Positions 1 to 64,000 of a stretch of DNA of 64,000 bases are shown piece after piece. The stretch is from Rhizophagus irregularis (Eukaryota), in contig NC_089435.1 of assembly GCF_026210795.1 (NCBI RefSeq), positions 124,001 to 188,000 on the forward strand, read 5' to 3'. The position numbers and the translations under genes were made by a program. Every line of letters starts with the position of its first letter. The stretch's first letter is position 1. The notes beneath the pieces are model-generated. The model was not told the origin of the DNA. It saw nothing but the letters and a program-made list of their open reading frames with translations, and ran no database searches.

Positions 1-1767
1 ATATCTTCTTCTTCACAATCTTTGCATACAGTTTTTCCTAATCTAAACATATAATTCATCCATCTTATTTCGCATCTTTCACACCAAGTTGTATTCTCAT
101 TTAACCACTTATGAATCTCTCTTCTTAACTCTTTATCTCCTAATTCTATTATTCTCATATACCTTTCTATGAATTCTTCTGTTACCATTATCCGATTATT
201 AACTCCAAAATTCTTTATTCTTTGAATTTCAGATACATCTATTGTGTATCCTAACTTTTCTAAGTTGTTTTTTAATTCTATTAATTCATCTTGTTCTTCT
301 TCCCGTATTTCCTGATTACACTCTTCACATCTGCCATTTTCTTCTGATATCATATAATCTAATTTCTGTTTATTGCATCTATTACATATTTTCGTACTCA
401 AATCCATCCATTCCTTTATGTCTTCAGACTTATCAAATCTTCCTTCCTGAAAAATATAGTATCTTATAAAATCACTTGTTAACAGTATTCCCGTTTCTAT
501 CTTTTCTTTTATTCCAAATTTCATTATTTCTCTGACGAGCTTTTCTTTTGGGTTTACTATTAGTTGTCTTAATCCTGTCCTTATCTCACTTAATTTCCAC
601 GTTTTGTCCTCTACTATTATTTCTATTTCTTCTTCGGAATCATATATTTCATTATCTTCTTCTTGCTCTATCTCTATAAGCTTGAATTTTTGTGTTCTTT
701 CCATCGCTCCTTTTAACTCTGTTACAATCCATTCTATTACTCCATCATCTATTTTCAATATAATAGAATCTCTTACGTCTATATCTTCGCTATCCTTAAA
801 TGTCATACTATCTGTCAGTTTTTTTTACAGTATCTTCCTGCAAATTCTCTCCCTCAGATAACATCTTTTCGAACCATTCTAATGAATCATTTCCATGATA
901 CGTATATATTTGTTTACCTTCATATTTGTCATTCCACCAGTACCTGAATCTTTCAAATCTAAGATATAAACTCGTGTTAAAATTCTTTTTCATTTCGTAA
1001 CTTTCTAAGCTATCTTCGCTTTCTGAATCTTCTGGTTCTTTTGTAAAGCCCCTAGTATCTATAAATATTCTTATTATCTTTTGTACCATATTCCTGTGAT
1101 ATTCGTGAACATTTTCTATATCTATGTTCCCATATTCCATATTGGACATTAATTCCTTTACTTTCTTCTCGTTCGTAGCTATTCCTTCTTCTTCATATAG
1201 TAATTCCCTGAATGTCTTTATTGCTCCCATCTTTATTCGTAATGGTTCAACTTCTTTCGATATGATTTTGTACCATTGCCAAAACTTCTCAAACCTTCTT
1301 TCAACATCCCAATCTTCTAAAATATATTTGTGTTCTATTAATTCCAGATTTCCAATCAATCTATCAAATACTTCATTCCCCAGATTTCTTTCAATACAAT
1401 CCCTCACGATCACTAATATGATTGTTCGTAATCCCTTTTCTTTTATTTTCGGTTGTATTCTATATCTTATTGATTCCGTTATTCTATCCATTGTGTCTCT
1501 ACATTTCCCCTTATGTATTGTATCTTCTCTTTCTGAATTATCCATACTTAATAAATCTAATACTCCCTTAATTGTTACATCATTATATATTATTATTGCA
1601 TCTTCAAATTTAAATAATGCGTCCCAAAATTTCTTGAATACTATTGGTTCATTTACTATTGGATAACATAATTCACAATTTAAACATTCGTCCAATTCTT
1701 CCGTTCCTAGTTCGTGTTCCTCTTTATGTGTTCTATATTCGCTTTCCCATTGATGGTACCATTCCAT
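1..1767 (-). pseudogene. Frameshifted N-terminal extension of a Gypsy gag-like ORF (HxxxH..CxxC motif, acidic)
   Basis: ORF 808-1767 begins MEWYHQWESEYRTHKEEHE...CLNCELCY and shares motifs (FKKFW, SIRYR, RFEKF) with 32956-35202. Coding-like sequence continues in broken frames to position 1. Confidence 0.7.
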
Positions 1768-3256
1768 TGTACGCTTTAGTTAAGTTATTATGAATATCCA
1801 TCCAGAATTTCAATCGGATTCCCATCTCTATATATATATATACATTTTACTCTTTCTATTTTCGATCTTCTAAATATTCTTTTATCTTTAAATAGATTAT
1901 TTCTTCCAATCTTTAAATTCCATCTTTCATTTTTATATATTTACTATGCCATATTTTACTATTAATTTTTACTGCGCCTCAAAATTTCAAAAATTATTCT
2001 AAGTCCATGATCTGCTCAGTCTGCGGAGGTTTTTACTGCGCCACAAAGTTTATCTTTTGTCACCAAGATCCATAATCTCACATATCACATTCTAAAATTT
2101 ATCTCCTATCACCGTGATTCATAATTTCACATATCACATATCACAAACTCCAAAATTTTCATAACTTCTAAAGTTTGCAAATTTTTCGCGTTCTCTTATC
2201 ATATACATAAATTCTCTTCATCATATATTCTATATTATGTAAATTAATCTATAGTACACAAAATGTCATTCTTTTCAAATAAATATCCTTTTTTAAACAA
2301 ATGTCCTTCTTTTCGGATTTTACTCTATTATTAAATACTGCACGTAATGTTCATTATACGGCTCGTTAATGTGTAAATATCCTTCTATTTCATCTTCTTT
2401 TAACAGAACATTGTAATGAGAACGTGACCTAGCACACCACACCAGGAACCCTCATCTGAAATGTAGCCTAGGACCTGTAACAATACAACGTATCCGTCTT
2501 TTTCTTCTTTCGTTAGCCGACTTGTCTCTTAACGGGTGAATCTATCCTTCCGAAATCCAGTTCCAAAAGTCATCAGCTATCCATAAAACTCATCTAAATT
2601 AACTTATCTTTCCCCAAGTTGGTGGACCTATACTGGGCTTATTTCTATCTTTTTCCCATTGGGTAAAAGCATGATAGTTTACAGGTTTGTCCTATTTTAT
2701 CCATTCAATGTTTCTTGATAGTAGGTGTCTTTACAATCTTCATTCCCCGTCCCCAAAGCAATTCGCGCGTTATTGAGCTGGGTATCCAGATTTGACGTAA
2801 CCCATACGTTATAATCTTTAATGTCGAAGAATAAAAATTTTCCAATCTCGAGCATTTATCCAAGATTCAAACTCAGAGGTAACCCATACCACACAGATGA
2901 ACCCCGGATAATACATTGGTGTTCTCCCATTATTAATCTTTATTTCAAAATTCATCTTTCACTTCCACATCTCCTTACGAAATTTCTCAGGTACTTTATT
3001 CCCGAAAGAAATATTCTTGTGCTTTCTATCGATTAAATGATTACTTGCACAACAACAAACTCCAATCTTTCACCTTTCCAAGTTTTTAACTCGATTAAAT
3101 CCTTGTTGATTTATTGGTTCCTTTTGAACTCGTTAAAACCTGAAATCTAAAAATAAATTCTAAAATAAAATGTTGATTAATAATACCTATCAGTGACTTA
3201 CTAACGAAATTAAATTTTCATATTAATAATCATGTGATGATGATCATTTCCTTTCT

Positions 3257-3270
3257 CAGAGCATGCACCA
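3257..3270 (-). promoter_or_regulatory. Primer-binding site of Gypsy family A
   Basis: TGGTGCATGCTC lies 2 nt inside the LTR end on the minus strand. The same 12-mer follows the 5' LTR of family B at 31521. Confidence 0.8.
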
Positions 3271-3272
3271 TA

Positions 3273-4343
3273 TGAGATCCCCCAATTCCCTCTGTCATCA
3301 ATTTACAGAGTTGCCACATCGAACAGGCATTCTCATGGTCGAACGAACGAATAAATGAACGAACAAACATTTAAACGAACGAACGATCAATTAAACAAAC
3401 AAGTAAATAATCAATGGCATAATTAACAAACAACATAATCAACGGACAACATACAACAACATTCTTGGTTCACGACATAAATAGCGTTAGTAATATAAAA
3501 CATTGGACGATATAAAATAAATTTTACTTCTCTAAATTTTTCCCAAATTATATCCACTTTTACCTTTAATTACAAACTTCAATAGCTCTCGCTACGAATA
3601 ATTACTTTTCAAAATTGTATATTTAATTCATCTTAAATTTCCATTTTATTCAATTAAAATTAATTAAGCGAACAGTAATTAAAGTTTAGGGCGAACCTAT
3701 TACCTTTAATTAATATTATACTTCATTAACAAATAATTAAATGAAACTTATATTTTATTGAGTTCTGTGGATGCGAACTGTGGAATTATTTTGAATTCCG
3801 TTCTCTTTTTATACAAATTTTATGCTACTTTCTATTCTATCTATATACTATCTTTTATGTTCTTTTTACATATTATCTTTGAACTATCTTTCTAATATAC
3901 TATCTATATTTTAAATACGCTATCTTTTATATATATATTATCTTTTATAATATCTTTGTATAATCTTTTTATATTATCTTTTATATTATTTTATGTTCTT
4001 TAATCTTTCTAATGTTATTTTATATGTTCTTTCAATCCGCTTTAGGTGTTTTGCTTATAATCTATCTTTTGTGGCTTATAATTATTCTTTCTAATCGTTC
4101 TTATTGTTAAAGATCGCTAAGCCCCAATTGATCGACTCTATTTATCCTATTGGTTCTTTGTCAATCATTTGATAAATATTACATCATGTAGATCATTACT
4201 CTTCCTAAATGTTTATCCTTTTCGGCTAATTATTTATCCATCCACGCCAATTCACAATCAATTTGTTCGTTCTTAATATTTGGCAATTACATTTGGTGAT
4301 TGAATTTTATCATCTTTTCATGCTTGATATTTGGCCGTTTACA
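3273..4343 (-). repeat. 5' LTR of Gypsy family A (~1.07 kb)
   Basis: Runs TGAGATCCCCC...GGCCGTTTACA and is collinear with 25560-26655. Confidence 0.9.
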
Positions 4344-4951
4344 CCATGGCTCAGATACTTAGTGTGTATTTTTATCAAATTTCAGTGCAGAACGTCAGAG
4401 TATTGCAAGCAAAATTCGAAAAAATAAAGGGATCGATGGAGAATGAATCAGTAAAAAACCCGATATTATGGGAATAATGAAGCAAGACACAAATGATATC
4501 GAGTTGATTTATGTTGAAAGCTCTCGCATTACATGTAGCGAAAAAAAAAGATGATGATGATGTAAAATTGTGGAGAGAAATGATAGACGGGACAAGTGCT
4601 ATAAACGCATTATGTAGACCGGCCGGTAATGAATTTGGAGTTGTTGGTATTCAAATTGCTGGTTTAGATATGCGATTAAATGTTTTGGTAAAGGATCTAG
4701 GTGGTATACCGCGATATTTCCATCTTGATCATGCTGAAATCCCAATATCGCTACATTTAACAAACACTAAATCCCTTATACGTGTTTTATTAAACCTAAG
4801 GAACGTTATGATTGTAAATAAAAGTTTAATAACGCAGGCGTTATTAGAAAACCCACCTCGTAATACTAGTCAAAGTACTACTGTCAGTACACCAGATAAT
4901 TCCATGTATTATAATAGTAATTTCATGTATTATAATAGTAATAATAACTAG
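4344..4951 (+). pseudogene. C-terminal fragment of a PD-(D/E)xK restriction-endonuclease-fold protein (Crinkler-type REase family), frameshifted, upstream part cut off by the LTR
   Basis: One frame gives KKPDIMGIM..DIELIYVESSR; the next gives KKDDDDVKLWREM..VVGIQIAG..PRYFHLDHAEIP. This is a typical REase-fold motif order. Confidence 0.55.
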
Positions 4952-5080
4952 TATTAAACCTTAATTAATAAATGAAAATCACATTACATACAATGCTGGT
5001 ATATATGAAATGAGTAAAAAAGTCTCAATAAACTTCCTTTTAGGTTTTTTTTTCGTTTTATTTCTTTTTAGAATAAAATA

Positions 5081-5480
5081 CACTAAGCCATCGTGTCCTG
5101 ATGTCGAATGTTTGATTGACGTCGAATCAACGCTCGTCCGATGTCATCTCGATTCGCATAATGTTTGTGTGATGTCAAATAGACACCTGTTCGATGTCAT
5201 TTCGATGTTTACTTAATGTACACAAGGCGGGAAAAATAAACATTTTTCGACATTAACTTAATATTGAAACAATGTAAGTGCGATGTTATTATTCGATGTC
5301 TATTCGTTTACTAATCGTAGTTATTCGATGTCGAATCGATATCACTACGATTAGTAAACGAATAGACATCGAATCAACGTATTTAAGTTCAACTTAAAGA
5401 TGTCAAATCGATTTTCATCACGACATCATGGTGACGTCTGATCAATATAGAATCGACATTGATTTATATCGACCGTAACT
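5081..5480. mobile_element. Probable left end of a CACTA-type element with subterminal repeats
   Basis: Starts CACTAAGCC at 5081, followed by many short (C)GATGTC/GACATC motifs in both orientations and a 31-bp-arm inverted repeat (5291-5321 / 5344-5374). No matching right TIR was found. Confidence 0.45.
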
Positions 5481-5528
5481 CTAACTGAAATTTCTGTAAA
5501 GTAATTTACTAAGGTTTTAATTTAAAGA

Positions 5529-6305
5529 TTAAGCGGTATCAAGAAAAATTCGCGCGAACTTTTCTTGCCATTGTTCAAAGTATATCATTGTTTTTTTTAA
5601 AGCAATTGATTAAACAATGGCAAGAAAAGTTCGCTCGAACTTTTCTTGCCATTGTTCAAAGTAGCATTTTTTTTTTTAAAGCAATTGATTAAACAATGGC
5701 AAGAAAAATTCGCGCGAACTTTTCTTGCTATTGTTCGAAGCATACCATTGTTTTTTTTTAAAGCAATTGATTAAACAATGGCAAGAAAAATTCGCTCGAA
5801 CTTTTCTTGCTATTGTTCGAAGCATACCATTGTTTTTTTTTAAAGCAATCGATTAAACAATGACAAGAAAAATTCGCGCGAACTTTTCTTGCTATTGTTC
5901 AAAGTATATCATTGTTTTTTTAAAGCAATTGATTAAACAATGGCAAGAAAAATTCGCTCGAACTTTTCTTGCTATTGTTCAAAGCATACCATTGTTTTTT
6001 TTAAAGCAATTGATTAAACAATAGCAAGTAAAATTCGCGCGAACTTTTCTTGCTATTATTCGAAGTATATCATTGTTTATTTAAAGCAATCGATTAAACA
6101 ATGGCAAGAAAAATTCGCTCGAACTTTTCTTCTTGCTATTATTCAAAGTATACCATTGTTTTTTTTTAAAGCAATTGATTAAACAATGGCAAGAAAAATT
6201 CGCGCGAACTTTTCTTGGATTGTTCAAAGTATACCATTGTTTTTTTCAAAGCAATCGATTAAACAATGACAAGAAAAGTTCGCGAATTTTCTTGATACTG
6301 CTTAA
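5529..6305. repeat. Tandem array of ~81-bp units, each with a ~44-bp palindrome, bounded by terminal inverted repeats (MITE/foldback-like)
   Basis: About 9-10 units of AACAATGGCAAGAAAARTTCGCGCGAACTTTTCTTGCYATTGTT plus a constant linker. Ends are TTAAGCGGTATCAAGAAAA...TTTTCTTGATACTGCTTAA. A further partial end starts at ~6318. Confidence 0.85.
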
Positions 6306-7409
6306 AAATTAAAAAAATTAAGCAGTACCAAGGAAAATTCGCAAACTTTTCTTGTCATTGTTTAATTTATCGATCATGCTTTCAACTATACAGTTAAAAA
6401 GTTAAACTGTTAAAGTTGAGCGGTATCTTAACAATCGTAATTATCGGACTTAGAACTTTTTAATCATATTTCTGATCAAATTATGCACATTTGTGGTTAT
6501 TGTATAGATTATTGTATAGGACTATAGGCTATTTACCGTCTTTTTCCGGGTTAATTAAATCTATAATGTAAGAACAAAATTATTGGCTGATCAGTGTTGA
6601 TTACCACGTGAAAATTAGCCAATAGATGATTGCAGATCATTTGTTTTTGTAACGTGAATAATATAAGTTTGAAAAATACAAACTCTTTCTTTTATTTTGT
6701 TTTTACTTTTTTAGTTATTATTATCTCAGATATTACATTTATTTGTTTCTTTTTATCATTGCTTTTTTACTCAAGTTATTATTATTTCAGATATTACATT
6801 TATTTGTTTTATTTTTATTATTTAAGAAGAATTGTGAAGTTATAATAGTTTTTTATATTGGTTAACTTTCAGTTATTACTAATTATTTATTTTGACTTCT
6901 TGAACTTTTCTAATATAGACATGTTTATATACTTAATAAAGTAGGTACAGTCATTTATTTTCTTTTCTTTTTTTTGTCTTTATTTATCCTTTTCTTTTAT
7001 TACTACTAGTTTTGTCTTCTTTTAATCATTACTAATTTTATTTTACTAATTTTATCTTTTTATTACTACTAATTGTATCTCCTTTTTATTGCTACTAATT
7101 TTATCTCTACTAATCTAATCTTTAATAATTTCATTCTTTTGTTACTACTAATTCATTTTTAATTACTACTAACTACATCTTTTTATTACTACTAATTTCA
7201 TCTTTTATTAATTTTTTATTACTACTAATTTTATTTTTTTATCTTTTTTATCACTATTAAAATTGTACCTTCTAACTTTTCTATATCTGATTATAGTATT
7301 TTTAATTTAATAATAAAATTTAATAATTATAATGACAAATTTTCATGTTAAATATATAAATATATAAATATATATTATATATAAAAATACCGTAGTAATA
7401 ATACATACG

Positions 7410-8125
7410 TTGTACACTGAGACATAATACTGTTCGCAAATAACCACCAGTGTAAAACATACGTTATTCGCAAATAACAACAAGTATAAAACATACGTTA
7501 TAAGCTGAGGTATAATACTGTTCGCAAATAATAACAAGTATAAAACATACGCTATAAACTGAGGCATCATGCTGTTCGCAAATAACAACAAGTATAAAAC
7601 GTACGTTATAAACTGAGGCATAATACTGTTCGCAAATAACCACCAGTGTAAAACATACGCTATAAACTGAGGCATCATGCTGTTCGCAAATAACAACAAG
7701 TATAAAACGTACGTTATAAACTGAGACATAATACTGTTCGCAAATAACCATCATGCTGTTCGTAAATAACCACCAGTATAAAACATACGTTATAAGCTGA
7801 GGTATAATACTGTTCGCAAATAATAACAAGTATAAAACATACGCTATAAACTGAGGCATCATGCTGTTCGCAAATAACAACAAGTATAAAATGTACGTTA
7901 TAAACTGAGGCATAATACTGTTCGCAAATAACCACCAGTGTAAAACATACGCTATAAACTGAGGCATCATGCTGTTCGCAAATAACCACCAGTATAAAAC
8001 ATACGTTATAAGCTGAGGTATAATACTGTTCGCAAATAACAACAAGTATAAAACGTACGTTATAAACTGGAATACCATGCTGTTCGCAAATAATCACATA
8101 CGTTATAAACTGAGATATAATACTG
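7410..8125. repeat. 54-bp minisatellite (~12 copies), probably subterminal in a CCCTA-ended element whose right TIR ends at 8310
   Basis: Unit is TATAAACTGAGGCATCATGCTGTTCGCAAATAACAACAAGTATAAAACGTACGT. TTTTTATAGGG at 8300-8310 matches the CCCTATAAAAA terminus at 22381 and abuts the broken end of the CACTA transposase. Confidence 0.85.
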
Positions 8126-8310
8126 TATATAAGTATAAAGTATACAAATCTTCACTATTTAAAAATACCGTGTATATAATACGGTGTGCAAAATACCGAA
8201 TGTATATCGTATGTGAAAATACTGTTAAAATACTTTAATGATACTGTAATGATACTGTTCGCAAAATACGGTAATACCGTATGTTAACCGTATCCATATT
8301 TTTTATAGGG

Positions 8311-10866
8311 AAGCTGTCTAACCGCGAATTTTGCATGATGATTTGCAACAATTCTAATTCAATAGTACGTTTACTATTAGGAAGGGAACCTATTTAAACA
8401 ATAAGTTTATCTGTTACCAATTTGCCAATTAAAAATTTTGATTTTCAACAATCAACGTGTTTTACCTAATACGCCATTCATTTGTTCAAATGAATAACAC
8501 CAGAACGAATAAAGCGGTCCATAATCTTAGCAACATTCAACGATGTGGAGAGATAAATGGATATTTGGAGTTATTTTCTCCTGTCCGTAATTTTCCTCAA
8601 TTAAACGAGCTACTTGGTGCAGTCGGTAATGAACTTCAAGCAGTGCGCTTTTGTTAACAATTCGACAAACAAGTAAAGTACAGGCTCTTACAAAATTTGC
8701 TAAAATTTTCTGATTAGTCTCGTCCAAAAGATCCCACATAATCGGTGTTGCATAAATCATAATAAACGACCTCCATTGATCAGCTGTATATCCAGAAAAT
8801 CCTTCTCCAGTTGCTATTTTAGAAGGTATCCTTCCTAAATCAACCGGAACTTGGATCTTTTTTGCTCTTTTTTCCATCAATTTAAGATGGGTTTTTGTTA
8901 TTTTTCCGCCATCTATCCACAACCTTTTCACGATCCAATGCGCGATTCCCAAAAATAAATTATGCATTGGATCAACTACAAAAAATCTGATCGGGTTGAA
9001 ATATGGCAATCTTAACAACTCTGACCAACGTACATGAGTTTTGGAAACATGTTTTTTTCTTTCATACTTAGATTTACACAACCGCCAACGTTCAGCATTG
9101 CGTAGATATTTATTTAGATCTTTTTGCACGAACCACTCGGTCATGTTATCAAACCCTCCGTAATTAAGCTTTCTTCCACTGATGTTAGCTATTTTATAGC
9201 ATCGATGGCAGCCAACTAATGCTGAAATATGACCGCATAATTTTCTAGCAGCCGGTATGTCATTGCTGCAGCAAATTACCGCCATCCGGATTCTTTTACC
9301 AGTTGGATGCAAATCGGTAGAAGGTAAATCAACACCATCCCAGAATTCTAACAATTCGTCAACAATTGGACTAAGATAATGATTTATCTTATGTAATTTT
9401 ACCTCTTCCGGTCCTGGTAGAAGTCCAAGATATAGCATGTTTTCTCGTTTAAATCTAATATCACGGGGAAGATTACATATGATTCCATAGATAATACCAG
9501 AGCTGTAAGCTAACGAATTAAATAGTTGGAACCAGTCTAAATTAAACATGATTCCAAGATTAGAATCAGCTGTCTCATTTGTAAAAAATCGAGTATCCGG
9601 GTTGTTTAGGGAAGACGGAAATGTTTTCCATACTTTTCCATCATAAATATCGGTATATAAATTTGCTATATTAACCCGATTTGTTCATTTTTGAAGTGAC
9701 TTTACAAAACCCGGGCGCTAATACATCGATATTATTTGGGTCTTTAGAAAAGGTACCAGAAATAATATTTTAGGTTTTCTGGCAAATCCCTTAACTATCG
9801 GGACCTTATTTGTTAATTTTACTTCGCAATCTTGTCTTTTGCTGTGCTTTGGATGATTCGGAAACTCCACATGGGTACATCTGAACTCTACATTTTGATT
9901 TTGTGTCAAAATTTCTGAAACTTTATACAAAGTATTACAATCTGGACATACTGCGTATGTCTTTTCTTGCTTAACGATCTTTAAAAGTTTTTTCGCCAAA
10001 TAAGATGATGTAGGAAATCTTTCAAATCGTCATTTATCAGCATCCGATAAAACTATCTTAAAAAATTTAATAAGTTTATCGATGGTGACATCAGGAAGAC
10101 GAAATCTCGCCTGATATTTGAATATCCACAAGAGTATCCACGAATCGTTAAAGTCAATGTTTGTGTCAAGATTTTTAAGATCTGATTCATAATCATAGTC
10201 ATCAAAATCGGGAGCTGTAAATTGTTCGATCAGAACTTCATCTTCACTTAAACCACGGTTATCATCTCCAGATACCTCAGAAGCCTCATCATCATCTTCT
10301 GTCAAGGATTCGTTATCGTCACTTTCTGTTAAAGACCTGTCGGTCAAAGAACCATCACTATCGTCGTCATCAGGAATCATATCGTCAATCTTATTGGTAC
10401 ACTTTCGTCTTCCTGGTCTGTCTGGCATTGGTTCATTATCGCTTAGAGGTGATTCATCATCATCATCTGATGAATATTCTACCGCTCTAATTCTTCTTTT
10501 TCCTCTTTCATCGGGAGATTCATCACCATCATCACCATCATCATCATCATCGCCAACATCATCATCTGATGTATTCTCTACCACTCTAATTCTTTTTTTT
10601 CCTTTTTCATCTGGAGATGATTCTACACTATACAGTTCGTTCCTGGTATCTTTTAGTTTTGAAGAACTCTGAGATCCAGAAGCAATTGTTTGAAGTCGGT
10701 TAACTTCTTCTTGATGTCTTCTGAATGTTCTGGGATCCACTAACTTACCACCACCACAATGCAACAAACAATTGCATTCGACAAATTTTCTAGTTTTAGG
10801 TGCACTATTAGTAACTTTTGTACAATCTTTATTAATGCGATTTTTCTTTGATTTTGTCATCTTCAA
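8311..10866 (-). pseudogene. CACTA/EnSpm transposase (Transposase_21/Tnp2-like), fragmented
   Basis: ORFs 10030-10866, 9718-9999 and 8527-9549 carry motifs CPDC..C, NLDWFQ, CNLP..RFKRENM..GLLPGP, DIPAARKLCGH..GCHRC, VDPMHNLFLG and PNIHLSLH. There are internal stops and the C-terminus is truncated at 8311. Confidence 0.9.
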
Positions 10867-11046
10867 TCTGTCAATTTGTAATCAAAATTTCCTCAAAATA
10901 CATCAATCAGTTAGTTCGCAAGAGAATTTGATCAATTGGCTTTGCGATTAATTATTGTATACATCAGAATTGAATTGTGCGAATATTACCACAATTAGAT
11001 AAATTAAACTATTTATTTTAATCGGTTAATAAAGAGATTGCAAAGA

Positions 11047-11275
11047 TTGATACAATTTATTTCTAAATATATCAATTGATTTATTTTTTTATTTTTAAAT
11101 ATATCAATAGTATATAATTTATTAATCTTGCGAAAATTTAATACAATTTATTTTTTAAATATATCAATAGTATATAATTTATCCTGAGAAAATTTGATAC
11201 AATTTATTTTTTAAATATATCAATAGTATATAATTTATTAATCTTGCGAAAATTTGATACAATTTATTTTTATAT
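11047..11275. repeat. ~57-60-bp tandem repeats between the two divergent CACTA genes
   Basis: Three to four copies of TTGATACAATTTATTTTTTAAATATATCAATAGTATATAATTTATTAATCTTGCGAAAAT. Confidence 0.75.
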
Positions 11276-11505
11276 TATACTATTTATTAATCGGTAAAAA
11301 TTGATGAAATTGATTTATTTAAGTTTAATCATAAATATCAATGATTCGTAAAAGTTTATTTTAAACTATTAAATAAATATATATATATAAGTCTAATTTT
11401 TAGACAGACTTTTTTTTTTCTCTCTCGCTCGTTACCGATTTTTGTAAAAAAATCCTATATTATTCTATACATAAAAATTTACCAAAATTGTAAATACATT
11501 CAAAT

Positions 11506-13598
11506 ATGACTAATAAAAATAAAAAAGACAAAAAGTCAAAAAAATCTGAAAAATGTCACCATTCGGATAGTGATTCGGATAGAAAATCTGATAAGCAGAG
11601 TAGTACCAAACAAGGGTAATTTAATTTGGTTGATTTTTATCAAATTCTTTAATTTCTCAATATATTACTTATTCTTCACAATCGATATCTAATGAAAGTG
11701 ATCCTGAGTTAAGACGTACAAAAAGACGATGATCAGAATCTACAAAAAAACAAAAGCCCGCTTTAATTGACATTGTTCAGGACAAGGGAAACAGTGGTAT
11801 ATTTTGAAAATTTACGTTAATCATGCGCGATTGAATTCAATATATCACGAATTTAAAGGATGTGAAATAATGAAAGGCAAAAAGCCTATTTTTATTGATT
11901 TAGTTGACGAAGACGACGAAGGAAATGATGATACGATTCAACAGAATGAGAGAAATAATGACCAATCGACTCAACAGAATGAGAGAAATAATAATTCCAA
12001 TGAATCCGGTATGTAGTTATATGAAAAACTATTACAAATCGATTTAGTTTTAACCCGATTTCCTTTTGTAGCTTTACAGATGCAGGTTGAGAAGTTGACT
12101 CGCCTGCTTAAGACTGTTACGAAAGGAAAGCAGAAGGTAACTGATCCAAAAGAAAATATTATTGACTGGTCCAACATGGATCTGGAAACTCAAGGTCCAA
12201 AAAGCCGAAAGAACCAGTACATGACCAGGTCATTGAATAAGCCTAAATATGTTCAAAAATACAGTATACCAGGATCGTCAAAAAGCGTGCGAAGCAGACT
12301 ATCTCCATTTCCATCCCCATTCTCTTCCTCTTCATCTTCATCAACTTCATCCTCACCATCCTCAAAATCGGCACCATCCTCAAATTCAGCGCCATCCTCA
12401 AATTCATCATCGTTTCTTCATTACGAAGAAATGAATAGGGATCAGAGGAATGCTTTAAGAGTACCATATTTTATTTTAATTCGTTTTAATTATCCGAATT
12501 CCTGCTAATCAATTATGATAATCTCACGATTAGGGCGAAATAGTCGGAATAATGGACCGACTTCCAGACGATAAAAGTCTAAATATAAAAAAAACCTTTG
12601 AAAGTCAACGAAAAAAAGTGAATAATATCATCCCGGTTATTCAAAAATCAATTAATAAGAAGTTCTTCCTGGTGACCGATGGCGTCATTAAACATGTCAT
12701 TCATGAACATCATCGGCACCAACGGGAGGAACTTCTTAATGCAAGATGAGGTGCAAATTGGGTAGAAAATGATAAAAGAAGGCGGCACGCAAATTCCCGA
12801 TGAAGTGATGTAAATATTAAATTATTTTGTTTGATATTACCTTTTCTTATTAATAAATATTTCCTATTATTTATTTAGAAACGTGAAAGAAGATCAAAAA
12901 TCATCGATAAACTAACCACGTTAAAGGACTGATTGGTAGATAAATTCTACGATGATGAGCTCTGACCTGTTCAGACCGAAAATCGATACCACAGTCCGGA
13001 GGAATCGGAAACCGATGAAGACAACCCAAACAAACGTAAGATCGTCATCCAGGATCTCAAATGGAGATCGTCTTCTGTAAGTATTCGAGTAATTTTTACC
13101 AATCGGTGTATCTTAATTTAATACTATTTTTATTTGTATAGCTACGTACATTTCTTCGAAATTATGTCAATAGTGCGGCTTCATCAAAGTCTTGACGTGT
13201 AAGAAATCGGGAGTATGGTAATTATGCAACTAATGAAATTGATGCGCCAATTAACGCCCCATGATGGACTAAAGATGGCTACAATAGATCCCTAAAACAG
13301 CTTATCAAGAAATATAGTGAAAATAAATGCTCTCCTCCAGAAGAAGCTGACGAAAACCAGGATCCACCGGAAGAAGATGATCAGGCCGGAGAAGATGAAA
13401 ATCAAGAAGTTGTTGACAAAAATCAAGAAGTTGTTGACGAAAATCAAGAAGAAGTTGAAGAAAATCAAGAAGACGAAGAAGAAAATCAGGAAGACGAAGA
13501 AGAGGATCAAAATAAATATAAAAGAGGTGTTAGTGTTGTTTCCTCTGAATATGATAGTATCAGCAGCGAATAGTGGAGTAGTCAAATTATATAAATAA
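11506..13598 (+). pseudogene. CACTA second (TnpA-like/ORF2) gene, multi-exon, with premature stops
   Basis: ATG at 11506 and GT-AG introns. Motifs RYHSPEESETDE, DLKWRSSS..LRTFLRNY and an acidic tail. Several in-frame TGA codons sit where Arg would fit. Confidence 0.65.
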
Positions 13599-13984
13599 CA
13601 ATTTTAGCAATATCGGTATTTCAATAAAACCGATTTTTTAGTATATTAAATATTTTAAATATTTTAAATAAAATCGTAAATTTTCGTAAATTTTTAAATA
13701 AAAATGTATGGCAATCGGAAGATTTCTTATTGTTATAAATTTATCAAAAAGCTATAAATCGGTATACTGATATGTCAAATAGTAAATATTCTAGTATTGG
13801 TAACTATTAATACCCGATTGTACTCTATTGAATATCCCGATTGGTACCCAAGTATCCTCCTTTTGCGCCATCTTTTGGCAGCAATCGGGTTTACCGATTG
13901 ATGAAAATTTTTTAAAAAATAGGGACCAATCGGGTGGAATTCGGTCACCTGATTGGTCCTTGATTTGACATTGTTCGACTAGTG

Positions 13985-16808
13985 CGGTAATAAATATTGA
14001 TGGCAAAACAAGCAGTGACAATCGAGAGAAGCCAGACCTGGAACACCTTTTCCTTTTTCAAGTCTATTCATCACAGCACAGGCCTCTTTAATGATTAAAT
14101 CGTCAAAAGATGCAATTTCGGCTTCAGATTTTTTTTTGTAATCGATATTGACAATGTTGTGAACGGCACCTAAAATATAAAAAGTTTGAGTTGGCATGCA
14201 GGTGAAATAACAAAGAAAAATCGTCATGTACAAATCAAACCATTTAATAAAGATGTTATTTTTTTTAATTCGCTATGGAAAGATTCTAACGAATTCGTTG
14301 ATGTGACCTGTAAAAGCAGGGGGAATGTTGATGAGCCCATAAGCCCCATTTCTTTGTATTTTTCGTATAATTTCTTTTAATGTAATTTTGTATATAAGGA
14401 ATGGAATAATGATTAATAGCATCCTGAACAAGATTTTCACATCCAATTTTTGTTCTTTTATGCATTGCCACGATCATGGTGTCTCAAGTTTTTTTTTCAT
14501 TAATTTTTTGCATCCACATCCTCATGACATGAACAACACAAAAAAGGACTTGGCACTCTTGTTCACCAGCATTTATGCCAGGAAATGTCTTTTTAATGCT
14601 CTTAGCTTCAATGTTACTATTAAAGCTCTGAACGGTTCGGGCTAAACTGGGGAACTGATCCGAAACCGGCTCAAAATTCGGTTCGGTTCGGTTCGGGTAT
14701 TAGAACCAAAAACCGGCAGTTCGGTTCGGTTTAATCTGATTTTTTATAAAAATGCGAAAAATCGAATAGCCGGCTATCTAGTGATCGTACAAAGTCGAGC
14801 CATATATCATTGGATTCGTCTCGACGCGACGCGTCGAATGGTGGTAAGATCATGTCTCTAGCATCGATAGATCACACGTTAACCCACGCTAAATTATTTA
14901 TAAATAATTGGAATTAGCAAGCTATCTATCGATGCTAGAGACATGATCTTAGCATCATTCGACGCGTCTCCGTGAGACGAATCCAATGAATATAAATTTG
15001 TTCGTGTATGACCACTGGATGGCGAATAATATCAAGTTTCGCATTTTTTTAAAATTTTTGAGCGTTAAAAATTAAAAATTCCGATACATGAATTTATTCG
15101 TCGTCCAATAGTCGTACAAATATGAATTAGGACTCATTGGATTAGACGAGTCGAATGGTGGTAAGATCACGTCTCTAGCATCGATAGATAGCTTGCTAAT
15201 GCCAATTTTTTATAAATCATTTAGCGTGAATTAACTTACGATCTATTGATGCTAGAGACATGATCTTACCACCATTCGACTCGTCTCATTAAGACGAATC
15301 CAATGAGTCCTAATTCATATTTGTACGACCATTGGACGACGAATAAATTCATGTATCGGAATTTTTAATTTTTAATGCTCGAAAATTTTAAAAAAATGCG
15401 AAACTTGATATTATTCGCCATCCAGTGGTCATATACGAACGAATTTATATTCATTGGATTCGTCTCACTGAGACGCGTCGAATGATGCTAAGATCATGTC
15501 TCTAGCATCGATAGATAGCTTGCTAATTCCAATTATTTATAAATAATTTAGCGTGGGTTAACGTGTGATCTATCGATGCTAGAGACATGATCATACCACC
15601 ATTCGACGCGTCTCGTCGAGACGAATCCAATGATATATAACTCGACTTTGTACGATCACTAGATGGCCGGCTATTCAATTTTTCGCATTTTTATAAAAAT
15701 CGGATTAAACCGAACCGAACCGCCGGTTTTTCGGTTCGGTTCTTATGGATTTCGGCTCTAATCCGAACTGTCTATAATCCGGACCAAACCGACCCGTTCG
15801 GAGCTTTAGTTACTATGATCCGCAAGTATGTAACGGGGACCAACGACAATACTTATTGCGAATTATTGTTAAAGCTTCTGCAACTGTATCTGCATTCTCA
15901 TTGCTTACGAAAAAATGGGCGCCTACATTCCAACATCCGAAAGTGTTATGAACGTAAAGAGTAAATAGACGCCAGTCATACCGGTTGGTCTTATGTGTTG
16001 AATCTATAAGCGTCAACCATCCATGGCATTCAAGTTTCTTTAGTTGCTCTGGGTGCACAAACACAGTACATTTAGTAGATCATTGGGAGATGCAGAAATT
16101 TTCAACAAGATACCCCTGTTCTGTTAAAAAAGAAACAGATTCCAAAATGTCTGATTTTAAGTTCGAATTCCCAATAAAACGGGTTTCCGTAGGCTCACAA
16201 ATTTTGTATTTAATATTCGTTACTTCTTTGCGCTTCAGCTCACGCGTACATTCACCAAGATCTAATTCTAACGTCACGTATTCTTTGATGGCAGATGTGA
16301 TAGCTGGAGGAGGATAATTTTTGGCCGCTTCTATTTCAACTAAACTTCTAATGACTTTTGGCCGTTTCAGCCTATCGACTTTTGATAAAGAATGTGTATG
16401 GTTGGGGGAGTTTTTATATTGCTCTACTTGAACTACCTCTGAAGAAGCTATCCATAAAACTTTAATTATTGCAGAATATACGTCAGGTGGTCGTGTCTTG
16501 GTTATTCAGCGTTTTTCATTTAGAACATTTTCTTTTTCTCAGGTACTTGATTCGCGGTGCTTCATAAAACGACAGGTGAAAGTTTTTCGAATATCACCGT
16601 TTACATATTCATACGAGTCCCATTTCGTCCAAATATTTGAAACTAACGGTCACCACTCGTCATTAAAAACCTCCATTGGGATTTCTAAAGTATGGTCTAC
16701 ATCAAAAAGAAGATCCCGCTTTTCGTTTGGTGTGAGATTTGATGTTAACGTTATAATTAAAGGAGTGGGAGCTGAAAACACAGGAGTAACAGTTAATGGA
16801 AAAGACAT
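13985..16808 (-). pseudogene. Mutator-like (MULE) transposase, interrupted by a foldback MITE and truncated by the CACTA element
   Basis: Contains LTLIDSTHKTNRYDWRLFTL..GAHFFVSNE (MULE DDE region) and a SWIM-like CHCLFCHQYLLP that is cut at the CACTA TIR. Confidence 0.85.
14621..15808. mobile_element. Non-autonomous hAT-type foldback element (1188 bp, near-complete palindrome)
   Basis: TIRs TAAAGCTCTGAACGG / CCGTTCGGAGCTTTA and a perfect 8-bp TSD GTTACTAT (14613-14620, 15809-15816). Inverted arms of ~500 bp surround a centre near 15215. Confidence 0.92.
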
Positions 16809-16963
16809 AATAAAGTGAAAAGTTTTTTTTACTTAGAAAATGAGTAAAATGCGCGATATTGTAATGTTGATACCAATTAAACCAATAATCGTTTGTTATT
16901 TTCGAGAAATCACGGGAAACTTCCGGCTAATCCCGAAATCGTATCACGTGATTTGCCCCTGCT

Positions 16964-19387
16964 CAGGGACGATGATTTTATGCGGCAATAAAACATGAAT
17001 TATGTATGCAACAAAAGCAAAATATGCATTTTTAAGGTGCATATTTTTTTACGATTATGTGCAAATTATGCACCAAAATTTATAATTATGTAAAATTATG
17101 TGCAGTTTTATTATAGTAAAAATCAAAAAAATTAAATTTTTGTATATAAAAAAATATTATTTATAATTAGAATTTCATTTATTCTTTATTTAAAAGTGTT
17201 ATTGCGTAAATTTAAATCCCTATTCCTTAAATCCCAATTCTTCTAAATTTTAGCACCATTAAAGTACATCATACTTAATCTTTTAAGAGAATCTTGAGAC
17301 AGGTTTTGACGATCACTGTCTAAAAGAAAATTATACATAGAAAAACTTCGTTCAACGGTACAACTTGAAATCGGCAGCCAAATGTAATCTATTGCAATAT
17401 TAGAAAGGATTGGCAGTTGTGTTGCCTTATCTTCCCAATATCGATCCAATTCCATTTCACTTAAAAATTCGTTATCTAATCCACAATAAATTCCCCATTC
17501 TCGTAATAATTCATCCGATAGGTTGTCAAATTCTTTAATTATACTATACTGTCGAATGTTTTTTCGTAAAGCATCTCCAAAATGAATAAATTTGGGATCA
17601 AATACTTGACATGCATAGAAAAGTGGCCGAGCTGGATGATTAGGAATATGTGCAGTGAACTTGACATAAGCTGCTTCAAATGCTGCTCGAAAAATGGAAT
17701 AGAATTCATGTGTATTAAATCGGAGACTATTAATTAAGTTTTCTAAGAAAAGACCAAAATCATTTGAATTCCTATATGTTTCGATATATGCAGTAAGTTG
17801 TTGAAGGCGTAATTCTACAAAAGGAAAAACAGGTTTTTTTAATTGTTGGAAAAAATCAAGATCTTGAACAAATTCTTTAGCATAAGAGGAAATGAAATTA
17901 AGGTAAATTGTAATGACTCCCAATTCCTTTTCATTTTCCAAGCAAGAATTAATAGCAGCCAAAGTGTTGTGTTTCTTATCATTATTGAATTCTTCTTTAA
18001 AAAAAAGAAGGCCAATAGATAATATGATCCTTTGCATATGAAACCATCCGAAACCAAGAGTTCCAACGCGTTTTGTTATATAAAGGAATTTTGCATGGTG
18101 AGGGAATTCCATGCATTTTTAAATAAGCCAGGTATCATCCTCTTCGGGAAGGAGAATTAACAAAAACCTCTTTAATTTTATCCAAAAAACATTTTAAAGT
18201 ATGAAATTGAGGTAATGTTCTCCACATATCCCTTTAATTTTATATAGAAAAGAACAAATCCTTTTTTATTAATTAGAACTTTTTTATATTAGATTGTACA
18301 AACACTTTAAACAAGAAAATTAATGCAAAATAATTAAAAAGAAAAAAGAAAATATAGACCACTATGTAACCATAATTATTATCATGATGAAATTTGCCTC
18401 CTCTTACAATAAAAATAATGTCTACCAGCAGCTTACATACCCGATAAGATTTATAATATGTGCACAACACGGCACATGAATTAACTGAGGCATTAATGGA
18501 GACAGAACTTCACAATGACATTTTTTCATGTACGCGGCTGAATCTGAAAGAAATAGGCGTGGCAAATTGAAGGATATATTAAAGTGAGTAAGAATGGTTG
18601 TGAGAACTTGTCCCATTGTGGTATTATTTACACGTTCAAGAAAATCAACTGAAACTAATTTTGTTTCATTATGATAACAAAAAAGGGTGTTGACAACACT
18701 CCGAGCACAATCATCAGTAGTTTCATCCATAATTATAGCCACAGGTTTTGAATCAAAAAGTAATTTAAGTGACTGGAAGTGTTTATCAAAAACGCTAGGT
18801 AGGTAATTTTGTCTGAGAGTAGGAGCTTGAGGAATGGAACCTCCATTTTTAACGTGTTTTTTAAAAAATAGAAGTAGTGAATTGACTTTTTCAAGAGGAA
18901 TGTCTGCTGTTGCAAACGCTTCTATAAGGTCTTCAATAAGTTGTTTTTTTGATTCTGAAACTGCCTGAGTAGATGAAAGGGTAAGTTGTTGTGTTTTATT
19001 CTGGCTTTCTTCTTGACTTCTTACGTTAAAAACGTGTTTCTGACTTTTACAATGATTATCTACAGTAGATTTACGCTTCCAGTCTATAGAAATATTGCAA
19101 TGATTGCAAAAGAGAACATTGTCATCTACTCGAAAAATATCTTTATATTCATTACATCTAGTATAAACTGATGAGGTTTTTTGTTTTTTTGGCATTGCGA
19201 AAGAAAAAAAGATGATCGAACTGATAATCCGTAGCAAATTAAATATGTTTTACTGCGGATTATGCGCTCTGATATGGGATAATTTAAATTATGTGATTTT
19301 ATGATGCGATCAACTTAAATTATGCATTTATCGCATAATTATGCATTTAACGTGAAATTATGTGATTGCATAGAATCATCGTCCCTG
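16964..19387 (-). mobile_element. hAT transposon (2424 bp) with both TIRs and TSD
   Basis: TIR CAGGGACGATGATTYTATGC at both ends and 8-bp TSD CCCCTGCT (16956-16963, 19388-19395). Confidence 0.93.
17243..19195 (-). pseudogene. hAT transposase with CGGBP1-like N-terminal zinc finger; one intron, an internal TGA and a frameshift
   Basis: Motifs LFCNHCNISIDWKRKSTVDNHCKSQKH, MDETTD, SDSAAYM, CCAHIINL, TRWNSW and the dimerisation motif LPISSCTVERSFS. Intron at ~18235-18440. Confidence 0.88.
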
Positions 19388-19719
19388 CCCCTGCTTTATA
19401 TGATTCCTTTTTAGGAAATTTTATGTTACACGACCGGAAACCAAATTTAGAAAAACTGGTTTTTTGTGGAATGGGTATCACCAAAAATGGAAATGATCGA
19501 CATACCCGTGAGTCACGTGATAACAATTAAATACCTAATCATAAATTCCGGCTGAAATTAAATGATCAGTGAAAAATTTCCTTTTAGGATTCTTGTGAAA
19601 CCAAAAATTTCATTTTTGCTGGGAAACAAAATTGCCTTTTTTTGGATTTGTGTAATGTTACTCATACCCTAAAAAGGATAATTCCATGCCGATTACTTAA
19701 TTTCGGCCAGAATTATAAT

Positions 19720-19822
19720 CAATCCGGTCAATCCGCGGATAATCCGATGATTCGATTTTTTTAATCCGGATTGTGATCATCCAGATGACAGATTGACCAG
19801 ATTCATCCGGAGCGCACCTTTA
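19720..19822. mobile_element. Isolated right end of a hAT element
   Basis: ...ATCCGGAGCGCACCTTTA is the reverse complement of a close variant of the left end TAGAGGTGCGTTCCAGAT at 21091, and is preceded by AATCCG subterminal motifs. Confidence 0.65.
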
Positions 19823-20320
19823 GCACTGATAGATGGCTTGCTAATTCTAATTATTAATAAATCATTTAGCGTGAGTTAACGTGTGATCTATCGATCCATG
19901 AGCATGATGCTTTGCACCAATTCGACGTAATAGTCTTTATCGTGACGAATCCAATGATGTATGGCTCAACCTTTTACGATTACTGGATGGATGGCTATTC
20001 GATTTTTCGCATTTTTATAAAAATTGGATTAAACTGAACTGAACTGTCAGTTTTTCAGTTCAGTTCTTATGGATTTTGGCTCTAATCCGAACCGTCTATA
20101 ATCTGGACCAAACTATACATGCTGCCCAAATTATTTTAGGATGCCATAATTATAATTTGGGATGTCGTAATTCATTCAATTTATATATAATTTACTATGT
20201 AAAGTGCCAAAATAATTTGGGATGTCATAATTGAATTTGGGATTTTACTTATAATTATTACGGCAGCCCAAAATAATTTGGGTGGCATGTATAGACCAAA
20301 CTGACCTATTTGGAGCTTTA
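19823..20320. mobile_element. Right-hand part of a second copy of the 14621-15808 foldback element
   Basis: Collinear with 15505-15808 and ends in GGAGCTTTA. Interrupted by the 180-bp MITE. Confidence 0.85.
20114..20293. mobile_element. 180-bp hAT-type MITE, copy 1
   Basis: TIR TATACATGCYRCCCAAATTATTTT and 8-bp TSD GACCAAAC. A second copy lies at 49064-49240. Confidence 0.92.
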
Positions 20321-21093
20321 CTAAAGATAATAATTCCAATATTGTAATAGGAACTCTAGTAACACCATCTGAATTTGACAATTTAATTGAACTTGCTGGA
20401 GAATTATGGAAAGAATGGGGTCATGAACAAAATTCCACAACAGAGTTGTACGTGCAAATTGGAAGATATTGCTTAGGTAAAAATCCATATAATAGGCTAT
20501 ATTCTTCCAAATATGATACATCTCTCAATTGCTGGTTGTTAATAAATGATGGTAAAAATCAACTTTCAAGATTGGCAATAAAACTTTTCAGCATTACACC
20601 CCATTCAGCTAGTTGTGAGCAAATATTTTCTTCTTTAGGATGGTTCTTTAGAAAGTGATAGCAACGTTTTCAGCTTAATACTCTTCAATCAATGGCTAAA
20701 ATGTATCACTATTCTATATCACATTCTGTTAGTTATATAAGTAAAACATACGAAGAAGAAGAGTTACATGACTTATTATTTGAAATAAGCAGTAAATTGG
20801 GAGATACAGAAGATGATGTTTTTGATGAAACTACTATTAATCAAGATATGGTACGAGCAAGAGAATTAGAATGTGTAATTAATTATGAATATGAATTAGA
20901 AAATGATGATCTTACTATTGAAAGATCGGTAGACTTAAGTTCTTGGATAATCATTGAAGTTAGTTCAACTCCCGTTTTAACATATAAATCCGATTCAAGT
21001 AATGATAATGATTGTGAAGATTTTGATCCCAAAGAATTGGCCAATAAATATAGAATAAATATGAAGGATAATGAAAATACTAATGAGGATTAG
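20321..21093 (+). pseudogene. C-terminal fragment of a hAT transposase (dimerisation domain and acidic tail)
   Basis: Contains WLLIND..QLSRLAIKLFSITPHSASCEQIFSSLGW. Confidence 0.8.
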
Positions 21094-22380
21094 AGGTGCG
21101 TTCCAGATATACATGGCCTGGTAATTCAGTATTTTCGTATAAATACATAATTCATAATCCTGGTAATTAATTACCAGATTATTTGAAAAATACGTAAATA
21201 CATAATTATTTACGTATAACGTAAATATTTATATATAACGTAATTAAATTAATATAAATTATATATATAATTAATAGATAATATAGTGTGAAATTATTTT
21301 GATCAACTTCCAAATTAATAAAACTATCTAAACCATAAATAGTAATTTATTTATCAAGTAAAAAAACTATAAAAAGAAATCATTCATTTTTTTTTTAACA
21401 TTTAAAAAAAGAATTTATAATTTTTTCGCGTTATAATATATTTCTTTTAAATCTTCTTAAGATATTTTAAATATGGATAACAGTAATGATAATCAAATAC
21501 AATTATTAATCAAAATAAAAAAAAACGTGGTCATCCAAAAACTGATATTTGGGATTATTTTAAGGAAGGGCCAAGAAATAGAGGGCATTGTTCAGCAGAA
21601 TGTAATTTTTGTGGTTGGAAATAACAAGTAGGTCAGCCTATTGAAATGCAAGGACATATTGCTTTAAATTGTTTAAAGGTATCACCTGAAGTAAAGTCTT
21701 TATTCCTGGAAAAAGTAAAAAATAATGGACATCTCGGTTATAATAAAAAAATTAAAATTAGCCACAATCAGCCAAAAATAGATGAGATATTTGATTCAAT
21801 CAAAATTGATCAAGCTAAAATTGAAATGGCAAATCGTGCTATTGTAAAATTTTTTGCTTGCTGCGGTATCCCTTTTCATATAATTGAAAACCCTTTTTTT
21901 ATTGACCTTCTTCGTACATCTCTTACAGAAGATATGCTTAATGCAGAAATCTCACATGTTATTACTGAAATAAATCTTAAATTAAATAATGAAAAAAATC
22001 TTACATTGGATACGTAATAATAATTTATTATAATATATAATAAATTAAATTATTAATTGTAATTTCTTAATTTTTAAAGGAGTAGATAGTTGGACGAGTA
22101 CTAGTAGACAATCACTTTATGCATTTGTTATTATTACTGGTGAAAGAAAAGAATATATTCATTCAGTTCAAAATTTATCAAACTATTCACACACGGGAGA
22201 GTTTTTAGCAAATAAAATAATTGAGGTAATTGAAAATGTTGGAGTTACAAAATTTGCAGGAATAGTATCAGATAATGCGTCTACAATGGTCATGGTAAAA
22301 CAGTTAGTTAACGATCGATATGGATTTATAATGCCAATTCGGTGCATTGTACATCATATAAATCTATTAACCAATGATAT

Positions 22381-23603
22381 CCCTATAAAAAGTATTATAC
22401 TTAAAATATACTTAAAATATATTATGAAATAGATTATAAGTATATTTTAAGTATATTACTAAAAATATATCTATAATATACTTAAATTTTAATTTAAATA
22501 TAATTTACAGAGGGCGATCAGAATTATCCGGCCACTTTTCAAGTTGAAATAATTTATATATATATAATATAGCAATAATAAAAATTTAAGTTAAACAAAT
22601 TCATTATGTCTTTGTTTACTAATTCAGATAAAATTTTAATAATAAATTCTATCTCCATTTGCAAAAATAACTCCCCAATTCACAGAGATATGCTATTGAT
22701 AGATTTTTTATAATATTCTGGAGTAATACCTTTCAATGCAACTTTAACATAGTACTTTTCAAGTGGTTTTATCAGAAAATTTAATAAGGTATGCAAGCAT
22801 AATGTTGAAAAAGTATTATGCCATTATATTACATATTAATTACAGGTATTATGCAAATGTAATACTATGTAAATTATAAATTTTTCAAGTTTGCGAAATT
22901 TGCGAATTTTAAAATTTAAAATTGTATGTTAAGGTTATTTTGAGATCTAGTGATTGAAATTTTGAAATTTTGGGTTCATCAGATTCGTCTCATTGAGAGA
23001 ATTTGAATGGTAATAATTTAATGTTTGTAGGATCGATATTCATCACATGATTACGCTCTAAAAGCATAAATGTCATCTACGATATTTTCTGATCCTGTGA
23101 TTGAAATTTTCCGATTTATAGCTCTTTTGATCCGTCTCATTGAGACGATTCGAATGGTGGTAAGCACAGGTCGATCAGATCGATATTGGCGAAATTATGA
23201 TGTTTTTAATATTTTTAAGTTTGTTTACACAAAATTGTAAAATTTATAAAATTCATACTATAGGGTGACTTCATACTTTCGAAAAATATGAAGCATTGGA
23301 ATTTGTTTATTGTGATTATAAATACAAAATTATATCTTATTTATATTACATTAACACATCATGATCAACAAAATTTTAGCAAAATAAACTGGCCGAATAA
23401 TTTTGATCGCCCTCTGTAAGTATATTTTAAGTATTTGGGCAAAAATTAAATATATTAGAAATATATTTTAAGATAATTTTAAATACATTTTAAGTATATT
23501 ATAAGTATTTCGCAATTTTTAAATTAACTATATTTTAAGTATATTTTAAATATATTTTAAAAAGTTTTTAATTATATTTTAAATATAAATACTTTTTATA
23601 GGA
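22381..23603. mobile_element. Non-autonomous CCCTA-ended (CACTA/CMC-like) element inserted in the hAT transposase
   Basis: Ends CCCTATAAAAAGTATT...AATACTTTTTATAGGA with 3-bp TSD TAT. Removing it restores the reading frame LTNDICKLE. Confidence 0.85.
22508..23416. mobile_element. Tc1/mariner-type MITE nested in the CCCTA element
   Basis: TIRs CAGAGGGCGATCARAATTATYCGGCCA flanked by TA on both sides. Confidence 0.9.
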
Positions 23604-25380
23604 TATTTGTAAATTAGAGTTTGCCCAATCAATATTAAAAAAATGTATGAAATTAGTTCATTTTTTTAAAGCATCTCATCGGGCAGGTGCAGAATTAACA
23701 GATGAAATAAAGGAAAATATAATTAAAGGTGGTAAATTAAAGGGGTATTGTCAAACGAGATGGATGACTGCATGTGATTGTGTATCTTCAGTTTTAAGAT
23801 GTGAAGAAGCTCTAAAAAATGTTGGTATTTATTGATTATTTTTAATTATTTATTTTTAATTAATTTTAATGAATTTATTTAATTTTAGATAGCAAATAAT
23901 AACCTGAATTACCTAAAGCAAAATATCAAAGAAATTATTACGAGGCATTTTTTTATGGATATTGAAGAATTACAATTAATTCTTAAGCCAATAAAAGAAG
24001 CCATCAAATATTTAGAAATGAAAAATGCAACGTTAGCAGATTGTTTCTTATAATTAATAAAATTGTTATATTCAATCAAAAGCTTATCAGAAACTCATAC
24101 TACTTTTTGACAACAATGCATTAAAGCATTTAATAAAAGGTGGATGCAGTTCAATTTTAGGTTATATATGTTAGCCTATTTACTTCATCCACTATACCGT
24201 GGTACGTATTTGATAAAATAAAATGATGATTTTTTACTTATTTAACAATTAATTAATTATTAATTAATTAAAATATCATAGGTAAAGGATTCTGAAATCA
24301 AGTATGCCGTAAAGTAGTTTATTGGGCAATTGAAAATATATAGATAAAAATGGGAGGTATAAAAAATTCCAGTTCCAAATTAATTGGGCAAATTGCTGCT
24401 TTTCGTGATAATCTTCCTCCTTATAATGATGAATTTGTTCCTAAATATTATACAGTTGAACATTAGTGGAGTTATGTAGAACAAGATGAAGGAGAAGAAA
24501 ATTTTATCCAACAACTTGCATTAAAAATATTTTCAATAACTCCACACAATGCAAGATGTGAGAGAATATTTTCTGTGATGGGTTGGTATATGAATAAAAG
24601 GAGAACTCGGTAAATATTTATTTTATTGTTGCTAGTTATTAATTTTTTTTTGAATTTTAAATTTTAAGTAATTCCTTTCAATTAGATTAAGTGTGAATCA
24701 TTTACAAAATCTTACGAAACTTCACACATATTATGTTTCAAATGCGAAAACTGAATTAAAGTATACGGCTAGAGATATGAATGTCAAAAATGATGAAGAG
24801 TTTATCAATTGGTAAGAAATGGTATATATCAAAATATTAATGATGAAATACGAGAGGAAGAATTAGATAATGAAGACGAAGATTATGGTGATACAGAAGA
24901 AGAACTTGTTAACATAGAAGAGTATGAAAAATTTGGGCATAAAAGTAACGATAGTGTTTTACAAAGTGAAAACTATTTTAATTTTGTATCAAAGGAGCTA
25001 GTGGAATTATTAAAACTTCAGGAGCCACGAGTAGTTATTAAACCCGTAAATGTTGATCATATTGTTGACCACGGTAATGAAAATTTCGATATAGAGAAAT
25101 TATTAGACCAACAATTTAGTGTCATATTCATTTGTTGTATATTTTGATTTGTTTTATTTCTTTCAAAATTTTGAATAAAAGCTTCTAACAATTTTGCGTT
25201 TTAACATAAAGAATTTCTTCTTAATTTATTTTAAAGACAATAATTTAATACATTATTTCATTTAATTTATTTTTAACAATTTTGTATATGTTTAACAGTT
25301 TTATTTAATGCTTAACGATATAGATTAATAATATTTAATGATCTAATTTAACAATCTACTTTAATAATGCTTAAGATTTT

Positions 25381-26858
25381 CAGAAACTGAAATCTACAAA
25401 AAATAAAAAGAAAGAAACGTACGTTTCTTCAAAGTAAATTTCAAAAAAATCTGCCCCCATACACGTACTTGTGTTCTAAGAAACTGAATCTACAAAAAAT
25501 AAGAAACGTTAGTACGTTTCTTCAAAGTAAATTTCAAAAGAACCCGCCCCTATACACGTTGAGATCCCCCAATTCCCTCTGTCATCAATTTACAGAGTTG
25601 CCACATCGAATGGGCATTCCCATGGTCGAACGAACGAATAATCGAACGAACGAACAATTAAACGAACAAGCAAATAATCAACGACATGATTAACAAACAA
25701 CATAATCAACAAACAACATTTAACAACAATGTACAACAACATTCTTGGTTCATAACATAAATAGCGTTAGTAATATAAAACGTCAAACGATATAAAATAA
25801 AATTTAACTTCTCTAAATTTTCCCCAAATTATATCCACTTTTACCTTTAATTTCAAACTTCGATAGCTCTCGCTACGAATTATTACTTTTCGTAAGCGTA
25901 TATTTAATTCATCTTAAATTTCCATTTTATTCAATTAAAATTAATTAAGCGAACATTAATTAAAGTTTAGGGCGAACCTATTACCTTTAATTAATATTAT
26001 ACTTCATTAACAAATAATTAAATTTAACTTATATTTTTATTGAGTTCTGTGGATGAGAACTATGGAATTACCTTGAATTCCGCTCTCTATTTATACAAAT
26101 TTTATGCTACTTTCTATTCTATCTATATACTATCTTTTATATTCTTTTTACATATTATCTTTGAATTATCTTTCTAATATGCTATCTATATTTTAAATAC
26201 GCTATCTTTTAATATGCTATCTTTTTATATATGTTCTTTTTAATATGTTACCTTTTATATTCCATCTTTATACTATCTTTTTATATTATCTTTTATATTA
26301 TTTTATGTTCTTTAATCTTTCTGACATTATTTTATATGTTCTTTTAATTCGCTTTATGTGTTTTGCTTATAATCTATCTTTTGTGGCTTATAATTATTCT
26401 TTCTAATTGTTCTTATTGCTAAAGATTGCTAAACCGCAATTGATCGACTCTAATTATTCTATTGGTTCTTTGTCAATCATTTGATAAATATTACATCATG
26501 TAGATCATTACTCTTCCTAAATGTTTATCCTTTTCGGCTAATTATTTATCCATCTACGCCAATTCATAATCAATTTGTTCGTTCTTAATATTTGGCAATT
26601 ACATTTGGTGGTTGAATTTTATCATCTTTTCGTGCTTGATATTCGGCCGTTTACAACGTACCCGCATTTCTTCAAAATAAATTTTAAAAGAACCCACCCC
26701 TATACACGTACCCGTGTTCTTAGAAACTGACATCTACAAAAAAAATAAAAAGAAAGAAACGTTAGATGTTTCTTCAAAGTAAATTTCGAAAGAACCTGCC
26801 CCTATATATGTACCTGTATTATAAGAAACCGAAATCTACAAAAATAAAAAAGAAAGAA
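25381..26858 (-). repeat. Tandem array of ~95-100-bp intron + micro-exon units (splice signals on the minus strand), split by a solo LTR
   Basis: The minus-strand unit reads GTACGT...TACTAAC/TCTAAC...pyrimidine tract...TAG followed by a 21-22-nt exon. Example introns: 25394-25468 and 26734-26813. Confidence 0.8.
25560..26655 (-). mobile_element. Solo LTR of Gypsy family A
   Basis: TG...CA ends, collinear with 3273-4343, 4-bp TSD ACGT. Removing it restores the array unit TATACACGTACCCG. Confidence 0.92.
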
Positions 26859-29035
26859 TTTTTCTTCTTTTAACATCTTCTCTAGTGAATCTATTAATTA
26901 ATTTGCTTTTTAAATTTCTATCATCATTATGGTCACACCAATTTACTAAATTAGCTGCTACTCTTTCTTTTTCTTCATTATACCATTGTAATGCGATTCC
27001 TAAATATGTTATTGCTACATTTGCTTTATTTTGTCTACATATACCTCCTCCAATATTTCCTTCTGTTCTTCCACTTACCATAAATGCTACTTCAAATTGT
27101 CTAATCCAATCGTTAACATCTTTATCTTCTTTTCCACTAAAAGTTGGCATACCTACTATTCCTCCCATTGCTGCAGTTTGAATTTTATCTGTTAGAGTTT
27201 GTCCTACTTCTAATGCATTATCTAATGCATTAGGTGCGAGTCCTATAGCATTTTCTACTATTCTTCTCATTTGTGCTTCTGTTGCCATGTTTAATAATAT
27301 ATTTTCTTGAAATAAATCTTGTAAATTATAATCAGATATTTTACTTTCGTTATATGAATCTTCAATATTCAATGAATTATTCGACTCTGAATTTTGACTT
27401 AAACCAAAACCTTCTGTATTTATAACATTTTCATTTTCGCTCTCAAATTCATTCTCATTAAAACTTTTAATATTTTCTTCTCAAATCTCATGTTCTTCTG
27501 GATCTAATATTTCTCCAATCTTTTCTGAATCATCTGTATCATCATTTTCTTTTTCAACTTCTTCTTCACTTTCTTCAATTTCAAATTTCTTTAAATATTC
27601 GTCTAATATTCTCCTTATTTCTTTTTCTGATTCATTTTTATATTCTTGAAATTTTCTTATAAAGTCTGCACTTAATATATCAACATCTCTATATCCCATA
27701 CTTATTAATCTTAATAATTCTCCATCAAAAACTTCAATTTCTAAAATTTTGATTAGATTTTTTAACTGTTCTAATCTTTTCTCTATTTCTGTTTCATCAT
27801 CTAATTCATTCTCATCTTTTACATTTTCTAATTCTTTTTCATAACAACTTTTACATATTCTTTCTATAAATTCTTTATTATATTCTACCGCTTTTATTGC
27901 TTCTTTCTTTAATATTATTTTGTTACACATTGGACATTCTATTGTATACATATAATGCCATATTCTTAACTCTTCTTCTATTTCTTTGTCATCTAATTCT
28001 TCAATAGTTTTGTAAAATTTCATAAATTCTTTAGTTTTTATTATTTCATATTCTACTTTAAAATTTATTATTTGTCTTATTTCTTCAATATCAATTTTAC
28101 AACCATTTTTTAACCAATAATTTCTGTATATTCTTTCTATATGTTCGTCTCCTTCATTTGAATTTGATTCTTCCACATTATCTGAACTTTCTAGTTCTCC
28201 TATGTCACTTTGTTCTTCAACAAAACCTTTTGTTTCTACAATTTTCTCTATTATCTTATCTGTTAAATCATCGTTCATCCATGGTTTTGAATATTTATTT
28301 CTATCCCACCATTGATATGTTATACTTTTCTGAAACTTCTTGATTTTCTCTCTATTTTCTTCTTTTGCAATATTTTCTTCTAAATGTAATATTTCTTTAA
28401 AATTTCTCATAGTACCATATCCTTTATTCTTAATAGTTACTGATTCTATTTCTTCTAACCATTCTTCAAATTTTGCAAATCTTATATCTAATTCATTATC
28501 TTCTATGATATATCTATATGTTAACAATTCTTTATTCCCTAATAAGTTCTCCTCTGTTTAATCATCTAATATGAACTCATCATCTTCACTAAGTATATAA
28601 TGTTCACTTATCACTTTTACTACCGATATAATTCCTATTTTTCTATAATCTGATTTATTTCTATACCTAATTGACCTTACAACTATATCACTACTATATC
28701 TAACAGTTTTTCTCCTTCTTTTCTCATTTTCTCAAATTCTTTATTTCTTTTCTTTTTACTAGATGGATAACTTTCTTCTCCATCCTTTCTTGTCAATATT
28801 ATATATTCCATTAATTTTGTATATGTGTTTCTATTATAACTCATTCCTTCTAATATTACCTTTTGAAAAATTTTCCAAAATCTTTTAAACTAATCTCCTA
28901 TTTCTATTTCATCAGTACTATAACATTTTAGACATGAAGGGTCCACTTGATATTCTTTTCTTAATTCATTATGTTTCTCTATTTCATGTCTATTCTTAAT
29001 CTCTTCTAATTTATCATATATATCAGATATTTTTA

Positions 29036-29398
29036 CACAGGTCGAAATTAGTTAAATAGGGTATCAATAGGTTATCAATAGGTTATCAATCGGCTATCAA
29101 TAGGCTACCCTATTGGTAGCCTATTGAACTTGCGCCATAATCCGTCACCAATCGGGCAGGCTGATTGATAACCTATTGATAACCTATTAATACCTTATTG
29201 ATAACCAATTTGATAAAAATACCAATAGGATACTAATAGGTTATCAATAAGTTATTAATTGGCTAACAATCAGCCTGCCCGATTGGTGACGAATTATGGC
29301 GCAAGTTCAATAGGCTACCAATAGGGTAGCCTATTGATAGCCGATTGATAACCTATTGATAACCTATTGATACCCTATTTAACTAATTTCGACTTGTG
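29036..29398. mobile_element. 363-bp palindromic CACA-ended (CACTA/CMC-type) MITE
   Basis: Ends CACAGGTCGAAATTAG...CTAATTTCGACTTGTG with 3-bp TSD TTA. Nearly the whole element is self-complementary, with TCAATAGG repeats. Confidence 0.9.
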
Positions 29399-29466
29399 TT
29401 ATTTATTTAAACATTTCATAATTTCACTTTTATTTATATTTTATAAAATTTTATCATTAACTTAAC

Positions 29467-30786
29467 AGGACCCTGGAAAATACTTATATAGGTAAGGTCC
29501 CAAAAATATTTTTTATTAGTAGCTCTAAGCATAGGTTTTTACTATGATCGCTAAGCATTGTTGATATCTAACCTTAAAAATTATATAAAAATAAGCAAAT
29601 CAATCTTCTAACCTAATTAAATTTTTATTATAACACATATAATTTATAAAATATATTTATTAATTAATATATTTTATTAAATCCAATTTTAAATATGTTG
29701 TGAAGCTAAACTAAACATAATATACAAGTAGATTAACAATATTCAATTAATAAAGTTAATAAACAGTAAAAGAAAAATTCGAAATTAATACTATTACAAA
29801 AAATGTAAATTTCTCCATAAGTATTATACTTACACCCATAAAAATTAATATGTAGGTAGTTTCAACCTTGCTGAACAATTTTTAATTAATTTAGAAAGTC
29901 GATTTCATTTGACCAAAGAGGTGTAATTACGCTCTGAAGTTGTAAACGGAGAAATGAAAAATTCGGAAGTTAGTACCGTTATGAAAAATGCACTTTTCTC
30001 CATAAGTATTATACCCACACTCATGAAAATTAATATATAAGTAGTTTCGACCTTGCTGAACAACTTTCAATTAATTTAGAAAGTCGATTTCATTTGACTG
30101 AAGTAATGTAATTACGCTCTGAAGTTGTAAACGAAAAAGTGAAAAATTTAAAAGTTATTACTGTTAAAAAAATATGCTTTTCTATATAAATATCATACTT
30201 AGCCTTATGAAAATTAAAATACAAGTAGATTTAACTTGCTGAACAAACTTACTTAAGCATAAAAGATAATTTGATATAACCAAAGTGGTAAGTATTGAAA
30301 TTATATTTAAAGTAAAACATATTTATAGTAATTTTACTATTTAACAAAATAAACATGTATAATATAGTAATTTTATATTAAAAATAATACACTGGGTTTA
30401 ATAAAAATTAAAAAGATACTATTAACAGATAATTAATAAAACATTGAAAAAAAAAATGAAATTTCATCAAAAAAAAATTTTTGTTTATGTATTTATATAA
30501 AATTGTGAAATGTAGTACAAAATTAACACTCACCGTTAGTGAAAATAAAATAAAAATTAATTATAAATTCAATATATAATATTTTAAAAAGTTATATAAA
30601 TATGAAAAATAAGCAACTAAAAACTCTTAGTATTTTAAAATAATACCAAAAATATGCAATTTAATTATCTTACATAGTATAAAATTTTCTTAAAATTAAG
30701 CATTATAAAATTCTTACATCATAAAACTTTACTATGTTGGCTAAGCACCTTGGTACCTTACATATATAAGCATTTTCCGGGGTCCT
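29467..30786. mobile_element. 1.32-kb non-autonomous TIR element (AGGACCC ends), copy 1
   Basis: TIR AGGACCCYGGAAAATRCTTATAT with perfect 8-bp TSD AACTTAAC and ~185-bp internal tandem repeats. An inverted second copy lies at 42069-43539. Confidence 0.9.
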
Positions 30787-32955
30787 AACTTAACATCATT
30801 TAAATTACTATTTTATCTTTTACTTCTTTAAAATACAATTTAAATTCTAATATTTTCAAAGTTCCAGCTTTGATTTTATAATTTCTCTATACATTCTATA
30901 ATATAATCTATAATCGCGATTTTATTTATAAACTTTCTATATCTTGCGCAAATAAACTGTGATCAAGGCTAGGGATTATTTATAACTGGGGCCGCCCAGT
31001 GTCAGACTAATATGATCACCAACAAAGGCTTATTTATACTGGGTCCTCCCAGTGTGCTCTTATTTATACTGTGTAATAACCGAAAATATGATAATATAGA
31101 ATAAGGATAAATAATTAGCCAATGGGTAAATAATTAGCCAATAAAATTATATTTATAGTTTAGTGTAATGAGATAGACACATGATAATAGATCTTCAAAT
31201 TTTATTAGAAATATTAGAAATATTAGAAATATTTTTCTTAAAAATGTATAAATACAAGTGGATTTCGATAGGAAATTCAGCAGTTCAATTTTTGGAAAAA
31301 TAAAATTTTTAGTTCACCCTTAATAAAAACTAACACATTCTTTTTGCCTTTTTCTTATGAGTAAAAAGTGCCACATTAATTATATTTTTAATTAATGGTT
31401 TATTAATGTTTTGTAACTAATTTTTATTTTAAACCAAGCATAAATACTATACGAACTCAACACGTCGGTGGCAACATACGATATTTTATTTAATATCCTA
31501 TGGGCGGCATGTCACATTTTTGGTGCATGCTCGCAAGAAAGTAAAAGATTGTTGTCTTCATACAAGATCTAAATGAGAAATAAAAGAAAAGTATATAAGA
31601 AAATGAAAGAAAATTTGTGAAATATAAGAAAGGAAGGATGATATGAGAAATCATCAAAGAAGTAATAGATAAGGAAGACTTATCTGAAATATGAGAAAAG
31701 TGTTACTATATATGAAAAAGGATATAGTAAAAAAAAATATATAAGAAAATTAAAATATTATTGAATGATATATGAGAAATAAGAAAAAGTAATATTATGA
31801 AAAAGGAATATTACGGAATATATGAGAAATGAAAATATACGATATATTGAAAAAGTATATATCGAAAAGATGAATGAAATATTCAAGATAATAATAAAAA
31901 GATTTAAAAATTAAACGAAAATAAAAATTTATAATGAGAATGAATTTTGTGAATAATAAGAAGTTAATAAATGATTGAAAAATTTGAAAAGTATTATAAG
32001 AAAAGAAAAGTTATTAGTGACAAACCCGTAAATTACTATACTTCTATGAAGAAGGTAAAGGCAAGCCCGGTATAGGTTACTAAATGAAAGAGAAAATTAA
32101 ATGATATTATAAATATAAGAAATATCAAAATGTTGTTATTTGATATATGAAAAATAAAAGAATAATATGAAAGATTGTAAAAGATAATAATGAATTATAT
32201 GAAATAAAATGATGTAGTAAAAGAAATTGCGTAAACATGTTGCGTAAAATAAATAAAATGTTGTACAAATCACGTGAGTAATGTAAATCACGTGATGAAG
32301 TGCAGTAAATAAAAGAAATAAGAGAAAGTATAAGTCACGTGATAAGGCGTAGTAAAAGAAATATATAGCTGCCCCTTGGGCAGGGGCGACTGATTAATAA
32401 AAATATAAATGAATAAGAAAATAATAGAAGAAATAGTTGTGTCACCAGGGGCGTTTGTCAACAGAAATTTTAGTACGTTGATCGCTTAAAAATCCGTGGC
32501 TATCCAATTATAATAAGAAAATATTAATGAATTATAAAATGAAATACGAAAAATAAAAATAATATAAAATAGATCTGAAATAAATATTTTGGAAGTTAAT
32601 ATAAGAAAAAGATTAAAAGTTATTAAAAAGTTTAATTTTGTGTATAGAACTGGGAGGACCCAGTATAAATAAGCCTTTGTTGGTGATCATATTAGTCTGA
32701 CACTGGGTGGCCCAGTTATAAATAATCCCTAGCCTTGATCACAGTTTATTTGCGCAAGATATAGAAAGTTTATAAATAAAATCGCGATTATAAATTATAT
32801 TATAGAACGTATAGAGAAATTATAAAATCAAAGCTGGAACTTTGAAAATATTAGAATTTAAATTGTATTATAAAGAAGTAAAAGATAAAATAGTAATGAT
32901 AAATTTTATAAAATATAAATAAAAGTGAAATTATGAAATGTTTAAATAAATAAAA

Positions 32956-35900
32956 ATGTCTGATATATATGATGAATTAGAAGAGATTAAAAGAAGACAT
33001 GAAATAGAGAAACATAATGAATTAAAAGAAGAATATCAAGTAGACCCTTCATGTTTAAAATGTTATAGTACTGATGAAATAGAAATAGGAGATTGGTTTA
33101 AAAGATTTTGGAAAATTTTTCAAAAAGTAATACTAGAAGCAATGAGTTATAATAGAAACACATATACAAAATTAATGGAATATATAATATCGACAAGAAA
33201 GGATGGAGAAGAAAGTTATCCATTTAGTAAGAAGAAAAGAAATAAAGAATTTGAGAAAATAAGAAAAGAAGGAGAAAAACTGTTAGATATAGTCGTAAGG
33301 TCAATTAGGTATAGAAATAAATCAGACTATAGAAAAATAGGAATTATATCGGTAATAAAAGTGATATGTGAACATTATATACTTAGTGAAGATAATGAGT
33401 TCATATTAGATGATCAAACAGAAGAGAATTTGTTAGGGAATAAAGAATTGTTGACGTATAGATATATTATAGAAGATGATGAATTAAATATAAGATTTGC
33501 AAAATTTGAAGAATGGTTAGAAGAAATAGAATCAGTAACTATTAAGAATAAAGGATATGGTACTATGAGAAATTTTAAAGAAATATTACATTTAGAAGAA
33601 AATATTGCAGAAGAAGAAAATAGAGAGAAAATCAAGAAGTTTCAGAAAAGTATAACATATCAATGGTGGGATGGAAATAAATATCCAAAACCATGGATGA
33701 ACGATGATTTAACAGATAAGATAATAGAGAAAATTGTAGAAACAAAAGGTTTTGTTGAAGAACAGAGTGACGTAGGAGAACTAGAAAGTTCAGATGATTT
33801 AGGAGAATCAAGTTCAAATGAAGGAGATGAACATATAGAAAGAATATACAGAAATTATTGGTTAGAAAACGGTTATGAAATTGATGTTAAAGAAATAAGA
33901 CGAATAATAAATTTCGGAGTGGAACATGAAATAATGAAAACTAAGGATTTTATAGAGAGCTATATGAAAATTAAGGAATTAGATGATGAAGAAATAATTG
34001 GAGAACTTAGAAGATGGTATACTATGAATGCCACAGAATGTCCGTTGTGTAACAAAATGATACTGAAGAAAGAAGCAGTAAAATATAATAAAGAATTTAC
34101 AGGAGAAATATGTAAAAGTTGTTCTGAGAGAGAAGAGAATGATGTTAGTGAAACAGAATTAAGAGTAAAAAGAATACAGAAAATATGTGAAGGAGCAGAA
34201 GTTGAAGTAACGGAAGGAGAAATATTACGAATGATAAATATGAGTTATACAGATGGAGAAATCTTAAATTGGAAGTTTATAAAGTTATTCCAAGAAAATA
34301 AGAATGAATTGGAAGGAGTCATAAAAGAAATATTAGATAAATATTTAGAAGAACAAATAGAGACAGAGGGAAACAATGAAAAAGAAGAGGATACAAATGA
34401 TTCAGAAAAGATTGGAGAAATATTAGATCCAGAAGAATGTGAGATTTGGGAAGGAAATTCTGAAGACTTTAATGAAAATGAAGTCAAAAATAATAATGAA
34501 AATATTATAAATACAGGAGGTTTTGGTTTAAGTCAAAATTCAGATTCGAATAATTCATTGAATATTAAGGATTCTGATATTGAAGGTTCTGATAGTGAAA
34601 GTGAAGTATCTGATTATAATTTACAAGATTTATTTCAAGAGAATATATTGTTAGATATGGCAAATCAAGATCAAATAAAGAGAATAGTGGAAAATGCTAT
34701 AGGACTCGCACCTAATACATTAGATAATGCATTAGGAGCAGGACAAACTTTAATAGATAGAATTCAAACTGCAGGAATAGGAGGAATAGTAGGTATGCCA
34801 ACTTTTAGTGGAAAAGAAGATGAAGATGTTAACGATTGGATTAGACAATTTGAAGTAGCGTTTACAGTAAGTGGAAGAACGGAAAGAAATATTGGAGGAG
34901 GTATATGTAGTCAAAATAAAGCAAATGTAGCAATAACATGTTTAAGAGGAATTGCATTACAATGGTATAATGAAGAAAAAAAAAGAGTAGCAGCTAATTT
35001 AGTAAACTGGTGTGATCATAACGATGATAGAAATTTGAAAAATAAATTAATTGATAGATTCACTAGGGAAGATGTCAAAAGAAGAAAAATGATAGAATTG
35101 ACAAGGATTAAACAAGAAAAAAATGAAAGTGTTGAAGAATATAATAGAAGATTTAAGTCAATAGTAAGAATTGCAACTAGAGGTATGACACGTATCAAGT
35201 AAATTATTATATCCAAGGATTAGAACCTACATTGGGGTACCAAGTTAGAAGAAGTAGTCCAACGAATTTAAATGACGCAATTAATATAGCAAGAAGAGAA
35301 GAAAAAGCTAAAAATGAATTGATAATGAAAACAACGGGTGTAAATATAGAACAAATAAGACAAGAAAAGAATATAGAAGAAATTTTAAAAGAAGAAATGA
35401 ATAAAAAAGAAGAAAATGAAATATATAAAAAAATGCAAAAGCCAGTTAATGAAAAAGATATTGATGAATTAAGTAAAGCGTTAGAACAATTTAGAGCAGA
35501 AAAAATAGCTATGGAAGAAACGTTAAATGAAATAAAAAATCAACAAAGAAGAAATATAAATAGAAATACAAATACAAGAAATGCAAGAAAATAAGATGTT
35601 ATGAATGCAATGAAGTAGGTCATATAAAACCAGAATGTCCACAATTAAGACAAAGAAATAATTATAGAACGCAAAATAATTTTTATAGGAATAATAATGA
35701 AAGAAGAAATAATAATGGTAATAGAAATATAAATTTAATGGATCACGAAAGATATTATGATAATGGTAATTATTATAATAATTACGAAATATATAATTAT
35801 GAAAAAGAAATATTTCCAACTTTAAGAAGTGGTAGAAAATATGGAAGAGATTTAGATAATGACTATAATGAAATGGAAATTGAAGATGTTCCAATACCAC

Positions 35901-36232
35901 CAAAAAGAGAATATGATATGAAAATGGATATTAATGGTGAAAAAAAAGAAAGATTTTCTAATAAAGAAGATAGAGATAAAGCATATCAACCAAGAAGAAG
36001 ACATAACCAATGTAAAAGATGTGGATTAAGAGGTCATTTTATAAAAGAATGTCCAAATCCAGGAATGAAAAGAGGAAATAAAAATATTAGAGTACGAGTT
36101 AATGTACCACCAGAAAAATATGTAATGGATATGTTTAATGAAAAAGCAAATATAACATATGGACAAATTTACAATGAAAATCCAAAATTTAGAAGAATAG
36201 CTAGAAATTATGATGAAGATGATAATGCATGA
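32956..36232 (+). pseudogene. gag: Gag polyprotein with ~570-aa N-terminal extension, capsid-like domain and two zinc knuckles (frameshifted)
   Basis: Capsid-like PTFSGKEDEDVNDWIRQFE and QEKNESVEEYNRRF, plus knuckles CYECNEVGHIKPEC and CKRCGLRGHFIKEC, spread over ORFs 32956-35202, 35232-35594 and 35738-36232. Confidence 0.85.
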
Positions 36233-36799
36233 CTACACTCGGACCAACAAATAAAAAGTGCAGATAATAAAAGTGAAACTAAAGCGATGAGAAGTAAAGT
36301 TATAATAAAAGGAAAATTAGTATCAATAATAATAGATTCAGGAGCATCAGTCAGTTTAATATCAGATAAATTAAGAAAAGAATTAAATATCCCAATAATA
36401 GAAAAGAGTGATATTAGATTTATAATGGCTAATGGAACAAGAGTTGCATCAAAAGGAAAAATAGAAATAACAATAGAAATAAATGAAAATACAGAAATGA
36501 AAATAATTATGGATGTAATTGAATCAGTAGAAAAAGAATTAATATTAGGAAATAATGTGTTAAGAGAAAAGAAAGGAATAATAGATTATAATGAAAAGAC
36601 ATTAATATTAAGAGAAGATGGAAAAGATATTGAAATACCAATAGAATATGAAAATAATGATGAAGATATTAATGATAATAATGATAGTAATGATAGTGAA
36701 GATGAAAATAGTGAAAATGAATATGAAGAAACAAGTGAACGAGAAATATATTTAATAAATAATGAGGAAAAAGGACATATTATAGAGGAAAACTATTAG
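36233..36799 (+). CDS. Retroviral-type aspartic protease, in frame with gag after a TGA
   Basis: Contains IIDSGASVSLIS and LILGNN. The frame is open from the gag stop (36230-36232) to TAG 36797-36799. Confidence 0.85.
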   Translation, partial: LHSDQQIKSADNKSETKAMRSKVIIKGKLVSIIIDSGASVSLISDKLRKELNIPIIEKSDIRFIMANGTRVASKGKIEITIEINENTEMKIIMDVIESVEKELILGNNVLREKKGIIDYNEKTLILREDGKDIEIPIEYENNDEDINDNNDSNDSEDENSENEYEETSEREIYLINNEEKGHIIEENY

Positions 36800-38294
36800 G
36801 TCTTGGCCATAATGATGGAGATACATTAAAGATGCACAAAGATTGGACAGACGAAATAAAATATAAAGATTTGGAGAAATTACAAGAGAAAGAATTAAAA
36901 GATTTAGTTAAAGAATATGAAGATATTTGTATATATGGAGATAAGAAAATAAGTAAAACAAATATAGTAAAATGCAATATAAGGTTAAAAGATGAAACGC
37001 CAATAAATCAAAAAGCATATAGAGAAAGTACAGAAAATAGAGAAATAATAAAAAGAAAAAAAGAAATAGATAAAATGTTAAAGGAAATAATAGAATAGAT
37101 AAAACGTTAAAAGAGGAAATAATACAAGAATCATGTAGTCCATGGTCATCACCAGTAGTAATAGTAAATAAGAAAACAGGAGATAAAAGATTTTGTATAG
37201 ATTTTAGAAAAATAAATCAAATGACGATAACAGACACATATCCTTTGCCAAGAATAAATGACTTATTAGAAAAATTTAGAGTAGCAAAATGGTTTACAAC
37301 AATTGATTTAGCAAGTGGATATTGGCAAATAGAGATGAAAGAGGAAGATAAAGAAAAGACAGCATTTATTTGTAGTCAAGGATTATATGAATTTAATGTT
37401 ATGCCATTTGGATTAAAAAATGCACCGGCAATATTTCAAAGAACAATGAATAAAATATTTAAAGAATACTTAGATAAATTTATGAATGTATACATAGATG
37501 ATATTATAATATATTCGAAAAATTGGAATGAACATTTACAACATATAAAAATAGTATTAGAAGAATTAAGAAAAGCGAATATGATGTTAAAGTTAAAGAA
37601 ATGTGAATGGGTGAAAAAGAATGTAGAATATTTGGGACATATAGTAGGAACAGATGGATTAAAACCAGATGATAAGAAAATAGAAAAGATTAAAAATTTA
37701 AAACCACCAAAGAATATCAAACAAATAAGAGAAATAAATGGATTATGTTCATATTATAGAAAATTTGTGAAAGGATATTCAAAAATAGTAAAACCAATAA
37801 TGGAATTAACGAGAAAGAATGTTCCTTTTGTGTGGACAGATAAACAACAAAAAGCATTAGAAGAGTTAAAAGAAAAATTAATAAATTATCCGATATTACA
37901 ACATCCAAATTTTGAAAAAGAATTTATATTAATAACAGATGCATCAGGAGAAGGATTAGGAGCTAAATTAGAACAATTAGATGAAAATAATAGAGAAATA
38001 GTTATTAGTTATGCGAGTAGAAGTTTAGTAAATGCAGAAAAGAGGTATCTAATAACAGAATTAGAATGTTTAGCAGTATTTTGGGGAATAAAATATTTTC
38101 ATAAATATTTATTTGGAAGAAAGTTTAAAGTAATAACAGACCATGCAGCATTAAAAGGATTTATAAGTACATCAAAAGTTCCTAAAGGAAGAAGAGGAAG
38201 ATGGATGATGGAATTACAACAATATGATTTTGAAATAATACATAAACCAAAAAAAGAAAATAAAAATGCTGATGCGATGTCAAGGTTAATATGA
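36787..38294 (+). pseudogene. pol: Reverse transcriptase - RNase H, broken by a local duplication near 37055-37115
   Basis: Motifs SPWSSPVVIV, RFCIDFRKIN, YPLPRI, DLASGYWQI, MPFGLKNAP, YIDD, TDASGEGLGA, ELECLAV, TDHAAL and ADAMSRL. Confidence 0.92.
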
Positions 38295-38490
38295 GAAAGA
38301 TAGAAGTTAAAAATAATAAATAGTAATAAATAACGAGATAAATAAAAATTAAAAATGGTTGAAAGGATAGGATTAGAAATATATGTATTCATAATTCATA
38401 CAAATATAAATTATCATTGCATATTATTTGAAGATAAAGAAATAAAATTTATTTTACCATTTGAAAACGAAATAGAAAATTTATTAACAA

Positions 38491-39703
38491 ATGGATGAAA
38501 AAGAATATGATAAAATTTTAAAGAATATAGAAAAAGAAGAAAAATACGTATAAGAAAATGGAGTTTTATATAAAATTAAAGATGAAAATAAGTTTAGAGT
38601 AATAAGAAGATTTGAATTAGAAGGAATAATGTATATGATGCATGATCATGAATTATCAGCACATTTTGGGATTCAAGCTACATATGAAAAAGTAAAAGAA
38701 AAATATTGGTGGAAAAATATGAAACGAGATGTAGAAAAATATGTAAAAAGTTGTGATAATTGTCAAAGAAGAAATAATCCACAAGGGTTACATGAATTAC
38801 ATCCAATAGAAGTAAAAGAACTTTTTCATATGATTGGAATAGATGTAATAGGACCATTACCAAGAACAGAAGAAGGAAATAAATATATAGTAGTAGCAAT
38901 AGATTTGGCCAGAAGCAAAAGCAATAAAAGAAGCAAATGCAAAAGAAATATCAAAATTTATTTATGAAGAGATAATTTGTCGACATGGATGTCCAAAGAA
39001 AATACTTACAGATAATGGATCAGAATTTAATAATCAATTAACTAAAAATCTTACAGAAAAATTTAATGTTCAACATAAATTCTCAACTCCTTATCACCCT
39101 AAAACAAATGGATTAATAGAACGATTTAATAAAACATTAATAGAATCATTAGCGAAATTAGTAAAAGAAAAATTAACGATATATAGAAATAGAGAATACA
39201 AAGATAAAAATTGGGATCAAAGAATAGCACCAATATTGTTTGCATATAGAAGTAAAATACAAAAATCAAGTAAAATGACACCATTTTATTTGACTTATGG
39301 AAGAAGAGTAATATTACCGAATGATGAAGAAGTTAAAGGAATTACAATGATTAAAAGAATAGAACATATAATAGAAGAATTACCAATAAAGAGATATGAA
39401 GCAAAGAAGAATATTGAAAAAGCACAAGAACAACAAAAGAAATATCATGACAAAATTGGAAAACGAAAACAAAACTTTCAAATAGGAGATAAAGTATTAT
39501 ATTTTGACGCAGCGAAATATAAAACACATACAGGAAAACTAGAAAAAAAATGGAAGGGACCATATTATATACATGAAGTAATAATAAATGGATCGTACAA
39601 AATTAAAGAATTAAATGGAAGAATTTTAAGAAGACCAGTAAATGGAGAATTATTAAAGGAATATTTTGATAGGGAAATATTTGAACCATATATAATAATA
39701 TAA
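38491..39703 (+). pseudogene. Gypsy integrase, apparently a separate ORF; broken
   Basis: H..H..C..C zinc finger (HDH..AHFG..CDNCQ), GIDVIGPLP, TDNGSEF, NGLIERFN and KLEKKWKGPY. ATG at 38491 follows the RNase H stop. Confidence 0.88.
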
Positions 39704-40239
39704 TATGTTTGAGACCCAAATTTGATTCTTAATTTATGGGATATAAATTTTTCAAGAGGAGGATAAATGTAATAACTGAAAATACGATAATATAGAATAA
39801 GGATAAATAATTAGCCAAAGGATAAATAATTAACCGATGGGTAAATAATTAGCCAATAAAATTATATTTATAGTTTAGTTTAGTGTAACAAGATAATCAT
39901 ATGATAATAGATCTTCAAATTTTATTAGAAAAAATAGAAGTATTAGAAATATTTTTTCTTAAAATGTATAAATACAAGTGGATTTCGATAGAAATTCTGC
40001 AGTTCAATTTTTTGGAAAATAAAAATTTTAGTTCGTCCTTAATAATAAACTAACACATTTTTTTAGCCTTTTTCTTATGAGTAAAAAGTGTCACATTAAT
40101 TATTTTTTTTTAATTAATAGTTTATTAATGTTTTATAACTAATTTTTATTTTAAACCAAGCATAGATGTTATACGAACTCAACACGTTGGTAGCAACATA
40201 CAATATTTTATTTTAATATCCTATGGGTAGCGTGTCATA

Positions 40240-41499
40240 GCGGAATATTTGTGGAATTGCTGAATAGTTGCGAATTTGTGGAATATCTGCAAAAAAAACT
40301 AATTTTTTTTTTAATGAAATATAATTTTTTAATTTAACTACTAAAAAATATATTTCCTTTTATTATTAAAAATTGAAACGCCAGAACCAATAGTTCTGGC
40401 ATTTTTAATAAAAAAAGTCAAAAAAAATGCCAGAACCTATAGTTCCAGTAAAAACGTCAAGACTTATAGTTCTGGCATTTTTATATAAAAAAATTTAAAA
40501 AAAATGCTGAAACCTATTGTCCTGGTGTTTTTATATAAAAAATAATTTAAAAAATGCTAGAACTCATAGTTCCAGTGTTTTTACATGAAAAAAATTAAAA
40601 AAAAATCAAAAGAAAATACCAGAACTATAGTTTTGGCGTTTTTATGTAAAAAAAATCAAAAGAAAATGCTGGAACTATAGTTCCGGCGTTTTTATGTAAA
40701 AAAAATCAAAAGAAAACGCTAGAACTATAGTTCTGGCATTTTTATGTAAAAAAAAATTAAAGAAAATGCCGGAAATGGTTCTGGCATTTTTATATAAAAA
40801 AATCAAAAGAAAATACCAGAACCATAGTACCGACATTTTTATGTGAAAAAAATTAAAAGAAAACACCAGAACTATAGCTAGTTCCAACATTTTTATGTGA
40901 AAAAAATCAAAAGAAAATGCCGGAACTATAATTCCAGCATTTTTATGTAAAAAAATCAAAAGAAAATGCCAGAACCATAGTTCTGGCATTTTTATGTAAA
41001 AAAATCAAAAGAAAACGTTAAAACCATAGGGGCCTCCAGCGTTTTTACGTAAAATCTTAAAAGAAAACGCCGGAACCATAGTACCGGCATTTTTATGTGA
41101 AAAAAATCAAAAGAAAATGCTGGAATCATAGTACCGGCATTTTTATGTAAAAAATCAAAAGAAAACATCAGAACCATAATTCCAGCGTTTTTATGTAAAA
41201 AAAATTAAAAGAAAATGCCAGAACCATAGTACTGGTGTTTTTATGTAGCTGGAATTCATAGTTCTGGCATTTTTATGTAAAAAAAAATCAAAAGAAAATG
41301 CCAGAACCTATAGTTCCGGCATTTTTATGTAAAAAAAAATTAAAAGAAAACGCCAGAACCCATAGTTCTGGCATTTTTATAAATGTACGAAACTGACAGT
41401 TATAGGCAGCAATTAGAATTGCAGAATTGTGAGCTACTAACCACAATTCAACTCCAAATTCTGCAATATTGCAGAATTTAAAAATTATTTGCGGACCTA
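40240..41499. mobile_element. hAT-like non-autonomous element with ~49-bp palindromic tandem array; left end removed at the Gypsy 3' LTR
   Basis: About 20 units of AAAAGAAAATGCCAGAACCATAGTTCTGGCATTTTTATGTAAAAAAATC (40370-41380). The right end ...TTTGCGGACCTA (YAG-type) has GCAGAATT/GCGGAAT subterminal motifs. Confidence 0.7.
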
Positions 41500-42068
41500 T
41501 CCTTACTTGTGGGATGTATTTTTGTATATTAAAGCATCAGGATTCTTAATCTAAAGGAAGTGTTCTTCTGACTGTACTTTCTTTCATCCAATTTTGTAAT
41601 ATCTGTAAAAGCCATGAGGTGAATGATATGCTGACAGTTGTAATTCTTACTTGCAATAACAGGTTTTGGAATTCCAGTTTTCCTCTTCCATTTTCATACA
41701 TTAATGGAGATCTCAGGATTGAAGTCTTCAATCTTGCTAAATATACGTAGACAAACAGGAGTGGGTATGAGAATGGCATTGAGATTGACTTGTTCCAAGT
41801 ATGGCTCAAATTTTTCTGCCCGAAAGATTTGCTCAAGTTTTTGTGTATATCCATCTTTATATGCAAAGTAAGCACCTAAAGCCCCTTGCAAACATTTTTC
41901 AGAGGTAAGTCTATATCTGGATTTATGAGATATTTGTTATCCGGATTAATAGTACACTTCTTATTTGCAAGTGCCTTGGGTGTGAGAATGTATGAGCCTC
42001 CTTCTGCTCAATGGTAAGTACACGTCTCAATATTTAATACATCTATACTAACAATTTTCCAACCAGAC

Positions 42069-43539
42069 AGGACCCCGGAAAATGCTTATATATGTAAGGT
42101 ACCAAGGTGCTTAGCCAACATAGAAAAATTTTATGATGTAAGAATTTTATAATGCTTAATTTTAAGAAAATTTTATACTATGTAAGATAATTAAATTGCA
42201 TATTTTTGGTATTATTTTAAAGAGTAAATTTATTCATCGCACGTGCGATGCATCGCCACTTTCCTTTTTTGTAAATTATTTATGTTGATCAACCTGCTTA
42301 TACATCGCCACCCCCCTTAAAATGGCAATGATAAACATAAAAATTTGCATCGCACGTGCGATAAATAAATTATTTCTATTTTAAAATACTAAGAGTTTCT
42401 AGTTGCTTATTTTTCATATTTATAGAACTTTTTAAATTATTATATATTGAATTTATAATTAATTTTTATTTATTTTCACTAACGGTAAGTGTTAATTTTG
42501 TACTATATTTCACGATTTTATATAAATATATAAACAAAAATTTTTTTTGATGGAATTTCAGTTTTTTTTTTTAATTATCTTTCAATAGTATCTTTTTAAT
42601 TTTTATTAAACTCAGTGTATTATTTTTAATATAAAATTACTATATTATACATGTTTATTTTGTTAAATAAAATTACTGTAAATATGTTTTACTTTAAAAT
42701 ATAATTTCACTACTTACCACTTTGGTTATATCAAATTATCTTTTATGCTTAAGTAAGGTTATTCAGCAAGTTAAATCTACTTGTATTTTAATTTTCATAA
42801 GGCTAAGTATGATATTTATATAGAAAAGCATATTTTTTTTAATGGTAATAACTTTTAAATTTTTCACTTTTTTGTTTATAACTTCAGAGCGTAATTACAC
42901 CACTTCAGTCAAATGAAATCGACTTTCTAAATTAATTGAAAGTTGTTCAACAAGGTCGAAACTACTTATATATTAATTTTTATGAGTGTGGGTATAATAC
43001 TTATGTAGAAAAGTGCATTTTTCATAACGGTACTAACTTCTGAATTTTTCATTTATCCGTTTACAACTTCAGAGCGTAATTACACCCCTTTGGTCAAATG
43101 AAATCGACTTTCTAAATTAATTGAAAATTGTTCAGTAAGGTCGAAACTACCTACATATTAATTTTTATGGGTGTAAGTATAATACTTATGGAGAAATTTA
43201 CATTTTTTGTAATAGTATTAATTTCGAATTTTTCTCTTACTATTTATTAACTTTATTAATTGAATATTATTAATCTACTTGTATATTATGTTTAGTTTAG
43301 CTTCACAACATATTTAAAATTGGATTTAATAAAATATATTAATTAATAAATATATTTTATAAATTATATGTGTTATAATAAAAATTTAATTAGGTTAGAA
43401 GATTGATTTGCTTATTTTTATATAATTTTTAAGGTTAGATATCAACAATGCTTAGCGATCATAGTAAAAACCTGTGCTTAGAGCTACTAATAAAAAATAT
43501 TTTTGGGACCTTACCTATATAAGTATTTTCTGGGGTCCT
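42069..43539. mobile_element. AGGACCC-ended TIR element, copy 2 (inverted relative to 29467-30786)
   Basis: Same TIR, TSD AACCAGAC / AATCAGAC (one mismatch), collinear in reverse with copy 1. Confidence 0.9.
42222..42376. mobile_element. 155-bp MULE-type MITE nested in copy 2
   Basis: TIRs contain ATCGCACGTGCGAT and there is a 9-bp TSD TATTTTAAA. Copy 1 has the empty site near 30635. Confidence 0.88.
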
Positions 43540-44431
43540 AATCAGACCCTCCTTTCATAAATTAGACAATTTTATCTCCAATTTTCACTGCTGTCATCAT
43601 TAAATGACCATCTATATCATTTTTTAAAAGAAGTATATGTATAATTAGTAAGCTTATCGATCCATGAAATAAATGATAGATCAATTTCTACCGATACTTC
43701 TTGATAAATTATTACAATATCGGACTATTATTATACAAATATCAATAAACTATTAGTTTATTAGTTTACTGATAATTGTATTAAATTTTAATGATATATT
43801 TTAAGAAATTGTATTATAACCATTAAAACATGTGTATAATTTTTAAAATGGTCAATCAGTGCCATATTGGGATCCTGATATTCACCTGATTGCTTATATG
43901 GGTTTTTTGCTAGGAAAATGACCTTCTGAGACTAGATTTTAGATTTTAAGTAAATGGTAATTGAAAATTCTATCAAAAATTAAGACCAATAAAATTTGTT
44001 TCTAAATTTATCTACATCACGTGATAATGATCGGCTATGTAGATCATTTCCATTTTTGGCGATACCCGTTCCACAAAAAATGATTTTCCTGAAAATAAAA
44101 TTAACCTTTTTTGGAAATTTGTGTAACATTTTCTACATAAAAGGAAATGATCTGCAAAAAATTTTGGCCGGAGTTATAAATTTGGCCCGAATTATAATAT
44201 CCACTAGTGTAGGCCAAAACGGAATTGTTATTATCAAATCACATGACACTATTTTTTACCTGATACGAGTTTTGCTAGGAAAATGACCTTCTGAGATATT
44301 GTTACACAAGTTACACAAAATTTGTATATTTAATTTATTAACCAATCAGAAAATGCAATATCACATCATTGTACAAAAAATTCTTGGCAAAATAAATTTA
44401 GCGTTAAAAAATTTTTAAAAAATAAATAAAT

Positions 44432-46738
44432 ATGCAGAATGATGTTTTATAACTAAAATAGTATTCTTTTTGCACCTCATATTTATAAGCATAATTTGCC
44501 CCCTTTTTTTTTAATAATTTTTTTTTTAAAAAAAACAATAATGACGTTAAGACCATTTTATAATTTAGTTCAGTTAGGTTTAGATGAATATGAAGATAAT
44601 GAACTAGTATTAAATATTGTACATGACTTAACCCAATTTTTTGAACAAAAATTGCACATGTCGTCATTCTAAAAAGCAAAAGGATTTGCGAACTTGTTAT
44701 GAAAAAGTTGGGTTTAAACATTTTTTTGAACGATATATTGAATTAAAAAGTTTAGATAAAAAAGAATTAGAGTTAGTTATCAAAGCTCAACTTATGGTAT
44801 TTGAAATAACTAATGAAAAATCAGATAATACTAATTCAAATACACAAAGATATAGATATTGTTATAATGCTTCTTTGCCTTTACGTAAACCAGCATTTTT
44901 AAAATTATGTGGAATTAATGATTATTTACTTGGTACTTTACAAAATCATTTACATACAGAAGGATTAAGTGAGCGATATTCATGGAAATATAGGACGTAT
45001 ACCTAGACTGACAATAGAGTCTTCCTTAATTCTGAGATTACATTTCCATTAAAACAATTTTTAGTTCAATATAGCTGTATTCATGGTTTACCCTCTCCAT
45101 TACGACATAGAAATGATTCCAATACATTTATTTATCTTCCTACCTGATAGAACATATACTTCTGTTTATAAAGAATACAAAGATTATTATTATACTGAAC
45201 ATGATGAATCAAACCAAATAATTTCTTATTATACTTTTCGGAGACTTTGGATTGAAATGATGCCATATCTTAAGTTTCAAGCACCAGCAAGTGATCTTTG
45301 TGAAATTTGTGAGGGATTTAAGGCTAAAATAAAAGTAGCAAAATCTGATGCGGATGAACGCATGAAAAGTTGAAATTCAATATGAGAATCATCAAAAATT
45401 AGCAAAACTTCGAACGTCAGCATTATAATGATAATATTGAGAAAAGTAAGAATGATTTAACTATTGCACATGTATGCTATGACTGGGCGCAAAATGTTTT
45501 TATACCATATTCGCACAACAAGTTAGTTCCATTTACTTTAAATCAGCTTTTTCTGTGCATCTTTTTGGAGTTCCAGAAACTGAATAAGGCAAAATCATCA
45601 ATTGAATTTTGTAATTGGAGGAGGGATCGGAAAAGATTCGATTAAAATCGAAACTATCGAAAATCAATAAGAATTGATTTTAAATCGAATCTCGAATAAA
45701 AATCGAATCTACTTATTGTGGCGCAGTTTCGTTAATTTGACCGTAAATTATTATTTGTTCATAATAGTTAATTTTGGCCAAATTCGATAATTCCGCCCGC
45801 GAATCACGTGACGGAACACAAACTTCCTAAAAAGGAAATTTTATCTCCCAATAAAATTCAAGTTGCCATCGCACAAGGTTGTATAAATTTCCAAAAACGG
45901 AAATTTGTTTGTCGATCACTGTAATTTTTTGTAATCACGTGATATGTGTTTAAACACACCTATTATAAATAGTATAAAAAAAAATCGGTATTTGCGAAAC
46001 GATTAATCGCGATTAATCGATTTTAGAATCGATTCTAGTAATGGGAATCGATTCCAATCCCTAAATTGGAGAGAATGAACTTCCAAAGGTACTTCTAAAG
46101 GTGCTAATACAACGATAAATATGGTATACAATTCACTTCAAAAATTTGCTCAGAATGGAAAAAAACATTTACAAATTACTTGTGATAACTGCACTGGGCA
46201 GAATAAAAACAATTTATCGCTTTGGTTTTGGTCCTGGTTGGTTATGCTTAATTGGTATGAAGATATTACGGTTAATTTTATGATTAGTCATACAAAATTC
46301 ATATATGACTCATTTTTTGGTCGTATTAAAAAAGTATATTGGAAGCATAAAGTTAATACTATTAATGATGTTAAAAACATTATAAATAATTCATCAAACG
46401 GTAATGAAGCAATTTTATATGATAACGGAATAAATTGGAATTGGTACGATTTTAGTGCATTTTTTAAGAATCATTTTGTACCTCTCCCTAATATAACACA
46501 ATTCCATCATTTTCGTTTTAGCTCTGAAGATATTGGTAAAGTATATGCATCAAAAGAATCCGGTGGTGTAGAATCATGTTATAAATTATTAAAAAGTGAT
46601 AATTTTAATAAAAATAGTAAACCTGATTTAATTACTACTGTATCTTTAACAGAAGAATGACAAAATTACTTATATTCAAAAATTTGACAATACGTTGATG
46701 AACCTTACAAAGATGAGTATTGTGCAAAACCAAAATAA
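44432..46738 (+). pseudogene. Sola-like DDD transposase, multiply frameshifted and interrupted by a MITE
   Basis: Motifs SDLCEIC, CYDWAQN, TCDNCTGQNKNN and NFMISHTKFIYDSFFGRIKK. The start position is approximate. Confidence 0.75.
45621..46063. mobile_element. 443-bp hAT-type MITE inside the Sola transposase
   Basis: Ends GAGGGATCGGAA / TTCCAATCCCTA, 8-bp TSD AATTGGAG, AATCGA subterminal motifs. Confidence 0.85.
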
Positions 46739-46825
46739 TTATAATTTAAAAATAAAAAAATAAAAATTTAATTTATTAAACTTTAAAATGATTATAAATA
46801 ATTTAAGTATGAAATAAAATTATTG

Positions 46826-47587
46826 CTGTAGTATAAAAGAAACGTCAATAACGTTTCTTAAAGTTAATTTTGAATAAACACCCCTATTACAATTTACTCA
46901 AGATCTTCAAGACTATTTAAAAAGAAAGAAGAAAAAAAATATTAATATCATTCCTAGAGAAAAAAACAAAAAAAAGAATTTACTCACCATTTCAAAGTCA
47001 AAGGCTAAAATCCAGTCCAAGAAGGTCGTCCCTAAAGAGGAAGAAGAAAAAGAACGTTAATATCGTTCCTGAAGTAAAAAAAAAATAAAAAAATAATTTG
47101 CTTACCATTTCAAAGTTCAAGGCCAACATCCATTCCAAGAAGGTCGTCCCTAAAGAGTAAGAAGAAAAAAAGCGTTAATATTATCGTTCCTGTGAGTAAA
47201 AAACAAAAAAAAATAATTTACTCACCATTTCGTGCAAGGCTAAAATCCATTCCAAGAAGGTCGTCTCTAAAGAGGAAGAAGAAAAAGAACGTTAATATCA
47301 TTCCTGAAGTAAAAAAAAAACAAAACAAAAATAATTCGTTTACCATTTCAAAGTTCAAGGCCAAAATCCAGTCCAAGAAGGTCGCCCCTAAAGAGAAAGA
47401 AGAAAAGAAACGTTAATATTATCTTTCCCGGAGTAAAAAAAAACAAAAAAAAAATAATTCACTTACTATTTTAAAGTTCAAGGCCGAAATTCAGTCTAAA
47501 AAGACCGAAAATATAAAAAAAAGTTTCAGAATATTAAAAAAAAAATAGATGATCAATCCAAACAAATCTATAAAATAAGCTGCATAC
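46826..47587 (-). repeat. Tandem ~119-bp intron + mini-exon array inside the 3' part of the Sola element, antisense to the transposase
   Basis: Minus-strand introns 47388-47466 (GTAAGT), 47267-47343 (GTAAAC), 47150-47225 (GTGAGT), 47032-47105 (GTAAGC), 46913-46987 (GTGAGT) and 46826-46897 (GTAAAT). Each has a TTAAC/TTAAT/TTGAC branch motif, a pyrimidine tract and YAG. Exons are 44, 41, 44, 44 and 15 nt. Confidence 0.8.
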
Positions 47588-49063
47588 TTGTGTTAAAATA
47601 ACGATTTAAATTTTTTTAAAATCGTTTAACGTAAATTTTATTAGTATGCTGATCATTTCTGAATCTATTTTTAGATTTTGGTACTAATCGTTACACAAAA
47701 ATTGAAAATCAAATTGCTCGTTCCGGTAATAAGATAATATGTTACAAAAATTTAATTACATAAAGTTTATGTATTATATATTCATATAAAACAAAAATCT
47801 CAATTTTTATAAAAAAATTTCAGAACCTCATTTTCCTAGCAAAGAACCCATATCCTGATACCTCATCATTCGACTGGTGATTCGCACTTTTAATCAGCGT
47901 TATTTTATTATGATATTTTAATATTTTCTTAACTTTTTACCATTCAGAGGTCAGATTGAGACAAATTTACCACCATTGGATTCCTCTTAATTATGTGGTT
48001 TGAATGGTGGTCTCAAAATTACTGTGTAGCATCTGTGTAATATGGTAGTTCAAGTATAATAGTAAGTATTATAAATTTTGTATAAAGATAATCATTTCTA
48101 AAAGTAATATAAAATCTCAATAATATAATAAAAAGACTATTATTTAAATCTCGTAATTGCAAGAAATCTAATAGTTGTAATTTTGTTTCAATACAAGCTT
48201 TGGTTAATGAGAAAATGAAGTTTAAACTTTTTATTTCAAATTTTCATACCAAATTCAACTTTAATGTAAAAATTATTAGTAGTATTTCTCTGTGATAATG
48301 TGGTATAACAAAATGCAATTATAATATTTAGCAGTTAAAAGTAAGTGGTTTTTTTTTTAAAAAAAATTGGAATTTATTATTATGTAGGATTTTGAGCATT
48401 TTAAAAAATCCATAGCAAATTATAATGCTTTAATTTCTATTAAATTTATAACTTTTTGGTTTTTTAGAAGGTAAAATAGGCGTAAAAACAATAATAAATT
48501 TTCATTTTTTTTATTGCTTTTTAAAATAGTATTCTAAAAATCCATTGGGCATTACAAGTTTTAATTTAAATAAGAAAATTCTGATCTCATATCCAAAATA
48601 ACAAATGATATTTGCACCACCATTCTTTTTGCTGGGAATTGTATATAATAAAAGATCAAAAAAATTATATATATTTTTAATTACATAGCATTATTTTTAC
48701 AAAATAATATAAATTTCAAAAAAGAAAGGTATTACTTAAAAGAGCACATGTTTATGAACAATTCACATAAAAGTTATTGTAGTTGTGCTTTTACTATAAA
48801 GTTGAATTCAATCATAATATGCTATTTTATTACTAATTAATCTATAGGTTGATGATCATTAACATTACAGAGTGAAAAATCTGCACTAATTAAATTTATA
48901 TATAACATCATATATAATCGATCTACATAATGATTTGAAACACCCCAACGAACCATCCTAACTCATCTCCATTAATTGTGTATTTTTATGCTTCTCCATA
49001 AAATTAAACTCTCATTATCCACTAATAAACCCAGCCATAACAATCTAAAAATATCATACTATA

Positions 49064-49240
49064 TATACATGCCACCCAAATTATTTTGGGCTGCCGTAAT
49101 TATAAGTAAAATCCCAAATTCAATTATGATATCCCAAATTATTTTGGCACTTTACATAGTAAATTATATATAAATTAAATGAATTACGACATCCCAAATT
49201 ATAATTATGACATTCCAAAATAATTTGGGCAGCATGTATA
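49064..49240. mobile_element. 180-bp hAT-type MITE, copy 2 (inverted, 3 bp shorter)
   Basis: Same TIR as 20114-20293 with 8-bp TSD ATACTATA. Confidence 0.92.
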
Positions 49241-49749
49241 ATACTATATTCAGTTTTTTCAATAATATAAATTATATGATCAAAGCCAAATTTAGCAATA
49301 TGAGTTATATAGTAAATTAGTTTTTTTTTGGATAACTCTTAAAAATATCAAAATCAATATAAAATGCAATATGAAATTTATCTTCAATATCTTCAAATAT
49401 ATCAACTAATATGAAGATACTTTTGCAATACGATTGTGATTTATCTTATCCATCACAAGCCTGCATTTGAGGCAAATGTATCGTTCTTATACGATCAAGT
49501 GCTATATTCTTATATGACGTATATATCACATAATATAGGTCATATAAGATAGTATGTCGTACACGTATAAGAACGATACATTTGCGTATTTGAGACATGG
49601 ATCTATTACTATCAGTTCTTGTTGATTCAAGATCTTGGGCTGAATATAACAAGGATACACATATACAAAATGACAAGTTTGATAGGTTTGATGGATTTGA
49701 TAGGAGTTGAAGATTCCTATATATTACCTTGAATTGAACTGATTCTGTA

Positions 49750-50740
49750 CAGAAAGAAATTAAAGTCTTTCTAGGAAAAAGCTTATTGACTGGATCAAAT
49801 ACATTTTAAGAAGTTTGATATAATGATTTTCTTTAGTATACAAGTATACATAAAAGATTACTCACAACAAGTTCTTGATCACAACTAATGTGGAATTTCT
49901 AAAAAAAAGAGTGTAAGTATTAGTTATTTACTAATCTAGTAGTATATAAATGGGTTATCATCTGAAGGATGATGACCCATTTATATACTAAACTAGATCA
50001 CTTTTTTATCATCCTGGATATACTAATTGGTCCGCCAGTTTATAACTGGCGGAAAAAATCCTAAATACCAATTAGTAGCCAGGTGATAAATATTAATATC
50101 AATTTAATTTTGGTTAGAAGAAATTATATTTATAGAAACATTACAGGTTCTTCTTGATGATTGTCTTCTTCAATATCATCAACAATAAAGTTTTGTCATT
50201 TCTTGTTGTTCTTCTACTTCACACTTCCTCTTGGAATTCTTTAACAATACTTGGGGATTCTAAAATTTAAGGCTTCTGTAAATGGGTTAGTAACAGTAAT
50301 TAAGATTATGTTTCAATAGGCACAATAAATTACCGAAGATGAAGCAGATGCTAGGAGTATTTACTGATCTTCAACTGTTAGTTGAACCTCCGTTTCAAAT
50401 AATGATTTCTTTATAATTAATAATTCCTTCTTAGATCTTTCAGTGCCTGTCAAATTGTTTTTCTGTTACGTGAATATGCTAAATGGAAAGGCAGTTAACT
50501 ATCAACAGACCTTTGCATCCATTCTCTTAATTCTATAAAGTTTCATAGCTTTATTTTTTGCGTTTTTTGATATCAATTGATGGTTCATCATTGAATGGAT
50601 TTGACTTTTGTATTCATCTTGAATGTGTTGTTGATCTATCGTTCCTAGACGAGAACAATCATATCTTGCTAAAAATTCCATACATTTATAAAACACCAGT
50701 TCTTGTACGGTGTTTATTCAAAAATGTCACAAACAAATCT
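49750..50740 (-). pseudogene. Possible degenerate multi-exon hypothetical gene
   Basis: Short ORF 50502-50696 and several GT..AG-bounded coding-like segments. No recognisable domain. Confidence 0.25.
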
Positions 50741-51762
50741 TTAAAAAAGTTTCTCAAACAAAATCTCTATCAAAAATGTTTCAAACAATATCCCTAACAA
50801 AAAATGTCCCAAATGAACCCTTAAAAATTTCACTTCGTCATTTCCCAGATTATAATCCTCCTAGTGGACATCTATGTCAATCTCTCCCCAAACATCGGCC
50901 ATATGGACAGTGCAAGTTAGTTATCTTACAAGCAAGGTCATATGCACTGTAGGATATTGTATATGCAAAGTATTTAAAGGTAAAAATATATTAGGCTATG
51001 CAATAAAAATTTACCATTTTCTTATAAGCAACTGACTACGTTAGTAGATTACAACTAATATATAAATGGACACGCTTCCGGTAATTTTACTGGTTGAGAG
51101 TTTGAATGGCGCACCCATTAAGAAACCGTTTCTGATTCGAATAAGGACGGCCAATTTCTTCAGTTATATATCAAAATCGTTAATGCTGAAGAAAGTAATA
51201 AAACAAATGAACCAGGAAATTATTTTATACTATAATAACTTTGGGAAAGATCTGTTAAATTATTACAAAACTCTTCATCCGAAGCAGATCGCTAAAATGT
51301 TTGCTAATGAAGAGAAAAAAATAACGGAAGACTCCAAAAGAATAGCGAAAAAGCACGAAAGAATTGTGAATTATTTAATGTTAATGGAGGTACAACGTTC
51401 CGCGGTGGTTAAAATAAAAGGAATAAGTTAAAATAAGAGTAATAAGTTAAAATAAAAGGAATAACTGAATAGACGCTCATTAGCAATGAACAATAACGAT
51501 TAAAAATTTATTATATATTCCGACACCGAAACTTTATTAATATTCATATAATTTATATCAGCAAAAAAAGCTATAAACGGTTACATAGATTATGATGTAC
51601 AGTATGTAAAAGACAAAGCTAATCTGCATATTTTTTTGATCAAACATTAGTATTAAGCTAAAATATTAAAATTAAATCAAAATAAAATAAAATAAAATCT
51701 TAATTTGAAATACAAAATAAATGTAATAAAGATACAGCTAATCCAAGTATTCATCTATAAAA

Positions 51763-53009
51763 TCAAATTCTTAAGTGGCGTCGTATTGTAGACTGAAGTT
51801 CCCAGAGATCTATATCGCATCCAAGATTAAAGTTTGGTGGGAGATTTCCCACTGGAACTCCGTCATATAATTCTGTCCCGGGAATATTCATTGTGTATAT
51901 CGGAATACCAGCCGCATTACAGGGAGGAAAAGGAAGATTATGATTATTAGGATCAGGAATCCCAACACCAATATAATTAGCAATCGGTGTTCCCATATCC
52001 AGAAGAATAAAGTTCTCAATTTTTGAATCGAGATTTGCCGTTCCAAAGGAGATAACACTGGTTGGAACTAACGGATTGGGGCTTGTGCGAAGGAACAAGG
52101 CGGCAACTAGTGCGATAGTACGTGTGTTTGTGTTTGGGTCTGTACGAACTCCAAATATCTTGATGATCAACACAATCTGGATCGTAGTTCGTTGATTAAA
52201 ATATTCAGCTACCGCTTTGTAAAGATCGGGAAGAGACTGTGAATAACCAACTTCTACTACCATCGTTGGATATGGTCCTCCTGTAGAATCAGCAGCTTGT
52301 GCAGGATTTGCTGGTGGGTTACGACGTCTTGCAAAGATCACACAATCAGGCTTTCTTGAACTGGTTGCGCTCAAAGTTAAATCTTGGTTGTCGCCATAAT
52401 CAAAATCCTGACGATTCCATGCGCCCATTATTATCTTGATAGCTCCCGATGTATATGCATGAGGAGCTAATGGCACTTCATATGCCTTAATACTTCCATC
52501 ACGTAAATACATACGAACTAAATTGGACTTATCCTCATTATTGTTAATATAACGTAAATAATTATCAAGCGAAACATTTTCTCGCAAAGTTATCTCTCTC
52601 GATCCTGTATATCCTTCTTCATTTTCTTCTGTCTCTTCTTCACCTTCTATATGGTCCTTTTGGAATCCGAGCAACTTTTCTCTTGCTGACTTAATAAGCG
52701 CAGAGGATAAATAAATCCTTTTCTCTTTTACAGACTGTCTATCAGCTTGGAAAGTAGCTGGGGGAATGAATTGAGTTGAACGAGACTGAGAACGCGTGAC
52801 GCGTACAGACTGTCTATCACCCTGAGAAGCGGATTGAGTGGTTTGAGTGGTTTGAGTGGTTTGAGATTGAGATGTAGAACGCGTGACACGGTAAGAATAA
52901 TGATCTCCTGTTTCTGAATCTGAAATTAACACTAGTTAATAGACTTTAATAGATTGGGAAACTGTTAATTACCTATAACCTTACCTGAAGTATTGTAAGG
53001 AGAAGCCAT
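51763..53009 (-). CDS. Uma2-like / PD-(D/E)xK restriction-endonuclease-fold protein (Crinkler-type REase family), 2 exons, intact
   Basis: Exon 1 53009-52985 (MASPYNTS), intron GTAAGG..TTTCAG, exon 2 52919-51763 in frame. Motifs YEVPLAPH, RKPD and PTMVVEVGYSQSLPDL. Confidence 0.8.
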
Positions 53010-53166
53010 AATTTTGTGATTATTAAGAAAATTTAACTATTTCGTATATAAAAATATAAAAACGATTTGATCAGTAGATAAATGATTGATTGCTGCGCAA
53101 TTTTCGCGTGAAGCGATGCGCAGTAAAGTTCGAATTTTTTGAATTTTTTTTTAAATAGTAACGCGC

Positions 53167-54450
53167 TTTATTAATAATATACAGTCTAAAACTAGATCTA
53201 TAATTACTTACAAAAGCACTTAGGCAAAGAAAGAAAAAACTTTCTAAACCCTATAACTAAGTAATTTTCGAACTATTCTAATACATCTATAATTTAAAAT
53301 CTAACTAAAAATTGTGTTTGATTAAAAATTAAAATTGTCTGTTTCTAATACTACGTTACTATTCTAATTTTACTATGTTTTTGTCATTTTCAAAATTTTC
53401 TTTTACAAATTAATTAAGCTAAACTAAAAATAAAATGAGCATTGTAAAAATAAAAATTTTCGAAAAAAATTTTGTACATCAAAAAAGTTCTAAATTGAAA
53501 AACTACACTAATTCTGAAAATCCTAGGAAATCGTTCGAAATTCTCTATTCGTCCGCAAGTCTTTGGCAAATCCAAATGCTGATCTCCAATTAGAACTTCT
53601 CGGGTTTGTAAATTCTTTTCTGGACAAATTTGTTTATTCGCTGTCGGATTCTTCCCTATGTCCTTGCGTTGTCACTACGCGTTTCTTATTTTTGTTATAC
53701 TCTTCTTTATCTTCAGTTTTTGTTCTTTTCTCCTCTGGCAAGCGTTTATTCTTATCTAAATCCTCCAATCTTCCGCTAAAATTGTTATTGAGATCATCAA
53801 GCTCTCTATGTTCTTCTTCTGTCCTTGGTATTGTTGAAAGAAGTTCAGTTCTTGCGTCAACAAATTTATCTTTCGAAATTGTTTGTGTTGGCACTTTGAA
53901 TCTGTTTATTCCTCTTTGTGGCTTGTACATCCCATTATCTCCGATCAATTCGTCTTGTAATTTTATTTTCAAACCTTTCCCTAAATCTTCCTCCATCGTT
54001 GATTTATAAATCGCTTTAAGTAGATCATTTTCGTTGTTAAAGTACATTAAAATATATTTGATCTTGTTTATTTTAATTACTTTTGCAAAATGTCTACCGA
54101 GGGCTGCGTTATAATCTTTAATTATCTCTTCATCTTTCTTATCTAATTCTTCCTTATCTAATTTCCTATACGCTTGCCATTCACATCTTTTTTTTATCGC
54201 TGAAGCATCTAATTTGGCGTCAAACATCCTAAAAAAGAAAGTCCGGTCGTTTCTTGTTATTGCTATATTGGATCCTCCTTTAAGGAATTTATCTTCCATT
54301 TCTTTTGTTAATCGGATCCTTGCTCGAACCGTCCTATACTTGTAATTCCATTTGACTTCCAATCTTTCTATATATCCAACTTTCTTCAACATTTCGTATA
54401 TTGTTTCGTCTTTCCAGTAAGCAGGAAAATCGTAAAATTTTAAATCACGT
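53167..54450 (-). mobile_element. Non-LTR retrotransposon ORF1-like fragment with T-rich 3' UTR
   Basis: ORF 53634-54392 (FYDFPAYWKDETIYEMLKKVGYIERLEVKWNYKYRTV..., RRM-like pattern) followed by a long T-rich tail ending AATAAA. No RT is present. Confidence 0.5.
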
Positions 54451-55160
54451 GATCGTGCGGCAAAATGTTTATCCAGAAAATCATCATCCGAAGTTCCTTT
54501 GTACTCCTTATCCTATATGGAATAAATTTTTTTAAAAAAAATTTACAACTAGGAACATCAAAATGACTTTAACATTATTGTTACTTATACCCTACCGTTT
54601 TGACCTCTGTTTGATTTCTCTTCTTGAAAATTTATAAACAATATAGTTATTCTGTTTTTTTAAGAGAAAGAACCGTTCTTCATTGATTGCAAGATACTTA
54701 CTAGTTCTTCTGTCAGTTTCGTATCTGGGGAAACTGCCATCTTATCATTTATGTTTTTAATCTTCATCGTTTCTCTATATAATCGTTTTCTTGACTCAAC
54801 CTCACTCTAAAAAAAACATCTCAATTATATGAACTCTTGTCAATAAGTCATAACTTCATGAAAATCACTAATTACCTTCTTTATCATCGTTTGAAGCACA
54901 TTCTGAATCTCGGGCCTTTTGATTGCCTTGTCAAAAGAGGAGTAAATGGAAAGAGCTTTTTGACGTGCGCAAACTAAATTGTTTCGATCATCGCTGATTG
55001 ATTGGAGTTTCTTCTTTATATGATCAAGAATTGGTTCAATGTCATCAGCATTTACATCATTATTACTCGAAACCATCATTATTACTCGAAACAAAATCGA
55101 GACAGGCGGAAATCGACCATTCTGAATATACTTTTTTCTTAAAGAAGGAGGAGACAGCCT
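54450..55160 (-). pseudogene. Multi-exon hypothetical gene fragment running into the ORF1-like sequence
   Basis: Exons bounded by GT..AG (e.g. 54840-55094, SEVESRKRLYRE.., DKEYKGTSDDDFLDKHF). At least one lesion is present. Confidence 0.35.
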
Positions 55161-55248
55161 CCCAAAAAAAACAACAGAATAATTAGTGTTGATTTTATGT
55201 GCTTAAAAGAACTAGTTTAGTGTTAAAAAAATCGACAAGACAATATTA

Positions 55249-55483
55249 TGGTCAAGAGTTCCTTAGCGTGGCTACACAGGAGGATTGTAGTGTCCTGCGA
55301 GGTGTCTAAGAAGTCTCTTTCCAAGCATCAGCTACATGTCGTCCACAAAAATGTGAAGGTGTAGAATATTGTTGTCCAGCATTCTGGTCAAGAGTTCCTT
55401 AGCGTGGCTGCACAGGAGGAATGTAGTGTCCGGCGAGGTGTCTAAGAAGTCTCTTTCCAAGCATCGGTCATATGTCGTCCACA
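55249..55483. repeat. Direct duplication of ~99 bp, period 136 bp
   Basis: TGGTCAAGAGTTCCTTAGCGTGGCT...GTCGTCCACA at 55249-55347 and 55385-55483. Confidence 0.85.
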
Positions 55484-55693
55484 GGGCCATACAAGCGTAG
55501 GAGCTGTTGATGCCCAGTGCTACAAACAATGATTACGTGCCTACTCACCTTGTTCGCCATAATAATAAAAGAAAGCAAATTCTAGTATTTTTTAGGTTGT
55601 TATATAATTACATAAGTAATAAAATTTAAAAAAAATATTTTTTACAGGTTAAAAGAAATTTGCGTTTATCAAATTATGCGTAATATTTTAACT

Positions 55694-55985
55694 TAGAGCT
55701 TAGATCCGGATTATCCGTTGAATATATCCGTTCACCTGTTTCTTTAAGCTAGTTTTTTTTTTTGAAATAGCTCGACTACTTATTCAAATCGGAACGTTAA
55801 TTAAACTAATCTCATTCCAAAAAAATACATATGGATTAATATTAAGTAATATGCCATTGTTAAAATTTTATTACATCATATTTACATTATATTCAGTGAA
55901 TATCCTATTTTCTTACGGATATATCCGTAACCCTAGGATATTCACTGAATAAGCCATTAGGATCATTCATCGGATCTAAGCTCTA
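55694..55985. mobile_element. 292-bp hAT-like MITE
   Basis: 15-bp TIR TAGAGCTTAGATCCG with ATCCG subterminal motifs. No clear TSD. Confidence 0.65.
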
Positions 55986-56759
55986 TTACCTATGCTCCTG
56001 CTCATAAGGTCTTTGCTTGGAATTTGACATTGAAATACAGTAAAATGCAACAGATCGCTTTAGTACTATGAATAACGGAAAATCTTATTATTGGCTATAA
56101 AAATTTGGGGTTATCTCAAAAATTTAGGGTTAGGGTGTAGATAAGCTAATGGGATAGACGTAGAAACTTCGTCATGTTGTTCCGAACCTTTGTATTTATT
56201 TTTATTGTGCCAATAAAAGTTCTTGCCGGAGCTATGTGACGCAATGCTCATATCACAATAGCATTTGGTTTAGACAATCCGAGCTCATCATATTTTGAAA
56301 GACTTAAACCTTCCACAGGATTATCTAGTGCGTCTAATAGTGCGTTGTGTTCTGATACTCTGAATGCATCAGATCTAGAAAATGCGTCGAAATAATCCTT
56401 TTTTTGCTTGCTCCCTCGTGCCATCACACTCTCCGGTTAATGTATTAATTCTTAGTCATAAACCATTTTCTACATCTACATTCCTAGCATAGTCACCTAA
56501 TTGTTAACATGATCATTATTAAATATTTAAGAATCACTTTATCAATCTTATTAACATTGGAAAAAATTTTAGCTTCTGCAAAAATTATTATATATAATCG
56601 AAAAATTTACTAAAATTAAAGAACCCATATTCATATATGGCTGAACGATAATAAAAAATTACTTTTTTTGATCTCAATTTTATTTTTCTGCATTTTGCTA
56701 TTAGTTGTACTTATGCAAATATATATATATATATTTTTTTTTTAACTATTTAAATAAAG

Positions 56760-59700
56760 TTATAATTCTTGATTTTTATAAGATATATTTACAGTATCAT
56801 TAAATCCTATTCCTTTTACTCGTTTCTTTCTATTCCATGCACCATCACCATACATCCCATCCCATTTTCTTAGTTCTATTAAACTTGACATATCTTCTGA
56901 ACACGAAGGTGTTACTTGTTTAAGCGCCACTTGAAAATGATGTTCTTTTAGAACTCTAACATGTAATGATTGTTCTGTATTATTTTTTTTCAAATCATCA
57001 TTATTTTTGTCTATTTTATTAACATTATTAATAACTCTAGCCTTTTCACTCTCAGCATCTTCACGAACTGCAGCCAGAGCAGCGCTTATACATAAATTTT
57101 TCAAATCTGATCCGGAATAAAATTTGGTGGACCTAGCAAGATGGTTCAATGATATTAACGAATCAAGCTTTTCATCGCGAAGGTGCAAATTAAGTATCTG
57201 CTCACGATCTTTTTCATTTGGCAAATCAACTATAACCAATTTTATAATTATTATGTTAATAAGTAAGTCTCGAAATATTCATCTGATAGGAAAATTTTGT
57301 GATATACCTAATATTCTCCTTGGCATTCTTCTTAAAATGGCATCATCTAAATCAAATGGTCTATTTGTTGCACCCATAATCAATACCCCATCATTACGTG
57401 ATGTTAAACCATCCCACTCGGTCATAAATTGATTTATTATTTCCCGATGTGCACCATTATGAATGTCTGAGTGTCTAGAGCCAAAAATAGCATCCAATTC
57501 ATCCAAAAAAATAACACATGGAGATAATTTACGAGCAAGGGAGAAAATTGCCTGTCAAATAAAATATCAGCAAACAAGTATATATAAATAGATTTTATAT
57601 TAAGGGTAAATATATTGAATACGAATTCATACCCGGACATTCTTTTCACCTTCACCAACATACATGTCGTATACATCACTAGATTTAATATCTATTACTG
57701 TGCTACCACTTTCTTTAGCGACAGCTTTTGCAAGCATGGTCTTTCCTGTGCCTGGTGGACCAAATAATAATACACCAGAAATAAAATGTTTACTCAAGAC
57801 ACCATAGGAAAATGATTGCGGTCGCATTAAGGGCAGAGTAATCAATGTTTGAAGAGTTTGAACAATTGATTGAGCCACATGAATATCCGAGAATCCAACT
57901 AATATATTTTCTACAATAAGATTTGACAAATTAACATTTTAATTATTCACTCCTTATAAGTTTTCTTCAATAATTTACCTGGATCTACAACACAAGTCAG
58001 AAGTTTTTTTTCATATTTATCCAAGTCTTCTTTCCTTAGATTTTTTCGGTTCATTAAATTAATCTTACCATCACCAATTCCTTCGATGCTAACCAATTTT
58101 TCAGGACACTTACTCATGGAATTATTATTAGTCGTAGCAGACTCAACAAAATCTTTACGTAACTTCTGGTTAGTTTTTAAAATATTTGAAGCTTGAATAA
58201 AATGTTCAACGTCCAAATAAATTGAATCGTTTGATGGCGAAATGTTTTGATTAGAAAGGGCAATACCGATAGAATTTATTACCAAATGATGAACGCGTTC
58301 AAATCCCCAAACATCATTATCTATGCCTTCTAAAGGCGTAAATAGGTTTGCTAATTCCTTAATGTTATCAGTTTTAAAATACGCCCCTTTACTGGCACAA
58401 ATAGCTTTTAATGTGCGTACATTAATATGTCTTATTGCGATATTCTTGTCATGTGCTATCATTTTTTGTAAATTTTGAGCCTGTTCACTTGAAAATGGTG
58501 GTAGAATAGTTATATGTGTGAATGCTGCTAACATTGCTGGATTAGGAAATGTTTCAATGCTAACCCATTGGATTTCGTGAGAAGGTACATTGGAATTTAT
58601 CATAGACTTTTTATCCATAGCTAATAACGATGGAGAATAACCTGCAATAATCATGATTTGTTTTCCTAAATGTCTTTGATTCTGTACAGCCTCGACCAAG
58701 CCATTAATTAACGCGGTACAAAAAGTAGTTGGAACTAAATCTCCAACATCCCGAAAATATATTATTTTGGGGGATGACGATGAGTTGGATGATGATGGAG
58801 GTGATGCCGAAACTAAAGTTTCAAAAAATTGATCAATTTTGTCTAGGATTTCTTTCATTTCTGCTCGTAGAGACCCATTAGCTTGAGATGAATTATATTG
58901 AAAATTGTCAACCAAAGTTTTATTTTCATAAGCAGAATTACGGGATATTGAAGGTGACAATTCAAAACCTTCTTCTTCCTCCATAAATACATCATCCTCC
59001 AGTTCATTATCGGAAGAAAATGAAGAGGCTGTTGAATAGGGTGATGCTGCAATGTATGGATTAAAGCCTTTTAACTCAGAAAATAATGGCCATGGTGTTA
59101 CTAAAAAAATTATTTTAAAACATTATACTGTGAGTGCTTTGATCTTAACATATACATTTGATCAGCCGAAATCATCTCACCATTACCCTTCCGTGAAAAC
59201 ATATTGGCTGTCAATTCCATTAAATCTTGGCGATCAAATATTAATAAATCAGCACGTAAAGATGCTGCGATACTTTTGACAATCGAATCTAAATAAAATG
59301 ATGCTCCTTCCATAGGGCAATTTAATAGTAAATGGCCTCTTCTAGTAGGTACAGTATTACTCTTTGGAATTGGTAGCAGATTTGCACGTGCACTGAACAA
59401 AATTTCATCACGTATCCCATTATCCAAAGGATAAGGTAATGATTCAAAAGAATTGTTGTTATCTTTAAATGATAAATAGTTTTCTTTTAAGAACAATGGA
59501 GGTATTACTGGTTTATATGGACTTATAGTTTTTCGTAAACGTGAACGTAATTTTGGAAATGCTGTACGTAGTTTTCTTGGAGATCTGAGTAAATATTCTC
59601 CAACATTTTCTGCTCCTGTTTCAGAAAGTTGTGTTATACTTTCCTCTACTTGTTGTCTATTTTCAGCTTCATCGTGATTGGACGCTGAAACGGGTATTTC

Positions 59701-59919
59701 TTTTGCATTCGAAGAAGAAAAGCTACTTATATTATTGTCCTTGACAGGTTTCAACGGTGAACTACTATTATTCGGCAAATCATTGGGTGAGGTTGAAAAA
59801 GTCCTTGGAATAGTAGTTATACGAGTTATACGTTTAAAAAACTTTATTGAGCAAGCTGTTTTTTGTCTATTTACTATAAGTGCACATTGAAAGGTTCTAC
59901 CAGTTAAACTTCCAAGCAT
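56760..59919 (-). CDS. MSP1/ATAD1-like AAA+ ATPase with long N-terminal region, 5 exons, probably mitochondrial
   Basis: Walker A GPPGTGKT, pore loop MYVGEGEK, Walker B IFLDE, SRH ATNRPFDLDDAILRR and YSGSDLKNLC. Canonical introns near 59101-59186, 57913-57978, 57553-57632 and 57230-57307. The N-terminus is R/S/T-rich and acid-poor. Confidence 0.9.
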
Positions 59920-60416
59920 TCTTGATTGTTGCTAGAAACTTTCAAAAAAAAATATAGACAATCTTTAGGCATTACGTAAATATATAAAATTACGTTACAC
60001 TAATAACACTATGCAAACCCGTTTTAAAAAATTTTTTTTTTAATATATAAAATTCCCGGTACAAGTATACTGTATACCACAGATATCGTATGACTGCATG
60101 AGTTGATATTTAATAATGCATCGCGTAACTTTTGCTGTTTGCATCACCTTTTGTAAAATAATATACTAATCTACGAGCCACTTTTCGATTGACACTTAGA
60201 CAAAAGTTATATCGTACTTAGATCCGATTTCTACCGAAAGAGAGCATAGGTAAAAATGGTCGGCAATTTCACCTGACTTGCTAGATCTTCCTCATCTTCC
60301 TCAGTAATATTATTCATCACCGGCATCACTCCCCACCGCGCACAACCATGTCACCGGTCACGTGGGGTGAAATTTTGTATTTATTTCATGGGGAGTTGGA
60401 AATAAATGGGTAATCC

Positions 60417-60538
60417 GTACCAGAGTGGTGCTTAGGGCGGTTTGATTATAGCGTAGTATTAGATAGCGTTTGACTTTTGTTTTATCTTTTGTTCTTGTCT
60501 ATCTTTCTGTAATCTTGTTCACATGGATATTAAAAATA
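60417..60538 (+). mobile_element. Short 3' end of a non-LTR retroelement with A-rich tail
   Basis: Bounded by AAATAAATGGGT(AATCC) duplications; T-rich body and A-rich tail. Confidence 0.55.
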
Positions 60539-60550
60539 AAATAAATGGGT

Positions 60551-61238
60551 CCCTAGTGACCTTACAAAAATTTTTTATAACTACATTAATAACAAAAAAC
60601 TATGGTTTTCGCTTTTCATTAAATTTATAATACCCTTCCTTTATGGAGAAAATTAATTCGTTAATTTGGAATCGCCGTAATACCCATGTTAAAGATTGGG
60701 AACGGGCTTTATCCATTACTAAAAACAAAAAAAGATTCTATAGACGACAACATTCGAATACTGTTGATGCACCACCAGTTCAAGACAATTTTACCGATCC
60801 GCAACCACGACGAGTTTATACACATCGCCGTATTGTCTCTTCTCCTTATTCTCGGGAAGGAGGTTTTTATAATGATCGTGCCCACATCAAGTAACTTTTT
60901 ACATTCAGGACATTGGACCAGTCATCGTGATAATTTTTGGTTCGATAATATAGATTTATTTTCTTTTTTAAATAATAATTTTTTAGGAAATCTCATACTA
61001 GATACAGTACATAGTTTTTTTTTATGTTCTCATTTTTTTTATTTTTTCCCGATTGGTAGATGGGTTCTGGGACGATCTTGGATCCGACCCGTTCTCATTC
61101 TTTTCTTAAAGGTCAGGAATCGTCGCCTTTGGGCGGCTTGATTGTTAGTGATAGAATTACTTTCGACTCATTTGTATGGTGTCCTTGTAATTTTTACTTC
61201 AATTTGGTTTTTCTGTAACATAAAAATAAAAATAAAAA
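60551..61238 (+). mobile_element. 5'-truncated LINE (ORF2 C-terminus, 3' UTR, A-rich tail)
   Basis: Contains IWNRRNTHVKDWERALSITK..TSSNFLHSGHW, a tail TAAAAATAAAAATAAAAAAA, and TSD AAATAAATGGGT. Confidence 0.75.
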
Positions 61239-62554
61239 AAATAAATGGGTAATCCCCTGGAGCGTGTCACTCATTAAATATTAACTAATTTAACTATTTT
61301 AAACTAAAATTAGTAATTTCCCGGCTATCTATATGAGACCGGGAAATAAATAACTAAACGAAGATTGGTCATTTATAAACTCAGCTAATCACTCGCAATT
61401 TTTAAAAATTAGTATGAAGGTGATAAGGTGATCATGAGTGACACTTAGTGCGACAGGGCATAAATTGGTGGTGTTACTACGGTAAATCACTTGCTAGCAA
61501 ATAATTTTCTGTCACGTGATAATAAATTTATGTATTTTTTATAACCTGTACAATGATTTTTTTTTTTACGTTTTAGAATTAGTGCCTTCAATTTTTTCAT
61601 TCTACTTCCTGTTCTATTTCGGTTGGGTTATAGAATAGTTTTTTCTTTTAATTCTAGCCAGGGCTTGATTTATTGGGCGATGATTCTACATTGTGTATTT
61701 TTATAATTTTCTAGTTTGTTAAAATTACCAAATTATCAATGTATTCTCCTGGCTTTATACCTTAAAATAAATAAATAAATAAACAATAATTTTTTTTTTT
61801 GTTACCTGCAGCACATTTAGTAATTTATTAAATAAAAAAATAAGTAGTACAAATAAATATACTATAAGAACTAAAATTCTATTTTAATTAAGTATAAATT
61901 AAAAGTTTTTTATTAATAATTAGCGAATTTGAGATCGAAAAATAGTATTATTTTAATTAAAATCATTTTGCCGTTTTCAAAAATGTGTACAATTTGACAT
62001 GTCTCAGTTAAAACTTTATTTATTTCAATCATTTTTTTCTAAAGAAATATCAAGATCTTGAGATTACGTTTGTAAAAATATCGATCTTTCACACATGGAT
62101 GATCGAATCGCTCTTTGCATACCGTGGATCGATATCAAACCCAAACTTTCTGAGAATATTATCTTATTGAATGTTAAATAAAGCACAGAGTATTTTGCAA
62201 AAAGCATCTGTATTCCGATTACTGATTACTGTGTACAGTGCACCATTCTTGTACAGAAGTTAGCATACATATATTTTTATTTTTCCAAATTCAAGTAAAA
62301 CAAATGATTATATTACAGATAAAAATATACATGACAATTTTTGTAACATCTGAATCGCAATGCACTTAATTAAAGCTTTAACTATTCAATAAGACCTATT
62401 TCTTGCAAATTAAAATATGTATCTTAAAACAATCAGTCAATAATTCTTGCTGTTTGAAATCGCTTCTATGTTGGGATTCCTAAATCTCACAAAACCGTAA
62501 TAATAGTAAGTTCAATTCGGCTGTATTTTCTGATGGGAGCCCCAAGACTAAATT

Positions 62555-64000
62555 AATTATTACTACAATTTTTCTTTTGAGGAGGTGAGGCTTCTGCATT
62601 TGCAATCATGGTATTATCATTATCAATTTGCAAAGGATCACTTGTAATATACGTCAATATACTATTAAAACTTGAAGTAATCAAGTCCTAATATAAAATC
62701 ATTAATTACATTAGTACCACACTACCACTGTATGTTGTACAAAATAGCCTGTGCAAAACAGTTACCCGCAACATCCATAAGTTTGAAGCAAAAATTGGCA
62801 ACTCTTTGAAAAGTAAGAATGCAATTGTTGGATAGGAGAACATCATCTCGAGTTTGAAATAGTAAATTCCAGCAAATGGCAGCACATACTATATACATAT
62901 AAGTTGTGATCTACAAGAATTTATGAATGGAAAAACATAAGTATACATCGTAGTAAATTTATCTATTCAGCTCATAAAATTTACCATATATTTGTACACC
63001 GTACACTTTATCCTCCTAAATTTTTCGAAGTCGCCTGAGTATTTGATGTATACATAATTCAAGATAATTTTAAGCATCTTTGCTGTTTTATTTCGATCCC
63101 CCACGTAATGGATATGATCAGGTTTTGATGGACTTCCTGAGACTTCCAAGGTCGAGAACTCTAAACCAATATCCAAAATTGACATTATTGCATCGATTTT
63201 ATTCCCAGAACACCGTCTATTATCATCTTTTAGTGAACGGTTGAGTAGAATAGCAGAACAACGCAAGGTCTTTTCACCCCTGTTGAAACATCAACCGTGT
63301 ATAATGAATGACTAACGGGTATGAAAAAAAAGCCATTACCTAACACATCAAAACTATTTTAACTTACCAGTAACATTTCAAAAGTGGTTTATCTTTAATT
63401 AACATTATATAGACGCGAGAGACATATCTGATAATATAATCATATTCGGTTTGCTCTTCTTTTGAAGAAATTTCTACTATTTGGGAACTGTTCCCGGCTA
63501 TGATAACACAAAAGTTCAACGAGTTCAATGTTAGCACAAATTCGATTGCAAAACAGAAATTATACAGGATATTTACTATATTTCATCAACTCCAAAGACA
63601 GCTTCTTCCATCTTATATTTCCCTCTTTGCGTAACTTTTCACATTCTGTCTTTATCGCATCACATAATCCTTTCACGGTGTTCTGACAAAATAAACATAA
63701 ATGGTCCCAGGAATTTTTTTCTCAATATTGGCTTATAAAAAACCAACAGCAAATCAAAATTCACTAAACATCCCTACCACATTTTTCGATATTTTTGTTA
63801 AATATTGCCTGACGTCTTCCGCCCGACCATCTTGATCAGCTAAGGAAATGGAGTCAGAATCTGACGCTAGCATAATTTTATTTGGCTCAGACATCAAAAA
63901 CTTCTCAATAGTGCTTATGATATTGTCCCACTGATATTTGAAGAGCTCTCGGGCTTTTGTCCCGGATGAACTGTTTGTGTCTATGATGTTGTAACGCATT
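62555..64000 (-). pseudogene. Multi-exon REase-fold (Crinkler-type) gene, frameshifted, 5' part off the right edge
   Basis: GEKTLRCSAILLN..GNKIDAIMS..LEFSTLEVSG..DRNKTAKMLK..VYGVQIY..GIYYF, with GT-AG introns and at least two single-base frameshifts. Confidence 0.6.

Follow-up and report, generated by a model that had tools for sequence, protein, structure and literature searches.

The repeat array at 25394–26858 is a broken copy of a real, lineage-restricted transposon cassette. It is probably the remnant of a tandem series of introns and micro-exons that is carried on several unrelated DNA transposons in Rhizophagus and likely relatives. The window analysed (64,000 nt of Rhizophagus irregularis, contig NC_089435.1, positions 124,001 to 188,000, forward strand) has 29% GC and is dense in decayed elements; Pfam identifies in it a CACTA-like Transposase_21, two hAT types, a Ty3 retrotransposon, and a DUF7869 gene. 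The array units carry the signals expected of U2 spliceosomal introns: a GT donor, a YTRAY branch point, a pyrimidine tract, and YAG, spaced as in an intron. The features of the array and of the elements beside it are as follows (positions in the window):

21496..25147, plus strand: decayed hAT transposase gene with DUF659 and hAT dimerisation domains (Pfam, three-frame translation, and tblastn of P0001, P0004, and P0006)
24610..24685, plus strand: ordinary sense intron of the hAT transposase, skipped in a polyA RNA contig of run X7 (sibling copy; positive control)
25148..25393, minus strand: putative last exon of the cassette, directed toward the 3' end of the transposase and following the acceptor TAG at 25394; RNA depth at most 4
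25394..25468, minus strand: intron-like unit 1 (75 nt), with GTACGT donor, hairpin minus the branch loop, pyrimidine tract, and TAG
25469..25489, minus strand: micro-exon, 21 nt
25490..25559, minus strand: body of intron-like unit 2, with TACTAAC in a 9-bp hairpin and TAG; its donor lies across the LTR at 26656–26661
25560..26655, minus strand: solo LTR (TG...CA), foreign to the cassette, 89.5% identical to 3273–4343 over 1106 columns
26662..26711, minus strand: truncated unit, donor and 5' half only
26712..26733, minus strand: micro-exon, 22 nt
26734..26813, minus strand: intron-like unit 3 (80 nt), with GTACAT donor, TCTAAC in a hairpin, and TAG
26814..26835, minus strand: micro-exon, 22 nt
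26836..26858, minus strand: acceptor remnant, up to the rearrangement junction with Ty3 gag
26858..29035, minus strand: inverted duplicate of the Ty3 gag region, 85.8% identical to 32951–35090 (Retrotrans_gag on the other copy)
46826..46897, minus strand: hairpin-branch intron homologous to the hAT unit, ~90 bp past the end of the DUF7869 transposase match
46918..47503, minus strand: related array of 118-bp units adjoining the DUF7869 transposase, four units of which are matched by a metagenome-only profile

The anatomy proposed in an earlier note, minus-strand introns at 25394–25468 and 26734–26813 with exons of 21–22 nt, is confirmed from the sequence, as is the claim that one unit lacks the branch motif: the branch loop is deleted from unit 1. 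The GTACGT donor that the note gave to these introns is present in the first, but the donor at 26813 reads GTACAT. The units of the tandem array described for 25381..26858 are real, but there are only ~4.5 of them, and 1,096 of the 1,478 bp belong to the solo LTR, which landed in a unit donor with a 4-bp ACGT duplication. A feature missed at that first reading is that the branch point lies within a 9-bp inverted repeat (at the loop and 3' arm); this combination of hairpin and branch motif occurs four times in the window and not once in 100 shuffles. At 26858, the pyrimidine tract is fused to the inverted Ty3 gag duplicate. The window copy of the cassette, broken by the LTR and the rearrangement, is probably dead. 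Its predicted exon chain contains 3, 6, and 5 stops in the three frames, with a longest open stretch of 26 codons. A Rfam search of 25150–26900 gave no match at E ≤ 1, and in eight metagenome loci (described below) Rfam gave only sub-threshold miRNA matches, on a foldback that lies beyond the L054 array; a known structured RNA family or an intronic snoRNA host was rejected for lack of an Rfam match.

The hAT transposase gene beside the array contains several in-frame stops and frameshifts, as well as a MITE-like insertion with inverted arms (~22377–23606). Its pieces are 97–100% identical to P0004 (deposited for R. irregularis) in three of four aligned blocks, and 92–97% identical to P0001, a more intact sibling. 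The stop at 25145–25147 coincides with the C-terminus of P0004, and the gap of 234 bp from there to the array agrees with the ~230 bp reported previously. No right TIR was found for the window copy, again in keeping with the earlier reading, and no partner was found for a candidate left end at 21091. The right TIR is likely missing because the inverted Ty3 gag duplicate cuts the array at 26858, a rearrangement that likely removed the remainder of the array together with the right end of the hAT.

Nested inverted duplications occur within 26858–43539 of the window (26858–29035 vs. 32951–35090, Ty3 gag; 29467–30642 vs. 42377–43539), a foldback element occupies 29035–29399, and a gene for a putative restriction-endonuclease fold of the Uma2 type lies amid transposons at 51763–52935. 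Palindromic tandem arrays that lack splice motifs are found at 5540–6294 and 40376–41400 (units of 82 bp and 50 bp, respectively). A 54-bp tandem array (~7400–8100) lies downstream of, and in sense to, the CACTA-like Transposase_21 gene; on the minus strand, its unit consists of GTATGT...CAG (33 nt) and a further 21 nt, and has no hairpin. This array does not match the cassette profile and was rejected as a member.

The earlier observation that the same architecture adjoins two different transposase types is borne out, and is strengthened to homology. The intron at 46826–46897 aligns to the hAT unit with a score of 64 (shuffles: mean 25, maximum 46 in 1000), compared with 34–40 in the same alignment for three ordinary transposase introns with approximate boundaries. 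A profile constructed from metagenome units only matches three hAT units, the intron at 46826–46897, and four units of the 118-bp array (E 5e-4 to 0.04, three of them at E ≤ 0.015); the reversed window, used as a control, has no match at E ≤ 0.01. On the basis of the alignment score and the profile matches, the hAT array and the DUF7869 array share an origin. The profile also matches a hairpin-branch-like stretch on the minus strand within the hAT coding region (24019–24060; E 6e-4), which has neither tract nor acceptor. The DUF7869 gene and its array are surrounded by a 26-bp inverted pair. For the DUF7869 protein, a confident model is predicted (pLDDT 84), with weak matches to RNase H-like/DDE folds, none at E ≤ 0.001; the transposase, which the note placed in a Sola element, may be of that type, the searches themselves giving DUF7869 only. 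Two DUF7869 proteins that are 57–59% identical to the fungal one (P0030 and P0031) are deposited under the name of an archaeal MAG, likely as a result of bin contamination, and no DUF7869 relatives were found in the viral contigs searched.

A scan of metagenomes returned 34 loci, of which 22 are AT-rich (24–36% GC) multi-unit arrays with 2–16 units each; these collapse to 14 distinct loci. The other 12 matches were dropped as non-arrays (at most one palindrome each, 35–47% GC). The composition of the arrays, a hAT 44% identical to P0001, and look-alikes in Mucoromycota suggest that they belong to Glomeromycotina. A stricter related pattern gave four single matches and no arrays in prokaryote genomes, and no matches in viral contigs; other scans of viral contigs gave 20 chance matches and 10 phage-like matches without arrays. 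Profile counts within the metagenome loci are left out as evidence, since the same loci supplied the units for the profile and the counts are circular; the window matches and the reversed-window control are independent. In nine of the 14 loci, no gene could be recognised beside the array, and the arrays of L043 are divergent. In six of 64 loci, a conserved 10-nt motif and, after it, a TATA-like stretch stand ahead of the first unit (L032:501, L033:544, L037:1281, L043:1940, L049:253, and L052:1310); the motif is absent from the window, and is a candidate for either a promoter or an element end.

Across the metagenome loci and the window, YTRAY lies upstream of 91 of 111 acceptor-like sites. 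The accompanying strand asymmetry of acceptors (111 vs. 0) is uninformative because it is built into their definition, and is not counted as evidence. With the hairpin as a strand-neutral anchor, the first AG is a YAG, 7–36 nt on, in all 16 hairpins that have a pyrimidine tract (shuffle mean 7.8, maximum 15; 1000 shuffles), and YTRAY is present in 14 of the 16, compared with one of 16 on the opposite strand. Of 60 units, 38 have a donor that scores at least 4 out of 5, compared with 20% in shuffles. Intron lengths run from 64 to 144 nt and exon lengths mostly from 22 to 58 nt, with no frame bias among the exons (lengths modulo 3 of 19/19/15; n = 53). Protein-coding micro-exon genes have frame-symmetric exons that form an ORF; this identity was rejected for the cassette, given the lack of exon frame bias and the stops in all three frames.

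A stem of at least 6 bp surrounds 49 of the 91 branch sites, compared with 10.5% in shuffles and two of 15 ordinary introns with YTRAY (four more control introns had no YTRAY, and some are only roughly bounded). The branch consensus CTAAC is found at 40 of the 91 sites, ACTA is the commonest loop (25 of 73 units), and the variable loop always ends in YTR; in the predicted stem, the branch adenosine is paired. The hairpin arms show compensatory change, with 19 two-sided Watson–Crick changes in 48 distinct arm pairs against 8.3 ± 2.4 expected from shuffles (0 of 2000 reach 19), as well as 70 one-sided and 5 two-sided breaks. These shuffle statistics overstate independence, because the units are related by descent. 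Whole-intron folding of three hAT units is no better than shuffles (z 0.31, −0.64, and −1.17). Some subfamilies appear to pair the donor too, which would put both splice signals in hairpins: 12 donors are followed by a complementary arm of 6–15 bp (L042, L043, L044, and L047).

The cassette might be a neutral by-product, in which one ancestral exon–intron unit of a transposon UTR was amplified in tandem and shuffled between nested elements. Recent descent and homogenisation would then have kept the splice signals, and template switching at the DNA level the palindrome. Consistent with this, the elements of the window are nested, decayed, and rearranged, the units of any one array are homogenised, a good many hairpin arms are broken, and no spliced product was seen. 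Furthermore, double CpG changes (70 units: 12 compensatory, 0 CA/CA or TG/TG, and 4 other) restore the perfect palindrome and never leave a wobble form, and palindrome repair at the DNA level could explain the missing TG/TG wobble doubles as well as RNA selection does. However, exons, 5' intron halves, and loop length (3–11 nt) diverge across the 14 loci while the branch motif, YAG, and donor persist, and the cassette is retained in a gene-less element that consists of subterminal inverted repeats and the array only (L037). We regard a neutral origin as unlikely.

Two metagenome elements place the array inside transposon ends. L050 is a hAT bounded by perfect TIRs of 15 bp (203–217/4078–4092, at a contig end); at least five array introns, in units of 100–150 bp, are found in the stretch from its left TIR to the ATG of the transposase (1443), in the sense orientation. 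L031/L038 is a 6.35-kb hAT with 20-bp TIRs (L031 112–131/6446–6465), flanked by a target duplication that matches at 7 of 8 positions; it has an array of two units downstream of the gene, in sense, and inside the right TIR. Between transposase and array, this hAT carries a further gene, which is Myb/SANT-like (L038:4078–4600). Arrays are thus located inside the TIRs of hAT relatives from other genomes, as the earlier note had proposed to check; membership of the array in the hAT element, which it left unproven, holds for these relatives, whereas no partner was found for the candidate left end of the window copy.

In five gene-linked cases, the array is downstream of, and convergent or antisense to, the gene: the window hAT, the window DUF7869 element, L051 (a DUF6589-like gene, with the last full acceptor ~300 bp from the stop), L036 (an ORF whose look-alikes are only unnamed Mucoromycota proteins, and which is not counted as a transposon gene), and L029 (an ORF stub that runs into the array). 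The array reads toward the gene in six of the seven gene-linked cases. As a rule, however, the "downstream and antisense" placement first described for the array fails: a transposase is proven at only two of the metagenome loci (L050 and L031, the TIR-bounded hATs), and both carry the array in sense, that of L050 upstream of the ATG. A pure antisense model is insufficient for the same reason.

The subterminal repeats of hAT and CACTA elements are short binding motifs at both ends, between TIR and gene. The cassette arrays likewise lie between TIR and gene, near element ends in L050 and L031, and are palindromic; they might accordingly be DNA-level subterminal repeats, with palindromes as protein-binding or cruciform sites and an incidental likeness to introns. 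We consider this very improbable, in that the same motif adjoins hAT, DUF7869, and DUF6589-like genes, the branch motif and YAG are strand-specific, and the ordinary subterminal repeats of L050, at both its ends, are distinct from the intron units, which are at one end only.

Of the 24 listed RNA runs, four were aligned, on 24400–25620 only (the left half of the array). The polyA contig from X7 skips the sense transposase intron 24610–24685, which means that joints are detectable and that the hAT family is transcribed. The polyA runs X17 and X18 yield 268 and 252 reads, respectively, mostly from sibling arrays, with a peak depth of ~170 on the hairpin; only 2 and 4 of these reads are ≥99% alike, the window copy being barely represented. 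Many of the reads span intron–exon–intron unspliced, and the listed joints return across units with exon letters between. Thus, the spliced reads that the earlier note had called for were not seen in this region: among the 15 of 19 joints listed, none skips an array intron, and reads of 22-nt exons alone cannot be aligned. Mates are strand-balanced in both X17 and X18, and DNA carry-over or A-tract capture is a possible source of the array reads. X20 yields 13 reads, none on the array. In X17 and X18, unspliced reads also run 5–7 deep across the sense intron (24564–24727), with almost none on the upstream exon; these could represent antisense RNA, A-tract capture, or DNA.

The reading that we favour, tentatively and at somewhat less than even confidence, is that the cassette feeds host silencing and so limits its own element. 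The cassette, near a transposon end, would be transcribed by Pol II into non-coding RNA, likely from an upstream promoter, and would engage the spliceosome; the hairpin would hold the branch point, and slow splicing is predicted from the pairing of the branch adenosine within the stem. A sequestered branch point is known to inhibit splicing (PMC2275289), and in Cryptococcus RNAi is directed to transposons by way of stalled spliceosomes (reviewed in PMC6232588). Read-through antisense RNA or stalled spliceosomes may then lead to host small-RNA silencing, by which the element would be kept quiet and self-limiting. R. irregularis expresses DCL, AGO, and HEN1, and has AGO-loaded 24-nt small RNAs that derive from TEs; of the small-RNA loci outside TEs, 41% are in unannotated regions (PMC8647823).

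The opposite effect can also be envisaged, whereby a well-spliced stack of introns mimics a host gene and either raises transposase expression or shields the element from silencing. The introns of L050, in sense ahead of the ATG, would suit such a role, as would the near-consensus branch and donor motifs and the loop ending in YTR, which leaves the 5' portion of the branch motif exposed; in C. elegans, intron sequences protect against silencing by piRNAs (PMC6232588). We judge this to be rather unlikely: the five downstream arrays read against their genes, the array reads seen are unspliced, and the branch adenosine is paired, as is the donor in the 12 cases noted for some subfamilies. Alternatively, the RNA might stay unspliced and act as a splicing-factor scaffold, its tandem UACUAAC loops binding the branch-point protein in the way that Gomafu/MIAT binds SF1 (PMC3116199). 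The unspliced array reads and the prevalence of tandem TACTAAC, the commonest loop, fit this proposal, yet a pure decoy needs none of the donors, pyrimidine tracts, acceptors, and intron-sized spacing that are kept, and we deem it improbable. For Gomafu/MIAT, tandem consensus branch motifs are likewise found in a non-coding RNA, but the repeats are exonic (PMC3116199), whereas each cassette motif belongs to a full intron-like unit carried by a transposon.

Silencing by the cassette would work most like the spliced, TE-antisense lncRNAs of Blumeria hordei, which are also fungal, TE-derived, and non-coding, have splice sites on the antisense strand, and are proposed RNAi precursors (PMC10648671). 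Antisense orientation applies to the window hAT and four other gene-linked cases, but not to L050 and L031, which are in sense. The Blumeria lncRNAs have a mean of 2.3 exons, with <1.9% having more than five, and the available part of that text describes no shared tandem unit (PMC10648671); the cassette, unlike them, amplifies one homologous hairpin-branch unit up to 16 or more times, is common to several DNA-transposon types, and is sometimes in sense. Splicing has been validated for the Blumeria lncRNAs (PMC10648671), whereas the cassette introns are predicted from sequence. Poorly spliced transposon introns are likewise a route to RNAi in Cryptococcus neoformans, where they are incidental introns of transposon mRNAs (PMC6232588); the cassette is a dedicated non-coding stack for which stalling is predicted.

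Introners insert singly at new sites in coding genes, with terminal inverted repeats. Introners, introner-like elements, and sister stwintrons are, like the cassette units, families of similar and structured fungal introns (PMC8469720). The cassette differs in that each intron is duplicated along with its exon, in head-to-tail order. An introner identity was rejected because exons are homologous between units and between arrays and the hairpin is internal. Literature searches, with most subscription journals outside their coverage, returned no description of the cassette, and neither did term searches of the accessible text of R. irregularis genome and TE papers (PMC8647823, PMC10234402, and PMC11075540), the supplementary TE libraries of which may include such arrays unannotated.

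The motif provides a handle on unclassified repeats, which comprise two-thirds of the TEs (PMC11075540), and the arrays may account for spurious multi-exon gene models in such genomes. It is possible, although doubtful, that AM-fungal DNA transposons of several superfamilies exchange a dedicated RNA-processing cassette in which hairpin-gated branch points act as a switch, signalling to the spliceosome and RNAi machinery of the host to silence or to spare the element; such a cassette would represent a new class of transposon accessory module built purely of splice signals. How a host discriminates transposon RNA from its own is an open question, and the kinetics of splicing have been proposed as one cue. 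Unrelated transposons that share a homologous and tunable series of hairpin-gated introns would constitute a natural experiment on that cue, and the small-RNA, methylation, and long-read data with which to test it already exist for R. irregularis.

Follow-up and report, generated by a model that had tools for sequence, protein, structure and literature searches.

Intron-like arrays and neighboring elements

The window, by which we mean the whole 64-kb stretch of Rhizophagus irregularis DNA that was analyzed, is AT-rich, transposon-dense eukaryotic DNA, and the coordinates of its relevant features are collected in Table 1. The unit under study (unit A) was present on the minus strand where an earlier note on this DNA had placed an intron-like string, and it reads GTAAAT..TATTGAC..TACAG over 72 nt. 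It is the final unit of a minus-strand chain with the five units of a 118-bp array, and both are convergent with a broken DUF7869 transposase, presumably of the Sola type, an assignment that goes back to a motif and an earlier label. Along part of the transposase fragment, identity to R. irregularis proteins reaches 96 to 97%, in a set of 31 matches. At the putative ends of the element, a partial inverted motif was seen whose left end could lie at either of two places, and the MITE inside the transposase (at about 45620-46085) has an 8-bp flanking repeat, as read by eye; DNA contigs with the empty site exist. The junction between unit A and the 118-bp array is real, because one DNA contig spans 46805-47045. 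At 46917, the window lacks two letters that are present in most RNA reads of two runs and in a DNA contig, and with these letters the first 118-bp unit ends in TAG.

A second chain, made of 75- to 80-nt units and 21- to 22-nt exons, is convergent with a broken hAT transposase. The earlier note had cited one of its units, h2, as an intron homologous to unit A. The homology was borne out, but h2 falls short of a complete intron: its 5' splice site is interrupted by a TG..CA element of 1.1 kb. We take this element to be LTR-like; a second copy lies at 3273-4343, and DNA contig depth for the element was very high. The exons of both the 118-bp array and the hAT-side array contain stops or shift the frame, and no lasting reading frame runs through them. 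A 45-nt in-frame repeat exon was ruled out, since the exons measured 44, 41, 44, and 44 nt and two of the three frames had stops. Protein searches with the translated arrays gave no relatives (best atlas score, 0.78).

Table 1. Positions of the array units, exon-like spacers, and transposon parts in the 64-kb window
Feature	Position	Strand	Basis
Broken hAT-type transposase (DUF659), upstream of the hAT-side array, convergent	21480-25147	plus	Protein/domain search
Exon-like spacer e0, following h1	25370-25393	minus	Sequence
h1, 75-nt unit, donor GTACGT, loopless stem, TAG end	25394-25468	minus	Sequence, pair count
Exon-like spacer e1, 21 nt	25469-25489	minus	Sequence
h2, TACTAAC in 9-bp stem, donor interrupted by insertion	25490-25559	minus	Sequence, reads
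TG..CA LTR-like insertion inside the h2 donor, ACGT at both sides	25560-26655		Sequence, empty-site contigs
Remaining hAT-side array: truncated h3, stub ended by gag-like fragment	26666-26858	minus	Sequence
22-nt exons of the hAT-side array	26712-26733, 26814-26835	minus	Sequence
h4, intact 80-nt unit, stem with 8/9 pairs	26734-26813	minus	Sequence, splice scan
Broken DNA transposase, Pfam DUF7869, interrupted by MITE	44580-46740	plus	Domain and protein search
Unit A, U2-type intron-like: donor GTAAAT, branch motif TATTGAC, short pyrimidine tract, CAG	46826-46897	minus	Sequence, splice-signal scan
Hairpin of unit A: perfect 9-bp stem, 5-nt loop, branch A (46845) as first base of the 3' arm	46837-46859	minus	Folding, arm-anchored pair count
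Short exon-like spacer upstream of unit A, 19 nt in the window	46898-46916	minus	Sequence, reads, DNA contig
Sister 118-bp array with five intron-like units (71-79 nt), branch motif TATTAAY, exons of 41-44 nt	46917-47503	minus	Sequence, splice scan
Units of the 118-bp array	46917-46987, 47032-47105, 47150-47225, 47267-47343, 47388-47466	minus	Sequence

Unit A carries a donor, a branch motif, a pyrimidine tract, and a YAG end, the signals of a U2-type intron, spaced as in host introns, with its branch A 52 nt from the 5' end and 19 nt from the 3' end. The host control was an intact-looking AAA-ATPase gene (DUF7608; 56760-59931, minus strand), whose four introns measured 68 to 81 nt when read by eye. 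A splice-signal scan, with rules written after the array units had been inspected, matched unit A, as it did 3 of 2000 local shuffles. Over both strands of the 64 kb, it returned nine textbook-intron matches, six of them in the two arrays and two in a third array with 185-bp units, compared with 1.1 on average and a maximum of 4 in 100 block-shuffled windows. The interval 46800-47520 held five matches on the minus strand and none on the plus strand (0 of 2000 shuffles), and four of the five units of the 118-bp array passed the scan. The scan missed each of the seven host and hAT introns, real or likely; thus, the array units are nearer to the consensus than the host's own introns. The third array, also exon-intron-like, occupies 42777-43239 on the plus strand and 29768-30246 on the minus strand, inside long inverted arms and pointing outward; its signals are GTGGGT or GTAAGT, TACTAAC, a pyrimidine tract, and CAG, with an 85-nt unit at 42988-43072. 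Palindromic tandem arrays with no scan match were observed at 5540-6294 (82 bp) and 40376-41400 (50 bp), and a gag-like region is present as a large inverted duplication (26858-29035 and 32951-35090) around a 365-bp palindrome (29035-29399) with 11-bp repeats.

Homology of the units and the predicted hairpin at the branch point

The alignment of unit A with 25501-25553 that had been claimed earlier was reproduced, and unit A aligns more broadly with the 93- to 102-bp array beside the hAT transposase (25382-25559 and 26667-26858). Against the remainder of the window, its best local alignment scored 44, a value reached by 1 of 300 dinucleotide shuffles. In global alignments of unit A to h1, h2, and h4, none of 2000 shuffles scored as high in any of the three cases, with z values of 4.9 to 6.2, while the same test gave z values of -0.4 to 1.9 for four host and three hAT introns, real or likely, and of 1.0 to 3.5 for the five units of the neighboring 118-bp array. 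The alignment is thus significant against shuffled controls, and sequence comparison confirms that unit A and the hAT-side units are homologous and that the real host introns are unrelated to them. The segment 5' of the stem, taken alone, was matched by 0 to 1 of 2000 shuffles under global scoring; under stricter local scoring, 51 of 300 shuffles scored as high and the likeness was not upheld. Within the window, a non-stem pattern matched only the four family copies from which it had been constructed, a count that 0 of 100 shuffles reached. Elsewhere, this pattern occurred at 2 viral and 10 metagenome loci, none with the stem upstream, which we judged to be chance, and the stem pattern occurred at no viral locus and at 2 bacterial loci, both isolated hairpins that match by construction. 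The spacer before unit A showed a borderline likeness to the hAT-side exon e0 (105 of 2000 shuffles) and was unlike the other three hAT-side exons.

The earlier note had also described a hairpin enclosing the branch motif. The stem is present in the sequence, but it includes the branch A, and the loop holds no more than the beginning of the motif. With pairs counted by anchoring on the stem arms, the hairpin of h2 (25501-25522) has 9 of 9 pairs, a 4-nt loop, and its branch A at 25509, whereas h1 keeps 9 of 9 pairs but has lost the loop and with it the branch motif, and one pair of the stem is broken in h4. The branch A was predicted to be paired in unit A (P, 0.98) and in h2 (P, 0.90) and to be free in h4 and in four of the five 118-bp units, of which three enclose the motif in a weaker stem. 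Of three host introns with a motif match, two likewise had this base predicted as paired, so that its pairing alone is not special, and the folding energy of the whole intron was ordinary (z, -1.3 and -1.6).

The stem is better conserved among the copies than its flanks, with identities of 18/18, 18/18, and 17/18 against a background of about 60%. It was kept at 18 of 18 positions, compared with 31 of 52 in the flanks (Fisher P = 5e-4), and its 5' arm alone, which is not a splice signal, at 9 of 9 (P = 0.01), in a test that is post hoc because the stem led to the discovery. The covariation that might have been expected of the stem was not seen, as the four copies compared contain no compensatory change. 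Among the 40 variants listed, of 90 in the reads, two fall on the 18 stem positions (25507 C>T and 25516 G>A); these form one base pair and are unphased. Window-wide, 31 perfect hairpins of at least 9 bp were counted, compared with 3 to 9 in five shuffles, so that stems in repeats are common here. Palindromes in repeats may keep themselves perfect by template switching.

Copy number and RNA of the arrays

Reads on 44200-48000 came from three polyA runs, which represent two samples and were sampled to about one-quarter and gave 234, 249, and 198 reads, and from one DNA contig set; on 25160-25600 there were 281, 265, and 7 RNA reads and 160 DNA contigs. Mapping required a match to an intron-containing reference, so that fully spliced chains of 22- to 44-nt exons may escape notice; a joint needed three reads, and reads from paralogues may be included. 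Summed DNA contig depth, a rough measure that gives no copy number, was about 18,600 on the core at 25505-25534, compared with 38 to 46 where contigs were single; the hAT flank had about 200 to 700 and exon e1 had 88. On a rough reading of this depth, the hairpin/branch core is present in tens to hundreds of copies. The DNA depth over unit A was like that of the rest of its element, and thus the unit A variant is low-copy (at 85% likeness in the DNA contigs). When the letters between tandem joints and at loose ends were read by eye, they spelled sister arrays in which the donor is GTAAGT and the exons are different ones; these sister exons start alike.

PolyA RNA was present at the 118-bp locus, which has no coding frame, at a depth of about 5 to 21 on the array and near 0 over most of the transposase; a paralogue origin of this RNA is possible. 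In run X21, the boundary at 46917 was read through unspliced by 19 of 19 reads, with the two extra letters, and bin arithmetic suggests that these reads run on into unit A. The earlier note had proposed to look for intron retention; polyA reads hold the unit unspliced, and the three polyA runs contained no splice joint, at three reads per joint, in the 118-bp array or unit A on 44200-48000. On 25160-25600, the RNA joints among the 15 joints listed, of 21, were all tandem go-backs, except for one read that matched a DNA deletion. RNA depth was about 200 on the core, none of the seven reads of run X24 on this region fell on the module, and polyA reads were about equal in both mate directions at both loci. 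The ratio of RNA to DNA depth, a rough figure, was 0.011 for the core and 0.007 for the MITE, so that most copies of the core may be near silent.

Interpretation of the arrays

We lean towards the reading that unit A is a diverged copy of a high-copy, Rhizophagus-type repeat family in which spacers and 70- to 80-nt intron-like units stand head to tail, that tandem duplication and carriage by DNA transposons likely spread the family, and that its likely products are non-coding antisense RNAs, the splicing of which would be slowed by the hairpin predicted at the branch point. The homology, the ordered signals at host-like spacing, the tandem layout, the antisense place behind two transposases, the high-copy core, and the polyA reads that hold the unit unspliced were all directly established. 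The family is larger than the hAT/Sola pair first described, and its apparent link with transposons is drawn from two loci. Its units would expand by slippage or unequal exchange, and arrays would recombine at the common core to give mosaics; unit A itself may be such a mosaic, its 5' half and its stem being those of the hAT-side family and its loop resembling the one in the 118-bp family. DNA transposons would carry the arrays, and non-coding transcription would be antisense to them. Because the stem would hold the branch A and the first pyrimidines, U2 and U2AF would have to open it, splicing would be slow, and intron-retaining RNA would accumulate. Slowed U2 pairing, as proposed earlier, fits the predicted fold and the unspliced reads.

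An unlikely alternative is that the arrays are once-spliced pieces that have become plain DNA tandem repeats, in which the palindrome aids slippage and repairs itself and splicing and RNA structure are irrelevant. It agrees with the finding of unspliced reads only, at a MITE-like RNA level per copy, with the deleted loop of h1 and the broken pair of h4, with the two listed stem variants both being CpG transitions, and with the other palindromic arrays in the window that have no splice look. However, the donors of the different subfamilies (GTACGT, GTAAGT, GTAAAT, and GTGAGT) stay within the splice consensus, in three distinct arrays of the window the donor, branch, pyrimidine tract, and AG still follow one another in order, and the RNA per DNA depth of the 118-bp array was about 10 times that of the MITE. 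We consider it quite improbable that the palindrome, with its two ACGT cores, is a DNA-level signal, either a protein-binding subterminal transposon repeat or a Helitron-type terminator, and that the splice look is incidental. The arrays do lie close to DNA-transposon ends, and the loopless h1 is a perfect DNA palindrome, but loop length ranges from 0 to 5 nt and the splice scan is far above chance. Helitrons have a hairpin about 11 nt before a 3'-terminal CTRR that is followed by T, and their 5' end is TC. The stems of unit A and h2 end 11 nt before the terminal AG, which resembles this spacing; however, the tail is 18 to 20 nt in h1 and h4, and a Helitron 3' end was rejected, as the units end in TACAG or TGTAG followed by C or A, with no CTRR-T and no 5' TC.

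Of the interpretation in the earlier note, a shared intron-like module that expands in tandem was supported, and it occurs with differing short exons, but the array units are not supported as introners, and it is very improbable that the intron alone is mobile and enters unrelated sites, for example by reverse splicing. Like introners and fungal introner-like elements, as described in passages of PMC9860276 and PMC12130899, the family provides many similar intron-like sequences in one genome, at least for the core as judged from summed contig depth, and this high-copy core has varied flanks. Additionally, the significant likeness begins and stops roughly at the intron ends, with weak likeness of the exons, and, in passages of PMC9860276, a TSD and/or TIR is given for 59% of introner families and some families have neither. 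In contrast to introners, however, the units have no TSD or TIR (direct repeats across the ends of 0 to 2 nt; end matches of 4 to 7 of 12), and they multiply head to tail together with exons, outside host coding genes. Within the window, the copies, like the RNA joints listed, are all tandem, with exon-like spacers, rather than single insertions. The sister exons that start alike and the low copy number of the unit A variant also argue against introners, as does supplement file 7 of a 2025 survey (PMC12130899), which records no introner family in 20 Rhizophagus rows, 17 of them R. irregularis, from a pipeline that starts from annotated introns.

As a diverged repeat family with predicted antisense RNAs, the arrays would work most like the transposon-antisense spliced lncRNAs of the obligate biotroph Blumeria hordei, which are described in passages of PMC10648671 as non-coding, with splice sites opposite transposon genes, and are proposed there as RNAi precursors; in our case, the antisense strand and the splicing are predicted from the DNA. 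According to a passage in PMC6643885, transposon introns that splice poorly may trigger RNAi in Cryptococcus neoformans, through siRNA from stalled spliceosomes. In contrast, the array signals are near consensus, so that any block would be structural, and a similar siRNA route for these arrays would be speculation. In yeast, pairing near splice signals can lower splicing and canonical sites tend to be depleted of structure, according to passages of PMC10726166 and bioRxiv 10.1101/2022.07.22.501175, where single host introns or reporter libraries were studied and not a repeat family. We regard as rather unlikely the broader proposal that mycorrhizal fungal genomes hold intron satellites, that is, interchangeable tandem exon-intron arrays with one branch-point hairpin module, antisense in unrelated DNA transposons, whose hairpin would stall splicing so that the RNA feeds a small-RNA pathway or ties up branch-point factors and thereby tunes transposon silencing.

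Uncharacterized repeats make up 24% of the R. irregularis genome, as stated in PMC8647823, the main text of which has no mention of introns, splicing, or antisense, and the array family likely belongs to this share; searches of the open-licence literature gave no account of arrays of this kind in these fungi. If the arrays are spliced non-coding units, part of this uncharacterized quarter gets a name, and introns would multiply by tandem growth and transposon carriage, not as introners; if they are unspliced, they are a satellite resembling introns. The arrays may also account for false gene models. The natural copies with intact, broken, and loopless stems offer a direct test of whether a hairpin at the branch A slows splicing, and they could also be used to test slow splicing as a small-RNA trigger outside Cryptococcus.
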